A DNA stretch of 64,000 nucleotides from an uncultured Gammaproteobacteria bacterium (GTDB lineage Bacteria; Patescibacteriota; Microgenomatia; Levybacterales; GWA1-39-11). Made by a program: the position numbers and the translations under genes. Position 1 is the first letter of the stretch. The number at the start of each line of letters is the position of its first letter. The notes beneath the pieces are model-generated. The model did not search any database and was not told where the DNA came from. It was given only the letters and a program-made list of their open reading frames with translations. Below are positions 1 through 64,000 of this stretch, piece after piece. The DNA lies in contig CAYPEN010000002.1 in the NCBI GenBank assembly GCA_964409875.1, forward strand, positions 210,630 through 274,629, in the 5' to 3' direction.

Positions 1-148
1 AGATAATTTATTACCTCTTCACGAATTTCCTCAGTATCCTTAATTTTAGATTCTCCCCCTAATTTTATTTGCGGAATGAAAAGAAGATTCCTTCCTATGA
101 TAAGAAGGAAAAATGAATAAAAAAGAACTATCGCAAGTTTTCTCATAG

Positions 149-1669
149 CTATTCGGCAGTTCGGGGCCTGTATTGTAATGCTTCCAATATATGCTCGGAC
201 TTTACGCTACGTGACGAGTCTAAGTCCGCAATTGTGCGTGCAACTTTTAGCACTTTATTGAATGAACGGGCAGAAAGGGAGAGTGTTTTCATGGCGTTTT
301 TCATGACCATCTTCGCCTCATCTTCAATAAGAAGTAACTCTTTTAAGTCTCTTGCTGACATTTCGCTGTTCATTATAATCTTTTTTTCACTAAAGCGCTT
401 GCGCTGCTTCTGAAGCGCGCTTACAACGCGGCGTCTTACCGTTTTTGAATCCTCTATATTCTCTTCATCATCGACTAATTTCTCAACTTTAACTGCCGGT
501 ACGTCAATATGAATATCAATCCTGTCAAGAAGCGGACCGGATAATTTCTTTTGATATTTTAAGACCTGATTTGAGGAACACGTACACACTTTCGTGTTAT
601 CTCCATAATATCCGCAGGGACAAGGATTGGCGGCTGCCACAAGCATAAAGCGGCACGGAAAATTTGCCCTCTCTCTTGCACGGGAAATGCTTACAATTCC
701 ATCTTCCAAGGGTTGGCGGAGCGCCTCAAGAACATACCGGGAAAATTCAGGAAGCTCGTCTAAAAAAAGAACTCCTCTATGAGCAAGAGATATCTCTCCG
801 GGGCGAGGATTGGCACTTCCCCCCACAAGCCCTACATGGGAAGTGGTGTGATGAGGACTTCTAAATGGCCGGACTCTTAATATGGATTTTCCGAGCAAAA
901 GGCCTGAAATGCTATATATTTTTGTAACCTCCAGCGCCTCGTCAAATGAGAGAGGGGGAAGAATTGAGGGGATGGTTTTGGCAATAAGAGTTTTCCCGGC
1001 ACCGGGAGGTCCCTTGAGGAGAATATTATGTCCTCCAGCCACGGCTACTTCTACCGCCCGCTTAACGTACGCTTGTCCTTTGATGTCTTTTAGGTCAAAC
1101 TCATATTCCTCGTCATCCACCTCTTCTTCAAACCTGACGGGACTAAGAGGGGCAAGAAGTTTATTGCCAACCAAATGATTGAATAGTTCTTTAAGATTTT
1201 CTGCTGCATATACATCTATCCCGTGCACCACCTCAGCTTCTTTTTCGTTACTTTTTGGAATAAAAACACTTTTTAATCCTCTCTCTTTTGCAGCTAAAAC
1301 TATGGGCAGTATACCCTTTGATAGCCTTAATTCCCCATTAAGGGACAGTTCTCCAACGAAAAGCGCGCTTTTTGTATCAAAATTCAGCTGACCGGAGGAG
1401 AGAAGGATGGAAACAGCGATTGGCAAATCGAATGCAGGTCCCTCTTTTGGAAGATCACCTGGTGCCAAATTTACGGTCACTCTTTTTGTAGGAAACTCCG
1501 CTCCTGAATTCTTTATTGCCGAACGAACTCTTTCTTTCGACTCTTCAACTGCTTTATCCGGAAGACCAACAATAGTGAAAGAGGGGAGGCCGTTGAGAAT
1601 ATCTGTCTCCACCTCGACGAGAACGCCATCGAGTCCCACAACAGTTGCCGAAAGCACTTTGGAAACCAT
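149..1669 (-). CDS. comM: Mg-chelatase-like AAA+ ATPase YifB/ComM family
   Basis: 506 aa. N-terminal Lon-protease-like domain ('VGLDGVLVEVETDI...GLPDKAVEESKERVRSAI'). AAA+ Walker A 'LKGPPGAGKT'. C-terminal ChlI-type region. Length and domain order typical of YifB/ComM. Confidence 0.85.
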   Translation of the reverse strand: MVSKVLSATVVGLDGVLVEVETDILNGLPSFTIVGLPDKAVEESKERVRSAIKNSGAEFPTKRVTVNLAPGDLPKEGPAFDLPIAVSILLSSGQLNFDTKSALFVGELSLNGELRLSKGILPIVLAAKERGLKSVFIPKSNEKEAEVVHGIDVYAAENLKELFNHLVGNKLLAPLSPVRFEEEVDDEEYEFDLKDIKGQAYVKRAVEVAVAGGHNILLKGPPGAGKTLIAKTIPSILPPLSFDEALEVTKIYSISGLLLGKSILRVRPFRSPHHTTSHVGLVGGSANPRPGEISLAHRGVLFLDELPEFSRYVLEALRQPLEDGIVSISRARERANFPCRFMLVAAANPCPCGYYGDNTKVCTCSSNQVLKYQKKLSGPLLDRIDIHIDVPAVKVEKLVDDEENIEDSKTVRRRVVSALQKQRKRFSEKKIIMNSEMSARDLKELLLIEDEAKMVMKNAMKTLSLSARSFNKVLKVARTIADLDSSRSVKSEHILEALQYRPRTAE

Positions 1670-1780
1670 AAGGTTAGTTTATAGTATTTTGTAGCAGGTT
1701 TGTAGGTAGTCATACATTGTTAAAGTTGCTAAATTCTTCTTTTTGAACTATAAACTAAAGACCACTGGCCACATTATTCT

Positions 1781-3538
1781 ATGGATGACGTAGAACGAAT
1801 AAAACAGAAGCTCGACATAACAGATATTATCGGCGGATATATAGCAACAAAAAGAGCCGGACGTAATTTCAAAGCCGTTTGCCCCTTTCATAATGAAAAA
1901 TCCCCCTCATTTGTCATATCCCCTGAAAGACAAATATGGCACTGTTTTGGATGCAACAGGGGGGGAGACGTCTTTACCTTTGTCGAAGAATACGAACGGG
2001 TCGATTTTTCCGAGGCGCTTAAAATTCTTGCGGACAAAGCCAATATCACCTTAACAAAAACGGTTTTTGCCAACAAACAGGATGAAAAGAAAAACAGAAT
2101 ATACGAAATAAATCACCTTACCAGCCAATTCTATCACTTTCTTTTAACCGAGCATGCAAGCGGGAAACAGGCGCTATCCTATGTTGTTGAAAAACGGGGA
2201 TTAACTCCGGCTCTTATCAAAACGTATGCATTAGGATATGCACCACGACAGGCAAATGCCCTCGCCTCATACCTAATTAACAAAAAACATTATGTAAAAG
2301 ATGAACTCCTGGAAGCGGGCGTTGCAACGATACGAAACGGAAGGCTGTATGATTTCTTTCAAAACAGAATAATTTTTCCCATTCAGGATGCGAGAGGAAA
2401 TATCGTCGCCTTTTCAGGGAGAGGGCTTACTGACGAGGCAATCCCCAAATACATTAATACCAGAGAAACTCCAGTATATATTAAGGGAGATACGGTATTT
2501 GGCCTCTATCAGGCAAAGGATGCGATAAAAAAAGAGGGCAAGGTGATTCTTATGGAAGGAGAATTTGATGTCATTACCTCGTTTAAGGAAGGGCTTACGA
2601 ATGTTGTAGCGGTAAAAGGTACTGCTTTGACAGAAAACCAAATAAGGCTTCTTAAGCGATTCTGCCAGAAAATTGTATTTTGTTTTGATACCGACCCTGC
2701 GGGAACAGAAGCACAAAGACGTTCAATTGCTTTGATTGCCCACGAAGGCATTAATGCAAGCGTAGTTATACCTCCCCAAGGGAAAGATGCAGATGAAGCA
2801 TTGCGGGAAAACCCCCTCTTGTTCAAAAAAGCGCTAAAAAATGAAATAAATATTTACGATTTTATTATTGAAAGTGCAGCCCAAAATGAAGACCCTCAAA
2901 CAGTTGAAGGAAAAAAACACATCCTCACCCGCACCCTTTCCTATATTGCGGATATAGAAAACGAAATTGTTAAGGAACATTACTTAAAAAAACTTTCAGA
3001 GCTTCTTGATACCTCATATGAATCGGTCGTAAAAGAGGCTTTGAAAGAGAAAAAACCGACTCCTCCTGAGATTATCAAGAAAAAAACGGAAAAGAGGTCA
3101 CAGCTTGAGCTTTCGGAAGAGCATATATTAACGCTCATTTTTCAAGCACCCCGCCCAAAAGAAGCGGTCGTTACGGCTGTAAATATTCTTGACGGAATTC
3201 ATTTTTCCCACGATTCCTCACAAAAAATCTTTGAAACGACGAAGACGTATTTTCAGACAAGTGAGGAATTGAATGTTTCGGAATTAAGTAGACTGCTGCC
3301 CCAAGAGGTGCTTTCACAATTTGATTTTTATTTCCTATCCCCTTTGCCTCAATTCCCAAATGATGAAGCGTATATGCAAGAACTTGAGAAATCCATGCGC
3401 TCATACAAACAACTGGCGATAAAAAACCAATTACAAATGGTGTCTGAAAGGATAAAAAAAGCGGAAAAAGAGGGGAATGAGGAATCGCTACAAAAACTAC
3501 GGGTTGAGTTCAACACGCTTGCCTCCCACTTCAAGTAA
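1781..3538 (+). CDS. dnaG: DNA primase DnaG
   Basis: 585 aa. CHC2 zinc finger 'CPFHNEKSPSFVISPERQIWHCFGC'. TOPRIM region 'ILMEGEFDVIT...FCFDTDPAG'. Immediately upstream of rpoD, the classical dnaG-rpoD arrangement. Confidence 0.9.
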   Translation: MDDVERIKQKLDITDIIGGYIATKRAGRNFKAVCPFHNEKSPSFVISPERQIWHCFGCNRGGDVFTFVEEYERVDFSEALKILADKANITLTKTVFANKQDEKKNRIYEINHLTSQFYHFLLTEHASGKQALSYVVEKRGLTPALIKTYALGYAPRQANALASYLINKKHYVKDELLEAGVATIRNGRLYDFFQNRIIFPIQDARGNIVAFSGRGLTDEAIPKYINTRETPVYIKGDTVFGLYQAKDAIKKEGKVILMEGEFDVITSFKEGLTNVVAVKGTALTENQIRLLKRFCQKIVFCFDTDPAGTEAQRRSIALIAHEGINASVVIPPQGKDADEALRENPLLFKKALKNEINIYDFIIESAAQNEDPQTVEGKKHILTRTLSYIADIENEIVKEHYLKKLSELLDTSYESVVKEALKEKKPTPPEIIKKKTEKRSQLELSEEHILTLIFQAPRPKEAVVTAVNILDGIHFSHDSSQKIFETTKTYFQTSEELNVSELSRLLPQEVLSQFDFYFLSPLPQFPNDEAYMQELEKSMRSYKQLAIKNQLQMVSERIKKAEKEGNEESLQKLRVEFNTLASHFK

Positions 3539-3648
3539 TACTGAAGACCTTGAAAAATTGAGAAAAAAGAGGTACAATAAAGCTCATTCTTTTTCTGTGG
3601 GGATTTTTGTGTAAAAACAAAAGTTTTCTGCGATAAAGTATCATAAAT

Positions 3649-4737
3649 ATGAGGGTAGGTGCTGTTAAAAACGAACATATTGAAGAACTGTTAGCCTCGG
3701 CCAAGAAAAAAGGCTATATCACCCAGGAAGAGATTCTCCAAAAATTCCCAAAACCGGAACACTTCTTAGAAGAGCTTGACTATCTCTATGACCAGCTCAT
3801 CAAAAAAGAAATCGACATATTTGAAACAATTGAGCAAGAAAAAGAAACCCACAAATCAATTGAGGACTTAGAAAAAGAACTTGAAGCGCTAAATCTTATC
3901 CAAGGAGGAACCGTCTCAGACCCTGTGAGAATGTACCTTAAGGAAATTGGACGTATTCCACTTTTGACATTTGATCAGGAGGTTGACCTGGCAAAACGGC
4001 TTGAGGCGGGAGACGAGTCGGCACGCAAAAAGCTGGTTGAGTCAAATTTACGGCTTGTTGTCTCAATTGCCAAAAAATATGTTGGACGCGGAATGACGCT
4101 TTTAGACCTTATCCAGGAAGGAAATCAAGGACTTATTCGGGCGGTTGAAAAATACGACTGGAAAAAAGGGTTTAAATTCTCAACGTATGCTACCTGGTGG
4201 ATACGGCAGGCTATAACGCGGGCAATTGCCGACCAGGCTCGTACAATCCGCATTCCCGTTCATATGGTTGAAAATATAAATCGTACCATGCGTGTTCAAA
4301 GGCGTCTCATGCAAGAAATCGGCCGCCAGCCAACCCCTGAGGAAATTGCAAAGGAGCTAGAGACTGACCCAGATAAAGTCAGAGAGATTCTTAAAATTTC
4401 CCAGCAACCAGCTTCTCTAGATACTCCAGTTGGGGATGAGGAAGATTCATACTTAGGCGACTTTATCTATGACGTAACGGCGCCAACTCTTTTTGATACT
4501 GCATCACGGGGACTATTAAAAGAGCAGTTAAATTCGGTCTTAGGAACACTTTCCGACCGCGAGAGAAGAGTCTTGGAAGAACGTTTTGGCTTAAAAGACG
4601 GCAAACCAAAAACACTTGAAGAAGTAGGACGCATGTTTGCTGTTACCCGCGAGCGCATCAGACAAATTGAAGCAAAAGCTTTGAGAAAACTTCGCCACCC
4701 CTCCCGTGGCAACAAACTCCGCGACTACTTGGAGTAG
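3649..4737 (+). CDS. rpoD: RNA polymerase primary sigma factor (sigma-70 family)
   Basis: 362 aa. Region 2 '[29 protein letters not shown]'. Region 4 HTH '[30 protein letters not shown]'. Follows dnaG. Confidence 0.9.
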
Positions 4738-4810
4738 AACGACAGGCAAGCTCCGCTTATCTAGAGTAACTTCTGAAAGTTTTCATTTTTTGTGCTACGG
4801 TAAATATATT

Positions 4811-5359
4811 ATGAAATTATTCATTGTCTCGGCTTTTCTGCTCATCCTTTTTAGCACAAGCAACGCGTATGCCTCGTCATCTCACCGTAATTTTGCTTCA
4901 GACTCTGCTGATATGGTATTCACAGAGCTGCCCGAAGAAAACCCCAAATTCTCACTTGACGCGCTCAATGCTTTTGCATATATCTCCGACCAGGTAAGGA
5001 TCATCTCTGTTCTTCGGCTAGTCGGAGTAATCCAAGCACTAGGAATAGATCAAAACTCCTATTATGTTTCCGACTTTACCAAGAATGATGAATGGATAGA
5101 TAAATTAATTGAAAACGGCGAACTCTCCCCAACATACGCAAAAGTCCTTACTTTTTTCACCGGTAAAACCCAAAACTGTATGGACACAACGCAGCAAGGA
5201 GTGTGCTATTCATCAAATGGGAACCGCGCATTGCTTCTTGTTAAATTGACATATGGCCCAACAAACAGAAAATGCGGCAATGACTCTGCTTTTTATCTGT
5301 GGGACTCAAAGAGTGGAGGAAAGACAGTTTGTCTTACCCCAAAGACGCTTTCTATCTGA
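4811..5359 (+). CDS. hypothetical secreted protein (signal peptide, Cys-containing)
   Basis: The track ORF starts at 4706, but an internal ATG at 4811 gives the signal peptide 'MKLFIVSAFLLILFSTSNAYA'. No recognisable domain. Confidence 0.45.
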   Translation: MKLFIVSAFLLILFSTSNAYASSSHRNFASDSADMVFTELPEENPKFSLDALNAFAYISDQVRIISVLRLVGVIQALGIDQNSYYVSDFTKNDEWIDKLIENGELSPTYAKVLTFFTGKTQNCMDTTQQGVCYSSNGNRALLLVKLTYGPTNRKCGNDSAFYLWDSKSGGKTVCLTPKTLSI

Positions 5360-5451
5360 TGCTGTGGCAGAATACCATTTCAGGCTAGACTTCTGTTTTT
5401 CTAGGTGATAAAATAGCTAACACTCAGAAAATCTGAGATTTCTACCAATGT

Positions 5452-5731
5452 TCCGCGATAGCTCAGCGGTAGAGCAGGAAGCTGTGTTAGCAGCTCTTGA
5501 TGGAAACGTCAAGATGAATAAGTGGGTGAATTCAGGGAACGTTTCAACAACCCTGAGCCAAGCCCTTTCTGCAAAAAAGAAAGGGAAGGTGCAGAGACTA
5601 GGTGAGTACACCAATTAGCGCCCACCACCTACATCTTTTTAAGACATGGTGATGAGATAGTCCAAAAAGTAAAACAAATAGTTTTACTAACCGTAACTTC
5701 AAGGTCCTAGGTTCGAATCCTAGTCGCGGAG
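5452..5731 (+). tRNA. intron-containing tRNA, most likely tRNA-Asn(GUU); exon 1 5452..5485, exon 2 5694..5731
   Basis: Exon 1 is TCCGCGA-TA-GCTC-AGCGGTA-GAGC-A-GGAAG-CUGU. Exon 2 is UAA-CUUCA-AGGUC-CUAGG-UUCGAAU-CCUAG-UCGCGGA-G. Spliced product is 72 nt with a perfect 7-bp acceptor stem, D-arm, T-arm GGTTCGAATCC and anticodon loop CU-GUU-AA. The two halves are 208 nt apart. Confidence 0.75.
5486..5693 (+). ncRNA. group I self-splicing intron inserted in the tRNA anticodon loop (between nt 35 and 36)
   Basis: Exon ends in U (U-1). 'GCAGCU' at 5490..5495 can pair with exon 'AGCUGU' to form P1 with a terminal U·G. Intron ends in G (omega-G, 5693). Conserved core elements: R-like 'GUGCAGAGACUAG' (~5595) and S-like 'GAGAUAGUCC' (~5654). 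A P5-like stem 'UCAGGGAACG...CCCUGAG'. No ORF inside. Confidence 0.7.
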
Positions 5732-7321
5732 CAAAACAGGACGATGAAGATAAAAATCGTCCATTTGGACTGTTATATCAGCCTTTATTGGTGGTTCGAA
5801 AATCCTCGCAACTATTATGTCGTTTCTTTCCTCTTTCGAACTGATAAGCTCATTTGTAAGCTCGACCAGCTCAAGGAGTAATTTGAATGCTTTGGAATAA
5901 TTTGCAATCAGTTTTCCGTTTTCCAAATATAGGTCTGAAAAAACAAGGTTCGTTAATAGTCTCTTGTCTTCTTTCTGCGCCTTTTCATAAATGATATTTG
6001 CCCGTTGAGATAGTTCATACAAACTAGAACCCAATTCATAATATTTTTCATTCGCATTAGTGTGCTTCTCCAGAGACTTTGCTATGTCTTTTAGCTCTTC
6101 GAGGTAACGCTTTGAGCTTTGTGTGTAAAACGTCTCTGTAATTTTTTCATCCAGTTTGTCTTCGTACATTTTCTCCAGACGTTTATTGAGTTGCGTCTGA
6201 CGTTGATTAAGTTCATTGAGTGAAGAAGAATGATATTGAATTTTATCTTTATGTCCTTCTTTAAGTGCTTTTCGCACCCATTCAACAATACGGGGATTAT
6301 TTATACGTAACTTCCCAAACTCTTTGGCCAGAGCTTCTACTACTTCTTGCTGGGTATACCATATCTCCTGAGAGCAATCTTTATAACCGTTACAATGCCC
6401 ATAGACGATTCCTTTATGGATTTCCCAGGTAATTAACCCTCTGCATTCCATACACCGAAGCATACCTTGAAAAAGATGATTGTGTTTTCGATACTTTGGC
6501 GTGCTCTTGCTCCTCAATACTTCCTGCACCTTAGAAAATAAATCGTCACTGATAAACTGCTCGTGATTACCCTCATATAAAGCGTCATTCCATCTGATTT
6601 TTCCAATATAGAAAGGGTCAGTAAGATATTGATGAATTCTACTTTTTACAATCTTATTTCCGTTAGCATTGCGAAGACCTTTCTTGTATACGAACTCAGT
6701 TAACGCTTTCAGGGAATAATTTCTACTGGCGTATTGTGTGAACATCTCAATAACGAGCGGCATTTTATCCTCATCGATAACATGAGTTTTATGTCCTTTT
6801 TCTCCGACAGTTTTGTATCCGATTGGTGGTCTTGTGGGAAGCCATCCTTGGGCTATTTTTTCTTTTTGTCCCTTCTTTACGTTTTCCGAAAGAAGTCTCA
6901 CGTAATATTCAGCAGTAGCAACTTTTACTCTCCACATGAACCATTCATGGGATTTTGAATTCCTATGCAAAATACAGCCTTCTTTTACAAGATGAATTTG
7001 ATTACTCTCATCATCCATGACCCATTTATCAATTGTGGGAACGTCTGCAAAATTTCGGGTCAAGCGGTCTGTTGTTTCTACAACCATAGCGGGAATCTTA
7101 TTGTCACGAATGAATTTAGTCATTTCGTTAAAAGTCTTCCTTTGCGTATGTCCACTTGCCGATTCTGAAATAGCAAAAACTTTTATAATCTCTAGATTGT
7201 TTTTTGCAGCATACTCACGAAGGAATTTCTCCTGGGCAGGCAGAGAGTATCCTGTTTCCTCTTGTTCTTTACTGCTTACTCTACAAAATAAAATTGCTTT
7301 CATAATCTCAAATGCCCTCAC
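5720..7321 (-). CDS. large serine recombinase (integrase)
   Basis: 533 aa. N-terminal resolvase catalytic domain with nucleophile Ser in 'ILFCRVSSKEQ'. Central recombinase domain. Cys-rich zinc-ribbon 'CMECRGLITWEIHKGIVYGHCNGYKDC'. C-terminal coiled coil. Stop codon overlaps the 3' end of the tRNA by 12 nt. Confidence 0.85.
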   Translation of the reverse strand: MRAFEIMKAILFCRVSSKEQEETGYSLPAQEKFLREYAAKNNLEIIKVFAISESASGHTQRKTFNEMTKFIRDNKIPAMVVETTDRLTRNFADVPTIDKWVMDDESNQIHLVKEGCILHRNSKSHEWFMWRVKVATAEYYVRLLSENVKKGQKEKIAQGWLPTRPPIGYKTVGEKGHKTHVIDEDKMPLVIEMFTQYASRNYSLKALTEFVYKKGLRNANGNKIVKSRIHQYLTDPFYIGKIRWNDALYEGNHEQFISDDLFSKVQEVLRSKSTPKYRKHNHLFQGMLRCMECRGLITWEIHKGIVYGHCNGYKDCSQEIWYTQQEVVEALAKEFGKLRINNPRIVEWVRKALKEGHKDKIQYHSSSLNELNQRQTQLNKRLEKMYEDKLDEKITETFYTQSSKRYLEELKDIAKSLEKHTNANEKYYELGSSLYELSQRANIIYEKAQKEDKRLLTNLVFSDLYLENGKLIANYSKAFKLLLELVELTNELISSKEERNDIIVARIFEPPIKADITVQMDDFYLHRPVLLRD

Positions 7322-7427
7322 TGGTTGTGCTCAGAACGGTGATGTCCTGTCCAATGAGGGCATTAAAAAACACCACCTTGTTTACTGAGCACGTTTTAAA
7401 CATAGCGCTCTGATTTAATAAAATCAA

Positions 7428-7583
7428 CTATGTTTCTATATTACCATCTGTTACTTTCAATAGAACTTCATAATACTGAAAGATAGCACTACCGATTTCT
7501 GAAACAAGGTCGTCTGATAGGCTCACACCGTAATCACTTTTGAAAATCTCTTTAAGTTCTTCCAATAACTGTTTATTAATCAT
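7428..7583 (-). CDS. small hypothetical ORF (52 aa) in the island, not in the supplied track
   Basis: ATG at 7583 gives 'MINKQLLEELKEIFKSDYGVSLSDDLVSEIGSAIFQYYEVLLKVTDGNIET' on manual translation. Below the track length cut-off. No homology recognised. Confidence 0.2.
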   Translation of the reverse strand: MINKQLLEELKEIFKSDYGVSLSDDLVSEIGSAIFQYYEVLLKVTDGNIET

Positions 7584-7657
7584 GTTTTTTATCTCGAGAT
7601 GACTAAATGGTCACCTCTTATCTCTTCTGCACATTCTTGACTCTTGTGACAAATACT

Positions 7658-7954
7658 CTAGGCACAAACTTGCAATATAATTTCATTGTTCTGTTGTATC
7701 TTTTTAAACTCTGGTGTTTTCCGAAAAATGTTTCGAACTTCTTTCGGTTTCACTGCATATCTATTTTCCTTTGCAACCGCACAAACGAATGAAATAAGAG
7801 GATAGTCTCCAATAGCATCCCATCGAGCCTCGTTTCTCAAGAATGTAAAAATTGTTTTCAATCGCTTTTTTCTTTCAATCATTTTTTCAATAATAGGCTT
7901 AGACAGACTTAAATCTTGGAAAGAGTAATAGTTAAATTTATTTATTTTTCCCAT
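7658..7954 (-). CDS. hypothetical protein (island)
   Basis: 98-aa ORF, AT-rich island context, co-directional with the recombinase. Confidence 0.35.
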   Translation of the reverse strand: MGKINKFNYYSFQDLSLSKPIIEKMIERKKRLKTIFTFLRNEARWDAIGDYPLISFVCAVAKENRYAVKPKEVRNIFRKTPEFKKIQQNNEIILQVCA

Positions 7955-8109
7955 ATATCTATTAATTAATATTTATTAGTTACAAGATATTTACTTCTTA
8001 CTAGATAGTTAATATATAGTGATAGTAAATATTGATTATTTGCTCTCCAGTGAAAATAAGAATCTGATAAAAATAAGAATGATATATACATATTCATAAT
8101 TAATATTTA

Positions 8110-8481
8110 TTAGAAGGGAATATCATCTGGATTAACAACTTCTTCTGAGAACTCTCTTGTGTTTCCGAGCTCTTCATTGACCCTATCTAAAACTGCCTTG
8201 GATATTTCGAAGAACATGCTTTTGTCGGAGATGTAAACGGATTTTACATAGCTGTATCCAGCTTTATAGGCGGGCAAATCAAATACTAAAGTTTCATGGC
8301 CATCACCATTAAAATCTCTCTTCTTGATTGTTATGCCTTTGATTGTTATAAATCCGAAATCGACCTGTACGAAGGCAATAATTGAAGGATTTCCATGAGC
8401 TAATTTAATGCGTGCTGTAGCAAAATTAGTATTTAAATCTACGGGTATTTCTACCTCAATGTCTGATTTTTCCATATTCAT
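8110..8481 (-). CDS. hypothetical protein (island)
   Basis: 123-aa ORF, no recognisable motif. Confidence 0.4.
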   Translation of the reverse strand: MNMEKSDIEVEIPVDLNTNFATARIKLAHGNPSIIAFVQVDFGFITIKGITIKKRDFNGDGHETLVFDLPAYKAGYSYVKSVYISDKSMFFEISKAVLDRVNEELGNTREFSEEVVNPDDIPF

Positions 8482-8488
8482 TTAATTT

Positions 8489-8686
8489 TTAACTATGCTT
8501 ATGATTTTTCATAAACACATTGAGCGTCATATCAAACACTTTAATTCCTACAGCACGACAACTCTCGCAACAAATAAAATCGGGGTTCTCAAATAGACAA
8601 TAGTGAAGCGCTGCTCCTAAAGTCGAAAGTTCACCTTCACTTAGGTCAAGTACGTATCTGATTTCCTCTAGCTTAGTTTTTTTCAT
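8489..8686 (-). CDS. hypothetical small Cys-rich protein (island)
   Basis: 65 aa, 'CxxC...CC' content. 14-nt overlap with the upstream ORF suggests an operon. Confidence 0.3.
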   Translation of the reverse strand: MKKTKLEEIRYVLDLSEGELSTLGAALHYCLFENPDFICCESCRAVGIKVFDMTLNVFMKNHKHS

Positions 8687-8948
8687 AGGTTCCTTTCGTT
8701 TTCTCGTGAATTCGCGTTTTTAATTCATTAATTGTTTCTATGAGGAGACGGGATTCTACCTTGAGACTTCTATCCCAATGCTTTTTTATGATTTCTTCAC
8801 ACTTAACTGGAGTTGCAGAAAATTGAAAAGTGATGAATCTTCCGTTGCCACTTATGAGGCTAGTAAGAGGTATTCCGCTTGCTCTAACAAGCACTGCAGA
8901 ATAGAAATCATTTGTTTGCCAAGTTGTATTTTTATCTTTCATCTCCAT
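8673..8948 (-). CDS. hypothetical protein (island)
   Basis: 91-aa ORF overlapping the next gene by 14 nt. Confidence 0.35.
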   Translation of the reverse strand: MEMKDKNTTWQTNDFYSAVLVRASGIPLTSLISGNGRFITFQFSATPVKCEEIIKKHWDRSLKVESRLLIETINELKTRIHEKTKGTYEKN

Positions 8949-9019
8949 AAAAAAACTCTGAATTGTTTGAGTATCCAGAGTTTATAAAACGGAGCGATAT
9001 GGATTGAGACGTTATTTTT

Positions 9020-9844
9020 CTACTTTTTAAGCATGACTTTTTGTCTTTCTTTTAATCTTTGCTTCATTTTTCGAAGTGTATTGGCTTTCTTTTTGAGTTC
9101 ATCGTTATCGGCATGTTCGTATATCTCGGCCGCTTGTATCGTCGAGGTAATTTTTTCCTGAATTTTTCCATCAACGGAATCATAGTAAGTACGTTTTGTG
9201 CCAATCTCACCAGTTTTTAAGGATTGTGTTAAGTTACGTATTCGTCTGTGTTTATTTTTACTCATAGATAACGCTTGTAAAAGGCTTCTATATGCGGACT
9301 GCGCTTTTTTTGACGGTCTTCCCTTAATACCAACGTTGTTTTTGACAGTTCTACGAACATATTTCTTTTCCTGTGTGGTGAGCGGTATCCGTTGCAACTC
9401 ATCAGGGTTACTCATGATGTCATTCGGGAGTTCAGTGTTATAAAGTGGGGTCCATGGAGGTTGCCCATACAATACAAAGTATTGCATCCAGTCGTAGAAA
9501 CCAATAGGCAAGCCGTAGCTGACAAGTAAATGATTTATCCGTTTTTCGAATATGTCCCTAGTAGATTTATCCTGAGTTCTTAACCAAAAAGATTCTGCAT
9601 CAATATAATTATCATATTCAAAAGATTCCACATCTTTTTCTGAATTCAACTTTGGAATGCTCAGCTCTTTTCTCAACCCTTTTATGTCTTTCTTGAATCC
9701 AGTATCACTTTTTAAGTATGTCGAGAGTTCTCGATTTAATTCTTTTCGTGTTCCGAAATACTTTGTGTCTGCTTCATGCTTAATCGCATCTTGCATCAAT
9801 TCTCCAAGAGGGGATAACTTCGGCAAGTTCTTATTTCTCTTCAT
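9020..9844 (-). CDS. hypothetical protein (island), basic/charged
   Basis: 274 aa, Lys/Arg-rich termini. No motif recognised. Largest cargo ORF of the island. Confidence 0.45.
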   Translation of the reverse strand: MKRNKNLPKLSPLGELMQDAIKHEADTKYFGTRKELNRELSTYLKSDTGFKKDIKGLRKELSIPKLNSEKDVESFEYDNYIDAESFWLRTQDKSTRDIFEKRINHLLVSYGLPIGFYDWMQYFVLYGQPPWTPLYNTELPNDIMSNPDELQRIPLTTQEKKYVRRTVKNNVGIKGRPSKKAQSAYRSLLQALSMSKNKHRRIRNLTQSLKTGEIGTKRTYYDSVDGKIQEKITSTIQAAEIYEHADNDELKKKANTLRKMKQRLKERQKVMLKK

Positions 9845-10094
9845 ATTACATTTAATTTGTGCTTATTATACTAGATGGATATATTTGATTAAGATGATAT
9901 AGTTTATCTTTCTTTTATAATTCTAAAAATTGTCTTGTAAAACGCTCTTCTGATGAAGTTATTGTGGTCAATATCACATTAAAATATGTATAAAAAGCCT
10001 TACAAACTTATATATAACTGCAAACTAACGCATTCCGCTTTAAAAAGAATTAGAAAAACATGCAGAGGTTATCCTGTAATCAGAAAAGAAGTGC

Positions 10095-10322
10095 TTAAAA
10101 AGGTATAATTTTATTTACTTTTATTTGAAGTGCATTTGCAATCTTTTCCAAGGTTTTCATGCTCGCTTTCCTATGACCTGTCTCAACAAGACTAATAAAT
10201 GTTTGCGTTAAGTGTGTTTTCTCAGCAAGCTCTTCTTGAGTCATGCCTTTATCAGTTCTCGCACGAGCTATTGCTTTTCCTAATGCCTGTTCCTTCTTAG
10301 TTATTTTTTGCCTGTCTTTCAT
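10095..10322 (-). CDS. XRE-family helix-turn-helix transcriptional regulator (cI/Cro-like)
   Basis: 75 aa. 'LGKAIARARTDKGMTQEELAEKTHLTQTFISLVETGHRKASMKTLEKIANAL' is a canonical HTH_XRE. Confidence 0.8.
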   Translation of the reverse strand: MKDRQKITKKEQALGKAIARARTDKGMTQEELAEKTHLTQTFISLVETGHRKASMKTLEKIANALQIKVNKIIPF

Positions 10323-10358
10323 ACCATATCAAAAGTAACAAACACCCCTCAAAAAGTT

Positions 10359-10419
10359 TATTAACAACTGGTTATATTTCGAGGCCAAACTATTGCAATT
10401 CTATTAACTGGAGGTTATT
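10359..10419. promoter_or_regulatory. divergent promoter region with two related 17-bp motifs (putative operator sites)
   Basis: 'TATTAACAACTGGTTAT' (10359..10375) and 'TATTAACTGGAGGTTAT' (10403..10419) lie between the divergent XRE repressor and the 10443 gene. Confidence 0.25.
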
Positions 10420-10442
10420 ATGTTTTTGGGCCAATTTACACT

Positions 10443-10739
10443 ATGAGAGAGTACAAACACGCTAGGTTGATTGCGGGAATTTTATTTATTGGAGGATTAG
10501 TATTTAGTTTTTTTGTATTTGGAAAATCAGACTTTGTTTTGGTATTTACTTTAATTATTGTGTTTTCTATAGCTGGGATGCTCACTGGTCAAGAAATTGT
10601 TTACGACAAGCTTGGTAAAATGCACTATACGTTCTTTGAAGATGAAGCCAAAAAAAGGCGCGAGAAAGATGAAGAGTTATCAAAAAAGGTTCAGGAATCA
10701 ATGAAACAGTATGAAAAAGAACATCCAGAAACGAAATAA
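10443..10739 (+). CDS. hypothetical membrane protein (2 TM)
   Basis: 98 aa. Hydrophobic N-terminal half 'LIAGILFIGGLVFSFFVFG...LIIVFSIAGML', charged C-terminus. Confidence 0.4.
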   Translation: MREYKHARLIAGILFIGGLVFSFFVFGKSDFVLVFTLIIVFSIAGMLTGQEIVYDKLGKMHYTFFEDEAKKRREKDEELSKKVQESMKQYEKEHPETK

Positions 10740-11076
10740 GAGAGAGTTAATAATAGGAATTTCTTGTATTTTAATTGGTGCAATTATTACTTATCTGTTA
10801 ATAGGCAACAAAATAAAAGAACAAAAGAATCTAACCTCACGTATACTGAAAAACTCAATTCAAAGCATGGAAGCCTCCAATGAACTTGCCAACTCATGTG
10901 CTGACGCGTACAAAACCGCTACTGCCTGTGTTACTAATCTTCAGTCATGCAATATTTTAGAAGAATCAAAAAAATTAGACGAATACAATACAAGAAGAAA
11001 ACATGCGGACACTATTATCGACTGGGCCAACAAAGACATGAAGCAGATTATCGAAGAAGTTTCGACTAAACATTAG
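10711..11076 (+). CDS. hypothetical membrane-anchored protein
   Basis: 121 aa, single N-terminal TM 'LIIGISCILIGAIITYLLIG'. Overlaps the upstream ORF. Confidence 0.4.
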   Translation: MKKNIQKRNKRELIIGISCILIGAIITYLLIGNKIKEQKNLTSRILKNSIQSMEASNELANSCADAYKTATACVTNLQSCNILEESKKLDEYNTRRKHADTIIDWANKDMKQIIEEVSTKH

Positions 11077-11079
11077 TTT

Positions 11080-11295
11080 ATGGGAAGAAAAAGGAAGAAT
11101 GGAGTCTTAATTGATTTCGTGGTGGAAACGATTATAAAAGAACAATATGTTAGTGTTCCATTTATCCAGAGAAAATTTCAAATAAGCTATTCGACAGCAA
11201 GAAAAATCATTTCAAAACTGTTTGAAATGGGATATATCGAAAATGAAACTGAGTTTAAAGATATAAAAGTAATAAAACACAAATATATACAATGA
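11080..11295 (+). CDS. small winged-helix protein resembling the FtsK gamma domain
   Basis: 71 aa. 'YVSVPFIQRKFQISYSTARKIISKLFEMGYI' resembles the FtsK/SpoIIIE gamma wHTH consensus (…SISAVQRKLKIGYNRAARMIEAME…). Confidence 0.4.
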   Translation: MGRKRKNGVLIDFVVETIIKEQYVSVPFIQRKFQISYSTARKIISKLFEMGYIENETEFKDIKVIKHKYIQ

Positions 11296-11449
11296 AAAAG
11301 TTAATCGGAATATTTAACACTAAAATAAATACACCAGATGAAATTTATCAAAAAGTAAAAGAGGTTCTTGAAAATAGAAACAAAAAAAACTTAATAAACC
11401 TGAGAAAGGTAGCAAATGATGATATTCATAAGAAGTTTAAAAATATAGC

Positions 11450-12331
11450 TTAATTATTTTCTGGTGGACAATCTACAAGCTCTGTCTCGATAGTTGCGTG
11501 TTCAATGTGAAATTCTTCTTTTAGCTTTTCTTTAATTTCTTTCACAACCTTTATACTTTCTTCTAAGGTGCATTTTTCAATTGTAATATGACAGCTAAGT
11601 GCCGAATCATGAGACGAAATTGCCCATGCATGTAGGTCATCAGCGTTCTTTACATTTGGAGTGTCCAATACTGCTTTCTTTATTCTTTCCATATCTAATC
11701 CTTCAGGCACGCCCTCTAATAGAACATGCACAGCGTCTCTTACTACGCTCCAACTTCCCCGAATAAGAAATACGCCAATAACAACACTAATTAGTGAATC
11801 GAAGATAGACATACCTGTGATAAGAATCAGAACACCTGCAATAAGTGCACCAACTGAAGCTAATGCATCAAAAAGCATGTTTATGTAAGCACTCCTGATG
11901 TTTAAGTCTTTCTTTTCGCTTCTAAAAAGCAACGCGATGCTAAGATTTACACATAGACCAATAAAAGCTACTATCACCACAACCCCACCTTCAACTGGAT
12001 GAGGAGTTAATAATCTTTGATATGCCTCGTAAAAAATATATAGCGCGAGAAGAAACAGTATTAAACCATTTATCAAAGCGGCAAGAATTGTAGCTCTACC
12101 ATACCCGTAAGTATGGTCAACATTTGCCTTTCTTTTTGAAATCCTGTTTGCTAAAAATGAAATAAGAAGAGTTAGCGAATCAGTGAGGTTATGACCTGCA
12201 TCTGAAATAAGAGCAAGGCTTCCCGAAAGAATTCCAGCGATGAATTCAATAACTGTAAACCCAGTATTCAGAACTAGTCCTATTTTAAGTTTCCTATCTA
12301 ATTTTTCAGGGACGCTGTGATTTTCGCTCAT
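11450..12331 (-). CDS. cation diffusion facilitator family metal efflux transporter (CzcD-like)
   Basis: 293 aa. TM domain with 'HNLTDSL' and 'LISDAGH' His/Asp metal-site motifs. C-terminal cytoplasmic domain. Confidence 0.85.
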   Translation of the reverse strand: MSENHSVPEKLDRKLKIGLVLNTGFTVIEFIAGILSGSLALISDAGHNLTDSLTLLISFLANRISKRKANVDHTYGYGRATILAALINGLILFLLALYIFYEAYQRLLTPHPVEGGVVVIVAFIGLCVNLSIALLFRSEKKDLNIRSAYINMLFDALASVGALIAGVLILITGMSIFDSLISVVIGVFLIRGSWSVVRDAVHVLLEGVPEGLDMERIKKAVLDTPNVKNADDLHAWAISSHDSALSCHITIEKCTLEESIKVVKEIKEKLKEEFHIEHATIETELVDCPPENN

Positions 12332-12354
12332 GAATTAATTCTAGCACTTAAAAT

Positions 12355-12570
12355 CTAAACCAGTGGAGTAGCAGAATAACCGACAGTCTTTATTATATTA
12401 ATAATTTTTTGAAGATTAATCTTGGAATCATCAAACTCAATCTCCGTATGTTGCTTTGCATAGTTTGTGTTAGAACTTTTAACTCCATCTGTATCCTCAA
12501 GTTCTCCATCTATATTCATAGCACAACTCGTACAATGCATTCCTTCAATTTTAAGTTTTAACTTTGTCAT
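12355..12570 (-). CDS. copZ: heavy-metal-associated (HMA) domain copper chaperone CopZ-like
   Basis: 71 aa with 'GMHCTSCAMNI' (MxCxxC). Confidence 0.8.
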   Translation of the reverse strand: MTKLKLKIEGMHCTSCAMNIDGELEDTDGVKSSNTNYAKQHTEIEFDDSKINLQKIINIIKTVGYSATPLV

Positions 12571-13706
12571 ATTACGTTAATCACCCCTCTATACATTCCC
12601 ATACTACATGAAAAGGGAATTTGTGTTGGTTTATCTGGCATTTTCAATGCGAAAGTTTCAGTATTCCCAGCCTGAACAACTTTTTGATATTTAAAATATG
12701 GAATCGTAATAGCCGATGCACAAGTATATGTTCCTGCATTCTTAATCTTGAATGATACTGTTGTTCCTGCTTTAACTGTAATTTGATTTGGGACGTATCC
12801 TGATTTTTCAATATCAATCATTACGTTTTGGGATGGTTTGGCTTCAGCTGATACAGCTGTAGACTTTGCTGGTTTATTAAATAAGCTATTTAAAGTCCAT
12901 GAGCTACCTGTTAATGCCAGAATGTTATTTAAATTAAATACTGCAAGAAGGATAAGAACTACAGCTGCAAATTTCATAAATCTGTTTTGCATTGTTTCTC
13001 CAAGTCTTGTGGCAAAATATCCAAGAATAAAAAAGAGAGGAGAGGTGCCCAATACGAATGCGAAAAGAATAGCAGCACCCAAGAATGGACTACCTGAACC
13101 TATTGCTAATGCCATCATTGCTTGCGTAATGCCACAAGGAATTAGAACGGTGAATGCTCCAAGGAGAGCTGGAGCAAATATGCTCTTGCTCTTTGATTGA
13201 TTCCTAACCATACGTGTTAATGATTTTGGAGGCTGAATGATGAAATACCTGAAGATTGGATGAACATTCAGTAAATTAAGAGCAGTGCCCACCATAAATA
13301 TCACAACTGCAAGCTGCATTATAACTTGCGTGGCTATAGACAGTTGAAATAATGAGCCAAGCCAACCAAGAAGAAATCCTAATATTGTATATGCAATTAG
13401 CTTTGCAACTAAAAATGAGAGTATTGGTACGGCATTGTCTGTCTGTTTTGTTTTTTCCTTTAAATTCTCTTCTTCTCTCTGAGCTATGGTTGCAGCGAGA
13501 AGTCCTCCCTGTACTGCAAGACAAGTAAGTCCTCCAGTAAGAAGTCCTGTTAGAAATATTGTCCATAAATTAATATTTTTTGGATTTGGTGTTGGGGAAC
13601 CAGGATTCTGTAATGAATTAATTTTAAGCAGCAAAATTCCTATTAAAACAAATGCAATTACGACTGCACCAATAAGTAATTTTTCTTTTTTAATTTTTAT
13701 TTCCAT
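12567..13706 (-). CDS. polytopic membrane permease with C-terminal beta-sandwich (cupredoxin-like) domain; putative metal transport
   Basis: 379 aa, about 8 TM helices. C-terminal soluble domain 'VTVKAGTTVSFKIKNAGTYTCASAITIP...FSCSMGMYRGVINV' with Cys/Met candidate ligands. Sits between copA and copZ. Confidence 0.5.
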   Translation of the reverse strand: MEIKIKKEKLLIGAVVIAFVLIGILLLKINSLQNPGSPTPNPKNINLWTIFLTGLLTGGLTCLAVQGGLLAATIAQREEENLKEKTKQTDNAVPILSFLVAKLIAYTILGFLLGWLGSLFQLSIATQVIMQLAVVIFMVGTALNLLNVHPIFRYFIIQPPKSLTRMVRNQSKSKSIFAPALLGAFTVLIPCGITQAMMALAIGSGSPFLGAAILFAFVLGTSPLFFILGYFATRLGETMQNRFMKFAAVVLILLAVFNLNNILALTGSSWTLNSLFNKPAKSTAVSAEAKPSQNVMIDIEKSGYVPNQITVKAGTTVSFKIKNAGTYTCASAITIPYFKYQKVVQAGNTETFALKMPDKPTQIPFSCSMGMYRGVINVI

Positions 13707-13708
13707 AG

Positions 13709-15928
13709 TTATATTTTAACTCTTTTAAGCAAGAGAGAATTCGAAACCACTGAAACGCTCGATAATGCCATAGCAACAGATGCAAGTATAGGACTAAGTA
13801 AAATACCCCATATTGGATATAGTATCCCCATAGCTATTGGTATAAGCACTACATTATATCCAAATGCCCAGAAAAGATTTTGCTTAATGGTTCTCATGGT
13901 TTTTTTGGATAATTCTATAGACGATACGACAGAATTCAGATTCTTGTTAACTAAAGTAATGTCGGATGCTTCGATAGCAACATCTGTTCCTGTTCCCATA
14001 GCAATTCCAATATCTGCTCTTGCTAGTGCTGGAGCGTCATTAATTCCATCTCCAACCATAGCAACTTTTTTACCCTCAGCTTGAATTTTTCTAACCTCTT
14101 CTTCCTTGCCTTCAGGTAAAACTTCTGCTAGAACTCGAGTGATACCTAGTTTTCCAGCAATTGCATCAGCTGTTTTTTGATTGTCACCCGTAATCATTGC
14201 AACTTCTATTCCCATCTTTTGTAATTTTTCAACAGCTTTTTTAGCCGATTCTTTTACCGTATCTGCAACTGCAATTATTCCGATTGCTTTGCTATTTGAA
14301 GCAAGAAGCATAACTGTTTTACCTTGATTTTCGAGTCTATTAATTTGTTCTTTTAGTGCATCTAGTGAAACTTTTTCTCTATTCATAAGCCTTTGATTCC
14401 CAAAGAAGAATGTATCTTTGCCAATTGCTCCCTCAATGCCATGTCCTGAAGTTGCGTTAAATTTATTGACTGACTGTGTTTTTACTTTTTGATTTTCAGC
14501 ATGGGTTACTATCGCCTCAGCAAGTGAATGCTCTGAACCTTTTTCAAGAGAAGCTGCAATACTTAAAACCTCATTTTTCTTTAAGCCATCTATCGCAATA
14601 ATATCTGTTACTTCTGGCTTACCATTTGTTAATGTACCTGTTTTATCAAATATTACGGTCTGAATCTTATTTGCGATTTCAAGACTCTCTGCATCTTTAA
14701 TGAGTATTCCGTTTTCTGCTCCTTTGCCTGTTCCAACCATTATTGCAGTTGGTGTAGCAAGACCCATTGCGCACGGACACGCAATAACAAGAACTGAAAT
14801 CATAGCAACAAGCCCATTAATATAATTGCCCGTCAATAAACCCCATCCAAAAAAAGTTAAGATGGCAATAATCAAGACGGCTGGAACAAAAATTTCAGAT
14901 ACTCTATCAGCTAGTCGTTGAATTGGAGCCTTTGAACCCTGAGCCTCTTCAACAAGCCTTATGATTTGTGAAAGCATAGTGTCTGCTCCAACTTTTGTTG
15001 CTTTCATGACAAAAGTACCTGTTTTGTTCATGGTTGCACCAATTACTTGTGCTCCAATTGTTTTATCAACTGGGATACTTTCTCCTGTCACCATAGACTC
15101 ATTCACTGATGATTCACCTTCCATAATTACCCCATCAACAGGAATCTTTTCCCCTGGTCTGACTCGAATCAAATCACCAATCAGAACCTCTTCAATTGCA
15201 ACATCAATTTCTTTCCCATCCCTAATAACTCGTGCAGTCTTTGCTTGAAGATTTGCTAGTTTTTTAATTGCATCAGAAGTGTGAGATTTTGCTCTTGCTT
15301 CAAGATATTTCCCAAGAGTTATTAATCCAATTACAACAATTACTACGTCATAATAATTGTGCTCTGTATTGAGAAATGCTTTTAGAGGTGTTTCGAATGC
15401 TGTAACTGCAAAACTGTAAATGAAAGCGACAAGTGTTCCGATGCCTACCAACGAATCCATATCTGCTTTTCTGTATTTAATGAAACGCCATAGTCCAGCA
15501 AGATATGGCCTTCCAACAACAAACATCATGTATGTGGCAAAGATGGGTAAAAGGTGATGGAAGAATTCTTTTATCGTGTAGCTCATGGGTAAAAATATTT
15601 CCCAAAGCATAATAAATGAACTAATTCCTATGAGGACAAGTGAAACAATGACATTTTCTTTAAGTTTTGAGTCATAACCCATATTCATATGGTCATGAGA
15701 ACTTTGCATGGGCTCATCAACTACTAACTCGTAGCCTTTCTTTTTAACGGCTGAGGCAAGTGCTTGCTCTGAAGTGTTTTCATCACAATTAATAGTCGCT
15801 CGATTTGTTGCAAGATTAACAGTTGCATCAGTAACACCATCAACTTTTTTAAGAGTTCGTTCAAGAACATTTACGCAAGAAGCACAATGCATTCCTTTAA
15901 CATCAAATGTTTTCTTAATTTCAGACAT
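13709..15928 (-). CDS. copA: copper-translocating P1B-type ATPase CopA
   Basis: 739 aa. N-terminal HMA '[12 protein letters not shown]'. 'CPC' motif in '[12 protein letters not shown]'. Phosphorylation site 'DKTGTLT'. 'GDGINDAP' hinge. Confidence 0.9.
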
Positions 15929-15931
15929 AAA

Positions 15932-16252
15932 TTAACTTTTTTTCTTGAACACTTGCATTATTTCCTCAATAGACTCATCTGCATTGCCTTCTTTAATTGC
16001 ATCAGCAACACAGCCTTTAAGATGATTTTCTAAAAGAAGATTTCCTGTTTCTTTGAGACCTGATTCAACTGCCTGCATTTGATGCATAACATCTATGCAG
16101 TATGCATCTTCTTCCATCATCTTAATAACTTTATCTAAATGTCCTCTTGCTATCTTGAGACGGTGAGTTATTCTTTCGTGTGTGTCTTTTGGTCGGTAAG
16201 CCATATATCCCCCTATGAGGGATATACTAAGACTATTGAAATATTTTGTCAA
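15932..16252 (-). CDS. csoR: CsoR/RcnR-family metal-sensing transcriptional repressor
   Basis: About 90-106 aa (true start may be the internal Met at ~16205). 'RLKIARGHLDKVIKMMEEDAYCIDVMHQMQAVESGL' fits the CsoR helix-bundle with Cys/His ligands. Directly upstream of copA. Confidence 0.7.
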   Translation of the reverse strand: MTKYFNSLSISLIGGYMAYRPKDTHERITHRLKIARGHLDKVIKMMEEDAYCIDVMHQMQAVESGLKETGNLLLENHLKGCVADAIKEGNADESIEEIMQVFKKKS

Positions 16253-16283
16253 GACCTTAATAGGGTTATTAAAGTGATATAAT

Positions 16284-17030
16284 TTGCCTCACATGAGAAC
16301 TCCACCAAAGAAAGTGCTTTCAAGCAAAATTAAAGATTACAAAAGGGACAAAAAAGTTCTGACCCCTCCTTTCGGCCAAATAAACATGAGTCAGGTCATG
16401 TGGCATAAAGAGATGCTTCCTGATTTTTTATGGATAGATTCTCTTGTCGTGTTCTACGGAGACATAGAAGCATCAGAGTATTACAATCGAATGCTCAATG
16501 TTTTAGACGAATACCATAAAGCTGAACCCATTCTTACAGGTACAATAAGCGATTTTGGGTTAATCAAACCCGAAGATAGACCAAAAATCTTAAAAGCTAA
16601 TAAATTTCTAATAGAAGACGCTGTTATCCACCCATTCGCAAACATAATTCGGCTTTATCCCGAGTGCCCCATGTCTTGGTTACTTGAGGGTGCGTCTTTA
16701 TACGAGCTGAATGTTTCCGACACAATTGAAGATGCAAAAAAAGCTGTTGAAAGACTATTTCCAGCCAAAGATAATCATAGTGGACTTGTAAGAGCACTTC
16801 CTCTCAATAGATTCTTTAAGCACAAAAAAGTGCAAATAACTTCAAATATGAAAGAGACAATCAAAAGCATTGAAGAATATCCCAAGGGAGATAGATATAG
16901 AGCAGAGTCTTTTGCCAGAAATCTTCTTAACATGTTCTATATGCAGGAACATGAAAAAAACCCTGACTTAGCAAAATGGAGCAAATATTTTTGGACTTAT
17001 AATTTCAAAATTTCTAAATGTGAGGTATGA
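16284..17030 (+). CDS. hypothetical protein (ORFan module gene 1)
   Basis: 248 aa, no recognisable motif. 4-nt ATGA overlap with the next gene. Confidence 0.45.
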   Translation: MPHMRTPPKKVLSSKIKDYKRDKKVLTPPFGQINMSQVMWHKEMLPDFLWIDSLVVFYGDIEASEYYNRMLNVLDEYHKAEPILTGTISDFGLIKPEDRPKILKANKFLIEDAVIHPFANIIRLYPECPMSWLLEGASLYELNVSDTIEDAKKAVERLFPAKDNHSGLVRALPLNRFFKHKKVQITSNMKETIKSIEEYPKGDRYRAESFARNLLNMFYMQEHEKNPDLAKWSKYFWTYNFKISKCEV

Positions 17031-17848
17031 AAAGAGCTGAGAAAAAACACATAGACGTTATTGAGGAATTTAGAAACTGTGGAAGAAATGCCGCAGATAA
17101 AATTATTGCCGTTCTGGAGTCCCAACAGGAAAAAATCGAAATTGATACTTACTCAAGGCATAAAGATGAAGTTGTAAACGGATTGTTCTTCAGGGTCTTT
17201 AGGTTTTACCATAGTTTTCTTATCAGTTTTCACTTCTGGGCAGCAGACATAAGTGAAATGACGTATCGAACAATGCTAGAGAGTCTTTTCTACTTGAAAT
17301 TCCTGACACATGAAAACAAAGAAGATTTGTATAAAGAGTTTGTAAAATATGGGATTGGTCAAGAAAAGTTATTCAAAGCCCATCTAGGTACTCTTCTTGA
17401 CGAAAAGAAAATTGTAAGCTCACCTGAACTCATTGATTACATTAACTCTGGCAGTGATGATGAAATATGGGATGAACTAGTCTCAATAAAATTAGCTAAC
17501 TTTGAAAACCTAAATAAATTAGCAGAAAAAATAGATTCAAAATATGATTATACAGTTCACTACCAACCATATTCGATAACCGAACACGGGCAATGGCCAG
17601 CTTTAAAAAGATTTTATCTAAAAAGGTGTAGGAATCCATTACATAGATACCATTTTATCGGCAATGCAAGGCTTCCGTATATGGATTTGAGTTTTCTGTT
17701 TTCTACATCAAATCTTTTTTACGAAGCATATCTGATTTGGATAAAAACGTATAGTCTGCCAGACGAAGTTAAGCCTATTATTGATGAGTATGCAGAGTGT
17801 GTTGGGAAAATTGAAAAACCAGATGAGAAAAATTCTGAAAAAAAATAA
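17027..17848 (+). CDS. hypothetical protein (ORFan module gene 2)
   Basis: 273 aa, translationally coupled to gene 1. No known domain recognised. Confidence 0.45.
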   Translation: MKRAEKKHIDVIEEFRNCGRNAADKIIAVLESQQEKIEIDTYSRHKDEVVNGLFFRVFRFYHSFLISFHFWAADISEMTYRTMLESLFYLKFLTHENKEDLYKEFVKYGIGQEKLFKAHLGTLLDEKKIVSSPELIDYINSGSDDEIWDELVSIKLANFENLNKLAEKIDSKYDYTVHYQPYSITEHGQWPALKRFYLKRCRNPLHRYHFIGNARLPYMDLSFLFSTSNLFYEAYLIWIKTYSLPDEVKPIIDEYAECVGKIEKPDEKNSEKK

Positions 17849-18107
17849 TACCGTCTTTCAAAAGCAGGTACTGGTATCTCACGTAGAGGGGTTTATTACT
17901 ACTGTAAAAGCTTCCCGATATAAGGGTAAACTCAGCACAGGGGGTATCAATTTTTATCAGTCAGTTCTATACTACACACTGAGGAGATAGCGAGCCTGCT
18001 GCATCACCACGTCAGGGTAGATTACCAACTCTGGCCAGTTGGAGCCGTAGAAATCGTTCCATCGCTCGAGCACCCAATCATTTTTATAACCATTCCCTGG
18101 TTAATAA

Positions 18108-18533
18108 ATGAAAAACTATTGGAAATTATTAATCCCTCTTATTATTATCATCTTCGCATTTCCCTATTCTTTTGATTTAGGCCTTTTTAAGGGTGAGATT
18201 ACAGAATATTCACTCAGTTGCGATAAGGAAAAATATGTTAACTACAGATGTTTAGAAAAATGGCTTCCTCTCAACCCAACTACCTACAAACCAAATACAA
18301 ATAAACAGCAGGTATTATATTGGACTTTATCAGATATTCAGACTCTTAAGAAATGCTCTGTAGTAAATAGGAAAAATTGGACTTGTAGATATGATGACGA
18401 ATCTGCAGAATTTGGGTTTAAGGATGGACAGTTTTGGGAAGCATCACTTGGGAAAAGCATTTCAGATGACTTATTTGAAACAAGATATGTTTCAAAACTA
18501 GAATACCGACTCGAAGAAATGAAGTGGTGGTGA
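18108..18533 (+). CDS. hypothetical secreted Cys-containing protein
   Basis: 141 aa. Signal/TM 'LLIPLIIIIFAFPYSF'. Four Cys in the mature part. Confidence 0.45.
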   Translation: MKNYWKLLIPLIIIIFAFPYSFDLGLFKGEITEYSLSCDKEKYVNYRCLEKWLPLNPTTYKPNTNKQQVLYWTLSDIQTLKKCSVVNRKNWTCRYDDESAEFGFKDGQFWEASLGKSISDDLFETRYVSKLEYRLEEMKWW

Positions 18534-18629
18534 TACCTGTAGCCCTCGACAATAGCAAAAGCCTTAAAAGTTGACGCTTCTGAGCTTCTCCCTTTTTAAT
18601 ACCCAGGAGTGATACAATAGAAGGTAATC

Positions 18630-18655
18630 GGCTGCCCATCGTGCAGCCTTTTTTT
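18630..18655 (+). terminator. Rho-independent terminator-like hairpin
   Basis: 'GGCUGC-ccaucgu-GCAGCC' followed by UUUUUUU, about 100 nt after the 18108..18533 gene. Confidence 0.5.
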
Positions 18656-18657
18656 GT

Positions 18658-19407
18658 ATGAGTAAATACAGAGCAGTAGGCAGTAAACTCAAGAACGAAT
18701 CCGATCCTTCTCTTGCAAAGGAACATAAGGCTGGGGCTGTCGTTGAATTAGTTCAACCAGCTAAGGATGATCGCTGGGGCAGATACTACTTCAATCACTA
18801 TCAGCGTTATTGGAATATCCTGAACGAATCTCGAAGACACTACAATAGAGCTCTTATTTATCTTAAAAAATGTCGTCAGTTGCCAGTCGATACAAAAACT
18901 CAAAATAGACATGTACCTGAAGAACTAAGAGACAAACTTGAAATGCACTCAATGAAATATCTTGTCCTCCTGAAGATGGGGTATGAATATATGACTCTGG
19001 AGATGTTGTCATCAATAGATCATATAGAAGAAGCAAAACAAGGTATAGCAAAGACAGATTGGGATAAGGTTGATCTATTGAAAAGAATAAGCTCATTGAA
19101 GAGCAAATTGTCCATAAGCAAAGACATCCCTGACTGTCTCTTCCCACTTTTTGATCGAAGAGACATTGTTGAACACCCTAATCAAGAGCGCTTATACAAT
19201 GCTACCGATAATGGCTGGAAAAATAATCATTTAGCATGGGTTTTAAGTGGTGATATGGAAGGGACAATGGAAAAGATTGTTGATTTTACAAGCGAAATAA
19301 TCAAAGTGTTTGATGAATATGTAAAAAATAGTCCCATTCCTGGAACATTGGAAGGAGTAGTAAGGGGATTAAAAGCATCTGAGTCATATAAAAATCCTAA
19401 AAAATAA
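18658..19407 (+). CDS. hypothetical protein (ORFan module gene 3)
   Basis: 249 aa. The start abuts the terminator-like hairpin, so the real start may be an internal Met. No motif. Confidence 0.4.
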   Translation: MSKYRAVGSKLKNESDPSLAKEHKAGAVVELVQPAKDDRWGRYYFNHYQRYWNILNESRRHYNRALIYLKKCRQLPVDTKTQNRHVPEELRDKLEMHSMKYLVLLKMGYEYMTLEMLSSIDHIEEAKQGIAKTDWDKVDLLKRISSLKSKLSISKDIPDCLFPLFDRRDIVEHPNQERLYNATDNGWKNNHLAWVLSGDMEGTMEKIVDFTSEIIKVFDEYVKNSPIPGTLEGVVRGLKASESYKNPKK

Positions 19408-19409
19408 AC

Positions 19410-19928
19410 ATGAACAACTCTAATCTTAGATATATCAATACTGCATTAGCAGGAGCTAAGTATCACGAAGATCAAGCATTTCAAGTAAGAGGTAATCAAC
19501 CAAATGATTACAATAAAATTGTTTTTCATCTGAGGGCATATTTTTGGGAGCTTTGGTCTGCTTGGGACTATGTACTGCAGGAAACAAACAGGCAAACCTT
19601 TCATTTAGAACCACATGAGGTACGCAGAAATATCCTAAATAAAGTTAGGAAAGAAGTTCCTGACTATAAATTTCTCGAACTGCTCGAATCCATTCAGGAA
19701 AATGAAAGATTAAAAAGAATTATGTGGTTGCGTGACCATGCTCATAAATGGCAAATTGAGCCATATATGATTGACCATGATGATGAAAAAGTAAATATCA
19801 TTGCCTTAAATAATCTTGATTCACGAGATAAGTTTTTAGATAGGCAAATTAACATAGATAGAAATGATTTATATTTTATGCAAGAGTTCATAAACTCACT
19901 TTCGAAGGAAGGTTTTTTTGAAGCATGA
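19410..19928 (+). CDS. hypothetical protein (ORFan module gene 4)
   Basis: 172 aa, 2-nt gap from gene 3, 4-nt overlap with gene 5. Confidence 0.4.
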   Translation: MNNSNLRYINTALAGAKYHEDQAFQVRGNQPNDYNKIVFHLRAYFWELWSAWDYVLQETNRQTFHLEPHEVRRNILNKVRKEVPDYKFLELLESIQENERLKRIMWLRDHAHKWQIEPYMIDHDDEKVNIIALNNLDSRDKFLDRQINIDRNDLYFMQEFINSLSKEGFFEA

Positions 19929-20689
19929 ACTCCTTAAAAAAACTTGAAAGAGCAAAATATCACCTCAATATACTTACTCAGGAAGTAAAAGAATTTATTC
20001 AAAGCCAACCATACAAAATTTACACTACCGAAGAAGCTAATGGAGATCTGGTTTACAGATTGAAAACTATTAAGCCTGTTCCAGAAGAGTGGAGTTTAAC
20101 AATTGGAGACATAATACATAATCTTCGTTCATCCCTGGATCTTCTGATTTCAGATCTCCTGATAAAGAATGGCAAACATCCTGATAATAGAAGTGCGTTT
20201 CCAATTTATGAAACTGAGACAGAATTGTTAAAAGATTCTCAACACAGAATTACTGGAATAACTCCAGCAGCTCGAAAAGTCATTTCCAAGATTAAACCAT
20301 ACAAAGGACGAAACCAGATACTTTGGAAGCTACATAAACTTGATATTCTTGATAAACATAAACTAATTATTCCCGTAGGATCTGCATCGAGAAGTGTAGG
20401 AATTGATTTTAATTCCTTATTGCACACTCAGGGATTTTCAAGAGATGTAAAGTTACCTCCAATTTTTATTAGACCTGCTGACACACAATTTCCATTAAAA
20501 GATGGTATGGGATTATTTTCTATATTAAAACAGGCTCGGACAGGAGGTGAGCCGCCTCCACATTCGTTTGCTTTTGATATTGCATTTGGTGAAGGAGATT
20601 TAGTAAAGGGCGAGCCTATTATAGAAACATTAAATTCGTTTGTTATAGAAGTAGAGAGTATATTAAATAAGTTCAAAAAATTACTGTAG
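19925..20689 (+). CDS. hypothetical protein (ORFan module gene 5)
   Basis: 254 aa, no recognisable domain. Confidence 0.4.
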   Translation: MNSLKKLERAKYHLNILTQEVKEFIQSQPYKIYTTEEANGDLVYRLKTIKPVPEEWSLTIGDIIHNLRSSLDLLISDLLIKNGKHPDNRSAFPIYETETELLKDSQHRITGITPAARKVISKIKPYKGRNQILWKLHKLDILDKHKLIIPVGSASRSVGIDFNSLLHTQGFSRDVKLPPIFIRPADTQFPLKDGMGLFSILKQARTGGEPPPHSFAFDIAFGEGDLVKGEPIIETLNSFVIEVESILNKFKKLL

Positions 20690-20955
20690 TTTGTGGAGAG
20701 ATAAGGAATCCTATTATTTCTTTGTTTGCCTGGAAACACATACCCCCTCCAGTATCATGATAAACTCATGGGGTTTACATGAGCTTCTACAGTAGGTAAT
20801 ACTGGGATGCTTACATAATCTTTGGTGGTGGTGTAATATGTTCGCATCTGCTCCATGAGGGAGAGCAATTAAAAAAGTCGGGTTTTATACTCAGCTTTTT
20901 TTGTTGTTTGGTAAGACTCTTTATCATGCCTTATTAATTTGATATCTTTAAACAT

Positions 20956-21387
20956 ATGACAACATTAAATCCTTGGATAAATTTCAATGGGAATGCGGAA
21001 GAGGCATTTACTTTTTATCAATCTGTTTTTGGTGGAGAGTTTACAAAAATAGTGCGTTTCAAAGATATCGCAAGCGATGAAGTGAAAATCGATGAAAAAG
21101 AAGAAAATAAAATAATGTATATTGCTCTGCCTATCGGAGACAATACAATACTCATAGCCAACGATGTCCCGGAGGCTCTGGGGGTAGTCAACGAGCATGA
21201 AAATCGAAGCAAAATTTTGGTAAGTACTCAAAGTCGCGAAGAAGCTGATAGATTGTTTAATGGCTTGTCGGTTGATGGAGAAGTAGAGGGAAGCATGGGA
21301 GACAGTCCGTGGGGCACATACGCGGGGATGTTTCGGGATAAATACGGCATTGAGTGGATAATAGAATTTTCTTCTGATAAAAAATAG
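20956..21387 (+). CDS. VOC-family (glyoxalase/PhnB-like) protein
   Basis: 143 aa. 'INFNGNAEEAFTFYQSVFGG...MYIALPIGDNTILIAND' and 'SPWGTYAGMFRDKYGIEW' resemble the PhnB/3-demethylubiquinone-9 methyltransferase-like VOC fold. Confidence 0.65.
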   Translation: MTTLNPWINFNGNAEEAFTFYQSVFGGEFTKIVRFKDIASDEVKIDEKEENKIMYIALPIGDNTILIANDVPEALGVVNEHENRSKILVSTQSREEADRLFNGLSVDGEVEGSMGDSPWGTYAGMFRDKYGIEWIIEFSSDKK

Positions 21388-21475
21388 TCTTTCAAAGACT
21401 GTTTCTTCTCTGAGTATAAAATCAGTAGTGACTGGTATCACATCGTTTTTTATCCTGCTGAACTATAAATAAATT

Positions 21476-21844
21476 ATGGATATCTCAACTTTCTTGGCAA
21501 GATTTTGGGGAAGCCTTTTTATAATCCTTGGGTTATCAACGGTCCTCAAAGGTTTTTTGGGGAAGGTAATTGTCTACACGGAAGACAGGACCATTACTGT
21601 CTCGACGGGGTATATTACTTTTTTGCTGGGACTTGCTACTGTTGTTGCCCACAATGTATGGGTTATGGACTGGAGGATTACTATCACAGTCTTGGGATGG
21701 ACGACTTTATTTAAAGGCATTGAGAAGGTTGTGTTTCCCAATCGCATTAACAAAGTGGCACAAAAATTTAAAGGTAGTCAATCTATTTGGGGACTTGTCA
21801 TTCTACTTATTGGCACCTGGTTCTTCTGGATGAGTTTTCTGTAA
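21476..21844 (+). CDS. hypothetical membrane protein (4 TM)
   Basis: 122 aa, entirely hydrophobic segments. Confidence 0.4.
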   Translation: MDISTFLARFWGSLFIILGLSTVLKGFLGKVIVYTEDRTITVSTGYITFLLGLATVVAHNVWVMDWRITITVLGWTTLFKGIEKVVFPNRINKVAQKFKGSQSIWGLVILLIGTWFFWMSFL

Positions 21845-21890
21845 ATTACCCGTTTGAGCACGCTGTTTCACCCTTTGTTATACTGTCAAA

Positions 21891-22205
21891 ATGAGCCTTA
21901 GCAACATCGCAAATGAACCACACACAGTTATAGCACGTGTTTGGCAGTGGGAGGGGGACGGAGCGTGGCATTTTATAACCATCGAAATTGAACAGGCGTT
22001 AGAGATAAAAAAGGATTGGCACTGGCCCCGCCGGGGATTCGTCTCTATTCCAATTGAAGCAACTCTTGGGGCAACCACATGGAACACGTCAATATTTCCG
22101 GAAAAAGGAGGAACATTTGTACTTCCCCTCAAAAAAGCAGTACGGGAAAAAGAAGGTGTGGTTGTCGGCAAAACAATCACACTTTCCCTTACTGTTCTCT
22201 CTTAG
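21891..22205 (+). CDS. DUF1905-like small beta-barrel protein
   Basis: 104 aa. 'WHFITI...GFVSIPIEATLGATTWNTSIFPEKGGTFVLPLKKAVREKEGVVVGKTI' matches the DUF1905/YdeI N-terminal pattern. Confidence 0.5.
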   Translation: MSLSNIANEPHTVIARVWQWEGDGAWHFITIEIEQALEIKKDWHWPRRGFVSIPIEATLGATTWNTSIFPEKGGTFVLPLKKAVREKEGVVVGKTITLSLTVLS

Positions 22206-22232
22206 CTTTACACCAGTGGTATACTAAAAGGT

Positions 22233-22631
22233 ATGAAACAATCCCCCGTTGTACATTTCGAAATGCCCGCAAAAGACAAAGCGCGGGTTAGTAAATTTTA
22301 TACCGAGGCATTCGGTTGGCAAATGAACCAACTCGGTGAGGATATGGGAGGGTATGTTCTCGCCGGGACTACACCTGTTGATGAAAATATGATGGCTATA
22401 AATCCGGGAGCAATTAACGGCGGGTTTTTTGAATACAAAGACGAGGACGGATTTAATGCTCCGCATGTTGTTATTCAAGTTGAGAATTTAGATGAGTCAA
22501 TTGAAGCTGTTAAGCATGCAGGCGGAACCGTAACCGGCGAGAAGATGCCAATCCAAGGAATAGGTATGTATGTTTCGATAAAAGACAGCGAAGGAAATAA
22601 CGTCGGCATGCTCCAGCCCGACAGACCATAA
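22233..22631 (+). CDS. VOC-family glyoxalase-like protein
   Basis: 132 aa. 'VVHFEMPAKDKARVSKFYTEAFGWQ' is a glyoxalase/bleomycin-resistance fold N-terminus. Confidence 0.6.
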   Translation: MKQSPVVHFEMPAKDKARVSKFYTEAFGWQMNQLGEDMGGYVLAGTTPVDENMMAINPGAINGGFFEYKDEDGFNAPHVVIQVENLDESIEAVKHAGGTVTGEKMPIQGIGMYVSIKDSEGNNVGMLQPDRP

Positions 22632-22801
22632 CTACTTCCCCATGAAAATTAATGCTGAGTGGCATAAGGCAAATCGGATGCCAAAAAACCAACAGAGCAA
22701 GAAAGGGCCACGTGGCACATAGAACATCAGATTAAATGCTCCTGCCGACAACCATCGGAACAAGAAAAAGCTTTAATTGAAAAATATAAATAACTTTAAG
22801 A

Positions 22802-23221
22802 CTAAACTGCAGCAAAGAGTCTTTTTACGACAGTTCTTGGAACCATCGGTAACGCCATTAAAAATCCAATAAGTACCGGCACTCCCCACATGATGTGTAG
22901 CCAATGAACCGTGTGAAGAATAATAATTTCAACCGTAAACCAAATAATAAATCCGCCCATAGACAAAATGGCAAATAGCCAACTGAATTTTGTTTTGTGA
23001 AGGACTTCAAAAAAGGCACTGACAGTAAGAATTCCCATTCCTGTTAGAATAAGTCCGGGAATAAGAAAGTCGGGGAAAAAACCATTCATAATGTCTGAAG
23101 ACATTTTCATAATATGACCATCGGGAGCAAAGGTGAGAAGAGTTCCACCGGTAATCCCACCCCAACCCTCATAAGCAAGGATTAAAAGAAGAATTATCCG
23201 CTGCCAAGTTGTTTGTCTCAT
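22802..23221 (-). CDS. hypothetical membrane protein
   Basis: 139 aa, 4 predicted TM helices. Confidence 0.45.
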   Translation of the reverse strand: MRQTTWQRIILLLILAYEGWGGITGGTLLTFAPDGHIMKMSSDIMNGFFPDFLIPGLILTGMGILTVSAFFEVLHKTKFSWLFAILSMGGFIIWFTVEIIILHTVHWLHIMWGVPVLIGFLMALPMVPRTVVKRLFAAV

Positions 23222-23313
23222 ACAACATATATTAAAACGGAAAGTATCAACATCTCAGTGACGCATGTCACAATGCCTTGATTTTAGACTTGCAATACGA
23301 TACCATTCCCACC

Positions 23314-23955
23314 ATGCCTGCTGAAAAAACAGGAAAACTTATTGTATTGACGGGACCCACTGCCTCAGGAAAATCCCATATAAGCTCTGTTCTTGAAAGA
23401 GAGCATGGAGTAACTGTCGCAGTATCGGCAACAACAAGAAAATTACGCCGTGGTGAACGGTGGGGAAAAGATTATTACTTTCTGACAAGAACTCGCTTTG
23501 AAAGAGAAATTACCGAGGGGAAATATCTTGAATGGAATGAGTATGCGGGAAATCTCTATGGAACAAGAAAAAGCGAAATAGAACCCGTCTTAGAAGGAAA
23601 CCATGTTATAACAACGACAGAAATTGAGGGAGCATCAAATTTTCGGAACAATATCATGAAAGCATACGATGATGATTGGGAAATGCGTGATGCCCTATTG
23701 GAAAGTCTGACAACAGTTTTTTTGGGTGTAGAAAATGGATTTGTCATAAAAGACCGATTTTTTAAGAGGGCGGGGAAAGGAAGTTCTGGCAACATGGATA
23801 TGCGTGATAATTTTAGAAGGCGAGCAAGACGGGATTGGCAAGACTGGAAGGAGCACGGTCATACATTTGATCATATTGTGGTAAATAATGGCCCAATTGA
23901 GCTTGCTGTTGGGCAAGTTTTGCAAATCCTGAACCCTTCCCCGCATAACATTTAA
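23314..23955 (+). CDS. guanylate-kinase-family protein (extra, accessory-context copy)
   Basis: P-loop 'LTGPTASGKSH'. GMP-binding 'SATTRKLRRGERWGKDYYFLTRTRFE...EWNEYAGNLYGT'. Start placed at the internal ATG at 23314. Confidence 0.6.
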   Translation: MPAEKTGKLIVLTGPTASGKSHISSVLEREHGVTVAVSATTRKLRRGERWGKDYYFLTRTRFEREITEGKYLEWNEYAGNLYGTRKSEIEPVLEGNHVITTTEIEGASNFRNNIMKAYDDDWEMRDALLESLTTVFLGVENGFVIKDRFFKRAGKGSSGNMDMRDNFRRRARRDWQDWKEHGHTFDHIVVNNGPIELAVGQVLQILNPSPHNI

Positions 23956-23975
23956 CCCTTGACTTAATTAAGTGA

Positions 23976-24299
23976 ATGGTTTATTATATCCTTAATATGG
24001 ACATTTATACAGCGCTCGCAGAACCGAATAGACGGCGCATTATAGAGCTAATCGCCCAAAAAGGAAGCCTTAACGCAACGGATATTTCCGACAAATTCGA
24101 TATCACGCCACCTGCAATTTCCCAGCATTTAAAAGTATTACGAGAATCACAGCTCGTGCAAATGGAAAAGGTTGCTCAGAGAAGAATTTATAGAATTAAC
24201 GCCGATAAATTGAGCGAGATAGAAGAGTGGATTCAGAAATTAAAAAAAGTTTGGAACGAACGGTTTGACAGACTTGACAAAATTCTTACCGAAAAATAA
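23976..24299 (+). CDS. ArsR/SmtB-family metalloregulatory transcription factor
   Basis: 'LAEPNRRRIIELIAQKGSLNATDISDKFDITPPAISQHLKVLRESQLV' is a canonical ArsR HTH. Confidence 0.8.
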   Translation: MVYYILNMDIYTALAEPNRRRIIELIAQKGSLNATDISDKFDITPPAISQHLKVLRESQLVQMEKVAQRRIYRINADKLSEIEEWIQKLKKVWNERFDRLDKILTEK

Positions 24300-24301
24300 A
24301 C

Positions 24302-24745
24302 ATGGTACATCACGCAACATTTACAATAGAAAGAGAGTTTGATGCTCCTGTTGAAAAAGTGTTTTCGGCTTTTTCGGATCTGGAAAAGAAGAAAATGTGG
24401 TTTTTTGGACCAGAGGGGGAAGATGAGCAAATGATGGATTTCCGAGTTGGCGGCATTGAAACATCGAGCGGAAAAATTCACGGAATTGTTCATGAATTTA
24501 AAGCGATGTACTATGACATCGTCCCCAATGAGCGGATAATTTTCGTTTATGATATGTTTGTAAACAATATGCATTTCTCTGTTTCACTTACTTCAGTTGA
24601 ATTTGAAAATATCGGAAGTAAAACAAAACTTATGTTTACAGAACAAGATATGTTCTTATCCGAAGAAGATACAGTTGAAGGAAGAAAGAAGGGAACAGAA
24701 GATCTCATGGATCAATTACAAAAATTTGTAGAAGTTAAAAAATGA
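24302..24745 (+). CDS. SRPBCC-superfamily (AHSA1/Aha1-like) protein
   Basis: 147 aa, 'EREFDAPVEKVFSAFSDLE...W' is the typical Aha1/SRPBCC N-terminus. First of three tandem paralogues after ArsR. Confidence 0.6.
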   Translation: MVHHATFTIEREFDAPVEKVFSAFSDLEKKKMWFFGPEGEDEQMMDFRVGGIETSSGKIHGIVHEFKAMYYDIVPNERIIFVYDMFVNNMHFSVSLTSVEFENIGSKTKLMFTEQDMFLSEEDTVEGRKKGTEDLMDQLQKFVEVKK

Positions 24746-25158
24746 AAGACAACGCTATTACAATTCAAGCAACAGTAAGTGCTCCAATTGAGAAAGTATG
24801 GGAATATTGGAACAATCCCACACGCATTTCAGGATGGGCATTTGCTTCGGACGATTGGATGGCCGAAGGGAAAGAAAATGATCTTCGGATGGGGGGAACA
24901 TTTAAAACTAAAATGGCGGCAAAAGACGGAAGCGCGGAATTTGAATTCGGAGGAACCTACACTGCAATAGACAAAAACAAAATCATCGAATACGACATGA
25001 GAGACGGTAGACACGTTAAAACCGTTTTTAAAGAAACCCCCGGGGGCGTAAAAATCACCGAGACATTTGATCCCGAAAACGAGAACACATTGGAAATGCA
25101 ACGGGAAGGTTGGCAGGCAATTCTTGATAATTTTAAAAAATATACGGAGAGTAGGTAA
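24742..25158 (+). CDS. SRPBCC-superfamily protein
   Basis: 138 aa, 'ATVSAPIEKVWEYWNNP'. Overlaps the previous gene by 4 nt. Confidence 0.6.
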   Translation: MKDNAITIQATVSAPIEKVWEYWNNPTRISGWAFASDDWMAEGKENDLRMGGTFKTKMAAKDGSAEFEFGGTYTAIDKNKIIEYDMRDGRHVKTVFKETPGGVKITETFDPENENTLEMQREGWQAILDNFKKYTESR

Positions 25159-25163
25159 TAATA

Positions 25164-25670
25164 ATGGAAAACGTTGGGGTAAAAATTGAAAGAGTTTTTA
25201 ATGCACCGCGCGAAAAAGTATGGCAGGCATGGACAACTCCTGAAATGGTCATGAAGTGGTGGGGACCTGAAGGATTCACTGCACCGTCTGCAACAGTCGA
25301 CTTTCGGGTTGGCGGTAAATATATTTATGCGATGCATGGACCCGAAGGCTCCGAGTGGGACAGGGATATGTACTCTGCCGGCATTTACAAAGAGATAGTG
25401 CCGAATGAAAAAATTGTCGTTACAGATTATTTTTCGGATAAGGATGGGAATAAAATTAAACCTTCGGATGAGGGGATGGATGTGAATTTTCCCGATGAAA
25501 TGACAGTCACTGTCCTTTTTGAAGAAGTCGAGAATGGTAAAACTAAACTTTCAATTGTTTATCCAAAACCGGAGACAGAAGAGCAACTGCAGGCGATGAT
25601 AAAGTCAGGCATGAACGACGGATGGAATTCAAGCCTCAACAAACTGGAAGAAGCACTAAAACAAATTTAA
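25164..25670 (+). CDS. SRPBCC-superfamily (Aha1 domain) protein
   Basis: 168 aa, 'ERVFNAPREKVWQAWTTPEMVMKWWGP'. Confidence 0.65.
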   Translation: MENVGVKIERVFNAPREKVWQAWTTPEMVMKWWGPEGFTAPSATVDFRVGGKYIYAMHGPEGSEWDRDMYSAGIYKEIVPNEKIVVTDYFSDKDGNKIKPSDEGMDVNFPDEMTVTVLFEEVENGKTKLSIVYPKPETEEQLQAMIKSGMNDGWNSSLNKLEEALKQI

Positions 25671-25776
25671 ATGTTTTACAGAAAAAGAGGTGAACAAATA
25701 TAAATAACACAAAAACAAAAAATAAGAACTATTTGCTACTCCCGGAACCTTGTTTTTTGTTTGTGTTAATAAGAAT

Positions 25777-26238
25777 ATGAAACAAAAAATTACGCCGTTT
25801 CTCTGGTTTGATAAAGGAAAAGCACGGGAAGCGGCACAATTCTACTCTGAAGTTTTTAGGGACGTAAAAATTGCAAACCCCGAAATGCTTTCCGATACTC
25901 CTTCGGGAGATGTTGAAATCATTTTGATAGAAATTTTTGGACAACAGTTTACTCTTATGGGTGCAGGTTCTGAATTTAAATTCAATGAGTCGGTTTCATT
26001 TGTTATCGACTGCGATGGACAAGAAGAGGTGGATTATTACTGGAACGCTTTAACAAATGGCGGTGAAGAAAGCCAATGCGGATGGTTGAAAGATAAGTTT
26101 GGACTTTCTTGGCAAGTTATCCCAAAGCAACTAAATGAGCTTATGGCAAAAGACGCATCAGGACAAGTCATGCAATGCATGCTGGGTCAAAAGAAAATTA
26201 TCATTTCAGAACTTGAGAAAGCATATGAATCAGCTTAA
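25777..26238 (+). CDS. VOC-family PhnB-like protein
   Basis: 'ITPFLWFDKGKAREAAQFYSEVF...DGQEEVDYYWNAL...CGWLKDKFGLSWQ' is the PhnB-like motif set. Start at the internal ATG 25777. Confidence 0.65.
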   Translation: MKQKITPFLWFDKGKAREAAQFYSEVFRDVKIANPEMLSDTPSGDVEIILIEIFGQQFTLMGAGSEFKFNESVSFVIDCDGQEEVDYYWNALTNGGEESQCGWLKDKFGLSWQVIPKQLNELMAKDASGQVMQCMLGQKKIIISELEKAYESA

Positions 26239-26584
26239 GTCAGTCGATAGCTATATCCTATCTTTCCCGGAAGATGTTCAGAGGAACTTACAAAAAATAA
26301 GAAATACGGTTAAAAATCTTCTGCCAAAAGCAACCGAGACAATTTCGTACGGCATTCCGACAGTTAAACTGAATGGGAAAAATGTGGTTCATTACGCAGC
26401 TTTTAAAAATCACTATAGTTTTTTTCCTACAGCAAGCGGAGTGGAAGCTTTTAAAAAAGAGTTGTTGATGTATGAAGTTTCAAAAGGCACCATTCAATTT
26501 CCAAAAGACAAACCAATACCGTTTGATTTGATAAGTAAAATAACCGTGTTCAGAAAAGAGCAGATAGAAAGAGTTAATAAATGA
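26225..26584 (+). CDS. DUF1801 (YdhG-like) protein
   Basis: 'SYILSFPEDVQRNLQKIRNTVKNLLPKATETISYGIPTVKLNGKNVVHYAAFKNHYSFFP' is the DUF1801 pattern. Start at the internal ATG 26225. Confidence 0.55.
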   Translation: MNQLKSVDSYILSFPEDVQRNLQKIRNTVKNLLPKATETISYGIPTVKLNGKNVVHYAAFKNHYSFFPTASGVEAFKKELLMYEVSKGTIQFPKDKPIPFDLISKITVFRKEQIERVNK

Positions 26585-26596
26585 TATGATAAATAG

Positions 26597-27016
26597 ATGC
26601 ATGGACCACTTTTCTCAACCATAACCTTATTCACCGAGCTTCTTGTTTCCGCTGCAGTTTATTTCACAATTTACAAAGGGTACCGCCATAATAAATTCCC
26701 CACAAAAATAGCGTTTTCTGCACTTGCATATGAGACCTTATTTAATATTTCTTACATGTTCTCGCGCGTCCCTTCCCATGCTAAAGCTGCAAAAGCAACA
26801 CCTCCTTTATTAATACTTCTTGCTGTTGTTCATGGAATTTTGTCCCTCGTAATGTTCATTGCTCTTATTATTTTTTTTGTTTTGGCGTATAGAAGCTATA
26901 AAAAAGAGAAGAATTATTTTTATGAACACAAAAAACTTACCTATATATTTTTATTCTTTTGGACATTTTCAATTATAAGCGGTGTGCTATTTTATTGTCT
27001 TGAATACGGGATATAG
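26597..27016 (+). CDS. hypothetical membrane protein (4 TM)
   Basis: 139 aa hydrophobic. Convergently overlaps the truB 3' end. Confidence 0.4.
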   Translation: MHGPLFSTITLFTELLVSAAVYFTIYKGYRHNKFPTKIAFSALAYETLFNISYMFSRVPSHAKAAKATPPLLILLAVVHGILSLVMFIALIIFFVLAYRSYKKEKNYFYEHKKLTYIFLFFWTFSIISGVLFYCLEYGI

Positions 27017-27800
27017 ATTGTTCCACCCGCAATGCATCCTTATAGCCAAAATCCCCAATTTTTGTTCTTTGTATTGAAAGGCAAAAGGCAGGACAATTAA
27101 GACTTTCCCCCAAATCTGAGGCAAAACGACGGACATAAGTGCCTGCCGAACAGGTAATTTCAAGCTCTATAAGAGCAAATTCGCAAGAAGCTTCCTTTTT
27201 GTAAACATCTTCCCATGCGGCAAGAATTTTCTCTTGCCGGAAATTTCCCTCAACCTTTTTTATTCTCTTGTTCACGTGTTGAAATAATCTCGCAAAAGAG
27301 ATTGTCTTATATGAGTTAATGTTGATTTTTTTTATTTCAATTTCTCTTGTGGGTATCGCAATTTCCTTTAGCCTTTCCTGCCGTGCCCACCAGAAAAGCG
27401 GCTTACCACTAACTGTTTTTGAAGAGTAGGGCGGATACAGCTGTTTCTGTTTTCCAATGAAATACTTAAGCGACGCAGCCACTTCATTTTCTTCCGGGAT
27501 ATTCCCGTGTATGTTTTCTACCATTCCGAGCGCATCGAATGTGTCAGTAGAAATTCCCAAGACAATTTCTGTTTTGTATTCTTTGGAGAGATTTTCATAT
27601 GCTTTGCGGTTTTTGTTTTCCTCGCCTACAAGTAAAAGCAGAATTCCTTCAGCCATAGGGTCAAGTCTTCCGGCGTAAGAAATTTTTTTAGATTTAAGAT
27701 GTGGGTATCTCTCTTTCAATTTTTTAACGGCCCAGAGGGGAGTTTTTCCTAATGGCTTTATAACCGGTACTGCTTTACCATCATTAATCAAATCATTCAT
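26973..27800 (-). CDS. truB: tRNA pseudouridine(55) synthase TruB
   Basis: 275 aa. Catalytic 'AGRLDPMAEG'. 'KxYxA' motif region ('KAYENLSKEYKTEIVLG'). Confidence 0.85.
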   Translation of the reverse strand: MNDLINDGKAVPVIKPLGKTPLWAVKKLKERYPHLKSKKISYAGRLDPMAEGILLLLVGEENKNRKAYENLSKEYKTEIVLGISTDTFDALGMVENIHGNIPEENEVAASLKYFIGKQKQLYPPYSSKTVSGKPLFWWARQERLKEIAIPTREIEIKKININSYKTISFARLFQHVNKRIKKVEGNFRQEKILAAWEDVYKKEASCEFALIELEITCSAGTYVRRFASDLGESLNCPAFCLSIQRTKIGDFGYKDALRVEQSISRIQDNKIAHRL

Positions 27801-27848
27801 AAGAAACGAATCGTATCACAGAGGGATGAGAAATAAAATAAAGAAAGG

Positions 27849-28142
27849 CTATGACTTTGCGCTTAATCGTGCAAGCTTAATGTGGGTTGCAATGATGCCA
27901 GACATTACGAATCCAAGATAGATAAGCCCGGTAAAGCATGCAGACACGAGATGCGATGGGGTAACCATAACCAAATAAGATCCGGTCACAAAGGTCAGGC
28001 CCACCCATACATATGAAGAGAGGAGTTTTGTCTTGGAGGGATGAAGAAAAGTGTATCCGGTGAAGACAATGCTTGAAATGGCAATAATAATATGAATTAA
28101 CAACATATTAAAAGTATATACATTAATGCAAGACCATATCAA
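27849..28142 (-). CDS. hypothetical small membrane protein (3 TM) downstream of cyoE
   Basis: 97 aa hydrophobic. Overlaps cyoE by 20 nt. Confidence 0.35.
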   Translation of the reverse strand: MIWSCINVYTFNMLLIHIIIAISSIVFTGYTFLHPSKTKLLSSYVWVGLTFVTGSYLVMVTPSHLVSACFTGLIYLGFVMSGIIATHIKLARLSAKS

Positions 28143-28974
28143 GAGACAGCATGAGAGAAAACATAAGAAGCGTAATTAGGGAGAATCCGAACATTTTCCT
28201 CGCCCACCTGACACTATCTTCCATTTTAAAACCTTTCACTCCCATAAATACCCAGTACAGTGCGAGAAAAACCATAACAGAAAAGAAGACATAACCGGTT
28301 ACCCCTTTTACTAGAAGCATCACAATAAAACACGCATAAAGAACAGAAAAAATCACCATGTGTTTTTTAACAGTAATAGGCGTGCTTACCACTGACATGA
28401 CAGGTAAATGTGCGTTTTTATAATCATCGTGCCGGAAAATTGAAATGGCATAAAAGTGTGGCATTTGCCAGACAACCATTGTCATAAATAACAACATTGC
28501 TCCCACATCAAAAACTCCTGTTACCGCGCAGTATCCGACAACCAACGGTATTGCGCCGGGTATGCTTCCAACAAGCGTACTGTAGCGCGAATGTCTCTTA
28601 AAATATCCGTACACAAAAACATAAAAAACGAATCCTGTCAGGGCCAGAAGGGTAGACAGAAGGTTCGTACCGAAATATAAAATAAGAAATCCCATCACTC
28701 CCAAAAAGGAACCGTAAATAAGCGCGTTCTTGCGGGAAACACTCCCTACAACAAGAGCACGTTTTTTTGTACGGGACATCAAGGCATCGATTCTTCTGTC
28801 CATATAATTGTTAAAAACGCATCCAGACGCAATTACAAGAGCGATACCAACGGTCACGGAGAGAAACAACATCCAATCAATCGTGCCTTTTGAAGCTAGC
28901 AAAAAACCACCTATTGTCGTGATAAGGTTTCCCATAATAATTCCCGGTTTTGTAAGCGTAATGTATTCTTTCAT
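28123..28974 (-). CDS. cyoE: protoheme IX farnesyltransferase (heme O synthase), UbiA family
   Basis: 283 aa. 'NNYMDRRIDALMSRTKKRALVVG' Asp-rich UbiA motif. Last gene of the cyo operon. Confidence 0.85.
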   Translation of the reverse strand: MKEYITLTKPGIIMGNLITTIGGFLLASKGTIDWMLFLSVTVGIALVIASGCVFNNYMDRRIDALMSRTKKRALVVGSVSRKNALIYGSFLGVMGFLILYFGTNLLSTLLALTGFVFYVFVYGYFKRHSRYSTLVGSIPGAIPLVVGYCAVTGVFDVGAMLLFMTMVVWQMPHFYAISIFRHDDYKNAHLPVMSVVSTPITVKKHMVIFSVLYACFIVMLLVKGVTGYVFFSVMVFLALYWVFMGVKGFKMEDSVRWARKMFGFSLITLLMFSLMLSLDMVLH

Positions 28975-28979
28975 TGAAA

Positions 28980-29369
28980 TTAGTGCTGATAAATACCCTC
29001 ATCACGGATAATGTGGTTCTCAACCGTTGAGGGGTTCATGTTGTGGTTGAGGTTTTCCATTATCCAAAGGCTTCCGATAACGACCATAACAACAACCCCA
29101 ATTGTCGAGATAAGAAAAGCGAGTCGAAAGCGCGGACGCGATTCAAACGCCAAATGCAGGAAAAACACCGTCTGAATAAAAAGCTGGATAATTGCCAGCA
29201 CCAAAACAAAGGGGAGTAAAAATTCATGGGAAAAAATAGCGTGATGGGATGAAAAGTGCATCTCAACCGGAATATAGGCACCAAGAGTCAAAAGGAGGGA
29301 GAAGAGAAATCCCCACATGTACGATAAAAGGGTCCCATGTGAAACGGCTGTGTGTTTTATATTAGTCAT
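28980..29369 (-). CDS. cyoD: cytochrome o quinol oxidase subunit IV
   Basis: Small 3-TM protein. Start chosen at the ATG 29369..29367, which overlaps the cyoC stop (ATGA coupling). The track ORF extends to 29414. Confidence 0.6.
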   Translation of the reverse strand: MTNIKHTAVSHGTLLSYMWGFLFSLLLTLGAYIPVEMHFSSHHAIFSHEFLLPFVLVLAIIQLFIQTVFFLHLAFESRPRFRLAFLISTIGVVVMVVIGSLWIMENLNHNMNPSTVENHIIRDEGIYQH

Positions 29370-29941
29370 AAAATTCCTCCAAATAAATATACAATCGTAA
29401 AAATAAATATCCAAACGATATCCAGAAAGTGCCAGAATACACTCAGAAGGGTTATTTTTCTTACCATAGAGTCGGTTAACCCACGCCGTCGTATATAAAA
29501 CAGAAGTATTAGTATCCAGGTTACACCGGTAAGAATATGTAAACCATGGAATCCAAGTAGTGTAAAGAACGATGAAAGAAATGCGCTTTTCATATAGGTA
29601 TGCCCTTCAGAAATTAGAGTTGTGAATTCATACAATTCCATCGCCAAAAATGAAATCCCAAGAAGGGCTGTAAGGAACAGTAGAAGCATTGTTTTTGTTT
29701 TGTCAAAAGAACGTGCAAAAAGCACCCCAATGCCCACCACAAAACTGCTTGAAAGAAGTATGAGGGTCTCATTGAGGACAAATGGAAAATTAACAATCTT
29801 ATCTATAGAAACACTTCCGGCAGTAGCACTTCTCAAAACTGCATATACAGCGAACAAAACAGAGAACATGATAAGGTCTGTCATAAGGTATATCCAGAAC
29901 CCCAGATAAACCCGTTCGTTTTTTTCTTGATGTGTATTCAT
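29366..29941 (-). CDS. cyoC: cytochrome o quinol oxidase subunit III
   Basis: 191 aa, 5 TM, heme-copper oxidase subunit III-like ('FWHFLDIVWIFIFT'). Confidence 0.8.
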   Translation of the reverse strand: MNTHQEKNERVYLGFWIYLMTDLIMFSVLFAVYAVLRSATAGSVSIDKIVNFPFVLNETLILLSSSFVVGIGVLFARSFDKTKTMLLLFLTALLGISFLAMELYEFTTLISEGHTYMKSAFLSSFFTLLGFHGLHILTGVTWILILLFYIRRRGLTDSMVRKITLLSVFWHFLDIVWIFIFTIVYLFGGIL

Positions 29942-31902
29942 TTTTTTGATTCTATTTTTGCAACCATTGAGGCTGGGATTACATACTCCGTATCTTCATC
30001 AAATGTCCGCAAAATAATGCAAATTATAATGCCTATAACGCTTACGGCCGCCAACCAGAATATATGCCAAATCATTGCAAATCCCAACACGAGTGCTAAA
30101 AGCGAAATATAAATACCCATTGCAGTGGGTTTTGGCGCTTCAATATCCTCGTATTTCCCGTGCTTTTCCTCCTTATTTTTTCCATATTTTATTTCCCAGA
30201 ACGCGTCGGTAGATGTCACTTTTGGAATATGGGAAAAATTATATGACGGAGCAGGTGAAGCGGTCGCCCATTCAAGAGTTCTTCCATTCCAAGGGTCTCC
30301 GGTTGTATCCAAGTGCTCTTTTCTTTTCCAGACACTATAGACCACTTGGATAATAAGAAATACGGTACCCATAACAAGCAGTAAAAACCCAATAAGCGAC
30401 ATCGCAAAAAACGGCTGGAAGGAGGCAACATTATAATGGTCAAGTCTTCTCGTTGCTCCCATAAGCCCCAATACATACAGTGGTCCAAATGACACCCAAA
30501 AACCAATAAACCAAAACCAAAAAGCATACCGTCCTAGCCGCTCATTCAGAACTATGCCGGTAACTTTTGGAAACCAATAGGTAAATCCGGCCAACACACC
30601 AAATATAACACCTCCTATAACCTGCGTATGGAAATGTGCGACGAGAAACAGGCTATTATGAAGCTGAAAATCAGCAGGCGGAACCGCTAGGAGAACACCA
30701 GTCATGCCTCCTATTGTAAATGTTGCAACAAAACCCAAAAACCACAACATGGGATTTGAAAATCTGATGTGGCCCTTATACATCGTTGCTATCCAGTTGA
30801 TAAATTGCACGCCTGTCGGAATAGCAATAAACATCGTCATGATTCCAAAAAATGCATTGACATTGGCACCCGCACCCATAGTAAAGAAGTGATGCAACCA
30901 TACAAGAAGTGAAAGGGTTGCGACAAGAATTGCTGCCACAACACCTGTTGCATAGCTTGCGAGCTTCTTTTGAGAGAACGTTGAGACAATCTCGGAATAC
31001 ACGCCAAATGCGGGGAGAATGAGGATATACACCTCAGGGTGTCCCCACATCCATATAAGATTTGTGTACATCATGGCATTTCCTCCGGCATTTGTTGTAA
31101 AAAAGTGCATTCCCAACAGCCTGTCGAGGTTGAGAAGTAAAATCGTTGCAGTCAGTATTGGAAAAACAGTCACAACCATAAGCATGCTGCAAAGCGATGT
31201 CCACGTAAAAATCGGCATACGCATGAGCGTCATTCCCGGAGCGCGCATTTTAAGAATGGTAACGATGAAGTTAATTCCTCCAAGGGTAGTTCCGATGCCT
31301 GAAATCTGCAAACTCCATATCCAATAGTCCATCCCCACTCCGGGACTAAATTCGCTACCTGAAAGAGGAGCAATAGCAAGCCATCCGGCTCCGGCAAAAT
31401 GTCCGCCAAATATGAAAAACATATTGATAAGAATTGCTCCTGCTGCATACAACCAAAAACCCAACGTGTTGAGAAGAGGGGAGGCCAGGTCTCGTGCTCC
31501 AATCTGAAGCGGAATTACAATATTCAAAAGTCCAAATATAAAACCGGACGCCACGAAAAAGACCATAATAACACCATGTGCGGTGAATATCTCCTGAAAA
31601 TGCTCGGCATTCAAGTATCCATGAGACGCACCGCTTGATAATGCTTGTTGAAGCCATATCATTCCAGCATCGAGCCCGCCCCTTAAAAGCATAAGGGTAG
31701 CAACGATAATATACATAATTCCTATTTTTTTAGGGTCAACGGAGGTCAACCACTCACCCCACAGCCATCTCCAGCGCTTCAATTTGGTTATTAAAAACGC
31801 AACCATTGCAAGCATTCCGCTCATTGCTATTGTTCCTCCAAGAGTGAACCACTCGTGGGGTAGCGCATCTAGCGTTAGCCGTCCAAATAAAAATTCCATC
31901 AT
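29938..31902 (-). CDS. cyoB: heme-copper quinol oxidase subunit I
   Basis: 654 aa. 'WFFGHPEVYILILPAFG' and 'HFHTQV' His-ligand motifs of subunit I. Confidence 0.9.
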   Translation of the reverse strand: MMEFLFGRLTLDALPHEWFTLGGTIAMSGMLAMVAFLITKLKRWRWLWGEWLTSVDPKKIGIMYIIVATLMLLRGGLDAGMIWLQQALSSGASHGYLNAEHFQEIFTAHGVIMVFFVASGFIFGLLNIVIPLQIGARDLASPLLNTLGFWLYAAGAILINMFFIFGGHFAGAGWLAIAPLSGSEFSPGVGMDYWIWSLQISGIGTTLGGINFIVTILKMRAPGMTLMRMPIFTWTSLCSMLMVVTVFPILTATILLLNLDRLLGMHFFTTNAGGNAMMYTNLIWMWGHPEVYILILPAFGVYSEIVSTFSQKKLASYATGVVAAILVATLSLLVWLHHFFTMGAGANVNAFFGIMTMFIAIPTGVQFINWIATMYKGHIRFSNPMLWFLGFVATFTIGGMTGVLLAVPPADFQLHNSLFLVAHFHTQVIGGVIFGVLAGFTYWFPKVTGIVLNERLGRYAFWFWFIGFWVSFGPLYVLGLMGATRRLDHYNVASFQPFFAMSLIGFLLLVMGTVFLIIQVVYSVWKRKEHLDTTGDPWNGRTLEWATASPAPSYNFSHIPKVTSTDAFWEIKYGKNKEEKHGKYEDIEAPKPTAMGIYISLLALVLGFAMIWHIFWLAAVSVIGIIICIILRTFDEDTEYVIPASMVAKIESKK

Positions 31903-31907
31903 AAAAA

Positions 31908-32792
31908 TTATTTACCTCCTGTCTCTTCCATGGGCTGTTGGTACTTCGTCAATATCTTATTATAAAGGCCTTTCTCATATGAGCCGTAGAGCAACATTGG
32001 GGCATCCTCCGACGGAATAGCCAACTTTTTATAGCCATCTGTGTCCAGCATTTTGTTGTTTTTTGTTTCCTTTACCCATTTATCATATTCTTCTTTTTTG
32101 ACCGAACGGGCAGTAAATTTCATCCCCGAATATCCCTTTCCGTTTATTTCTGCTGCAAACCCGTTAAAATCCCCCAAAGAAGTGGCTTCCATGTGTAATT
32201 TTGTACTCATGCCACTCATAGCATATATTTGGCCTGAAAGAGCGGGGAGCCAAAACGAGTTCATGGGACCATCGGATGTTAATTCGAGTGCGACCGGAGT
32301 CTTTTCTGGAAATTCCACGAAGTTAACGGTTGCAATATTCTCTTCAGGATAGAGAAAAAGCCATTTCCATTGCAATGCAACGACCTGGATTTTCAAAGGC
32401 ATCGCCTCAGAATCCAATGCATTGTAGGGGTCAAGCTTGTGCGTCTTTCCCCATGTGATAAAGGCAATCGCAAGAATTATTAAAGTTGGTGCCAGCCACC
32501 AAAGTAACTGTACTTTTTTGGGAATTTTTTGCCCATGGCTGCTTTTCTCGTTTTTTTTGCCCGAGCGGAATTTGAACACAACGAAGAAAAGCGTTGCGTA
32601 CACCGGCACAATAATAATAAGCATTATGGCTATTGCCAGAAAAATAAGATGAGCCTGCGCTTGAGCAATTGTTCCATGTGGAAAGAGCAACACGAGGCGA
32701 TTTTGACCAGCAATAAAGGCGAATACAAAAAACAGAATCAAACCAATGAGGGGAATAAGGACTGAAAGTTTTTTCATGCTCTCCTTAATCAT
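31908..32792 (-). CDS. cyoA: quinol oxidase subunit II (no CuA ligand set apparent)
   Basis: 294 aa. N-terminal signal plus 2 TM. Periplasmic cupredoxin-like domain 'LTSDGPMNSFWLPALSGQIYAMSGMSTKLH'. Precedes cyoB. Confidence 0.8.
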   Translation of the reverse strand: MIKESMKKLSVLIPLIGLILFFVFAFIAGQNRLVLLFPHGTIAQAQAHLIFLAIAIMLIIIVPVYATLFFVVFKFRSGKKNEKSSHGQKIPKKVQLLWWLAPTLIILAIAFITWGKTHKLDPYNALDSEAMPLKIQVVALQWKWLFLYPEENIATVNFVEFPEKTPVALELTSDGPMNSFWLPALSGQIYAMSGMSTKLHMEATSLGDFNGFAAEINGKGYSGMKFTARSVKKEEYDKWVKETKNNKMLDTDGYKKLAIPSEDAPMLLYGSYEKGLYNKILTKYQQPMEETGGK

Positions 32793-32944
32793 ACCAAGAA
32801 TTCAAGCCGCCAACAAAGTTATTGTGCATTCCTCAGATTTAAAATTGAAGATGTTGTTTTGGATATGAATACAAATGGGTTTGCTTAAAAACCAAATGGG
32901 GGCTTCATTAAAAAATCAAGCAACGCTTACCGTAAATACATTAA

Positions 32945-33490
32945 TTACTTCTCTTTATACTCATCTTTCACATCTTTTGAATATTCTTTTAGCAACTTTT
33001 GTATCTTTGGTCCAATAACATACGAACAGTACTCCTGATTTTTATTGTTATCGTAATAATTCTGATGGTACTCCTCTGCGGCATAAAAAGCCTCGAAAGG
33101 GATGATTTCGGTAAGAATCGGGTCTTTCCAAATACCTTCATCGGCCACCTCATCGCGCACTTTGAGCGCTTTTTCTTTCTGCTCCTCGCTGTGATAAAAA
33201 ATAATGGAACGGTACTGCGTCCCCTCATCATTCCCCTGCCTATTAAGAGTAGTGGGGTCATGAAGGTGAAAAAATATCGTAAGGAGTCGCTCATAAGGAA
33301 TGATGTTAGGGTCAAACTCTATTTGAATAGCCTCGGCATGTCCCGTTGCTCCTGTCGAGACCTGCTCGTACGTAGGATTGGATCGGATGCCACCGGTATA
33401 CCCCGGCACGACACTTTCAACGCCTCTTAATCTTTTAAATATTGCCTCAGTACACCAAAAACATCCGCCGGCCAGAGTAGCAAGTTCCAT
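32945..33490 (-). CDS. msrA: peptide methionine sulfoxide reductase MsrA
   Basis: 'LATLAGGCFWCTEAIF' is the active-site GCFWC motif. Confidence 0.9.
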   Translation of the reverse strand: MELATLAGGCFWCTEAIFKRLRGVESVVPGYTGGIRSNPTYEQVSTGATGHAEAIQIEFDPNIIPYERLLTIFFHLHDPTTLNRQGNDEGTQYRSIIFYHSEEQKEKALKVRDEVADEGIWKDPILTEIIPFEAFYAAEEYHQNYYDNNKNQEYCSYVIGPKIQKLLKEYSKDVKDEYKEK

Positions 33491-33553
33491 CTATTAAGTA
33501 TACATCTTTTAGCACTCGTTGACAAATACTGCTAATTTTACTACAATTGAGGT

Positions 33554-35710
33554 ATGAGTGACGAAAATTTAGATTTTTTAAAACCGGTAACACCCGAGGA
33601 GGCTTTAAAAAAATTCACCCTGGACCTTACCGAGCAAGCACATCAAAACAAGCTGGACCCGGTTGTTGGGAGAGAAGAGGAAATACGAAGGGTAATGGAA
33701 ATTCTGTCCCGCAGGACAAAAAACAATCCTATTCTTATAGGAGACCCGGGTGTTGGAAAAACGGCAATTGTTGAGGGATTGGCACAAAAAATTTCATCAG
33801 GCAACGTTCCCACAACGCTTGCAAACAAAACTGTCCTAACGCTTGATTTTGCCCAACTATTGGCGGGGGCTAAATTCAGGGGAGAGTTCGAAGAACGGCT
33901 GAAAGCGGTTGTAAAGGCAGTTGAGGATTCGAATGGTAAATTTATCATATTTATCGACGAGCTTCACACGCTTATTGGCGGGGGGTCGGCAGAAGGGGCG
34001 GTTGATGCTGCCAATATTCTCAAGCCTTCATTAGCCCGCGGTCTTCTTCGTGTCATTGGAGCAACAACCACTGCCGAGTACAGAAAATATATCGAGCGCG
34101 ACCAGGCGTTGGCACGGCGCTTTCAACCCGTTACAGTAAATGAGCCCACAATTGAGGACACCATTTCTGTTTTGAGGGGGTTAAAAGACCGCTACCAGCT
34201 TCACCACGGAATTCGGATAACCGATAATGCCCTTATAGCCGCAGCAAAGCTTTCCGCCCAATATATTCCCCAACGCTTCCTACCCGATAAAGCAATAGAC
34301 CTTGTTGATGAAGCTGCTGCTGCAATAAAGATTGAGGCAGAAAGCATGCCAACAGAACTTGACACACTGAAACGAAAAATAACAAGTATTGAAATTGAAC
34401 TGGCGGCACTTAAGAAAGAGTCAGGGGAACAGGCAAAACGCAGAAGACAGGAAGGGGAAACTGAACTAAAACAACTCAAACAGAAAAGCGACTCGCTTGA
34501 GAAACGATGGAGAGAGCAAAAAGAACTCATCCAAAAAATCCAAGAAGGGAGGGCAAAGCTTGATGCCGCACGCATTGAACTCGAAAAGGCAGAGCGGGAG
34601 GTAGACCTGCAAAAAGCTGCAGAAGTTGCATACGGACGCATTCCTGAACTTGAGAAACAGAATAATGAGCTTCACGCAACGTGGGAGAAAATTCCCCAGG
34701 AGGAAAAAATTCTCCGGGAAGAGGTGGATGAAGACGATATCGCACGTGTTGTTGCCCGTTGGACAGGAATTCCGGTAACCAAGCTTCTCTCAACCGAATC
34801 GGAGAGGTTATCCCACCTGGAGGAAGAACTCAAAAAGCGGGTCGTAGGACAGGACGAGGCACTTTCGGTTCTCTCAAAAGCCATACGGCGCTCAAGAACG
34901 GGGCTTGGGGCAAAGAACAAGCCTATCGGCTCATTTCTCTTCTTGGGGCCAACTGGTGTTGGAAAGACGGAAACAGCAAAAGCACTGGCCTCCATATTAT
35001 TCTCAGACGAGCACGCAATAACCCGTATTGATATGAGCGAGTACCAAGAAGCCCACAGCGTTGCTCGGCTCATTGGTGCGCCACCCGGCTATGTCGGATA
35101 CGAGGAGGGCGGCCAACTAACCGAGGCTGTAAGAAGAAAGCCATACTCGGTTGTCCTTATTGATGAAATCGAAAAAGCCCACCCGCAAGTCTTCAATCTT
35201 TTCCTTCAAATCTTTGACGAGGGAAGGCTGACAGACAGCGCTGGCAAAACAATTGACTTTAAAAATGCCATACTTATTATGACCTCAAACTTAGGAAGCG
35301 ATATCATCCTGGCTGGCAAAGACAGTGAAAAAACAAAAAAAGAAGTAATAAAGCTTCTCCACCAATTTTTTAGGCCAGAATTTCTCAACAGAATCGATGC
35401 AACAGTCATCTATAATAGCCTTACCCAAAGTGACATTCTTACCATTACCAGGCTTCAACTTATGGAAGTTGCTAAAAGACTGGCCGAATCGGGAGTAACG
35501 CTTACAGAAAATGACAGCCTTGTTGAGCATTTTGCTAAGATAGGCTATGACCCAAGCTTTGGTGCCCGGCCCCTGAAGCGGGCAATAGAAGATGAATTGG
35601 TAGACAAAATCGCAATGGAAATTTTGGAAGGGACCGTCAAGTCTGGGGACACAATAGAACCAAAAGTGAAGGCGGGGAGCATTGAAATCAACGTCTCCTT
35701 TCCCAATTAA
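33554..35710 (+). CDS. clpB: ClpB-like AAA+ disaggregase lacking the N-domain
   Basis: 718 aa. NBD1 Walker A '[15 protein letters not shown]'. Long coiled-coil M-domain. NBD2 '[15 protein letters not shown]'. Sensor 'GARPLKR'. Confidence 0.85.
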
Positions 35711-35734
35711 AGCGTTGTAGGAAATTGGGGCGAT

Positions 35735-36745
35735 ATGGGCTACAATATGCCCAGGGCAATGATAAAAACACTTCTTACATATCTGGGGAAAAACCAATTC
35801 GTTGTTGGCATCCTTTTTCTGGCGTTTCTTATTCTTTTGTACCAACTCAAAGAAATCCTCCTCATTGTATTTATTGCATATATTATTGTTGCCTCTCTTA
35901 TTCCCGTCGTTGAGTACTTAAGAAAAAAAGGCTTCCCGCGGACAATTGCAGTCCTTACAACATTTTTTACGGCGCTTCTTTTATTCATTCTCCTTATCGC
36001 TCCCCTTGTGCCTTTTCTGGCTGCTCAAATTCAGCAACTAACAAAAAGCTTTCCCCAGTATCTTCACCAGGCTGCAGTTGCGGTAGGTGTTCAGCTTGAC
36101 GCACGGGAGTTGGGGCAAGTCTTCACGCCTCAGCAGTTGGGCCAAAATGCATTTGCCCTTGCAGGCGGGGTATTTGGTGGTTTTTTTGCAGTCGTCACAA
36201 CGGTTGCGATAAGCTTTTATCTTCTTTTGTCTTATGACAGTGCAAAAAGCAGCGTTGCCAACCTTTTTGCCACAAAGAGCAGGGAAAAGGCAATGAATGT
36301 TATTGAGCAAATTAATGATAAATTGGGAGCATGGCTTCAAGGACAATTCCTTCTCTCCCTTTCGATAGCGCTTCTTACCTGGATTACGCTTATGGCCCTT
36401 GGCATGCCATTTGCTTTGCCGCTTGCGGTTCTTGCGGGATTATTTGAAATAGTGCCGACAATTGGGCCTATTATCTCCGCCGTACCTGCGGTTGTTGTTG
36501 CCCTAACCATTTCGCCCAACATGGCATTTATCATAATGGGGGCCTATATCGTCATACAAATGATTGAAAACCACCTATTGGTACCGCGCATTATGCAAAG
36601 AGCAGTCGGTCTTAATCCTGTTGTTGTTATCATTGGCGTAATCGTAGGAGACAGACTCTTAGGAATACCGGGAGCACTTCTTTCTGTCCCATTTATCTCG
36701 CTTATCGTTCTTCTCTCAAAAAATTTTGATGAATTGACAGGGTAA
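35735..36745 (+). CDS. AI-2E family transporter (PerM/UPF0118)
   Basis: 336 aa, 8 TM. 'GLFEIVPTIGPIISAVPAVVVAL' is typical of AI-2E. Confidence 0.75.
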   Translation: MGYNMPRAMIKTLLTYLGKNQFVVGILFLAFLILLYQLKEILLIVFIAYIIVASLIPVVEYLRKKGFPRTIAVLTTFFTALLLFILLIAPLVPFLAAQIQQLTKSFPQYLHQAAVAVGVQLDARELGQVFTPQQLGQNAFALAGGVFGGFFAVVTTVAISFYLLLSYDSAKSSVANLFATKSREKAMNVIEQINDKLGAWLQGQFLLSLSIALLTWITLMALGMPFALPLAVLAGLFEIVPTIGPIISAVPAVVVALTISPNMAFIIMGAYIVIQMIENHLLVPRIMQRAVGLNPVVVIIGVIVGDRLLGIPGALLSVPFISLIVLLSKNFDELTG

Positions 36746-36765
36746 TGTAGCGTAAGTTATCCCAT

Positions 36766-36799
36766 ATTAAAATAGCCTCTTGACAAGGACTTATCCACA
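36766..36799. promoter_or_regulatory. DnaA boxes upstream of dnaA
   Basis: Perfect 'TTATCCACA' at 36791..36799. 'TTATCCCAT' (1 mismatch) at 36766..36774. Confidence 0.6.
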
Positions 36800-36869
36800 T
36801 TCCATACTGAGTATCGAAACGCGACTTTCAGCCCCTCTGTCCATGGCTTTATAGCCCCAGTCCGCACGT

Positions 36870-38201
36870 GTGTTTATGGATGATATTTGGCAACAAGTAC
36901 TTTCGGAAATTCAAGTAGAGGTTTCCCAACCCCGATTTATTGCCTTTTTCAAATCCACCCACCTGTTGTCTCTTGAAAATTCGATAGCAACCATTGCCAC
37001 GCCTAACCCCATGACTGCCGACCTTTTGGAAAAAAACTACTACGCGCTGATAAAAAATGTTCTCGATAAAAAAACTGACCAGAATACAAGCCTCGTCTTT
37101 ACTATTAAAAGAGCAGAAGAGATTGCCCAAAAAGATAGTGGTCCGCTTTTTACTGAACGGGCGGTGGCAACAAAAAAACTCCCCCGTATTCGAGATGACT
37201 ACACATTTGACACCTTCGCTGTTTCGGACAGCAACCAGCTGGCATATACCGCCGCTTATGCGGTAGCTACCGACCCGGGCGGCAAATACAACCCTTTATT
37301 TTTGTATGGGAGCGTTGGGGTAGGGAAAACGCACCTTATGCACGCTATTGCCAACACGGTTTTTGAAAAAAACCCAAGCGCTTCAATTGCGTATCTTACC
37401 ACCGAAGAATTCACAAATGAGATGGTCGAAGCTATTCAGACAAAAAGTACGGCAAAAATGCGAAAAAAATTCCGCAACACCGACCTTCTTCTTTTGGACG
37501 ACATCCAATTTTTGAGCGGAAAAGAGAAAATTCAGGAAGAGCTCTTTCACACCTTCAACACGCTTATCGATAACCATGGGCAGGTTATATTCTCTTCTGA
37601 CAGACCACCGCATGAGATTAAAAAAATTGAAGCAAGGCTTGCGTCGCGGTTTGAAAGCGGACTCACTATTGACATTGAACCCCCCGATTTTGAACTAAGA
37701 ACCGCAATTCTTCTTATTAAAAGCCGGAAACACAATATTGAACTTAACCCTGAGCACGCAAAAAAAATAGCCGAAAAAATAACCGAACCGCGGGCGCTTG
37801 AAGGCTTTCTGTTAAAACTCGTGACACTCCTTACAATGGAGGGAGAACAAATAGTAACTGACAGGCTGATAGATAAGGCGCTTGGAAATATGCGCGAAGA
37901 ACGACCGTCAATTCACCCCGATGATGTCATCAGAACGGTATGTGACTACTACAATATAAAGCCAACCCAATTGAGGGGAACCAGGCGAGACGCGCTTTTT
38001 GTGAAACCCCGTCAAATTTGCATGTATCTTCTAAAGGAAGACCTCAAAATCACACTAGTTGAAATAGGAAACCTTTTGGGTGGACGCGACCACACAACTA
38101 TTATGCACGGGGTAGAAAAAATAAGACTAACGAAAGAGAATAACCCCCAACTAGAGCATGAAATGACCTCAATTAAGAATGCTTTATTGGAGGTTGAATA
38201 A
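36870..38201 (+). CDS. dnaA: chromosomal replication initiator DnaA
   Basis: 443 aa. 'LFLYGSVGVGKTHLMHAI' Walker A. 'LLLDDIQFL' Walker B. C-terminal DNA-binding 'YLLKEDLKITLVEIGNLLGGRDHTTIMHG'. Confidence 0.95.
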   Translation: MFMDDIWQQVLSEIQVEVSQPRFIAFFKSTHLLSLENSIATIATPNPMTADLLEKNYYALIKNVLDKKTDQNTSLVFTIKRAEEIAQKDSGPLFTERAVATKKLPRIRDDYTFDTFAVSDSNQLAYTAAYAVATDPGGKYNPLFLYGSVGVGKTHLMHAIANTVFEKNPSASIAYLTTEEFTNEMVEAIQTKSTAKMRKKFRNTDLLLLDDIQFLSGKEKIQEELFHTFNTLIDNHGQVIFSSDRPPHEIKKIEARLASRFESGLTIDIEPPDFELRTAILLIKSRKHNIELNPEHAKKIAEKITEPRALEGFLLKLVTLLTMEGEQIVTDRLIDKALGNMREERPSIHPDDVIRTVCDYYNIKPTQLRGTRRDALFVKPRQICMYLLKEDLKITLVEIGNLLGGRDHTTIMHGVEKIRLTKENNPQLEHEMTSIKNALLEVE

Positions 38202-38408
38202 AAAATGTGGATAAATTTATATTTTTTTGTGGAAAAGTAGGGGACAGCAAGACCCCCAAAACCTGGTTATCCAATGAAACAACAACAACGCTCAATCCAT
38301 GCACAAGTTATCCACAAAGTTATCATTAGGTTGTCCACAAATATTCATGGCGGGCCGTTTGCTTTTATACACTTATCCACCTATACTACTACTGCTACTA
38401 TTTAATAT
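38202..38408. promoter_or_regulatory. oriC: DnaA-box cluster with AT-rich tracts between dnaA and dnaN
   Basis: 'TGTGGATAA' 38206..38214. 'TTATCCAAT' 38267..38275. 'TTATCCACA' 38308..38316. 'TTGTCCACA' 38331..38339. 'TTATCCACC' 38373..38381. AT-rich stretches 38211..38229 and 38381..38407. Confidence 0.7.
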
Positions 38409-39500
38409 ATGAAAGTAACTCTTCTACCCGAAAACGTTACGGTTTTTGCAACACTTCTTAATAAAATTATCCCCTCACACTCTCAACTCCCGATACTATC
38501 AAATCTTTTAATAGAAGCTGCAGAATCAAGTCTTACTATAAAAGCAACCGATTTAGAAATGGGGGCTCAGGTGAAAATTGCAGCAAAAATTGAAGAAGAT
38601 GGTGCAGTAACCGTACCGGGAAAAGAATTCTTAGAGGCAATTACGTCCCTTCCAAAAGACAAGACAACCATAAGTCTTGAAAAGGATACTCTTGTTGTTG
38701 TCTGCCGGGGGAACAAAATGTCTTTCAATACTATCCCTAAAGACGAGTTTCCTCAACTTTTTAAAGAAAAAGGGGTTGAGGTAGATAGGTTTATGAGGAA
38801 AGAGTTTGTTGAAATATTTTCTTGCTTAATTTTTTCGGTATCAGCAGAGGAAACAAGACCTCAGCTAAGCGGAGTGTATGTCGACAAGAAGAAGGGGTAT
38901 GTTAATTTTGTCTCAACAGATGGATATAGAATGTCTGTTAAGAGAGTTGTGCGAAAGGATGGTGGGGGTGAAAATATTATTGTTCCGGTTGGGTTGATTG
39001 GTGAGGTGATTGCTTTAAAGGGTGAGGATGAGATCGTTTTGTATGTGAATAAGGATGAAAATCAGGTTCTTTTTGAAGTAGGGGATGCGGTAATTGTGGG
39101 CCGAATGATAGAGGGGGCCTTTCCGGATTATGAAAAAGTTTTGCCTGGAAACACAATTACAAAAGCGACAGTTAATAGGGAAGAGTTTTTTCAGAACGTA
39201 AAACTTGCTTCTGTTTTTGGAAGGGAAAACAGCAATATTGCCAGTCTTGAAGTTGTTGGGGACACCTTGAGGATTTCGACACGGACCCAAGGGGTAGGTG
39301 AGGGTGAGGTTTCTGTAGAGTGTGTTAAAGAGGGGGAAGACAATAAAATATCTTTTAATATCAGATATTTGCTGGATGTGTTGAAGAATATGTCTGTTGA
39401 GGATGTTGTTTTAGGTCTTAACTCTGCTGTTGAGCCCGCTGTTTTTACGACAAAAGAAGGGGATTTCTCTCATGTAATAATGCCCATTCAGGTTGACTAG
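38409..39500 (+). CDS. dnaN: DNA polymerase III beta sliding clamp
   Basis: 363 aa immediately after dnaA/oriC. Three-domain beta-clamp-like sequence ('LSGVYVDKKKGYVNFVSTDGYRM'). Confidence 0.85.
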   Translation: MKVTLLPENVTVFATLLNKIIPSHSQLPILSNLLIEAAESSLTIKATDLEMGAQVKIAAKIEEDGAVTVPGKEFLEAITSLPKDKTTISLEKDTLVVVCRGNKMSFNTIPKDEFPQLFKEKGVEVDRFMRKEFVEIFSCLIFSVSAEETRPQLSGVYVDKKKGYVNFVSTDGYRMSVKRVVRKDGGGENIIVPVGLIGEVIALKGEDEIVLYVNKDENQVLFEVGDAVIVGRMIEGAFPDYEKVLPGNTITKATVNREEFFQNVKLASVFGRENSNIASLEVVGDTLRISTRTQGVGEGEVSVECVKEGEDNKISFNIRYLLDVLKNMSVEDVVLGLNSAVEPAVFTTKEGDFSHVIMPIQVD

Positions 39501-40537
39501 TCTATTGCAGGTAGATATACCGTAATCGGGGTTTTTGTATCTTTAATAAGCGCGTTTCCTCTAAATATGAAAATTGGAAAAAGTAATGCGTCTCTTCCAC
39601 TATTGAAATAACCCACCTCAACAGAGGCGAAAACAGTTTTGGTAGGGGCTGCTAGTTGGGGCTGCTGATAGTCGGCGCCAAGGCCGACAATTATGCCTTT
39701 CCCGCTTTTTATTGACTCTTCGGCTTGGGTTAGTGGCGGAAGGAGGATGGACTTTTGGGGTACGTATTGGGGGGTGTAGAAATACGTAAACTTCTTTATA
39801 AGACCATCTTTTGTGAGCCAAACGTGAGTTGAGGCAGAGCTTCCATACTGGCGAAAAACCGTAAGACCTGAAACAACTTCCTTGAACGCAATATCTATAA
39901 GGTTTGCTTCCGTTTCGGAGTTAGCCTGCGTAAGGTCTCCTGTTTTGTTGGAAAAATACTTAACAGTGGCTTCATTTTTGTCAAAAGGGAGGTTAAGAGA
40001 CGTAATGAAATCAGACGCCTTTTTAATAAGAGATGCAGTGTCTGTTGTGGGTGCCGTGGGTGAGGTTTTTTCCTCGTCCGAGTAGGAGATGGTTCTGGAA
40101 TAAAGGTAGATAGATAATGTCTTTGCACCTTTTTGCATAAAGAGGACCTGTCCGTTGGGAGTATTTATTATGCGCTCAGACCCACCTGTTATTAGTTTTT
40201 CCTGTATTTTTGCAATGGTGTCCGCCGGGATGCTTGTGGGGGCCTGTGTGTAGATTTGACCCGTTGTGGGAATATTTTTTGTCTGATAGTCGAAAAATAT
40301 TTCCCCCAGTCGGTTGCCTTCCACCGCGGCAGCGCTGTCGATTTGTAATTTTGTGGAAGATGCTCGGTTGTTACTGTTTGTATCGATGGGAACAAGCGTG
40401 GGGGTTGGAGTGTTTGCGCTTCTTTGAACTGGTCCTTTTTTTACGAAGACACTAACAAATAAAAGCACTATAAAAACCACCACAAACAAAAAGGAGATGG
40501 TAAGCCTTTTTTTTAATGACAAAAATCCTTCAGACAT
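39497..40537 (-). CDS. hypothetical membrane-anchored protein with Thr/Pro-rich linker (T4SS-like locus)
   Basis: 346 aa, N-terminal TM 'ISFLFVVVFIVLLFVSVFV'. Overlaps the M23 gene end. Confidence 0.4.
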   Translation of the reverse strand: MSEGFLSLKKRLTISFLFVVVFIVLLFVSVFVKKGPVQRSANTPTPTLVPIDTNSNNRASSTKLQIDSAAAVEGNRLGEIFFDYQTKNIPTTGQIYTQAPTSIPADTIAKIQEKLITGGSERIINTPNGQVLFMQKGAKTLSIYLYSRTISYSDEEKTSPTAPTTDTASLIKKASDFITSLNLPFDKNEATVKYFSNKTGDLTQANSETEANLIDIAFKEVVSGLTVFRQYGSSASTHVWLTKDGLIKKFTYFYTPQYVPQKSILLPPLTQAEESIKSGKGIIVGLGADYQQPQLAAPTKTVFASVEVGYFNSGRDALLFPIFIFRGNALIKDTKTPITVYLPAID

Positions 40538-40538
40538 G

Positions 40539-41111
40539 TTAAATTGAGCCTGGATTACAGGGAATATTGAAAGGTGGATCCGGGTCGCAGTTTGAGGGAG
40601 TGATTGGTTCGGGAATGTAGGGTGGTGCCATGGGTGCGCCCCTTAATTCAAAATGCAAATGGGTCCCAGAGGAAACCCCCGTTGTTCCCATGAGCCCAAT
40701 TTCGTCACCTTTTGAGACGTTTTGACCAACTGAAACCTCAATTACCGACAAATGTCCATATAGGGCAATTACCCCTTCGCTGTTTTTGATTTGCACAGAG
40801 TTGCCGTATCCACCCCAGCCCCTACTGCAATCTCCATCAGCCGAGCAGTCATGAACTTCAGAGACAATGCCGTCAAAAGCACTGTGCACAGGAGGGGAGC
40901 CCGTGTTGGCAATATCTAGTGCGTTTAGATGGAGAGGTCCATGGTCGGTACCCCCTTCCGGACCTTGGGTTATTATTCCCGTTGTGGGCCATCCTCCGTC
41001 TCCACCCTTAGGTGTTCCTACTTTTGTTCTGACAGAGCTCGTTTGGGCGACAACAACGGTAGCACAGGAAAGAAACATAAGAGGCGCTATAAGCAGCAAA
41101 AACCGTTTCAT
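40539..41111 (-). CDS. M23-family (LytM) peptidoglycan endopeptidase, secreted
   Basis: 190 aa, signal peptide. 'GHLSVIEVSVGQNVSKGDEIGLMGTTGVSSGTHLHFELR' is the M23 HxH/His motif. Confidence 0.8.
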   Translation of the reverse strand: MKRFLLLIAPLMFLSCATVVVAQTSSVRTKVGTPKGGDGGWPTTGIITQGPEGGTDHGPLHLNALDIANTGSPPVHSAFDGIVSEVHDCSADGDCSRGWGGYGNSVQIKNSEGVIALYGHLSVIEVSVGQNVSKGDEIGLMGTTGVSSGTHLHFELRGAPMAPPYIPEPITPSNCDPDPPFNIPCNPGSI

Positions 41112-41806
41112 TATTTATATAGATATTTAATAGTTACAGAATTGGGGTCAATATTTTTGCTCGCAATATATTCACTGACACTTTTCTTTGCTTTTTCAAA
41201 TTGCTCCGTAAAAGAAAGGGGGGAGGTTGCGTCGTATTTAAAGTGCATAAGGTACATGTTTTGGTCATGGTCAAATTCGAGCAGATAAATAAGGGTCTCG
41301 TGCGGAAGGTGGTTTGCAAGAGCCGTGTTGTTTGTTGGGAGGGGGGTTGGTGAAGGCGCTTCGCTCAAGTAAGACTTCTGGAGGATGCTTTGCCCCCGAA
41401 GGGTAAGCGTAAGGGTGTAGGTTGTAAACGGTTCGATTGCTTTTGTGGCTGTTGCCGTAATGGTATTCTTATTGTTGGAAATAGAGAGGGGAATTACTGT
41501 TTTTTCTGCAGCATTTGAAGGAGGGGAAGATGTCAGTTGTGTTGTTATAAGCGAGGGGTCAAGAGCGCTATCCAGCATTATCGTAAATGTTTGGTTCTGA
41601 TAACTTCTAAGAGGCTGTGCTGAGTCGGGTAAAACCGATTTTATAAGCGATGTAGTTGTGTCCTTTGGAACCCTTTTTTGTACGGAAACGGTAGTGGGGG
41701 GCTCTTTTTTTAATGATGAGACGAAAAGAAACAGTACGGTTAAGACGGCAAGCGAGGCAATAACTCCTCCAATGTAAAATAGTTTTTTTGCCAACGGTTG
41801 CTTCAT
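41111..41806 (-). CDS. hypothetical membrane-anchored protein (possible VirB8-like scaffold)
   Basis: 231 aa, single N-terminal TM. Overlaps both neighbours by 1-4 nt. Confidence 0.35.
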   Translation of the reverse strand: MKQPLAKKLFYIGGVIASLAVLTVLFLFVSSLKKEPPTTVSVQKRVPKDTTTSLIKSVLPDSAQPLRSYQNQTFTIMLDSALDPSLITTQLTSSPPSNAAEKTVIPLSISNNKNTITATATKAIEPFTTYTLTLTLRGQSILQKSYLSEAPSPTPLPTNNTALANHLPHETLIYLLEFDHDQNMYLMHFKYDATSPLSFTEQFEKAKKSVSEYIASKNIDPNSVTIKYLYK

Positions 41807-43287
41807 ATCCCTTTAAATTTCTTGTAAAAGCTAGTAAAATTTCCGCGCGCCGGGTCGTTGTGGTCGTTTACATGGCATATGGGTGCATACATTTCATAAG
41901 CATATACAAATGCGTCGGTGTAGATACAAGTATTTCCTATGCTGCTCGGAATTTCAAGCGACCCTCCGACATTATTTGTTTCAAAAGTGCTCATTAATTG
42001 GTTTAGGCTTCCCGCCGCGCACGTGACATTTTCCGTAAAGCCTGCGTCGGAGGGATTAAGACAACCGAAGGGGTAGGTTGCTGCGGTGTCAAACCCGGAT
42101 TCGGTGCCCCAAATCGATGCAAGAATAAGCGGATTAACATTGTATTGAACGCCTGCATCGTAAATTTGCCCCAGGTTGGCCTCTTTTCCCGCGAGGGGAA
42201 GTCCTGACGAATTTGCAATAATGCTTGAGATAAAAGTTGCTCTGTCGCCAAGAACATTGGTATTTCGTCCTTGCCCGACAACGAGCGCTAAAAATTCCGG
42301 CGGGTCACCCGTTGGGCTTCCGGTTCCACTCCCGGTGCTTGCCCCCGCGGCAAGTTTTGCAGATATTACGTTGTTGATGTAGGTGTCCTCCGCCGTAGGG
42401 TGGAGGATTACTTTGAAGGGTTTTTGGTTGCCTGGTTCTTCAAGAGACCATGTCACAAGAGTGGATGTTGAGTCTGTGGCTTGTATTCCGTCGGTCAAAA
42501 CAAACCTAGCATTGGCGGGTACGGCATCAACGAGAATTATTTTTTCAACCGGAATTTTCCCTACGCTTGCGTCATAAGTGTAACTTACCGTGTATTCAAT
42601 ATCTTCCCCGTTGTTGATAGAAGTAGGCCCTGAAAGGGTAAGGGTAAGCCCGGGAATTTTGTTTGCTTGGCTGGATCCGCCGGGGAGGGAGGAGGATGTG
42701 GGGGTTTGACTCGTCGAGTCGTCATTGTCGGAAGAAGAAGAGCCTTTAAAAAAGAAGAAATATATCAGGATGATGCCCACCACAATTAATATGGCAGCAA
42801 TTACCCAGGGAGCTATGGCAGCGCCCCCCGCTGCAGCTGCTCCACCGGCTGCTGCTCCTCCTGCCGCTGCTCCTCCCGCCGCTCCGGCTGCTGCTGTGCC
42901 ACCTGCAGCAGCGCCCCCGGCCGTTGCGGCACTGCCTGCAGCGCCCGCCGCTTCACCAGCCGCTGCTGCTCCTTGCGCTGCGCTGCCCGCAGTCTCAGCC
43001 GCTGTGCTTGCTCCTTCCGCGGCTTGGGATGCGGATTTTCCTTTTCTTGCCCAGTTAAGAATATTTCTTGCTCTATTGCCGGAGTCTTTTAGATTTTGGA
43101 GCGAGCTGCTTGGGTCTTGTGATTCTTCTTTCTTTTCTTTTTCCGTATCTTCTTCGGGAAGACCAAATGGTTCTTCTGGGTTTTGCAGTTCTTCTTTTTC
43201 TTCTTCTTCCTCTTTTTCATCCTCCTCATCTTCCTCAAGGGGTTCATCTGGTTCTTCTTGCCAGGGAGGAGGGGTGTCGTTTTTCAT
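41803..43287 (-). CDS. VirB1-like membrane-anchored lytic transglycosylase with acidic N-terminus and Ala/Gly-rich tract
   Basis: 494 aa. C-terminal 'VNPLILASIWGTESGFD' resembles the SLT-domain catalytic E-S motif. TM 'IAPWVIAAILIVVGIILIYFFFF'. About 80-residue (A/G)n repeat. Confidence 0.5.
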   Translation of the reverse strand: MKNDTPPPWQEEPDEPLEEDEEDEKEEEEEKEELQNPEEPFGLPEEDTEKEKKEESQDPSSSLQNLKDSGNRARNILNWARKGKSASQAAEGASTAAETAGSAAQGAAAAGEAAGAAGSAATAGGAAAGGTAAAGAAGGAAAGGAAAGGAAAAGGAAIAPWVIAAILIVVGIILIYFFFFKGSSSSDNDDSTSQTPTSSSLPGGSSQANKIPGLTLTLSGPTSINNGEDIEYTVSYTYDASVGKIPVEKIILVDAVPANARFVLTDGIQATDSTSTLVTWSLEEPGNQKPFKVILHPTAEDTYINNVISAKLAAGASTGSGTGSPTGDPPEFLALVVGQGRNTNVLGDRATFISSIIANSSGLPLAGKEANLGQIYDAGVQYNVNPLILASIWGTESGFDTAATYPFGCLNPSDAGFTENVTCAAGSLNQLMSTFETNNVGGSLEIPSSIGNTCIYTDAFVYAYEMYAPICHVNDHNDPARGNFTSFYKKFKGI

Positions 43288-43289
43288 GG

Positions 43290-45434
43290 TTAGCTACTTT
43301 GTTGCAATGGGTTTTGTTGGAGATTTTGGACCGGTTGGGGTATGCCGGGAGAAGGTGGGGGTAGTGGTGAGGGGGAGGCGGACGTTGAGAGAATTGGTGG
43401 GTTTTGAACAAATTGTTGCACTGTGGGAGCCGGCGGTTGTGTTGGTGGGGTTTGTGTGATGGGTTGGATCGCAGGTGGCATTTGTTGTGGGAACGGCTGG
43501 AGTGGTGCCTGTTGTTGTGGCTGTGGGACTGCCGGACCTGCTAGGGGATCTTGTGGCGTGGGCTCTACGGGGGGTTGCGGATTTTGTACCTCGTTTTGCA
43601 TGGTGTCTTGAGGTTTTGAGGTGACAAGGTCGTATTCAAACTGGGACGCGACGAATTGTGCCGTAACGTGGTTTTGCCCTGCAAAAAGAAGACCTTCGCC
43701 CACTTGGGCTGTTAGGAGATACTGCTTTTCTCCCTCTGACAGGTTGAGGGTTTTAGCAAGCGCTTCAACTTCGGAAGAGCCCTGCTTTAGAAGTATTTGC
43801 ACAGAAGAGCTTGAAAGAATAGCTTTTCCATAATCTGAAGAAAGGAAGTCCTCAATATCTTGCGTAAGGGTGGTGAGTCCCAGGTAGTATTTTCTGCACC
43901 TCTTTGCAATTCCCTGCAAAAATGCGGCCGAATCCGGGTAGCGCATCATGTACCACGCCTCATCAACAATGAGGATCCTTTTCTTCATTTTTGTTCTGAC
44001 ACGAGTCCATATAAAGTCCAAAATAACGTGCATTGCAATTGGTCGCAACACATCTTCTAATTGTCTCAAGGAAAAGACGGTGAGTTGATTTCTTACATCG
44101 TAATTTGTCTGATGGTTAAAGAGGCCTGAAAATCCGCCTTTGACATATTTTTCAAGCCTGAAGGCCAGTTCTTTTGCGTCTGCCTCTTCCATGTTGAGAA
44201 GCGTCTTGTATAGGTCTTCAAGAATCGGTGGCTCATTTTTATATGTTGATGGGTCTGGAGATATCCCTTTTTGTTTATAGGCAAGAACAATTGCGCGGTC
44301 CAATATTGCTTCTTGGGTGGCCGACATTTCGCCCATCATGGTTTTTAAAAGCCCATGCACCGAAAGTATTTTTACCCCTAGTTGCGCTTCTGATTGGTCA
44401 TCGGGAAGTAGGGCAAAGGGGTTAATTTTTATCTCAGAGTCTTTTGAAAAAGAGATGTATTCTCCTTCAAGAGATTGGCAGAGCACCTTGTATTCGTCCT
44501 CGGGGTCGATAATGAGAACCTCAGTGTCAAACATCATTTGTCGCAGCACTTCAAGCTTCACAAGAAAAGACTTCCCCGAACCTGATTTTCCAAAGACAAC
44601 AGAGTTGGCGTTTTCAAAAGAGAACCTGTCAACGATGACTAGGGAATTATTAAGCGTGTTTATCCCATAGAGAATTCCATTGGGGTGAGAAATTTCGTAG
44701 GAGGTGAATGGAAACGTGGAGGCAACCGAGGTTGTATCCATGTTCCTTGTGGAGAACAATTTGTCATTTCCAGTAGGAAGGGTGGTTTTGAACCCATCCT
44801 CCATCTGAAGGGTGGCTGGCTTTATGATAAGCAGATTTGATGAGAGAAGCGACATCAGCTCTTTCGAGCGGAGGTTAAGATCTTCTATGTCTTGAGAGGC
44901 AAGTGTTACATAGAGCCCAAATTGGTAGAAGCGCTCAAGGCCCCGCGCCAATTCTTCGCGAAGGGCAATTGCGTCTTCTAGTTGGGCGCGGATTTTGGGA
45001 TCGGGTTCGAGCCCCTGCTGGGTATCTGACTCAATAGTGGCCTCCATTTCGGCGATTTTTCGTCTCAAATTTGAGAGAACATCCTTTGACTCGACTGGGT
45101 AGATAAACATTGAGATATTCATGGTCTCTTTGTAGTCGATAAGAATTGAAAGCCAATTGGGGGAAACCTGGCGGGGATAATCAACGACAAAAAAGGTGCG
45201 GTAGTAGGTGTCCCCTACGCGAATATGTTTGAAATCCACCTCAACAGAAGAGGGGGCAATTATGTCGACTATTGATACCGAACCCTGCTTTAGCGCTTCA
45301 GTTGTTTTGGCATTAACGGGTGGTTTTGCCGGAGCCTGCTGTGCTGCCGGGGCCGTTGTCACCGGAGGAGTCTGTCCCTGAACGGGGGTAGCCGGAGCGG
45401 GTTGTTGTGTTGGTTGTTTTTTCTTTCCGAACAT
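43290..45434 (-). CDS. VirB4/TrbE/PrgJ-family type IV secretion ATPase with Pro/Gln-rich C-terminal tail
   Basis: 714 aa. Walker A 'FGKSGSGKSFLVK'. Walker B 'ILIVDEAWYMM' (DEAW is the VirB4 hallmark). N-terminal 'YYRTFFVVDYPRQV' CagE/TrbE/VirB4 signature. Confidence 0.8.
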   Translation of the reverse strand: MFGKKKQPTQQPAPATPVQGQTPPVTTAPAAQQAPAKPPVNAKTTEALKQGSVSIVDIIAPSSVEVDFKHIRVGDTYYRTFFVVDYPRQVSPNWLSILIDYKETMNISMFIYPVESKDVLSNLRRKIAEMEATIESDTQQGLEPDPKIRAQLEDAIALREELARGLERFYQFGLYVTLASQDIEDLNLRSKELMSLLSSNLLIIKPATLQMEDGFKTTLPTGNDKLFSTRNMDTTSVASTFPFTSYEISHPNGILYGINTLNNSLVIVDRFSFENANSVVFGKSGSGKSFLVKLEVLRQMMFDTEVLIIDPEDEYKVLCQSLEGEYISFSKDSEIKINPFALLPDDQSEAQLGVKILSVHGLLKTMMGEMSATQEAILDRAIVLAYKQKGISPDPSTYKNEPPILEDLYKTLLNMEEADAKELAFRLEKYVKGGFSGLFNHQTNYDVRNQLTVFSLRQLEDVLRPIAMHVILDFIWTRVRTKMKKRILIVDEAWYMMRYPDSAAFLQGIAKRCRKYYLGLTTLTQDIEDFLSSDYGKAILSSSSVQILLKQGSSEVEALAKTLNLSEGEKQYLLTAQVGEGLLFAGQNHVTAQFVASQFEYDLVTSKPQDTMQNEVQNPQPPVEPTPQDPLAGPAVPQPQQQAPLQPFPQQMPPAIQPITQTPPTQPPAPTVQQFVQNPPILSTSASPSPLPPPSPGIPQPVQNLQQNPLQQSS

Positions 45435-45453
45435 ATATTAATAGGTTGTTAGA

Positions 45454-46152
45454 TTAAAGTATGACGTTTTGGACATCCTGTGAATTAAAATCGACCGTTA
45501 TCGTATCATTGTTGAGTATTTCATAAAAAAGTTTTATCAATTCTTCGTGTTGAAGTGGACGGGCAGAAAGCCCCATTCTTTCAACCTGAGCCTGAATAAC
45601 TGAGCGTTTCGAAATGAGAGCATTTTTTGCTTGGTCTGCAAAGGTGCCTGTTTTTGTTTGCTGTTGGGGTTTTTGTCCTGGGGGAGTAGTGGTTTGTGCT
45701 CCCAGAGTTCCCTCAAGATACGAATAGGGAACGACAATATAAATCTTTTTATCCAAAAGTCCCTCATTTTTTACAAGTTCGTCGATGAATTGCCGGTACA
45801 TTGCCAAGTGTTCTTTTATCCGCTGGTTCTGTAGGTCGTCAATTTTTTTATCCAAAAGCTTAAGGTAGTTTCCCATATCTACCCGTTTTGAAATAATGAG
45901 GATTTGTATAGCAAAAGAAAGAGAATTAATAAGTGACATATATCCATAAATTCGTGCGTTTTGCTCATCTGCTGATAAAAGAAAGAAATTGACTGAAGAG
46001 ACTTCCAAAACAGAGCAGGCATTTTTACCTTTAAACAACACAACATCATCGACGATATCAACTATTTCTGTAAAGTCTTGCGTTGTTGAGTGTATTTTGT
46101 CTTTTTTTGCCATATTTTTATACCGCCGCTTGTGGAGCCGGCGTATTGCCAA
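45454..46152 (-). CDS. hypothetical protein between the VirB3-like and VirB4 genes
   Basis: 232 aa, no clear motif. Overlaps the upstream gene by 35 nt. Confidence 0.4.
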   Translation of the reverse strand: MAIRRLHKRRYKNMAKKDKIHSTTQDFTEIVDIVDDVVLFKGKNACSVLEVSSVNFFLLSADEQNARIYGYMSLINSLSFAIQILIISKRVDMGNYLKLLDKKIDDLQNQRIKEHLAMYRQFIDELVKNEGLLDKKIYIVVPYSYLEGTLGAQTTTPPGQKPQQQTKTGTFADQAKNALISKRSVIQAQVERMGLSARPLQHEELIKLFYEILNNDTITVDFNSQDVQNVIL

Positions 46153-47440
46153 AGAGCTCTCTTCGTAGTCGTTCGCGCTGATCTATTGAAAAAATTTCTA
46201 GCGGGTTGAATATTTTTCCATCAAGCGCAATCTGGATTTGCTCAAATTCATTTTGCTTCCGCGGGTCTTCGAGAATAACGATATAGTTGCCGTTAGGAAG
46301 GGGAGTTGCTGCGGCAAATTGTCCCAATGCATTTGTCTTAAATGCTCTTACAGGGACGCCTTGTTCGTTCATAATTTCAACCAAAATATTGGGGAGCACT
46401 TTTCCCCTAGGGTCGCGGATAATGCCCATGACGATATTGGGGGTATCGGGGAGTTGGGGAAAGCCCGCCTTAAGACTTTTTTCAGGAGTGACAGTGGTAA
46501 CGCTGGCACTTTGACCGGGGGCAACTGTGGGGGCAGATGCAGTTGTTGCAGTGGGGATAGACGGTTGTAGCGGAGACGCATCGGGAAGAGGATTTGATTC
46601 TATCTGTTGCACAACGTGTGTTATTTGTGGAGTTTGTTGTGGCTTGGTAGTGGCAGCAGGCGCTAAGGGAACCTCCTCCTGTGTTTTTGCGGGGGCCTGG
46701 GGTGTTACGAGTTTTGTATTGGCATTGGTATCAAGGTTTTGTATCTTTTGGGCAACGCTTACCACGACCTGTGGGTCAGGAGCGGCAGATGGAGTTTGTG
46801 TGGTCGGTAGTTCATGGGGAGTTGTTAGCTCTTTTACCTCTTTTGTTGCAATAGTAACCGAGGGGGTAACAATTTGCAGAGCCGGAGGTATCTCTTTAGG
46901 TGCATCATCAACTCTTTGTACGGAAGGGCTTGCCGAATGGGAGGCCTCATTAAGATACTCGTTGATATTGGTGAGAACTGCTTGTTCTCTTTCATCCGGT
47001 TTGTAAGTCTTTTTAAGCGTTTTATAGAGAAGGGCACGCCTTGAATCGCGGTCATTAGTCTGAGGGGTTGCTGTTGGTTCCGTTTTTTGGACGACCTGAA
47101 GCTTCGGGGTAAAGAAGTCAAAGATTAGCGCTTCGGCCCCTTTTTTCCTGAAGACATACTGGTTTTCGGCAGGGAGCGCTTTAAGAAAATTTTTGAGCAT
47201 TACGTCCATCGGGCGCCCCTCAATTGGAATAAAAGCAATTGCAGCACCCAGTCCTCCAAAAAGAAGAGCAAGAGGCACTTTTATTACACCCGAAACGGGA
47301 AGAATAAAACACACTCCCGCAAGAATGCCGCCTCCCAATATGTAGAGGAATTGTTTTATGGTGACGCTGCCAATAAGCTTAAATTTAAATCCAGTAACGT
47401 CCTGGGGAATAGGGTGATTCTCCATAATAAATGCAAACAC
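46118..47440 (-). CDS. PrgI/VirB3-like two-TM protein fused to Pro/Thr-rich linker and C-terminal transthyretin/CarboxypepD_reg-like beta-sandwich
   Basis: 440 aa. N-terminus 'FKFKLIGSVTIKQFLYILGGGILAGVCFILP...LLFGGLGAAIAFIPIEGRPMD' is PrgI-like. C-terminus 'MGIIRDPRGKVLPNILVEIMNEQGVPVRAFKTNALGQFAAATPLPNGNYIVIL' fits the CarboxypepD_reg pattern. Confidence 0.45.
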   Translation of the reverse strand: MFAFIMENHPIPQDVTGFKFKLIGSVTIKQFLYILGGGILAGVCFILPVSGVIKVPLALLFGGLGAAIAFIPIEGRPMDVMLKNFLKALPAENQYVFRKKGAEALIFDFFTPKLQVVQKTEPTATPQTNDRDSRRALLYKTLKKTYKPDEREQAVLTNINEYLNEASHSASPSVQRVDDAPKEIPPALQIVTPSVTIATKEVKELTTPHELPTTQTPSAAPDPQVVVSVAQKIQNLDTNANTKLVTPQAPAKTQEEVPLAPAATTKPQQTPQITHVVQQIESNPLPDASPLQPSIPTATTASAPTVAPGQSASVTTVTPEKSLKAGFPQLPDTPNIVMGIIRDPRGKVLPNILVEIMNEQGVPVRAFKTNALGQFAAATPLPNGNYIVILEDPRKQNEFEQIQIALDGKIFNPLEIFSIDQRERLRRELFGNTPAPQAAV

Positions 47441-47595
47441 ACCGTATCGATGTGCTGCATCTAAGCGTATAACGTGAAAATTTTGGATGCAACGCGTTCA
47501 AACTGGGTCAAAATGGATAGCTCTTTGAGGCTGCTGTGAAAAGGGGAGCGAAAAATTTATTGACTTCAATTCGAAAATAGTATTACTATGATGAT

Positions 47596-47934
47596 ATGGC
47601 GCTGTCGCATGAGCAAAAGGAAATACTTTTTAAGAAAATTTTAGACGTAATGCAAATGGGGGCAGAAGCCGGTGCTCTCGAGCAATACGAACTAAATGAC
47701 ATTTCAGAGTATTCACTCAAGCGTGCAAATGAATTGAATAGCGAAGGAGAGATTCGAATGTTTTATGAAGAACTTTCTGATAGGTGGCCTGTTTTTGGGA
47801 TCCTCTTAGAAGAGGAAGACAGTAGGGTGAAAGAAAGGGCTGAGGAAGAGGCTACTGAAGGCGCAGCCACACTTCTTCAGCATGGGAAAATAGATGAAGC
47901 GCTTGCGTTAGTTAAAAGCGCTACCACAACTTAA
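47596..47934 (+). CDS. hypothetical acidic protein
   Basis: 112 aa, Glu-rich. Confidence 0.35.
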   Translation: MALSHEQKEILFKKILDVMQMGAEAGALEQYELNDISEYSLKRANELNSEGEIRMFYEELSDRWPVFGILLEEEDSRVKERAEEEATEGAATLLQHGKIDEALALVKSATTT

Positions 47935-47936
47935 AT

Positions 47937-49925
47937 ATGCCAGATCCAACACGACTTGAGAGACCGATGTCTGCTGCTGAGGCACAATTTGGTGGTGCCG
48001 GAAGAACATTGACTCCCGAGCAGCAGCAGTCGTGGGAGGCCGGTCAAAGAATTCAAAGAAAACGGGCAGAGAATACCAGTGAGCAATCTGTCCTTGAGAG
48101 TTTTGTTCCCCACCCACCGCCTACAGAAGCACGCGTAAGACACGTTAATAATGAGAATATTGGTACCACCAGAAAAGGGGGAAGCGGGCCGGATGCAGGA
48201 GAGAAAAAATATACAGGCAGAGGTGAGCAGCGTTCGCGAGAGTATAGGGAGAAGGCGGATAAATTTGCAGGACTTTCACAAGAGCTTCTTGCAAAAGGAC
48301 TCGACAAATTAGAAGATTCCCCCGGCTTTACCGCAGCCCAAAAAAAAGAATTCCTAACAAACGAAATGCTTGAAGCCTCAAAGTCCTGGCCGCTTGCGCG
48401 CGGCGTATTGGAATCCTACGGTCCTTATGGTGATCCCGCTGCTGATGCTGCAAGGAATGCATTAATGGAGAAAATGCTTCAAGACCCAAATTTTCTGAAA
48501 AAGCTCGCCAACCATTTTGGTGAAATTTACGATGGAGATGGAGCCTTATTGAAAGAAGTCGTCGCAGAAGCTCAAGAAGAATTTGAGAAAGCAAAGGCGA
48601 AAAAAGAGGCTAAGGAAAAAGAATTGGCCGAAGTTGATGCTAGGTTGGCTGTTTTAGATGTTGCGCACACTAAATATCAACCAGGCGGGGTTGATTATAT
48701 AAGGATTGAAGCTTTGCGTACGCAATCGGCAACATGGCCAGCTGATATCGACAATGCAAATGTTGAAATAAATAGACTTAATTCGGAAATGGCTCGGTTA
48801 AGACCTCAGCAGTTTAAAAGAAGGGTCGTTCCGGACTACGATAATACCGTTACTCCTCCAGTTAGGATCGGGTCGCATGAAGAGACAGTTGAAGATACAG
48901 CGGTGACTGGTACCCTGACAACTCTTCGAAGCGAGCTAGAAACACAGCAACGGATCTTAAGAGATATTAAAGAAAAACAGGCGAAACTGGAGGCCTATAC
49001 TGGAGAATCATCGAAGATTGACCAGGAGAGAAATGAGTTACGACAAAAACAGGCACAACTACAGGGAGAAGTCGGAGAACTAGATGTAGAATACCAGATG
49101 GCAGAGGGAAAGTTTAATGCCCAAAAAGCCCTCAGGAGGGCAGAAGAAGAGGAATTTGTGAATAAAATTCAGGGAATGGTAAGAGAGGCCGGAAGACAAT
49201 ATGTCAAAGAAGATGCAAGGCAAAACGAGGCTGCACAAAAAAAGCTTATTGAAAAAGCTATATCTGATGCAAATGATAGAGATGAAAAGCAGCTTCAAAC
49301 ATGTATGAACGAAAATTGGAGGAGGACTAAGCAGGTGGGTGTCGTTCGCACGCGTAATGTCGAGGAGGTTAACAAGGAAGTTGTCCGTTCGACCTATGAA
49401 CGTGCGATTCAGGAACGCGGCATGGACTGGTATGTAAGAAATTCTATGGAAACCCATCTCAACACGCTTACGCCGGGTAGCCCTGAGTACATCGAAGAAA
49501 GGGCGCGGCTTGATAGTAAATTTGCTGACAAAGAATTTATGAAAAAGATGAATGCTATGGCTATGGAGCGGCTCTTTAAGAATTATCTTGAGAGCGGTGG
49601 AAAGTTGAAGCGGGAAGATGTTTCGATATTGACCGAAACCGAAGGAGGGCTTGGAGCGGTTGATAGAGCTCTTGATGCTAACAAGGCGGTGAGTGCAGCT
49701 ATAGAAAAGCTTAAGGGAGAAAAGGGCTTTAGCGGATCGAACAGAGAATTTATCACGCGTATCGCAAAAGACAAGAGGACGCACGGGGCGCTTGCCGGAC
49801 TTCTGGCAGCTCTTTTTGCAGCTCCATTTGCCATATCAGGCCTTACTGTTGGGGCGGCGTTATATGAAAAAGGTGCTGAGCTTGCATGGAGTGGTTCAGG
49901 AGCGCTGGCGGCAGCTATCAACTAA
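47937..49925 (+). CDS. large coiled-coil protein with C-terminal hydrophobic anchor
   Basis: 662 aa. Extensive heptad-like charged repeats. C-terminal 'ALAGLLAALFAAPFAISGLTVGAALY'. Confidence 0.45.
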   Translation: MPDPTRLERPMSAAEAQFGGAGRTLTPEQQQSWEAGQRIQRKRAENTSEQSVLESFVPHPPPTEARVRHVNNENIGTTRKGGSGPDAGEKKYTGRGEQRSREYREKADKFAGLSQELLAKGLDKLEDSPGFTAAQKKEFLTNEMLEASKSWPLARGVLESYGPYGDPAADAARNALMEKMLQDPNFLKKLANHFGEIYDGDGALLKEVVAEAQEEFEKAKAKKEAKEKELAEVDARLAVLDVAHTKYQPGGVDYIRIEALRTQSATWPADIDNANVEINRLNSEMARLRPQQFKRRVVPDYDNTVTPPVRIGSHEETVEDTAVTGTLTTLRSELETQQRILRDIKEKQAKLEAYTGESSKIDQERNELRQKQAQLQGEVGELDVEYQMAEGKFNAQKALRRAEEEEFVNKIQGMVREAGRQYVKEDARQNEAAQKKLIEKAISDANDRDEKQLQTCMNENWRRTKQVGVVRTRNVEEVNKEVVRSTYERAIQERGMDWYVRNSMETHLNTLTPGSPEYIEERARLDSKFADKEFMKKMNAMAMERLFKNYLESGGKLKREDVSILTETEGGLGAVDRALDANKAVSAAIEKLKGEKGFSGSNREFITRIAKDKRTHGALAGLLAALFAAPFAISGLTVGAALYEKGAELAWSGSGALAAAIN

Positions 49926-49935
49926 GGTGTCTACC

Positions 49936-50631
49936 ATGCCCTGGGTATTTTTTCTCATAGAATTTCTTACTCTCTTTTTTACCTCCCGTTTTCTTTTTAA
50001 ATCATTTTATGCGCTTTTATATTTTGTGTTCCGAAGTAAGCGCATAGCAGTTGTTCTACTCTCTGCATTTTTCCTCCCCGGAGTCTTTATCCATGAATTG
50101 GCGCATCTTATTGTTGCAGAGCTTGTAAGAGTAAAAACGCATGGAATTGAATTTGTGCCGGAACTAACCGGTACTTCGTTAAAAATGGGGAGCGTAAGAG
50201 TGGAGAAGAGCGATGTTTTTAGAAATCTTTTTATAGGTATTGCCCCTATTATTGTCGGCATTTTAATACTGACATTGTCGATGTATGGCATGAGCCGGAT
50301 GTTTTCGTATTCCCAAATCTTCTCATCCCCCTTGTCTTTTGTGATAACGGTTCTGATAGGGTATGTAGTTTTTGTAATAACAAACACGATGTTTTCAAGC
50401 AGAAAAGATGTCGAGGGAGCAGTCGAGCTTTTTCTTGGGGTGGCAATTATTGTCGGAGCGCTATACCTTATGGGGCTCACACCGCACACATGGATTGTAA
50501 AAACGGCAGGACAAAAACAAGTAGTTAGCTTTGTGCAGCAAGTCGTATGGCTTCTTACAGTTCCTGTCGGGATAAATATTGCCGTTGTAATAGGGGCATA
50601 CCCTCTACTGAAAAAGCTTCGTCTTGCTTAG
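49936..50631 (+). CDS. polytopic membrane protein with HExxH motif (putative zinc metalloprotease)
   Basis: 'FIHELAHLIVAEL' lies inside a TM segment. Start at the internal ATG 49936 (the track ORF starts at 49792, overlapping the previous gene). Confidence 0.35.
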   Translation: MPWVFFLIEFLTLFFTSRFLFKSFYALLYFVFRSKRIAVVLLSAFFLPGVFIHELAHLIVAELVRVKTHGIEFVPELTGTSLKMGSVRVEKSDVFRNLFIGIAPIIVGILILTLSMYGMSRMFSYSQIFSSPLSFVITVLIGYVVFVITNTMFSSRKDVEGAVELFLGVAIIVGALYLMGLTPHTWIVKTAGQKQVVSFVQQVVWLLTVPVGINIAVVIGAYPLLKKLRLA

Positions 50632-50632
50632 G

Positions 50633-50929
50633 CTACAATGAAGGATTTGCTATTTGACTGACTCCGGTGAGGGTTGAGATAAGATTTACTATGAAGAATG
50701 AAAGGAAGATGAGTACGAGCCCGACAACGGCCCAGGTAATGGTTTTTTTTGCGCTATCAATCTTTGCCTGGTCACCTTTTGACATGATATATTGTGCCCC
50801 TCCCCAGATAATAAGGACCAATGCGACGACACCTGAAAAAACGAGCGCAGCATTAATGACGTTGTGAATTACGATTGGAATGCATCCGAGTGTTGCAACA
50901 TCGCCGTTTTCGAGGCATTTATCCCACAT
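50633..50929 (-). CDS. T4SS pilin-like (VirB2/TrbC-like) small membrane protein, paralogue 1
   Basis: 98 aa. Two TM helices flanking 'IWGGAQYIMSKGDQAKIDSAKKTITWAVVGLVLIFLSFFIVNLI'. This motif is shared with the next three genes. Confidence 0.5.
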   Translation of the reverse strand: MWDKCLENGDVATLGCIPIVIHNVINAALVFSGVVALVLIIWGGAQYIMSKGDQAKIDSAKKTITWAVVGLVLIFLSFFIVNLISTLTGVSQIANPSL

Positions 50930-50936
50930 ATATGTT

Positions 50937-51350
50937 TTATGAGCCGGTTAAGGTAGGAAGTTGTAGGTTAAAGAGGCTCAGGTTGAAGAGCCCAAGGATG
51001 AGGTTGAGAATAAAGAACGCCAGAAAAACAATAATAAGTCCGATAATAGCAGCAATGATTTGGTTTCTGGCAGCTTCAACTCCGCCTTTGTCTCCTCCTG
51101 ATGTTATCCATTTGATGCCTCCCCAGATAAGAAAGAGGAGTGCAACAAGAACCGCGATAACAAAAACAATAGTAATAACAAATCCCAAAACGGAACCAAG
51201 GCTTAGGCCTTTTCCAGCACATGCAGCTTTTAAAGCGCCACTATTTGCGTTGGGGCTTTGGCATGGATCCAGCGAGTCTGCTGCATAAAGATATGGCGCG
51301 GTTGCAAGGAATAGGTAGGAAGCGGATGCTACTGCAGCGAGTTTTTTCAT
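50937..51350 (-). CDS. T4SS pilin-like protein, paralogue 2 (signal peptide)
   Basis: 137 aa, 'LIWGGIKWITSGGDKGGVEAARNQIIAAIIGLIIVFLAFFILNLI'. Confidence 0.5.
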   Translation of the reverse strand: MKKLAAVASASYLFLATAPYLYAADSLDPCQSPNANSGALKAACAGKGLSLGSVLGFVITIVFVIAVLVALLFLIWGGIKWITSGGDKGGVEAARNQIIAAIIGLIIVFLAFFILNLILGLFNLSLFNLQLPTLTGS

Positions 51351-51398
51351 ATCTTATTTATTGTTATCAGGTTTGTTTTCCCTTGTCAAGTACAAGGC

Positions 51399-51731
51399 TT
51401 AGCCAAGCGACAAATTAAATAAGTCAACTTTAAAGACTTGTCCTAAAAAGTTTATTACAAAAAAAGCAAGGAAGCAGATAAGAAGCCCGAAAAGAGCGTA
51501 AATAATGGTGCGCCTTGAGCTTTCAATCTTTTGTTTGTCTCCCTCCGACCATATCCACGTAAGAGCGCCCCACACAATGAATCCAAGCGAGAGAATAATG
51601 GCTGCAATAAGAATAAGAGCCAGCCCAAATCCGATTATTTTTCCTCCGCTTCCGGAAAGTCCTTCGGTCGGAATACCGGAGGGGGCGGGAACGGGAGTTC
51701 CATTAATGGAAAGTGAAAGTAATTGTTTCAT
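51399..51731 (-). CDS. T4SS pilin-like protein, paralogue 3
   Basis: 110 aa, 'IVWGALTWIWSEGDKQKIESSRRTIIYALFGLLICFLAFFVINFL'. Confidence 0.5.
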   Translation of the reverse strand: MKQLLSLSINGTPVPAPSGIPTEGLSGSGGKIIGFGLALILIAAIILSLGFIVWGALTWIWSEGDKQKIESSRRTIIYALFGLLICFLAFFVINFLGQVFKVDLFNLSLG

Positions 51732-51776
51732 GGTTAATGGCTAATAGTTGATAAATTGTTAATCATTAACTATTTT

Positions 51777-53234
51777 TTACCCGAAGCCCGGGATCTTTAA
51801 GATATCGACTCCTATTATCGATAGTATCACATAGGCAAAAATGATGAAAGCAAGGCCGATGATTGCAGAAGTAAGTTGCGAACGGGCTTGGGAAATAATC
51901 TCCTTGTCACCTCTGGAGTACATGAATTTATAGGCGGCACGGATAATAATTGCCATTGCGGCAATTCCGGCAAACGACAACACAATAGTATATAGGCTCT
52001 TTATAAATGAAAGAGGGTCAAGTGGAATTTTTCCGAGAAGCGCGACATTGAATGCTTTGCAATTCCCAGTGTCTTCATCTATTTCACCAGCGGCACAGGG
52101 AATGGGAGGGACAGGTGGAACCTTGTCGATATCTTCACGGTCTGAATTGTTAGGGTCATAAACTACCTTCAGAATTTTCAATTCCTTTTTCTTCGAGAGA
52201 ATTTGGAAATAAATTTGCATGTAGGTGTATCCTCCCTCACAATTGTTTCCAATTCCAAATGGCCTGTTGTCACTTACTCTCTCGTTTATTTTTGCAACGT
52301 ATGTGCCGCTACTAAGTCCTCCGTTTGATTTATCTTTCCCCCGGCCGTATGTATTTACAGCCCCCAACTCATCTGCCCGTTTTGTAACGGAGTAACCGGT
52401 CCCGTCAAGTATGTGCTCGGGGTGGGGCTTTTGTCCGATATCTGCATACCATTGGGTGTTAATTCCAACGGTCAAATTTTGTGTCCACCAATCTTTTTCA
52501 GGAACCGTATAGCAATGTTCCTTTTTGTAACCATTGTCTGTTCCCTCGACGACCACTTGATAATTATTTTTGTTGTCGCCTCCGGGACGCCTTCCCCAAA
52601 GTGTTATTGCGACGGGTTGGCTGGTAACGTCTGAAGAGTTAAGGCGCACAAGCGGATAGGAGTGTGCAACGAAAAACTTTGCAGCAACAATTTCTCCTCC
52701 GTCTTTTCCGGGGTCAGGCCTATCAGACTTATCATCATAGTCAGCATACAGGCTTAGTTTGTATACATGGCCTTCATGGAAGTAGTCGCGTGATTCCTTG
52801 CATTTTTCTTTTAATTTCCCACCTACTTGGTCTGTTGATTTGAAACCTTGCACTTGCACTCCTTTTGCTGTTTCTTGTCCGTTGCCGCATACACTAAGTG
52901 TTATAGAGCCGTCCGATCCGGGCTTGAAATGGTTGCTGCAGCTGTCTTTTTCGTAACCGCTGCAGATGGAGTACTGTGTGCCGGGGTCAAGGTTAGTAAA
53001 TTGCACCCATACAATGCGGGTATTCCCGTCAATTCTTGTCTCCGGGTGGTTGTAGAGGTCATACAAAAGTTCGGGGTTGTCGCCAACAGGCAGGTCATTG
53101 AGCTTGTAGGAAATGGAGCTAGGCGAAGGCGGGGTTGTGGGAGCTGGGGTAGGTGTTTCTTGAGCTAAGACAACACTAGTAAAAGAGGAGGTAAATTGTA
53201 AGAACAAAAGAAATACGGCAATAAATCGTTTCAT
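51777..53234 (-). CDS. large secreted Cys-containing protein with C-terminal pilin-like module (adhesin-pilin fusion)
   Basis: 485 aa. Signal peptide. About 390-residue extracellular region with multiple Cys. C-terminus 'AAYKFMYSRGDKEIISQARSQLTSAIIGLAFIIFAYVILSII' matches the paralogue motif. Confidence 0.5.
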   Translation of the reverse strand: MKRFIAVFLLFLQFTSSFTSVVLAQETPTPAPTTPPSPSSISYKLNDLPVGDNPELLYDLYNHPETRIDGNTRIVWVQFTNLDPGTQYSICSGYEKDSCSNHFKPGSDGSITLSVCGNGQETAKGVQVQGFKSTDQVGGKLKEKCKESRDYFHEGHVYKLSLYADYDDKSDRPDPGKDGGEIVAAKFFVAHSYPLVRLNSSDVTSQPVAITLWGRRPGGDNKNNYQVVVEGTDNGYKKEHCYTVPEKDWWTQNLTVGINTQWYADIGQKPHPEHILDGTGYSVTKRADELGAVNTYGRGKDKSNGGLSSGTYVAKINERVSDNRPFGIGNNCEGGYTYMQIYFQILSKKKELKILKVVYDPNNSDREDIDKVPPVPPIPCAAGEIDEDTGNCKAFNVALLGKIPLDPLSFIKSLYTIVLSFAGIAAMAIIIRAAYKFMYSRGDKEIISQARSQLTSAIIGLAFIIFAYVILSIIGVDILKIPGFG

Positions 53235-53270
53235 GTATTAATCGTAGCCAAAAACGGGATACTTTGCAAT

Positions 53271-54593
53271 TTAATCCTCGAATTTATATCCGCGGCCCTT
53301 GAGGGTTTGGATGTAGTGCGGGTGATTGGGGTCTGCTTCAATTTTCTTCCTGAGCCTGTAGATTATTTGGTCAAGCGCCTGGTCGGTTACCCCTTCTTGG
53401 GTCTTCGTGTCTTTCCAGGTGGCTGTTATAATTTCATCCTTTGTGCAAATGCGTCCTTTGTTTTCAAGTAAGAAAAGTAATAGTCTAAATTCGGAAGGGG
53501 AGAGAAGGTCAGATATAGGCTGTCCTCCTTTTGTGATTTCGTTGGTGTTGGGGTCTATTTCAATTTTTTCCGTTGTTGATATGGAAAGGTTGTTGATGAA
53601 CTCTGATAAAAGGCCAATTTGAATAACCCCGTCTTTTATGAGGCCGGAGTACGTCAAAAATTCAGGAATTGGCTCCTGAGTTTTCTTTGTCAAAAATAAC
53701 TTGAGAAAAAGCTGCTCTGAAGGGAGAAGGCTTAGCCAAATTTCGTACAATGCTCCTTGTACTGCTGTTTTTTTAAGGAGGAAAGAAGAAAGTATTCCCT
53801 GAGGTATTTCGCTCAATATAGCCTCGTATGAGGCCCGTGTTAATTTGCCGTGCCCTCCGGTAAGTGCAATAAGCTCTTTTTTGAGCGCTTCATCGGCTTT
53901 TTTCCCTGTCGTTTTCTCCAAGTACGAAAGCCGGAATTCCATGCCAGTCTTGTCATACAGGTTGACGTACACAAAGTTGCCGACGACAAAATCATAAAAA
54001 TCAGAAAAAAGAGTTGGTTCCAAAAGCTCCTCAAGGGGTCTTCCGACAGCAAAAATACATGAAAACCTATATTTTGCCCTGTTTCTTAATATCTTTAAAT
54101 TGTTGAAAAACTGACTTGTCACTTCGGGAATATAGTCATGGAAACGGTCAAGAGAAAAAACGACCGTCAGTTCTTTTTCTTCACAGAGAAAATCAATACT
54201 TTGCTTGAGTGCTTGAAAAAGGATGAGCTCGTCATGAAAAGGAAGAGCTTCTTTAGTAAATGTATTAATCCGTTCTGCCTCTTCAACAAGTCCTCTTTCG
54301 TTAAGCGAGTATGAAAGGGAAATGAGGAAAAATTTTGTGGTATCAAGAAGCGTTCTTTCTTTTAGCTCCGAGCAATCAAGGTAGACGAAGTGAACATATG
54401 GTTCAAGCTCTTTTAGGTTATGAAGGCGAACCTCTTTGTTATAAGAAAGAAGGTTGAGGATATTGTTTTTTCCACCCCCGGGAAGCCCGATTAGTTGCAT
54501 AGAAAGGCCTTTTTTGATGAAAGGGACCAGGGAGGAAATTTCATGCTCGCGGGTTGTTGGTGGATAGAGGCTTTCAAAATGTTTGACTTGCAT
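53271..54593 (-). CDS. transcriptional regulator: N-terminal AAA/ORC-like NTPase domain plus C-terminal OmpR/PhoB-type winged helix
   Basis: 440 aa. P-loop-like 'LIGLPGGGKNNILNLL'. C-terminus 'LLSPSEFRLLLFLLENKGRICTKDEIITATWKD...ALDQIIYRLRKKIE...IQTLKGRGYKF' is a clear trans_reg_C signature. Confidence 0.6.
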   Translation of the reverse strand: MQVKHFESLYPPTTREHEISSLVPFIKKGLSMQLIGLPGGGKNNILNLLSYNKEVRLHNLKELEPYVHFVYLDCSELKERTLLDTTKFFLISLSYSLNERGLVEEAERINTFTKEALPFHDELILFQALKQSIDFLCEEKELTVVFSLDRFHDYIPEVTSQFFNNLKILRNRAKYRFSCIFAVGRPLEELLEPTLFSDFYDFVVGNFVYVNLYDKTGMEFRLSYLEKTTGKKADEALKKELIALTGGHGKLTRASYEAILSEIPQGILSSFLLKKTAVQGALYEIWLSLLPSEQLFLKLFLTKKTQEPIPEFLTYSGLIKDGVIQIGLLSEFINNLSISTTEKIEIDPNTNEITKGGQPISDLLSPSEFRLLLFLLENKGRICTKDEIITATWKDTKTQEGVTDQALDQIIYRLRKKIEADPNHPHYIQTLKGRGYKFED

Positions 54594-54699
54594 ATATCAA
54601 TTGTACCTCAAATGAGGCCTCTTTTGTTGATGTTTTGTGAGCATTTTGTAAGGCAAACGTCAAGGTGAGAGGCGTCTTCTTTATTACAATTAGCGCACT

Positions 54700-57600
54700 A
54701 TGTCAGAACAAGAATATTCCTATCTTTCTTCTCAAAACGAGGCTGCATTGACAAAGAAAACGGTGAACCGTACACTGAAGAGTACAGCAAGTCCCCGTAT
54801 GGAAGAAGATCAGGAAGATATAAAAAAGGTCACGAAAAAGATAAAGGATATTGTCCGGGAGAGACAGCGCCGTGGTATCAGTGCTGACCAAGCGGCTGCT
54901 TCAAAAACGGTGTGGGAGACGATGCTCGGAAGAAAACTTACCGAGCAGGAGTCAAAAACAACTGTTGAAAAAGGTTCCCCCCTGGGTCCTGAGAACGAGC
55001 CGACAAAAGAGGAGTTGGGAATTGTTGAGAAGATAGTCAAAAATCAGAAAAAGTACGAGGACCTTATTAGTTCTACCAAAACTTATACCCCCGAGCAGTT
55101 GCGCCAAACCTTTTCGGGAGATTTGGGGAAAATCGTCACTATTATGCTGACTGAGGGGGTGGTTGGTGAGGAGAGGTATTTACACGACCTCAATGAGACA
55201 ATTGCAAAAAAAGGGCCGCAGATGCACCAGGAGGTAGCCGATATTGTCAAGAAAATCGAGCAAGATGTAGCGGAGAGAAAAAAGCAGGAAGCATTGGAGG
55301 AGGAGAAGCGCATGAAACCTGAGGGGGTTGACCTTCGAAAAGAAAAGGTGCGGGAGGCATGGGATAAGCATTTGGAGGAAAAAAGGAAAAGGGGCGAGCA
55401 GATAACAGAAGAATATTTAAAGCGGGCTAACGAACAGATAGATAGGGGAATAATGCCAAACAATGGGCCGGAGGGTGGGTTTTCAACGTTTGATTATGAC
55501 AAGTATGACAATGTTGAGCTGCGGGTTTTAGGAATAGAGCTGCGTACCCTTGGAGAGACAAATCAGTTAGATGAGAAAGTAATCCAAAGGCAAATTGGAA
55601 GGCTGAACCGCTTACTCGCTGAAAGAAAAATTACCGAACAAGAATTCAATACATTTAGAGCAGATTTAGGAGGGAAATTACAACAATGGCTCGGCGAGCG
55701 AGAGAAGGGGCTTGGTGTTTCACCAGAGCTTAACAAGCAGGACAAAAGCCAGGCGGAAAACAATGCAAAGGAAAAATTGGAATCCGCCATTGCCTCAATT
55801 CGTGGTGACGAGGAAAAAGCACTATTTGAGCAAAAGAAGAGGGAAATTCTTACTGATGATCCTATCGACCTATTGATTACAGAGCACATAAAAGATACGG
55901 AGTTGGCAAATGAGATAAAAAGAGAGTGGCTCGGGCTTCAAGAGGTAGAGAATCCGGCGGAGTTTAAGGAGAGGACAAAAGCGCTCATTGAGAAAGTGCT
56001 GGCGATAAAGCCACCCGAGGAGGAGAAGGAGGGGTCATCAAAAAGTGACGCCGAACTTGCCGAAAAAGCGGAAAAAAAGGGATTGAAGTTCAACAGTATC
56101 TATCAGGAAGGGATTGAACAGGGATGGTTTGACCCGGACCTTTTGAGAACTGAGCCGCGAAGCATCGTGGACTTGGCCAAATGGATTATGATAACTGATG
56201 ATGCCCGCATTTGGGGACCAGAGGGAGACCATCCGCTTTTTATGGTAAAAAAAGTCGGTGTCCCAGAAAGAGATCCTGCAACCGGTGAGCAATTGAGAGA
56301 TAAAAACGATAAGCTCATATGGAAAGAACAAGCCGAGATCGAATTTCAGTCGGACAGTTTTATTATCTGGCTACGTAATAAGATGATTGAGCTGCATCTT
56401 GATAACTCAACCGACCCCATGAGTCCCCTCACACAAGTTGCGATACGTACGCTCTATAGCCCTGTCAATTTGATTTCAATGAAATACGACAAGCAGCGGT
56501 ACTTTTCAGACCCTAAAACGGGAGAGATTATGGATGACCTTTACAATGAAGTCATTCTTGAAGCCTGGCTTTTCGGCGTGAGGCGCAATAATGACCTTGC
56601 GTACCGTCAGGCAATGAATAGTGACGACAAGCTTTTTGAGACAATGGTTGGACTCAATTCCAAAAATGAGCACACAAATTCCACAAACGCTGCAGATTAT
56701 TACTCAATGGCCGATAAATATGTGAGAGGATACGATGAGAATGGGAGGGAAAGACAAAGGGATACGAAAGTTGGAGACGCTATTCTTTTATCAAACGCAT
56801 TATACCGGAATATTTCAGATATTGAAAAACTGCGTCAACTTCTGCCTTCTGATAGCCCACTTTTTACCCGCGAGGGGTGGGAAAATGCAGTACGGATAAT
56901 TCAAGGGAAGGGACAATGGGAGCAAGTTAACGAGTATGCCAACATGCGGTTCGATGCAAATAGGGTGTATGTAATTGACCCTGCAACCAAGCAAGAGCAG
57001 GTAATTTTTGACGAGAACGGAAAGCTTAACGAAGCAAATTTCATAAAATATCTCAACTTCTTTGTTTCACCAACCTCTCTTCAGACAAATGTCGCTCACG
57101 TTAGGGAGCTTGTAAAACTATCTATTGCCAAAGAAATCGGTCTTGATGACGGTCTTTCATATCCTCCCGACGAAGAAACATGGGATAAAGAGGAGCAGCA
57201 GGCAAAAAATGAGAGGCGAAGTATATCTATTAAAGGAAGACGGAATACAAAGCGCATCAATTTGGAATTTGCTGAAATCAATTCATATGTTGAGCAGCGG
57301 TGGAACGGGGCGGCCGCGCGCTCAGATACAAATGTAAGAGGGTATGACGCATGGACAAAAATGTTTGCGCAAAGATATAGGGAGAGACAGTCAGGAATTG
57401 ACACAATGGGGCCGATTGGGAACCCAAATGATATACCAATTCTTAAGCAGCTTGCACCCGATATGTGGCTTGCGCTAAAGACTGAGAATGGAGAAGTAGC
57501 TCAGGAAGTATTCGAGAAGATCTTGAGCGTTATTCCAAGACTATATAAAGAGGCAAAGACAGATGAGGAACGCGCTCAGGTGCAGGAGCTTCGCAATAAA

Positions 57601-58431
57601 CTTATCAGTACGCTTCGCTTCCCTGAGGGGACACAACTTGATTGGGCGTCTAACCAAGTGATGAGAGCTGCAAATGTGTGGCATGCGATGCTTGACACGG
57701 AGGACCTTGGGTTTAACAAGCTTGTAACGCGCAATGTATGGGGCGTTTTGCAGTATAGTAGGGCAGATTTTGAGAAAACAGTAAAGGACACATTTATCAA
57801 AAACAGGCGGTATGCGTTCAAGTCAAATAACGCTCTCAATTACGGTGCAAAAGAACGGGTGTGGGTGGGGGAGAAAGATGGGGTACCAATCTACAAAGAG
57901 ATGACGGTGGCAGAATATATGTTCGGGCACAATGTGACCGCTCCTCTTATCGATGACTGGTATGACGGGAAAGCAAAAATAAAAAAAAGAGTTAATCCAA
58001 CAACAGGAAAAGTAGAGGATGATGTTACTTATAAGGGGGCGCAGCTTGAGGAATACCTGGCAAGCTCTGAGGGGAGAAACCATTTGTTTAAAAACGTCTG
58101 CCGGGCGGGTCTTGCCGCACAATTGAAGGCGCACAGCAATTGGCAGGGGACTGGGGAGCGGTGGAGCAATTCTATGGTAAGGAATTTCGTAGACTCACTC
58201 AAGACGCTGCGGGCATATAAGGAAGAACCCCCGGGTAGCGGAAATGAAGTGGTAGACACCTCAAAAGGTGCCTTTTTTTCCCAGGAGGATATTGATTGGA
58301 TTTTGGAGCAGGCCGGACGTCAGAAGTGGAGAATGGCCCTCGAAGATGCAGCAGTTACGGGAATAGATTTGAGTAAAAGTATTCCAGAACTTCTAAAAGC
58401 ATTTATGGGTGGGATTGTGGATTTCTCTTAA
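54700..58431 (+). CDS. giant hypothetical protein (1243 aa), charged/coiled-coil N-terminal third
   Basis: Single uninterrupted ORF. No signal peptide or NTP-binding motif. Divergent from the regulator gene. Confidence 0.5.
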   Translation: MSEQEYSYLSSQNEAALTKKTVNRTLKSTASPRMEEDQEDIKKVTKKIKDIVRERQRRGISADQAAASKTVWETMLGRKLTEQESKTTVEKGSPLGPENEPTKEELGIVEKIVKNQKKYEDLISSTKTYTPEQLRQTFSGDLGKIVTIMLTEGVVGEERYLHDLNETIAKKGPQMHQEVADIVKKIEQDVAERKKQEALEEEKRMKPEGVDLRKEKVREAWDKHLEEKRKRGEQITEEYLKRANEQIDRGIMPNNGPEGGFSTFDYDKYDNVELRVLGIELRTLGETNQLDEKVIQRQIGRLNRLLAERKITEQEFNTFRADLGGKLQQWLGEREKGLGVSPELNKQDKSQAENNAKEKLESAIASIRGDEEKALFEQKKREILTDDPIDLLITEHIKDTELANEIKREWLGLQEVENPAEFKERTKALIEKVLAIKPPEEEKEGSSKSDAELAEKAEKKGLKFNSIYQEGIEQGWFDPDLLRTEPRSIVDLAKWIMITDDARIWGPEGDHPLFMVKKVGVPERDPATGEQLRDKNDKLIWKEQAEIEFQSDSFIIWLRNKMIELHLDNSTDPMSPLTQVAIRTLYSPVNLISMKYDKQRYFSDPKTGEIMDDLYNEVILEAWLFGVRRNNDLAYRQAMNSDDKLFETMVGLNSKNEHTNSTNAADYYSMADKYVRGYDENGRERQRDTKVGDAILLSNALYRNISDIEKLRQLLPSDSPLFTREGWENAVRIIQGKGQWEQVNEYANMRFDANRVYVIDPATKQEQVIFDENGKLNEANFIKYLNFFVSPTSLQTNVAHVRELVKLSIAKEIGLDDGLSYPPDEETWDKEEQQAKNERRSISIKGRRNTKRINLEFAEINSYVEQRWNGAAARSDTNVRGYDAWTKMFAQRYRERQSGIDTMGPIGNPNDIPILKQLAPDMWLALKTENGEVAQEVFEKILSVIPRLYKEAKTDEERAQVQELRNKLISTLRFPEGTQLDWASNQVMRAANVWHAMLDTEDLGFNKLVTRNVWGVLQYSRADFEKTVKDTFIKNRRYAFKSNNALNYGAKERVWVGEKDGVPIYKEMTVAEYMFGHNVTAPLIDDWYDGKAKIKKRVNPTTGKVEDDVTYKGAQLEEYLASSEGRNHLFKNVCRAGLAAQLKAHSNWQGTGERWSNSMVRNFVDSLKTLRAYKEEPPGSGNEVVDTSKGAFFSQEDIDWILEQAGRQKWRMALEDAAVTGIDLSKSIPELLKAFMGGIVDFS

Positions 58432-58437
58432 GTTCTG

Positions 58438-60786
58438 TTACGATGTTCCATCGGGAGGCGGTTGGCTACGGTGGGTTGCGATAATATCAGAAGTTACTTC
58501 TCTGATTTTACTTCTAATATCCTCACTCATGCTTGTTGCTCCTGCTATGTTTCCATGGTGTTTTCCCACGGCTTCCCGCACCGCTGCCTCAATTTGCGCC
58601 AGCTCATCGTCACTAAATCCACCAGTTCTTTGAGCCTCATCCCGCACTGAGACATTAATTTCCTGATTGATTATATCTGAGGTCGGAACGGGCGTTGTAG
58701 GTGCTCCTGTCCCTGTTCCGGCAGTGGCTGTTGTCCCCCCCGCCGCTGTAGCGGCAGCTGTCCGCGTTGACGCTGCATGGGCAGCTGCTTCCTCCGGAGT
58801 CATTCTATCCCAATGCGCTTCTGATTTGTGAATGGTGTGTTGACCGGCCCGTGTCTCAATTGTTACCGTGTCATTCTCATTTTCCCAAGCTGTTTCTCCC
58901 CCAATTGTTCCCCTGAACAGGCCGGTTTTCGGATCAGCTGCACCTCTTCTGTCTTTGTATTCATCCAGAGCGCGTCCACTAACCCCCATTCCTTCTGCCG
59001 AGCGCGCATTTGCAGCTAGTGCTGCATTTCTTGCTCTTCGTGTTTTTACACGTTTCCCCATACCAAAGGGAAGTTTGCTTGCGGCGGTTGCAATTGGTGA
59101 AGTAACTGCCTTCACTGCCTTTCCGTTAGAGGCATTTCTAAATCTGTCAAGGTACCATTTCTTGAGTCTCTCAGGAGAGCCATCTTTGGGGTTAGTGTGC
59201 CACAATGCATCTTTCGTCTTTCCGAAAAGCATTCCTCCCACTTTTTGTCCCTGTCCCAAGCTTTGGGCAATTTGCTGTGTGTACTTAAAGCCGGGAGCTT
59301 TGAGAGTCTCACGGACCATCGTAACAACGCTTGGAAGAAGAAGTATTATCCCCAGACCAATAATTGGCCCAAAGCTGTCTATGTCGCCGACATTTCCGAT
59401 AAGGGGTGGCACAAAGGGATGTGCGCTTGCGTCCTGCCCAAATTGTGCGGTGATAATTTTCCCAAGAAGTAAAATGAAAAGTGTTGCGGGAAAAACTGCT
59501 AAATTTGCCACAATATCCCGTAGCCACGAGCCAAATCCGGCACTTGCACCTTTGGGCAAAAGCCCCAGCCCTATCCAAAATGGGGCCAAAATGACATCAA
59601 TGAGAAAAAAGACGTAGGAGCGAAGGAGTAAAAACCACAGCCGGAACATCGCCCACAGGACAGCGATGGTTATTATGATATATGCCAAAAGGCCACCGAT
59701 GACACCTAAAAGTTTGCTTCCGGCAAAAATACCGGCTACAAGACCAATTGTGCCTCCGACGAGTATTCCAGCCGGACCGAAAATAGAGCCAGCGCCTCCA
59801 CCAATCATTGTTCCAACGAGCGATGCGATGACGTGTCCAAACGTGTTGTCAAAAAGAGATGCTAGGATGTGCCCGAAGGGTTTTGCGGCTCCCATCGCAA
59901 TACCACTTGCTCCCCCAAGACCGCCTATTGCCGAAATGGGATTCCCCCCCTGAAGAGAGGAGGGGCTCAAGCCCCCCATATCAACCCCCGAGCCCTGCTG
60001 CGTGTAGCTGTAAAAGAGGTAGTAGACAAGATACATAAGAACATACATCATATCGACAATAAATCCGGCAATTGCGTACGAAAACGTAATAAGGATAATG
60101 CCGATTATTATTTTCGGAAGCTGATTTTGAATGGACATGACGGAGCGTGCATCAACATTGACCCGAAGCATTATTCCAACACCTATGATGATAAAAATGA
60201 TAACCAGGAAAAGGTAGACAATATTTCTAAAAAGTCTCCATAGTCCGATGAGCGGCTTAAGACCCGTATAGCCATATCCTGCTGCAAAAGTGCCGTCGTT
60301 GTCTGCCTTGTCTCCCCCCACATTTACTTGCGTTGCTGCAAGTCCGGTTTTGGTAATACCAAAATGAGAGGCAAGGTCTTTTACATAGGTACTTGAAGAG
60401 ACAGGGATATTAAACGTCATTCCTATCATATTCCCCATAATTCCTATTGCTCCTCCCTGTCCGCCGTCAACGTAGCCTATCTTGTGGGTAGCAGGGTTTA
60501 TTCCCAGACATTTACCTGAAGCAGTCAGCGGGTCATATCCTGTCAAAACGCATGAGATGCTCGTCAAAATTTCTATAAAAACATTTTGTGAATAAGTATG
60601 GAAATTTTGGGGGACGTCACTGTCTGTTTGGAGAGGATACGTATTTTTATTGATCTGCTGAGGAGTTGTGGTGGATTGAGTGGAGGAAGCATTTTGGATA
60701 GGAGGCAAAACCGATTGGGCATGCGCAGAAGGGACGACAACAAGCAAAAGCAGAAAGGAAAAAAGGGCAGTAAGTATTTTTTTCAT
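58438..60786 (-). CDS. polytopic Gly-rich membrane protein, possible VirB6/TrbL-like channel component, with Ala-rich hydrophilic C-terminus
   Basis: 782 aa. Signal peptide 'MKKILTALFSFLLLLVVVPSAHA'. Seven or more TM helices with Gly-rich segments 'GGGAGSIFGPAGILVGGTIGLVAGIFAG'. C-terminal about 250-aa soluble region. Confidence 0.4.
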   Translation of the reverse strand: MKKILTALFSFLLLLVVVPSAHAQSVLPPIQNASSTQSTTTPQQINKNTYPLQTDSDVPQNFHTYSQNVFIEILTSISCVLTGYDPLTASGKCLGINPATHKIGYVDGGQGGAIGIMGNMIGMTFNIPVSSSTYVKDLASHFGITKTGLAATQVNVGGDKADNDGTFAAGYGYTGLKPLIGLWRLFRNIVYLFLVIIFIIIGVGIMLRVNVDARSVMSIQNQLPKIIIGIILITFSYAIAGFIVDMMYVLMYLVYYLFYSYTQQGSGVDMGGLSPSSLQGGNPISAIGGLGGASGIAMGAAKPFGHILASLFDNTFGHVIASLVGTMIGGGAGSIFGPAGILVGGTIGLVAGIFAGSKLLGVIGGLLAYIIITIAVLWAMFRLWFLLLRSYVFFLIDVILAPFWIGLGLLPKGASAGFGSWLRDIVANLAVFPATLFILLLGKIITAQFGQDASAHPFVPPLIGNVGDIDSFGPIIGLGIILLLPSVVTMVRETLKAPGFKYTQQIAQSLGQGQKVGGMLFGKTKDALWHTNPKDGSPERLKKWYLDRFRNASNGKAVKAVTSPIATAASKLPFGMGKRVKTRRARNAALAANARSAEGMGVSGRALDEYKDRRGAADPKTGLFRGTIGGETAWENENDTVTIETRAGQHTIHKSEAHWDRMTPEEAAAHAASTRTAAATAAGGTTATAGTGTGAPTTPVPTSDIINQEINVSVRDEAQRTGGFSDDELAQIEAAVREAVGKHHGNIAGATSMSEDIRSKIREVTSDIIATHRSQPPPDGTS

Positions 60787-60918
60787 AACACTAACAAAAA
60801 TCCTTGGCTACGCTAAGTATTTTCTTCATACAACTAACAAAAATCCTTGGCTACGCTAAGTATTTTTTTCATACAACTAACAAAAATCCTTGGCTACGCT
60901 AAGTATTTTTTTCATACC
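60776..60918. repeat. 43-bp direct tandem repeat (3 full copies plus 1 partial) covering the start codon/5' leader of the 58438..60786 gene
   Basis: 'CTAACAAAAATCC' recurs at 60791, 60834 and 60877. Each unit contains 'CAT' (ATG on the minus strand) followed by the same leader 'GAAAAAAATACTTAGCGTAGCCAAGGATTTTTGTTAG'. Confidence 0.85.
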
Positions 60919-61035
60919 ACAGCAATCTCTAGCGAGTAAGTACATTTTAGTATGGGGAAAGAAGCTTGAAAAATCAAGCATATATAGGAAGGGTGTTGTT
61001 GACAATGTCCACACCCGGAAGTACTATATGGGGAC

Positions 61036-61644
61036 ATGAAACGGCTGGTTTTTCTTTTCATAGCAACATTTTTGGTAACCGCTCTTTATGGGAGTGTGTC
61101 GCGTGTAAATGCCCAGGATACAGTAATTGAGACCGATACTCCTTTAGGGAGCGAAATGCCGGCAACTCCAAGTTCTACAATTAATGTAGGACGGGTCAAT
61201 TACGAACTCGCTTATCCGGGAATGCTTCCCGACAATCCATTTTATGTATTAAAAGTAATAAGAGACGGGGTGGTGAAGATGCTTATCAACGACCCATTCA
61301 AAAGAGCAAAATTTAGTTTGCTTAATTCTGATAAGCGGATTTTTGCTGGAAAGCTACTTCTTGATAAAGGAAAAGACGCGTTAGCACTTGAGACAATAGA
61401 AAAGAGTAATAATTATCTTGACGACGCGTTGCGGGCAGTTAGAGATTTAAAGAAGCAAAGCCCGAAGAGTCCTGATACCGAACCCTTTCTTCAACAATTA
61501 AAGACAGCAGTAAAAAAACACAAAGAATTCATGGAGGACATGACCCCCTTTGTAGACGCCAAATTGACCGACCGTTTCTCAGGGCAAAAGGGGCGGCTTG
61601 AGAATGTAAGAAAAACAGTCGAGAGCATGCTGTCTAAGAAGTGA
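61036..61644 (+). CDS. hypothetical secreted protein
   Basis: 202 aa, signal peptide 'MKRLVFLFIATFLVTALYGSVSRVNA'. Confidence 0.45.
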   Translation: MKRLVFLFIATFLVTALYGSVSRVNAQDTVIETDTPLGSEMPATPSSTINVGRVNYELAYPGMLPDNPFYVLKVIRDGVVKMLINDPFKRAKFSLLNSDKRIFAGKLLLDKGKDALALETIEKSNNYLDDALRAVRDLKKQSPKSPDTEPFLQQLKTAVKKHKEFMEDMTPFVDAKLTDRFSGQKGRLENVRKTVESMLSKK

Positions 61645-61806
61645 AGGAAAAACCTCTCATTTGAATATTTTTTTTGAGCATTTTTGATGAGCATTCTGAA
61701 GTTCCCACCCGTGAAAACAAATTTGAGGCAAAAATGAAAATTGGTATAATTTGATACATTTATTAGTAGTTGACTCTATAAATCTAGTGGTTTACATTAG
61801 TTACTG

Positions 61807-61822
61807 ACACTAAATATTGTGT
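61807..61822. promoter_or_regulatory. NrdR-box-like palindrome upstream of nrdR
   Basis: 'ACACTAAATATTGTGT' fits the acaCwAtATaTwGtgt consensus. Preceded by 'TTGACT' and a TTTACATT -10-like element. Confidence 0.4.
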
Positions 61823-61906
61823 TTTTTCTTTTCACGAAAAATGAAAAGAAATGAGGCAGAAAAGCAGTATTTAGATGGAGGTACTTTAAAAATACGCTTA
61901 CACTTT

Positions 61907-62356
61907 ATGCATTGTCCCTATTGCAATTCAAACGATACAGAAGTTTCAGAAACCAGAGTTGCCGAAGATGGAAGCAACATCCGAAGAAGAAGACTTTGCG
62001 GTAAATGCAAAAAAAGATTTACCACATATGAGAGGGTTGAGAATATAACGCTTCTTGTTAAGAAAAAAGACAATAGGTCGGAACGGTTTAATAGGGATAA
62101 GTTGCGGGGCGGAATATTAAAGTCGGTTGAAAAGACGACGGTTACTCTTTCTCAAGTCAATCAGATTGTTGATGAAGTTGAAAAAGAGCTTTTGGGGGCG
62201 GATACGGTTGAGGTTGATAGTAAGAAAATCGGAAGGCTCGTTGCCACGCGTCTCAAGAAAATAGATAAAATTGCATATATAAGATTTGCAAGCGTATTTC
62301 AGCACTTTGTTGATATTGAAGATTTTGAAAGAGAAGTGAAGAAATTATTAAAGTAA
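61907..62356 (+). CDS. nrdR: transcriptional repressor NrdR
   Basis: 'MHCPYCNSNDTEVSETRVAEDGSNIRRRRLCGKCKKRFTTYE' is the zinc ribbon, followed by an ATP-cone. Start at the internal ATG 61907. Confidence 0.85.
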   Translation: MHCPYCNSNDTEVSETRVAEDGSNIRRRRLCGKCKKRFTTYERVENITLLVKKKDNRSERFNRDKLRGGILKSVEKTTVTLSQVNQIVDEVEKELLGADTVEVDSKKIGRLVATRLKKIDKIAYIRFASVFQHFVDIEDFEREVKKLLK

Positions 62357-62368
62357 ATTTTAGTCATC

Positions 62369-62397
62369 TTCTGTTTGAATATTTACCCAAACAGAAA
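62369..62397 (+). terminator. hairpin after nrdR (9-bp stem, no U-tract)
   Basis: 'TTCTGTTTG-aatatttaccc-CAAACAGAA'. Confidence 0.25.
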
Positions 62398-62459
62398 GAA
62401 GAAAATATATATTGAAAAGTAGAGTAAAAAGTAGTTATATTAAAATCCGAAAAAATAAT

Positions 62460-64000
62460 ATGGAACTAACAGGAATTCGACAAAAAGTATTTTTAGACAG
62501 ATACGCACTCAAAGATAAAGACGGAACCCTCCTTGAGACTACGCCCCAAGAGATGTGGAAAAGAGTAGCATGGGGAATTTCCCAAAACGAGAAAAAGGCA
62601 GACAGGGCAAAATGGGAAAAAGAGTTTTACCGCGTCATGGAGGATTTTAAATTCGTTCCGGGCGGAAGAATTCTTTCCGGCGCGGGAACGAATTATCAGG
62701 TGACGTATTTTAATTGTTTTGTTATTCCATCTCCACAAGACTCCCGGGACGGCATTTTAGATTCATTAAAACAATTAGTCGAAATTCAAAGCAGGGCAGG
62801 CGGGGTCGGACTCAATTTGTCCTCTCTTCGTCCTCGGGGAGCACGGGTCAAAAAAGTGAACGGCACTTCCTCAGGTCCCGTCACATGGGCCGGTCTTTTT
62901 TCTTACGCAACCCACGACGTCGTGCAACAAGGAGGGAGCAGGCGCGGTGCCACAATGCTCATGCTGTGGGATTGGCATCCCGATATCGAGGAATTTATCA
63001 CCGTCAAAGAGGATCTCTCAAAAATTAACGGCGCGAATTTGTCGGTCTGCGTGTCTGACGCATTTATGGAAGCGGTCAAAGCGGACCGTGACTGGGAGCT
63101 TGTGTATCCTGATATCGATGACCCTGAGTATGATGCAAAATGGAATGGGGAAATCGACCAGTGGAGAGCGCTTGGAAAAGCGGTCAAGGTATACAAAACC
63201 GTGAAGGCGCGTGAATTGTGGGACCTTATTTGCAAAGCAGCATGGAATAGTGCCGAGCCGGGACTTCATTTCATGGAGCGTTCGAACAAAAGGTCCAACA
63301 CCTGGTATTTTGAACGGCTTATCGCAACCAACCCTTGCGGGGAACAACCATTGGGGGCATGGGCGGTTTGTAATTTGGGGGCGATGAACTTGTCTGCCTA
63401 TGTGAAGGGTGCGGATTTGACGAAAGATATAGCAGGGGAATTCGATTTCGAATCTTTTGGGAAAGACGTTAAAGTTGCGATGCGGCTTTTGGATAATGTT
63501 ATCGACCAGACGTATTATTTCTTCAAGGAAAACGAAAAAGTCGCAAAAGAAATCCGCCGCACGGGCCTGGGGATAATGGGCCTTGGAGACGCGCTTATCA
63601 AAATGCAGCTTGCATACGGCTCGGAAGAGTCGCTTCCTGTCATTGAGAAAATATTCAAAACATTAAGGGACAGTGCGTATGATGCGTCCTCCGATATCGC
63701 AAAAGAGAAGGGGTCGTTCCCTAAATTTATCAAGGAAAAATATCTTGAAGGGTATCACATTAAAGCGCTTCCAAAAACCATCCGCGAGAAAATTGCAAAA
63801 CAGGGAATTAGAAACGCCGTCCTTTTGACAATTGCTCCTACCGGTACGACGTCTCTTGTCTCAGGGGTCTCATCGGGGGTCGAGCCTGTCTATGAATTCT
63901 CATTCTTAAGAAGATGGAGAGGCGGAGAGGAAGTAATATACCACCCATTATTTGAGGAATGGAAGAAGTCACATCCCGAGTCGGAGAAGCCCGGGTATTT
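62460..64000 (+). CDS. nrdJ: class II adenosylcobalamin-dependent ribonucleotide reductase (5' partial, runs off the window)
   Basis: ATG at 62460. Manual translation 'MELTGIRQKVFLDRYALKD...FKFVPGGRILSGAG...NCFV...SRRGATMLMLWDWHPDIEEFI' is typical of NrdJ/class II RNR. No stop before 64000. Confidence 0.8.
   Translation, partial: MELTGIRQKVFLDRYALKDKDGTLLETTPQEMWKRVAWGISQNEKKADRAKWEKEFYRVMEDFKFVPGGRILSGAGTNYQVTYFNCFVIPSPQDSRDGILDSLKQLVEIQSRAGGVGLNLSSLRPRGARVKKVNGTSSGPVTWAGLFSYATHDVVQQGGSRRGATMLMLWDWHPDIEEFITVKEDLSKINGANLSVCVSDAFMEAVKADRDWELVYPDIDDPEYDAKWNGEIDQWRALGKAVKVYKTVKARELWDLICKAAWNSAEPGLHFMERSNKRSNTWYFERLIATNPCGEQPLGAWAVCNLGAMNLSAYVKGADLTKDIAGEFDFESFGKDVKVAMRLLDNVIDQTYYFFKENEKVAKEIRRTGLGIMGLGDALIKMQLAYGSEESLPVIEKIFKTLRDSAYDASSDIAKEKGSFPKFIKEKYLEGYHIKALPKTIREKIAKQGIRNAVLLTIAPTGTTSLVSGVSSGVEPVYEFSFLRRWRGGEEVIYHPLFEEWKKSHPESEKPGY

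Follow-up and report, generated by a model that had tools for sequence, protein, structure and literature searches.

A run of four adjacent pilin-like genes, one of which encodes a far larger product than the others, raises the question of what kind of structure such a set might build and what the large member would contribute to it. The four lie on the minus strand of the 64,000-nucleotide stretch of DNA analyzed here (the window) and encode, in the order in which they are read, proteins of 485 amino acids (aa; 51777–53234), 110 aa (51399–51731), 137 aa (50937–51350), and 98 aa (50633–50929); we refer to these as classes 1 to 4, class 1 being the “large pilin.” The number and sizes of these co-directional open reading frames (ORFs) are exactly those given in a preliminary description of the locus, and they are separated by 45, 48, and 7 bp in the same order. 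A promoter and terminator scan of positions 50400–54800 yielded no more sites than shuffled sequences did, and the case for an operon is drawn from the short gaps and conserved gene order only. The window’s genome belongs to Candidatus Levyibacteriota, with 89% identity to JAYRRJ010000057.1. A saccharibacterial origin, at first suggested by the cyo operon and the T4SS (type IV secretion system), was rejected because the nearest genomes belong to that group.

The proposal that the four proteins are paralogues holds well. They share a C-terminal two-helix membrane hairpin and all match the T4SS_pilin profile PF18895, far beyond what chance would give: the 98-aa and 137-aa proteins score 40.2 and 40.3 bits, above the gathering score of 26.6 bits, and the 110-aa and 485-aa proteins fall below it at 23.8 bits (E 5e-5) and 20.7 bits (E 4e-4; aa 411–474). 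All 56 orthologous modules examined, drawn from all four classes, likewise match PF18895 at E≤0.01. Pairwise BLAST among the paralogues gives 32–43% identity (E 1e-15 to 4e-3), compared with an average of about 25% in published Patescibacterial arrays (PMC12102498), and a profile built from the four modules matched no further ORF in the window. Hence “pilin-like” is apt in the sense of type IV secretion system (T4SS) pilins of the VirB2/TrbC-like, PF18895 kind, and not of type IV pilins. Similarity to the TrbC/VirB2 profile PF04956 itself is weak, with a best score of 17.2 bits (E 0.006; gathering score 27.9 bits) for the 98-aa protein only and E<0.01 in 11 of the 56 modules, and matches to CagC among these modules are also weak. 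NCBIfam NF045849, the Mbov_0395 pilin-like conjugal transfer protein of a Mycoplasma ICE, scores 33.3, 23.7, 16.4, and 21.5 bits across the four proteins against a cut-off of 40 bits and is a related family rather than one to which they belong. A search of the 56-module profile against all PDB sequences returned nothing significant (best E 0.18).

The sequence motif originally put forward as common to the four fits the 137-aa and 110-aa proteins as written but fails for the other two, the 98-aa protein having Y for W and L for I and the 485-aa protein differing at about six positions; furthermore, it spans the inter-helix loop and the second helix rather than lying between two transmembrane (TM) helices. 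A relaxed core, S-x-G-D-x(5-7)-[AS]-[RK]-x5-A-x2-G-L, occurs in 4 of the 314 window ORFs of at least 50 aa, and these are exactly the four pilins. Short TM-rich proteins do match many unrelated membrane families weakly in Pfam, and one might suspect that unrelated small hydrophobic ORFs simply resemble each other in composition by chance. That suspicion is refuted, and we give it practically no weight, given the specificity of the PF18895 matches (best E 3e-10), the confinement of the relaxed motif to these four ORFs, the 66,762 representatives of PF18895-type modules in public data (at 50% identity), and the conserved synteny described below.

Hydropathy, AF2 models, signal peptides, and cysteine pairs agree on a VirB2-type layout for all four proteins, in which a short basic loop joins two hydrophobic helices and the termini are extracytoplasmic. 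Each product would form a membrane hairpin whose two termini face outward, the short and slightly basic S-x-G-D…A-[RK] loop lying on the cytoplasmic side; this loop carries a net charge of 0 to +2 and a conserved A-[RK]. Signal peptides are found in classes 1 and 3, as are conserved C-terminal tails, and classes 1, 3, and 4 have a conserved cysteine pair immediately before helix 1, a position that requires the N-terminus to be extracytoplasmic. Class 3 combines its signal peptide (…LYA/ADS) with a C30, C44 pair before helix 1 and, after the hairpin, a conserved L-x-[LI]-P-T-L tail. Class 4 has no signal peptide and begins with a conserved MWxxC…GVATLxC segment containing its pair (C5, C16), and class 2 has neither signal peptide nor cysteine pair, its hairpin being preceded by a conserved MKxLALxIPG...PxGxPxGG segment. 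The AF2 model of class 4, built on a 4-sequence alignment, places the hairpin helices at 16–49 and 54–88 (pLDDT 70.6); its Foldseek comparison with the PDB gave nothing below E=1.7, a helical hairpin being too simple for Foldseek. The “LPTLTG” tail of class 3 was considered as a sortase signal and rejected, as it stands at the very end of the protein, followed by neither a TM segment nor a basic tail.

The genomic setting is informative. The array belongs to an oriC-proximal chromosomal T4SS locus of Levybacteria (Microgenomatia, Patescibacteria/CPR), which runs, in increasing coordinates, from dnaA/dnaN through genes for cell-wall hydrolases, VirB4 of the CD1110 type, and TrsD-like and PrgI/VirB3-like proteins to the pilins. 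In the window, dnaN and dnaA occupy 36870–39500, and beyond them, again in increasing coordinates, lie four more envelope genes (39497–43287, minus strand), which encode a 494-aa single-pass protein, a 231-aa Ig-like protein, a 190-aa M23 peptidase, and a 346-aa single-pass protein of no assigned function. The 494-aa protein has no family match and carries an IWGTESGFD (lytic-transglycosylase-like) motif, by which it may be VirB1-like. Next, all on the minus strand, come the VirB4 ATPase of monoderm (CD1110/MPF-FATA-like) type (43290–45434; PF19044 120 bits, and NF045971 408 bits against a cut-off of 325), the TrsD-like protein, which resembles the VirB4 N-terminal domain (45454–46152; NF041427 TrsD E 5e-7, NF045975 E 7e-11), and a membrane protein of the PrgI family (VirB3-like) that carries a CarboxypepD_reg-like extracellular domain (46118–47440; PF12666 28.8 bits). 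VirB4, TrsD-like, and PrgI thus share a locus with the pilins at a distance of 3–7 kb from the array, or 3–11 kb if the M23 gene is included. Across 78 related genome loci, the TrsD-like gene is present in 46 and the PrgI-family gene lies downstream of the array in 47; in relatives, PrgI, TrsD, and VirB4 follow the last pilin gene in the same direction, sometimes after a gap of just 46–175 bp.

Other neighbors are more loosely assigned. Only 36 bp upstream of the large pilin gene and co-directional with it lies a gene for a 440-aa protein (53271–54593, minus strand) that joins an N-terminal P-loop ATPase-like region to a C-terminal OmpR/PhoB-type winged helix (Trans_reg_C 76.9 bits, with NCBIfam winged-helix matches); it is the array’s immediate upstream neighbor in 54 of the 78 loci and is a candidate operon regulator. 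Convergent on the last pilin gene is a polytopic membrane protein (49792–50631, plus strand; true start probably near 49936) identified by its HELAH (HExxH) sequence and TM segments, with a weak YydH/LiaK-type metalloprotease match (19 bits, E 7e-4) and the same position in 21 of the 78 loci. It is a candidate membrane metalloprotease, and one could speculate about a role in pilin maturation. Farther upstream, in 60 of the 78 loci, is a gene for a 782-aa protein (58438–60786, minus strand) with a signal peptide, about eight TM helices, and a long C-terminal tail by hydropathy; it matches nothing in Pfam or NCBIfam, and its architecture alone makes it a candidate VirB6/TrbL-like protein. The part of the window examined yielded neither a relaxase nor a coupling protein, and a general Pfam scan of 43 window ORFs showed no TraF-like gene.

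Tandem VirB2-like arrays in Patescibacteria have already been published (Wang 2023, PMC10633639; Quiñonero-Coronel 2025, PMC12102498), the second study reporting 441 arrays of 2–11 genes; it found such arrays to be widespread and detected no adhesin among the T4SSs of Patescibacteria (PMC12102498). The present array has the features by which the published ones are defined, namely 2–11 tandem or one-gene-spaced VirB2-like genes with a VirB4 of the Patescibacteria clade (PMC12102498), the VirB4 here being placed by its monoderm-type profile. It also resembles them in its PF18895 modules, its tandem divergent copies, its association with a VirB4/PrgI/TrsD monoderm-type T4SS near dnaA, and the abundance of such arrays in Microgenomatia. 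The S. epibionticum array, which is essential (PMC10633639), differs in that it comprises six small members of ~100–185 aa (SEML1_0014-0019) with no large ectodomain fusion, whereas there are exactly four genes here. Both the T4SS locus adjoining dnaA/dnaN and the published Patescibacterial arrays had been overlooked in the preliminary description.

What is new here is the constancy of the set and the nature of its first member. The canonical four-gene array, in the fixed order large, ~110, ~138, and ~104 aa, occurs in 58 of the 78 related genome loci, many of which are titled “uncultured Gammaproteobacteria” and are counted here as Levybacteria, the titles being treated as deposit mislabels because these loci share Levybacteria synteny. 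Best cross-genome matches fall in the same position class in 228 of 236 cases, which defines four orthogroups in at least 58 genomes; a separate consensus and separate invariant residues mark each of them. Neither the fixed four-gene set nor a first member with a large ectodomain was found mentioned in the searchable literature.

This constancy bears on why the copies differ, for which both major/minor pilin specialization and antigenic diversification had been suggested. The first agrees with four orthogroups kept in the same order and with class-specific conserved residues. The second, in which tandem duplication would diversify antigens or host range as in the Bartonella Trw or Anaplasma VirB2 arrays, has in its favor the divergence of the copies and has been raised for Patescibacterial arrays (PMC12102498). 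In Bartonella and Anaplasma, too, a single T4SS locus holds several VirB2 genes that are tandem and divergent, but those arrays are read as variable, lineage-specific amplifications, and neither that pattern, nor variable copy number, nor diversifying selection is seen here. The 58 genomes agree in the number of copies, their order, and their size classes, and the dN/dS of the large gene against its closest relative is 0.036 overall, 0.025 for the ectodomain, and 0.046 for the hairpin, values that indicate purifying selection. Among close relatives, constraint on the ectodomain equals or exceeds that on the hairpin, and hence there is no arms-race signal. Diversification of this kind is thus largely refuted and very improbable; judged from the sequences, the four-gene set appears to be an ancient subunit specialization.

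The large pilin is the only array member with an ectodomain. Its signal peptide (aa 1–24, 53163–53234) is followed by a Pro/Thr linker (aa 25–40), a β-sandwich ectodomain (aa 41–395, 52050–53114), and the T4SS_pilin hairpin (aa 396–485, 51780–52049), all on the minus strand, with the protein ending in a conserved GVDILKIPGF tail. The expected fusion of a pilin to a secreted, Cys-containing domain is borne out at the level of prediction, as a Sec-exported, β-rich ectodomain leads into a membrane hairpin. The C-terminus is predicted to be membrane-embedded, with hydrophobic segments at 410–436 and 452–478 and AF2 helices at 407–439 and 444–478. Where at least eight cysteines had been noted, there are exactly eight (positions 91, 99, 116, 145, 241, 332, 380, and 392); all lie N-terminal to the hairpin, each is at least 90% conserved across 44 homologues, and they form four conserved pairs, of which C380–C392 sits just before helix 1. 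In the AF2 model (pLDDT 83) the ectodomain is β-rich, and Foldseek matches it to tandem FN3/Ig-like domains; of the folds suggested at the outset the Ig type was thus found, but no lectin match and no enzyme match. The modeled ectodomain is a generic string of FN3/Ig-like β-sandwiches, in which the fold searches identified no ligand-binding site. Pfam gives only faint FN3-type matches for the isolated ectodomain (E 0.07–0.14), and neither it nor the whole 485-aa protein matches VirB5/TraC or PrgB adhesins in Pfam or NCBIfam.

Most of the 63 homologues of the 485-aa protein are full-length and PF18895-bearing, and the ectodomain is found solely in fusion with the pilin module. It is detectable in 23 of the 58 class-1 orthologues at 22–58% identity, the hairpins there being 44–83% identical; in the remaining 35, the ectodomain has no detectable similarity to that of the window. 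Total length ranges from 154 to 647 aa and that of the ectodomain from ~75 to ~560 aa. By these comparisons, the ectodomain changes or is swapped from lineage to lineage while the hairpin stays conserved. Could it then be a structural spacer through peptidoglycan and S-layer, an analogue of a stalk or outer-membrane core, rather than a ligand-binding adhesin? A rod-like β-sandwich string with Pro-rich hinges at both ends would suit that purpose, and the strong purifying selection and the cell-wall hydrolases in the locus are consistent with it. Such a spacer is nevertheless unlikely, because a domain so variable in length, and dissimilar in 35 of 58 orthologues, is hard to square with a fixed envelope dimension.

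With moderate confidence, we propose instead that the four genes encode the VirB2-like subunit set of a monoderm-type T4SS, co-assembling into one hetero-oligomeric surface structure in which class 1 would be a minor, distal, host-binding subunit. Together with the VirB4-driven machine, the four ancient, non-redundant paralogues may build either a short pilus or a conduit that spans the envelope, with class 1 as the cell-distal tip or cap. Its disulfide-bonded FN3/Ig-like ectodomain, carried on an outward N-terminus, could serve as a lineage-specific domain for binding host or partner cells, and class 1 might functionally replace the VirB5/PrgB-type adhesins absent from Patescibacterial T4SSs. 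The large surface domain is thus a candidate for the adhesin apparently wanting in these systems. The S. epibionticum array, lacking a large member, implies that some such systems do without an ectodomain.

Comparison with known systems is instructive here. The set shares with VirB2/TrbC/TraA (PF04956) a hairpin of two helices joined by a short basic loop in the cytoplasm, termini outside, a VirB4 locus, and, in classes 1 and 3, the leader or signal peptide; unlike Gram-negative VirB2 systems, the host is monoderm, the VirB7/9/10 core is missing, and no TraF-type cyclase was noted. We know of no VirB2 with a large N-terminal globular domain, and a literature search turned up none. Modular type IV pilins, minor pilins with grafted adhesive domains, fuse a polymerization module to a functional globular module and are encoded beside plain pilins, a design principle that class 1 would share. 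They differ in machinery and fold, and class 1 has no class III signal peptide and carries its polymerization module as a C-terminal TM hairpin. The proposed cell-distal, target-binding role, possibly including nucleation of assembly, would parallel that of VirB5/TraC and PrgB, VirB5 being pilus tip and nucleator in Gram-negative systems (PMC12857230); there is no sequence or fold relationship, however, and the binding module would be grafted on the hairpin rather than being a separate protein. The Pam pili of CPR (PMC13278184), compared by description, are likewise built of surface filament proteins, specific to CPR and present in Microgenomatia too, with Ig-like β-sandwiches and paired cysteines, but these pilins are Sec-secreted and polymerize by donor-strand exchange, with no TM hairpin or T4SS link; given this other assembly principle, we rejected a Pam identity for the array.

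The principal alternative is that the hairpins form a membrane-embedded ring or channel of the T4SS rather than a pilus, much as systems without a pilus still depend on VirB2 for transfer, with the class-1 ectodomain as a membrane-anchored surface or cell-wall domain. To our knowledge, PF18895 proteins have not been seen to form a filament in any organism. Among curated families the Mycoplasma ICE one comes nearest, S. epibionticum homologues are annotated from structure as c-ring-like helical hairpins, and at least 145 cluster representatives are single polytopic chains of 2–15 tandem pilin modules, which suit an assembly within the membrane no less than an extruded filament. Monoderm T4SSs, moreover, are otherwise pilus-less (PMC12857230). 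Conversely, hairpins fused via external linkers could be extruded too, the conserved extracytoplasmic Cys loops and C-terminal tails suggest contacts beyond the bilayer, and the PF18895 family is named and treated as pilins, by name rather than experiment. We regard a ring or channel as possible, if somewhat doubtful. More tentative still is the strongest form of the pilus proposal: class 1 would be a “modular VirB2” in which, for the first time in a T4SS pilin, a target-binding domain is joined directly to a polymerizing hairpin; it would nucleate and cap a heteromeric pilus of classes 2–4, and its rapidly replaced ectodomain would set the host for docking and feeding.

The function of the Patescibacterial T4SS and pilin array has been called “completely unknown” (PMC11665869), and in the one Patescibacterium tested so far they are essential for epibiotic life. 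If the cassette is only a membrane complex, the gain from these observations goes no further than an improved annotation of a very large family (~67,000 representatives); if the modular VirB2 proposal is true, a monoderm T4SS gains pilus and adhesin in one four-gene cassette. At least for Levybacteria, the default antigenic-variation reading of such arrays is corrected. The fixed, phylum-wide four-subunit cassette, with exactly one subunit bearing a lineage-variable surface domain, provides a concrete and testable model, inviting the questions of which of the subunits touches the host, whether a shaft or a channel is built from the others, and whether ectodomain type tracks host range.

The window encodes, on the minus strand, four pilin-like genes at 51777–53234 (485 aa), 51399–51731 (110 aa), 50937–51350 (137 aa) and 50633–50929 (98 aa), referred to here in this order as classes 1 to 4 and separated by gaps of 45, 48 and 7 bp. 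The existence, sizes and position of these ORFs in the preliminary description are borne out by ORF calling and by PF18895, BLAST and HMM matches, and the pilin assignment was correct, PF18895 (T4SS_pilin) indicating the T4SS type. Specifically, against PF18895 the 98-aa protein scores 40.2 bits and the 137-aa protein 40.3 bits, above the cut-off of 26.6 bits, and the 110- and 485-aa proteins fall below it, at 23.8 bits (E 5e-5) and 20.7 bits (E 4e-4). In pairwise BLAST comparisons the four are 32–43% identical across their common module (E 1e-15 to 4e-3), and an HMM built from the four modules, searched against the whole window, matches just these four ORFs. Likewise, the relaxed core S-x-G-D-x(5-7)-[AS]-[RK]-x5-A-x2-G-L occurs in all four pilins and nowhere else among 314 ORFs of at least 50 aa. 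The proposal of a module common to all four therefore stands in this relaxed form; the literal motif first put forward fits the 137- and 110-aa proteins only and, rather than lying between two TM helices, covers the inter-helix loop and the second helix.

Every pilin C-terminus consists of two hydrophobic helices joined by a 12–14-residue loop, a hairpin whose helices AF2 places at 407–439 and 444–478 in the 485-aa protein and at 16–49 and 54–88 in the 98-aa protein. In the large pilin the hairpin follows a cleavable-looking signal peptide (hydrophobic residues 4–24, end VLA/QE), a disordered Pro/Thr linker, a beta-rich region (~41–404; AF2 pLDDT 83) and a Pro-rich hinge. Its Cys residues number exactly eight, all within the ectodomain (aa 41–395), and each is at least 90% conserved across 44 homologues. 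Foldseek searches of PDB and viral models match the ectodomain to strings of FN3/Ig-like beta-sandwiches only (for example fibronectin Fn7-10, tenascin, integrin beta4, transglutaminase barrels and phage tail proteins), with a best E of ~2e-4 and low TM-scores; Pfam gives at most faint FN3-type hints, and neither approach recognized a lectin or enzyme fold. On these matches, the predicted fold class is a “beta-sandwich stalk”.

A signal peptide is also present on the 137-aa protein and is absent from the 110- and 98-aa proteins. Directly before helix 1 lies a Cys pair in the 485-aa (C380/C392), 137-aa (C30/C44) and 98-aa (C5/C16) proteins, and the 110-aa protein has none. Taken together, the signal peptides, ectodomain and Cys pairs argue for an N-terminus outside, which would place the loop inside and the C-terminus outside; it follows that the predicted topology has both termini outside and the loop inside, the same as that of VirB2/TraA pilins. 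In addition, the A-[RK] conserved where helix 2 begins may be the counterpart of the lumen-facing basic residue in VirB2-type pilins. Across the loci of related genomes (L001–L084), the C-terminal tails, predicted to be extracytoplasmic, are conserved as GVDILKIPGF in class 1 (window 51780–51810) and L-x-[LI]-P-T-L-(T-G) in class 3 (50937–50960). The class 3 tail is LPxTG-like but the downstream anchor is absent; its possible roles are in processing or in contacts between subunits.

The large pilin has 63 homologues, in which the near-full-length matches span 387–610 aa, mostly with PF18895, and in which the ectodomain family is seen fused to the hairpin only. The nearest genome, whose large pilin is 89% identical, is a MAG of Candidatus Levyibacteriota, and nearly all related loci come from Levybacteria or Patescibacteria. 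The Levybacteria NrdR…pilin…VirB4…dnaA synteny is also present in many MAGs titled “uncultured Gammaproteobacteria bacterium” (L006–L009, L013, L014 and others), and in others titled Lysobacterales, Actinomycetota or Nitrospirota; such titles appear to be taxonomic placeholders or the result of mis-binning. At 40% identity, a further genome keeps the order NrdR, DUF5667, 667-aa protein, 1192-aa protein, winged-helix protein, pilins (492, 111, 132 and 102 aa) and HExxH protein. Exactly four same-strand pilin genes are present in 58 of 78 distinct genome loci, in the order large (154–647 aa, median 422), ~111, ~138 and ~104 aa. The best match elsewhere is the same-position module for 228 of 236 modules, and every place in the array has a distinct set of conserved residues, as in class 1 (PC…C…GY…S-x-G-x-x-E…AR…GLLFIIF…GVDILKIPGF) and class 4 (MW..C…GVATL.C). 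By sequence comparison, the four classes are ancient orthogroups, not recent duplicates; the fixed four-gene loci, same-position matches and class-specific residues support the major/minor pilin specialization suggested earlier.

Selection was estimated from one pair, the window and its 89%-identical relative, for which dS is ~1.2, near saturation, so that the dN/dS values are rough: 0.036 for the whole large gene, 0.025 for the ectodomain, 0.046 for the hairpin and 0.012–0.125 for neighbouring genes. The class 1 hairpin is 44–83% identical in 58 of 58 orthologues, and just 23 of the 58 have a detectable ectodomain match, at 22–58% identity. The low ratios within the pair and this patchy detection point to an ectodomain that is constrained within a lineage and strongly diverged or replaced between lineages. 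Antigenic or host-range variation has been proposed for Patescibacteria arrays by analogy with Bartonella and Anaplasma (PMC12102498); in the present array, antigenic diversification is not supported, given the fixed gene order, the ancient orthogroups and the low dN/dS of the large gene.

The neighbouring dnaA/dnaN, VirB4, TrsD-like and PrgI/VirB3-like genes place the array inside an oriC-proximal, monoderm-type T4SS locus. In coordinate order, a cyo-type oxidase operon, msrA and clpB come first, then dnaA and dnaN, then minus-strand genes for a 346-aa unknown protein, an M23 peptidase, an Ig-like protein and a 494-aa protein. VirB4 (NCBIfam CD1110 family, 408 bits against a 325-bit cut-off) is followed by the TrsD-like and PrgI/VirB3-like genes, by plus-strand genes for a coiled-coil protein and an HExxH membrane protein, and by the pilins. 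Immediately upstream of the large pilin lies a P-loop and winged-helix protein; beyond it are a soluble 1243-aa protein (54700–58431, plus; no family match; present in 25 of 78 loci), a 782-aa polytopic protein (58438–60786, minus; signal peptide, ~8 TM helices, long tail) and, last, DUF5667 and NrdR. Across the 78 loci the winged-helix gene is immediately upstream of the array in 54, and PrgI, TrsD-like and VirB4 genes are downstream in 42–47, the gap at times being just 46–175 bp.

Several of these neighbours invite functional assignment. The 782-aa protein, a conserved neighbour of the array in 60 of 78 loci, matches no family and is, by architecture only, a VirB6-like candidate. For the 494-aa protein (41803–43287, minus), neither Pfam nor NCBIfam gives a match. 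It combines an acidic N-terminus with a long tract rich in Ala and Gly, a single TM helix and an extracellular domain; within this domain is IWGTESGFD, which resembles a lytic-transglycosylase-type catalytic motif. Lying beside the M23 peptidase, the protein is a candidate VirB1 equivalent. The 440-aa winged-helix protein (53271–54593, minus), whose gene is 36 bp upstream of the large pilin, joins an N-terminal P-loop (GLPGGGKNN) to a C-terminal OmpR/PhoB winged helix without a receiver domain, and is likely a dedicated regulator of unusual architecture. The polytopic HExxH protein (HELAH; 49792–50631, plus, start probably near 49936) is convergent on the last pilin gene, weakly matches YydH/LiaK-type peptide-maturation membrane metalloproteases (19 bits) and has a homologue at the equivalent site in 21 of 78 loci; an enzymatic role in processing the pilins is possible.

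Elsewhere in the window, this Levybacteria genome carries a complete cytochrome bo3-type quinol oxidase operon (COX2, COX1, COX3 and subunit IV; 28123–32792, minus) accompanied by a UbiA-family haem O synthase; CPR bacteria are, as a rule, described as having no respiratory chain. A low-GC stretch (~5700–27000; GC 0.33–0.38 vs 0.42–0.46 in the rest) opens with a large serine recombinase (5720–7321). Alongside numerous small ORFs it encodes a heavy-metal P-type ATPase, a cation-efflux protein and a DsbD-like/cupredoxin protein, and it is probably an integrated mobile element.

VirB2-like arrays as a kind are already known. Wang et al. tabulated six PF18895 proteins of roughly 100–185 aa (PMC10633639), and Quiñonero-Coronel et al. 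(2025), who searched 3,035 genomes of Patescibacteria for PF18895 and PF04956, described 441 arrays with 2–11 VirB2 genes each, notably in Microgenomatia and Saccharimonadia, with T4SS loci near dnaA, most without a relaxase, and “no adhesins” (PMC12102498). A 2025 review describes Patescibacteria as having the only VirB2-bearing T4SSs among monoderms and speculates on a pilus. The Pam pilus, described recently in CPR bacteria, is a different system based on donor-strand exchange. In the literature searched, neither a VirB2-like hairpin with a large fused ectodomain nor a fixed four-orthogroup cassette came up; such absence is not proof of novelty, and the variant architecture, a four-class set with a large ectodomain member, is apparently undescribed so far.

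Family, topology features, locus, orthology, selection and fold class are established here, and the best-supported reading is that one T4SS-associated assembly contains all four hairpin proteins, each as a non-redundant subunit. Class 1 would be its minor, cell-distal subunit, displaying a lineage-specific binding domain, because it alone has an outward-facing globular domain, is encoded first in the array and has the most conserved hairpin of the four (mean same-class cross-genome score 100 bits vs 66–86). Functionally it would take the place of VirB5 or PrgB, and classes 2–4 would form the shaft or channel. Co-assembly, filament extrusion, tip position and adhesion are steps that we infer, and a role for the large subunit as tip adhesin, although plausible, is unproven. 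The chief alternative does without a pilus and has the hairpins form a ring or channel embedded in the membrane; it is favoured by a search of a 1.84-billion-protein representative library, in which the family has 66,762 members at E<=1e-3 and the top-scoring relatives are single chains with 2–15 tandem modules. Among the proteins from that search (P0064–P0213), these “polypilins” (e.g. P0064, P0068, P0076 and P0122) include P0064, with a signal peptide and six hairpins in 552 aa, and P0076, with 15 modules in 1775 aa; they are polytopic by construction. Polypilins bear on whether this pilin family makes filaments or membrane rings. The array described here is a variant architecture of a published kind that lends itself to testing.
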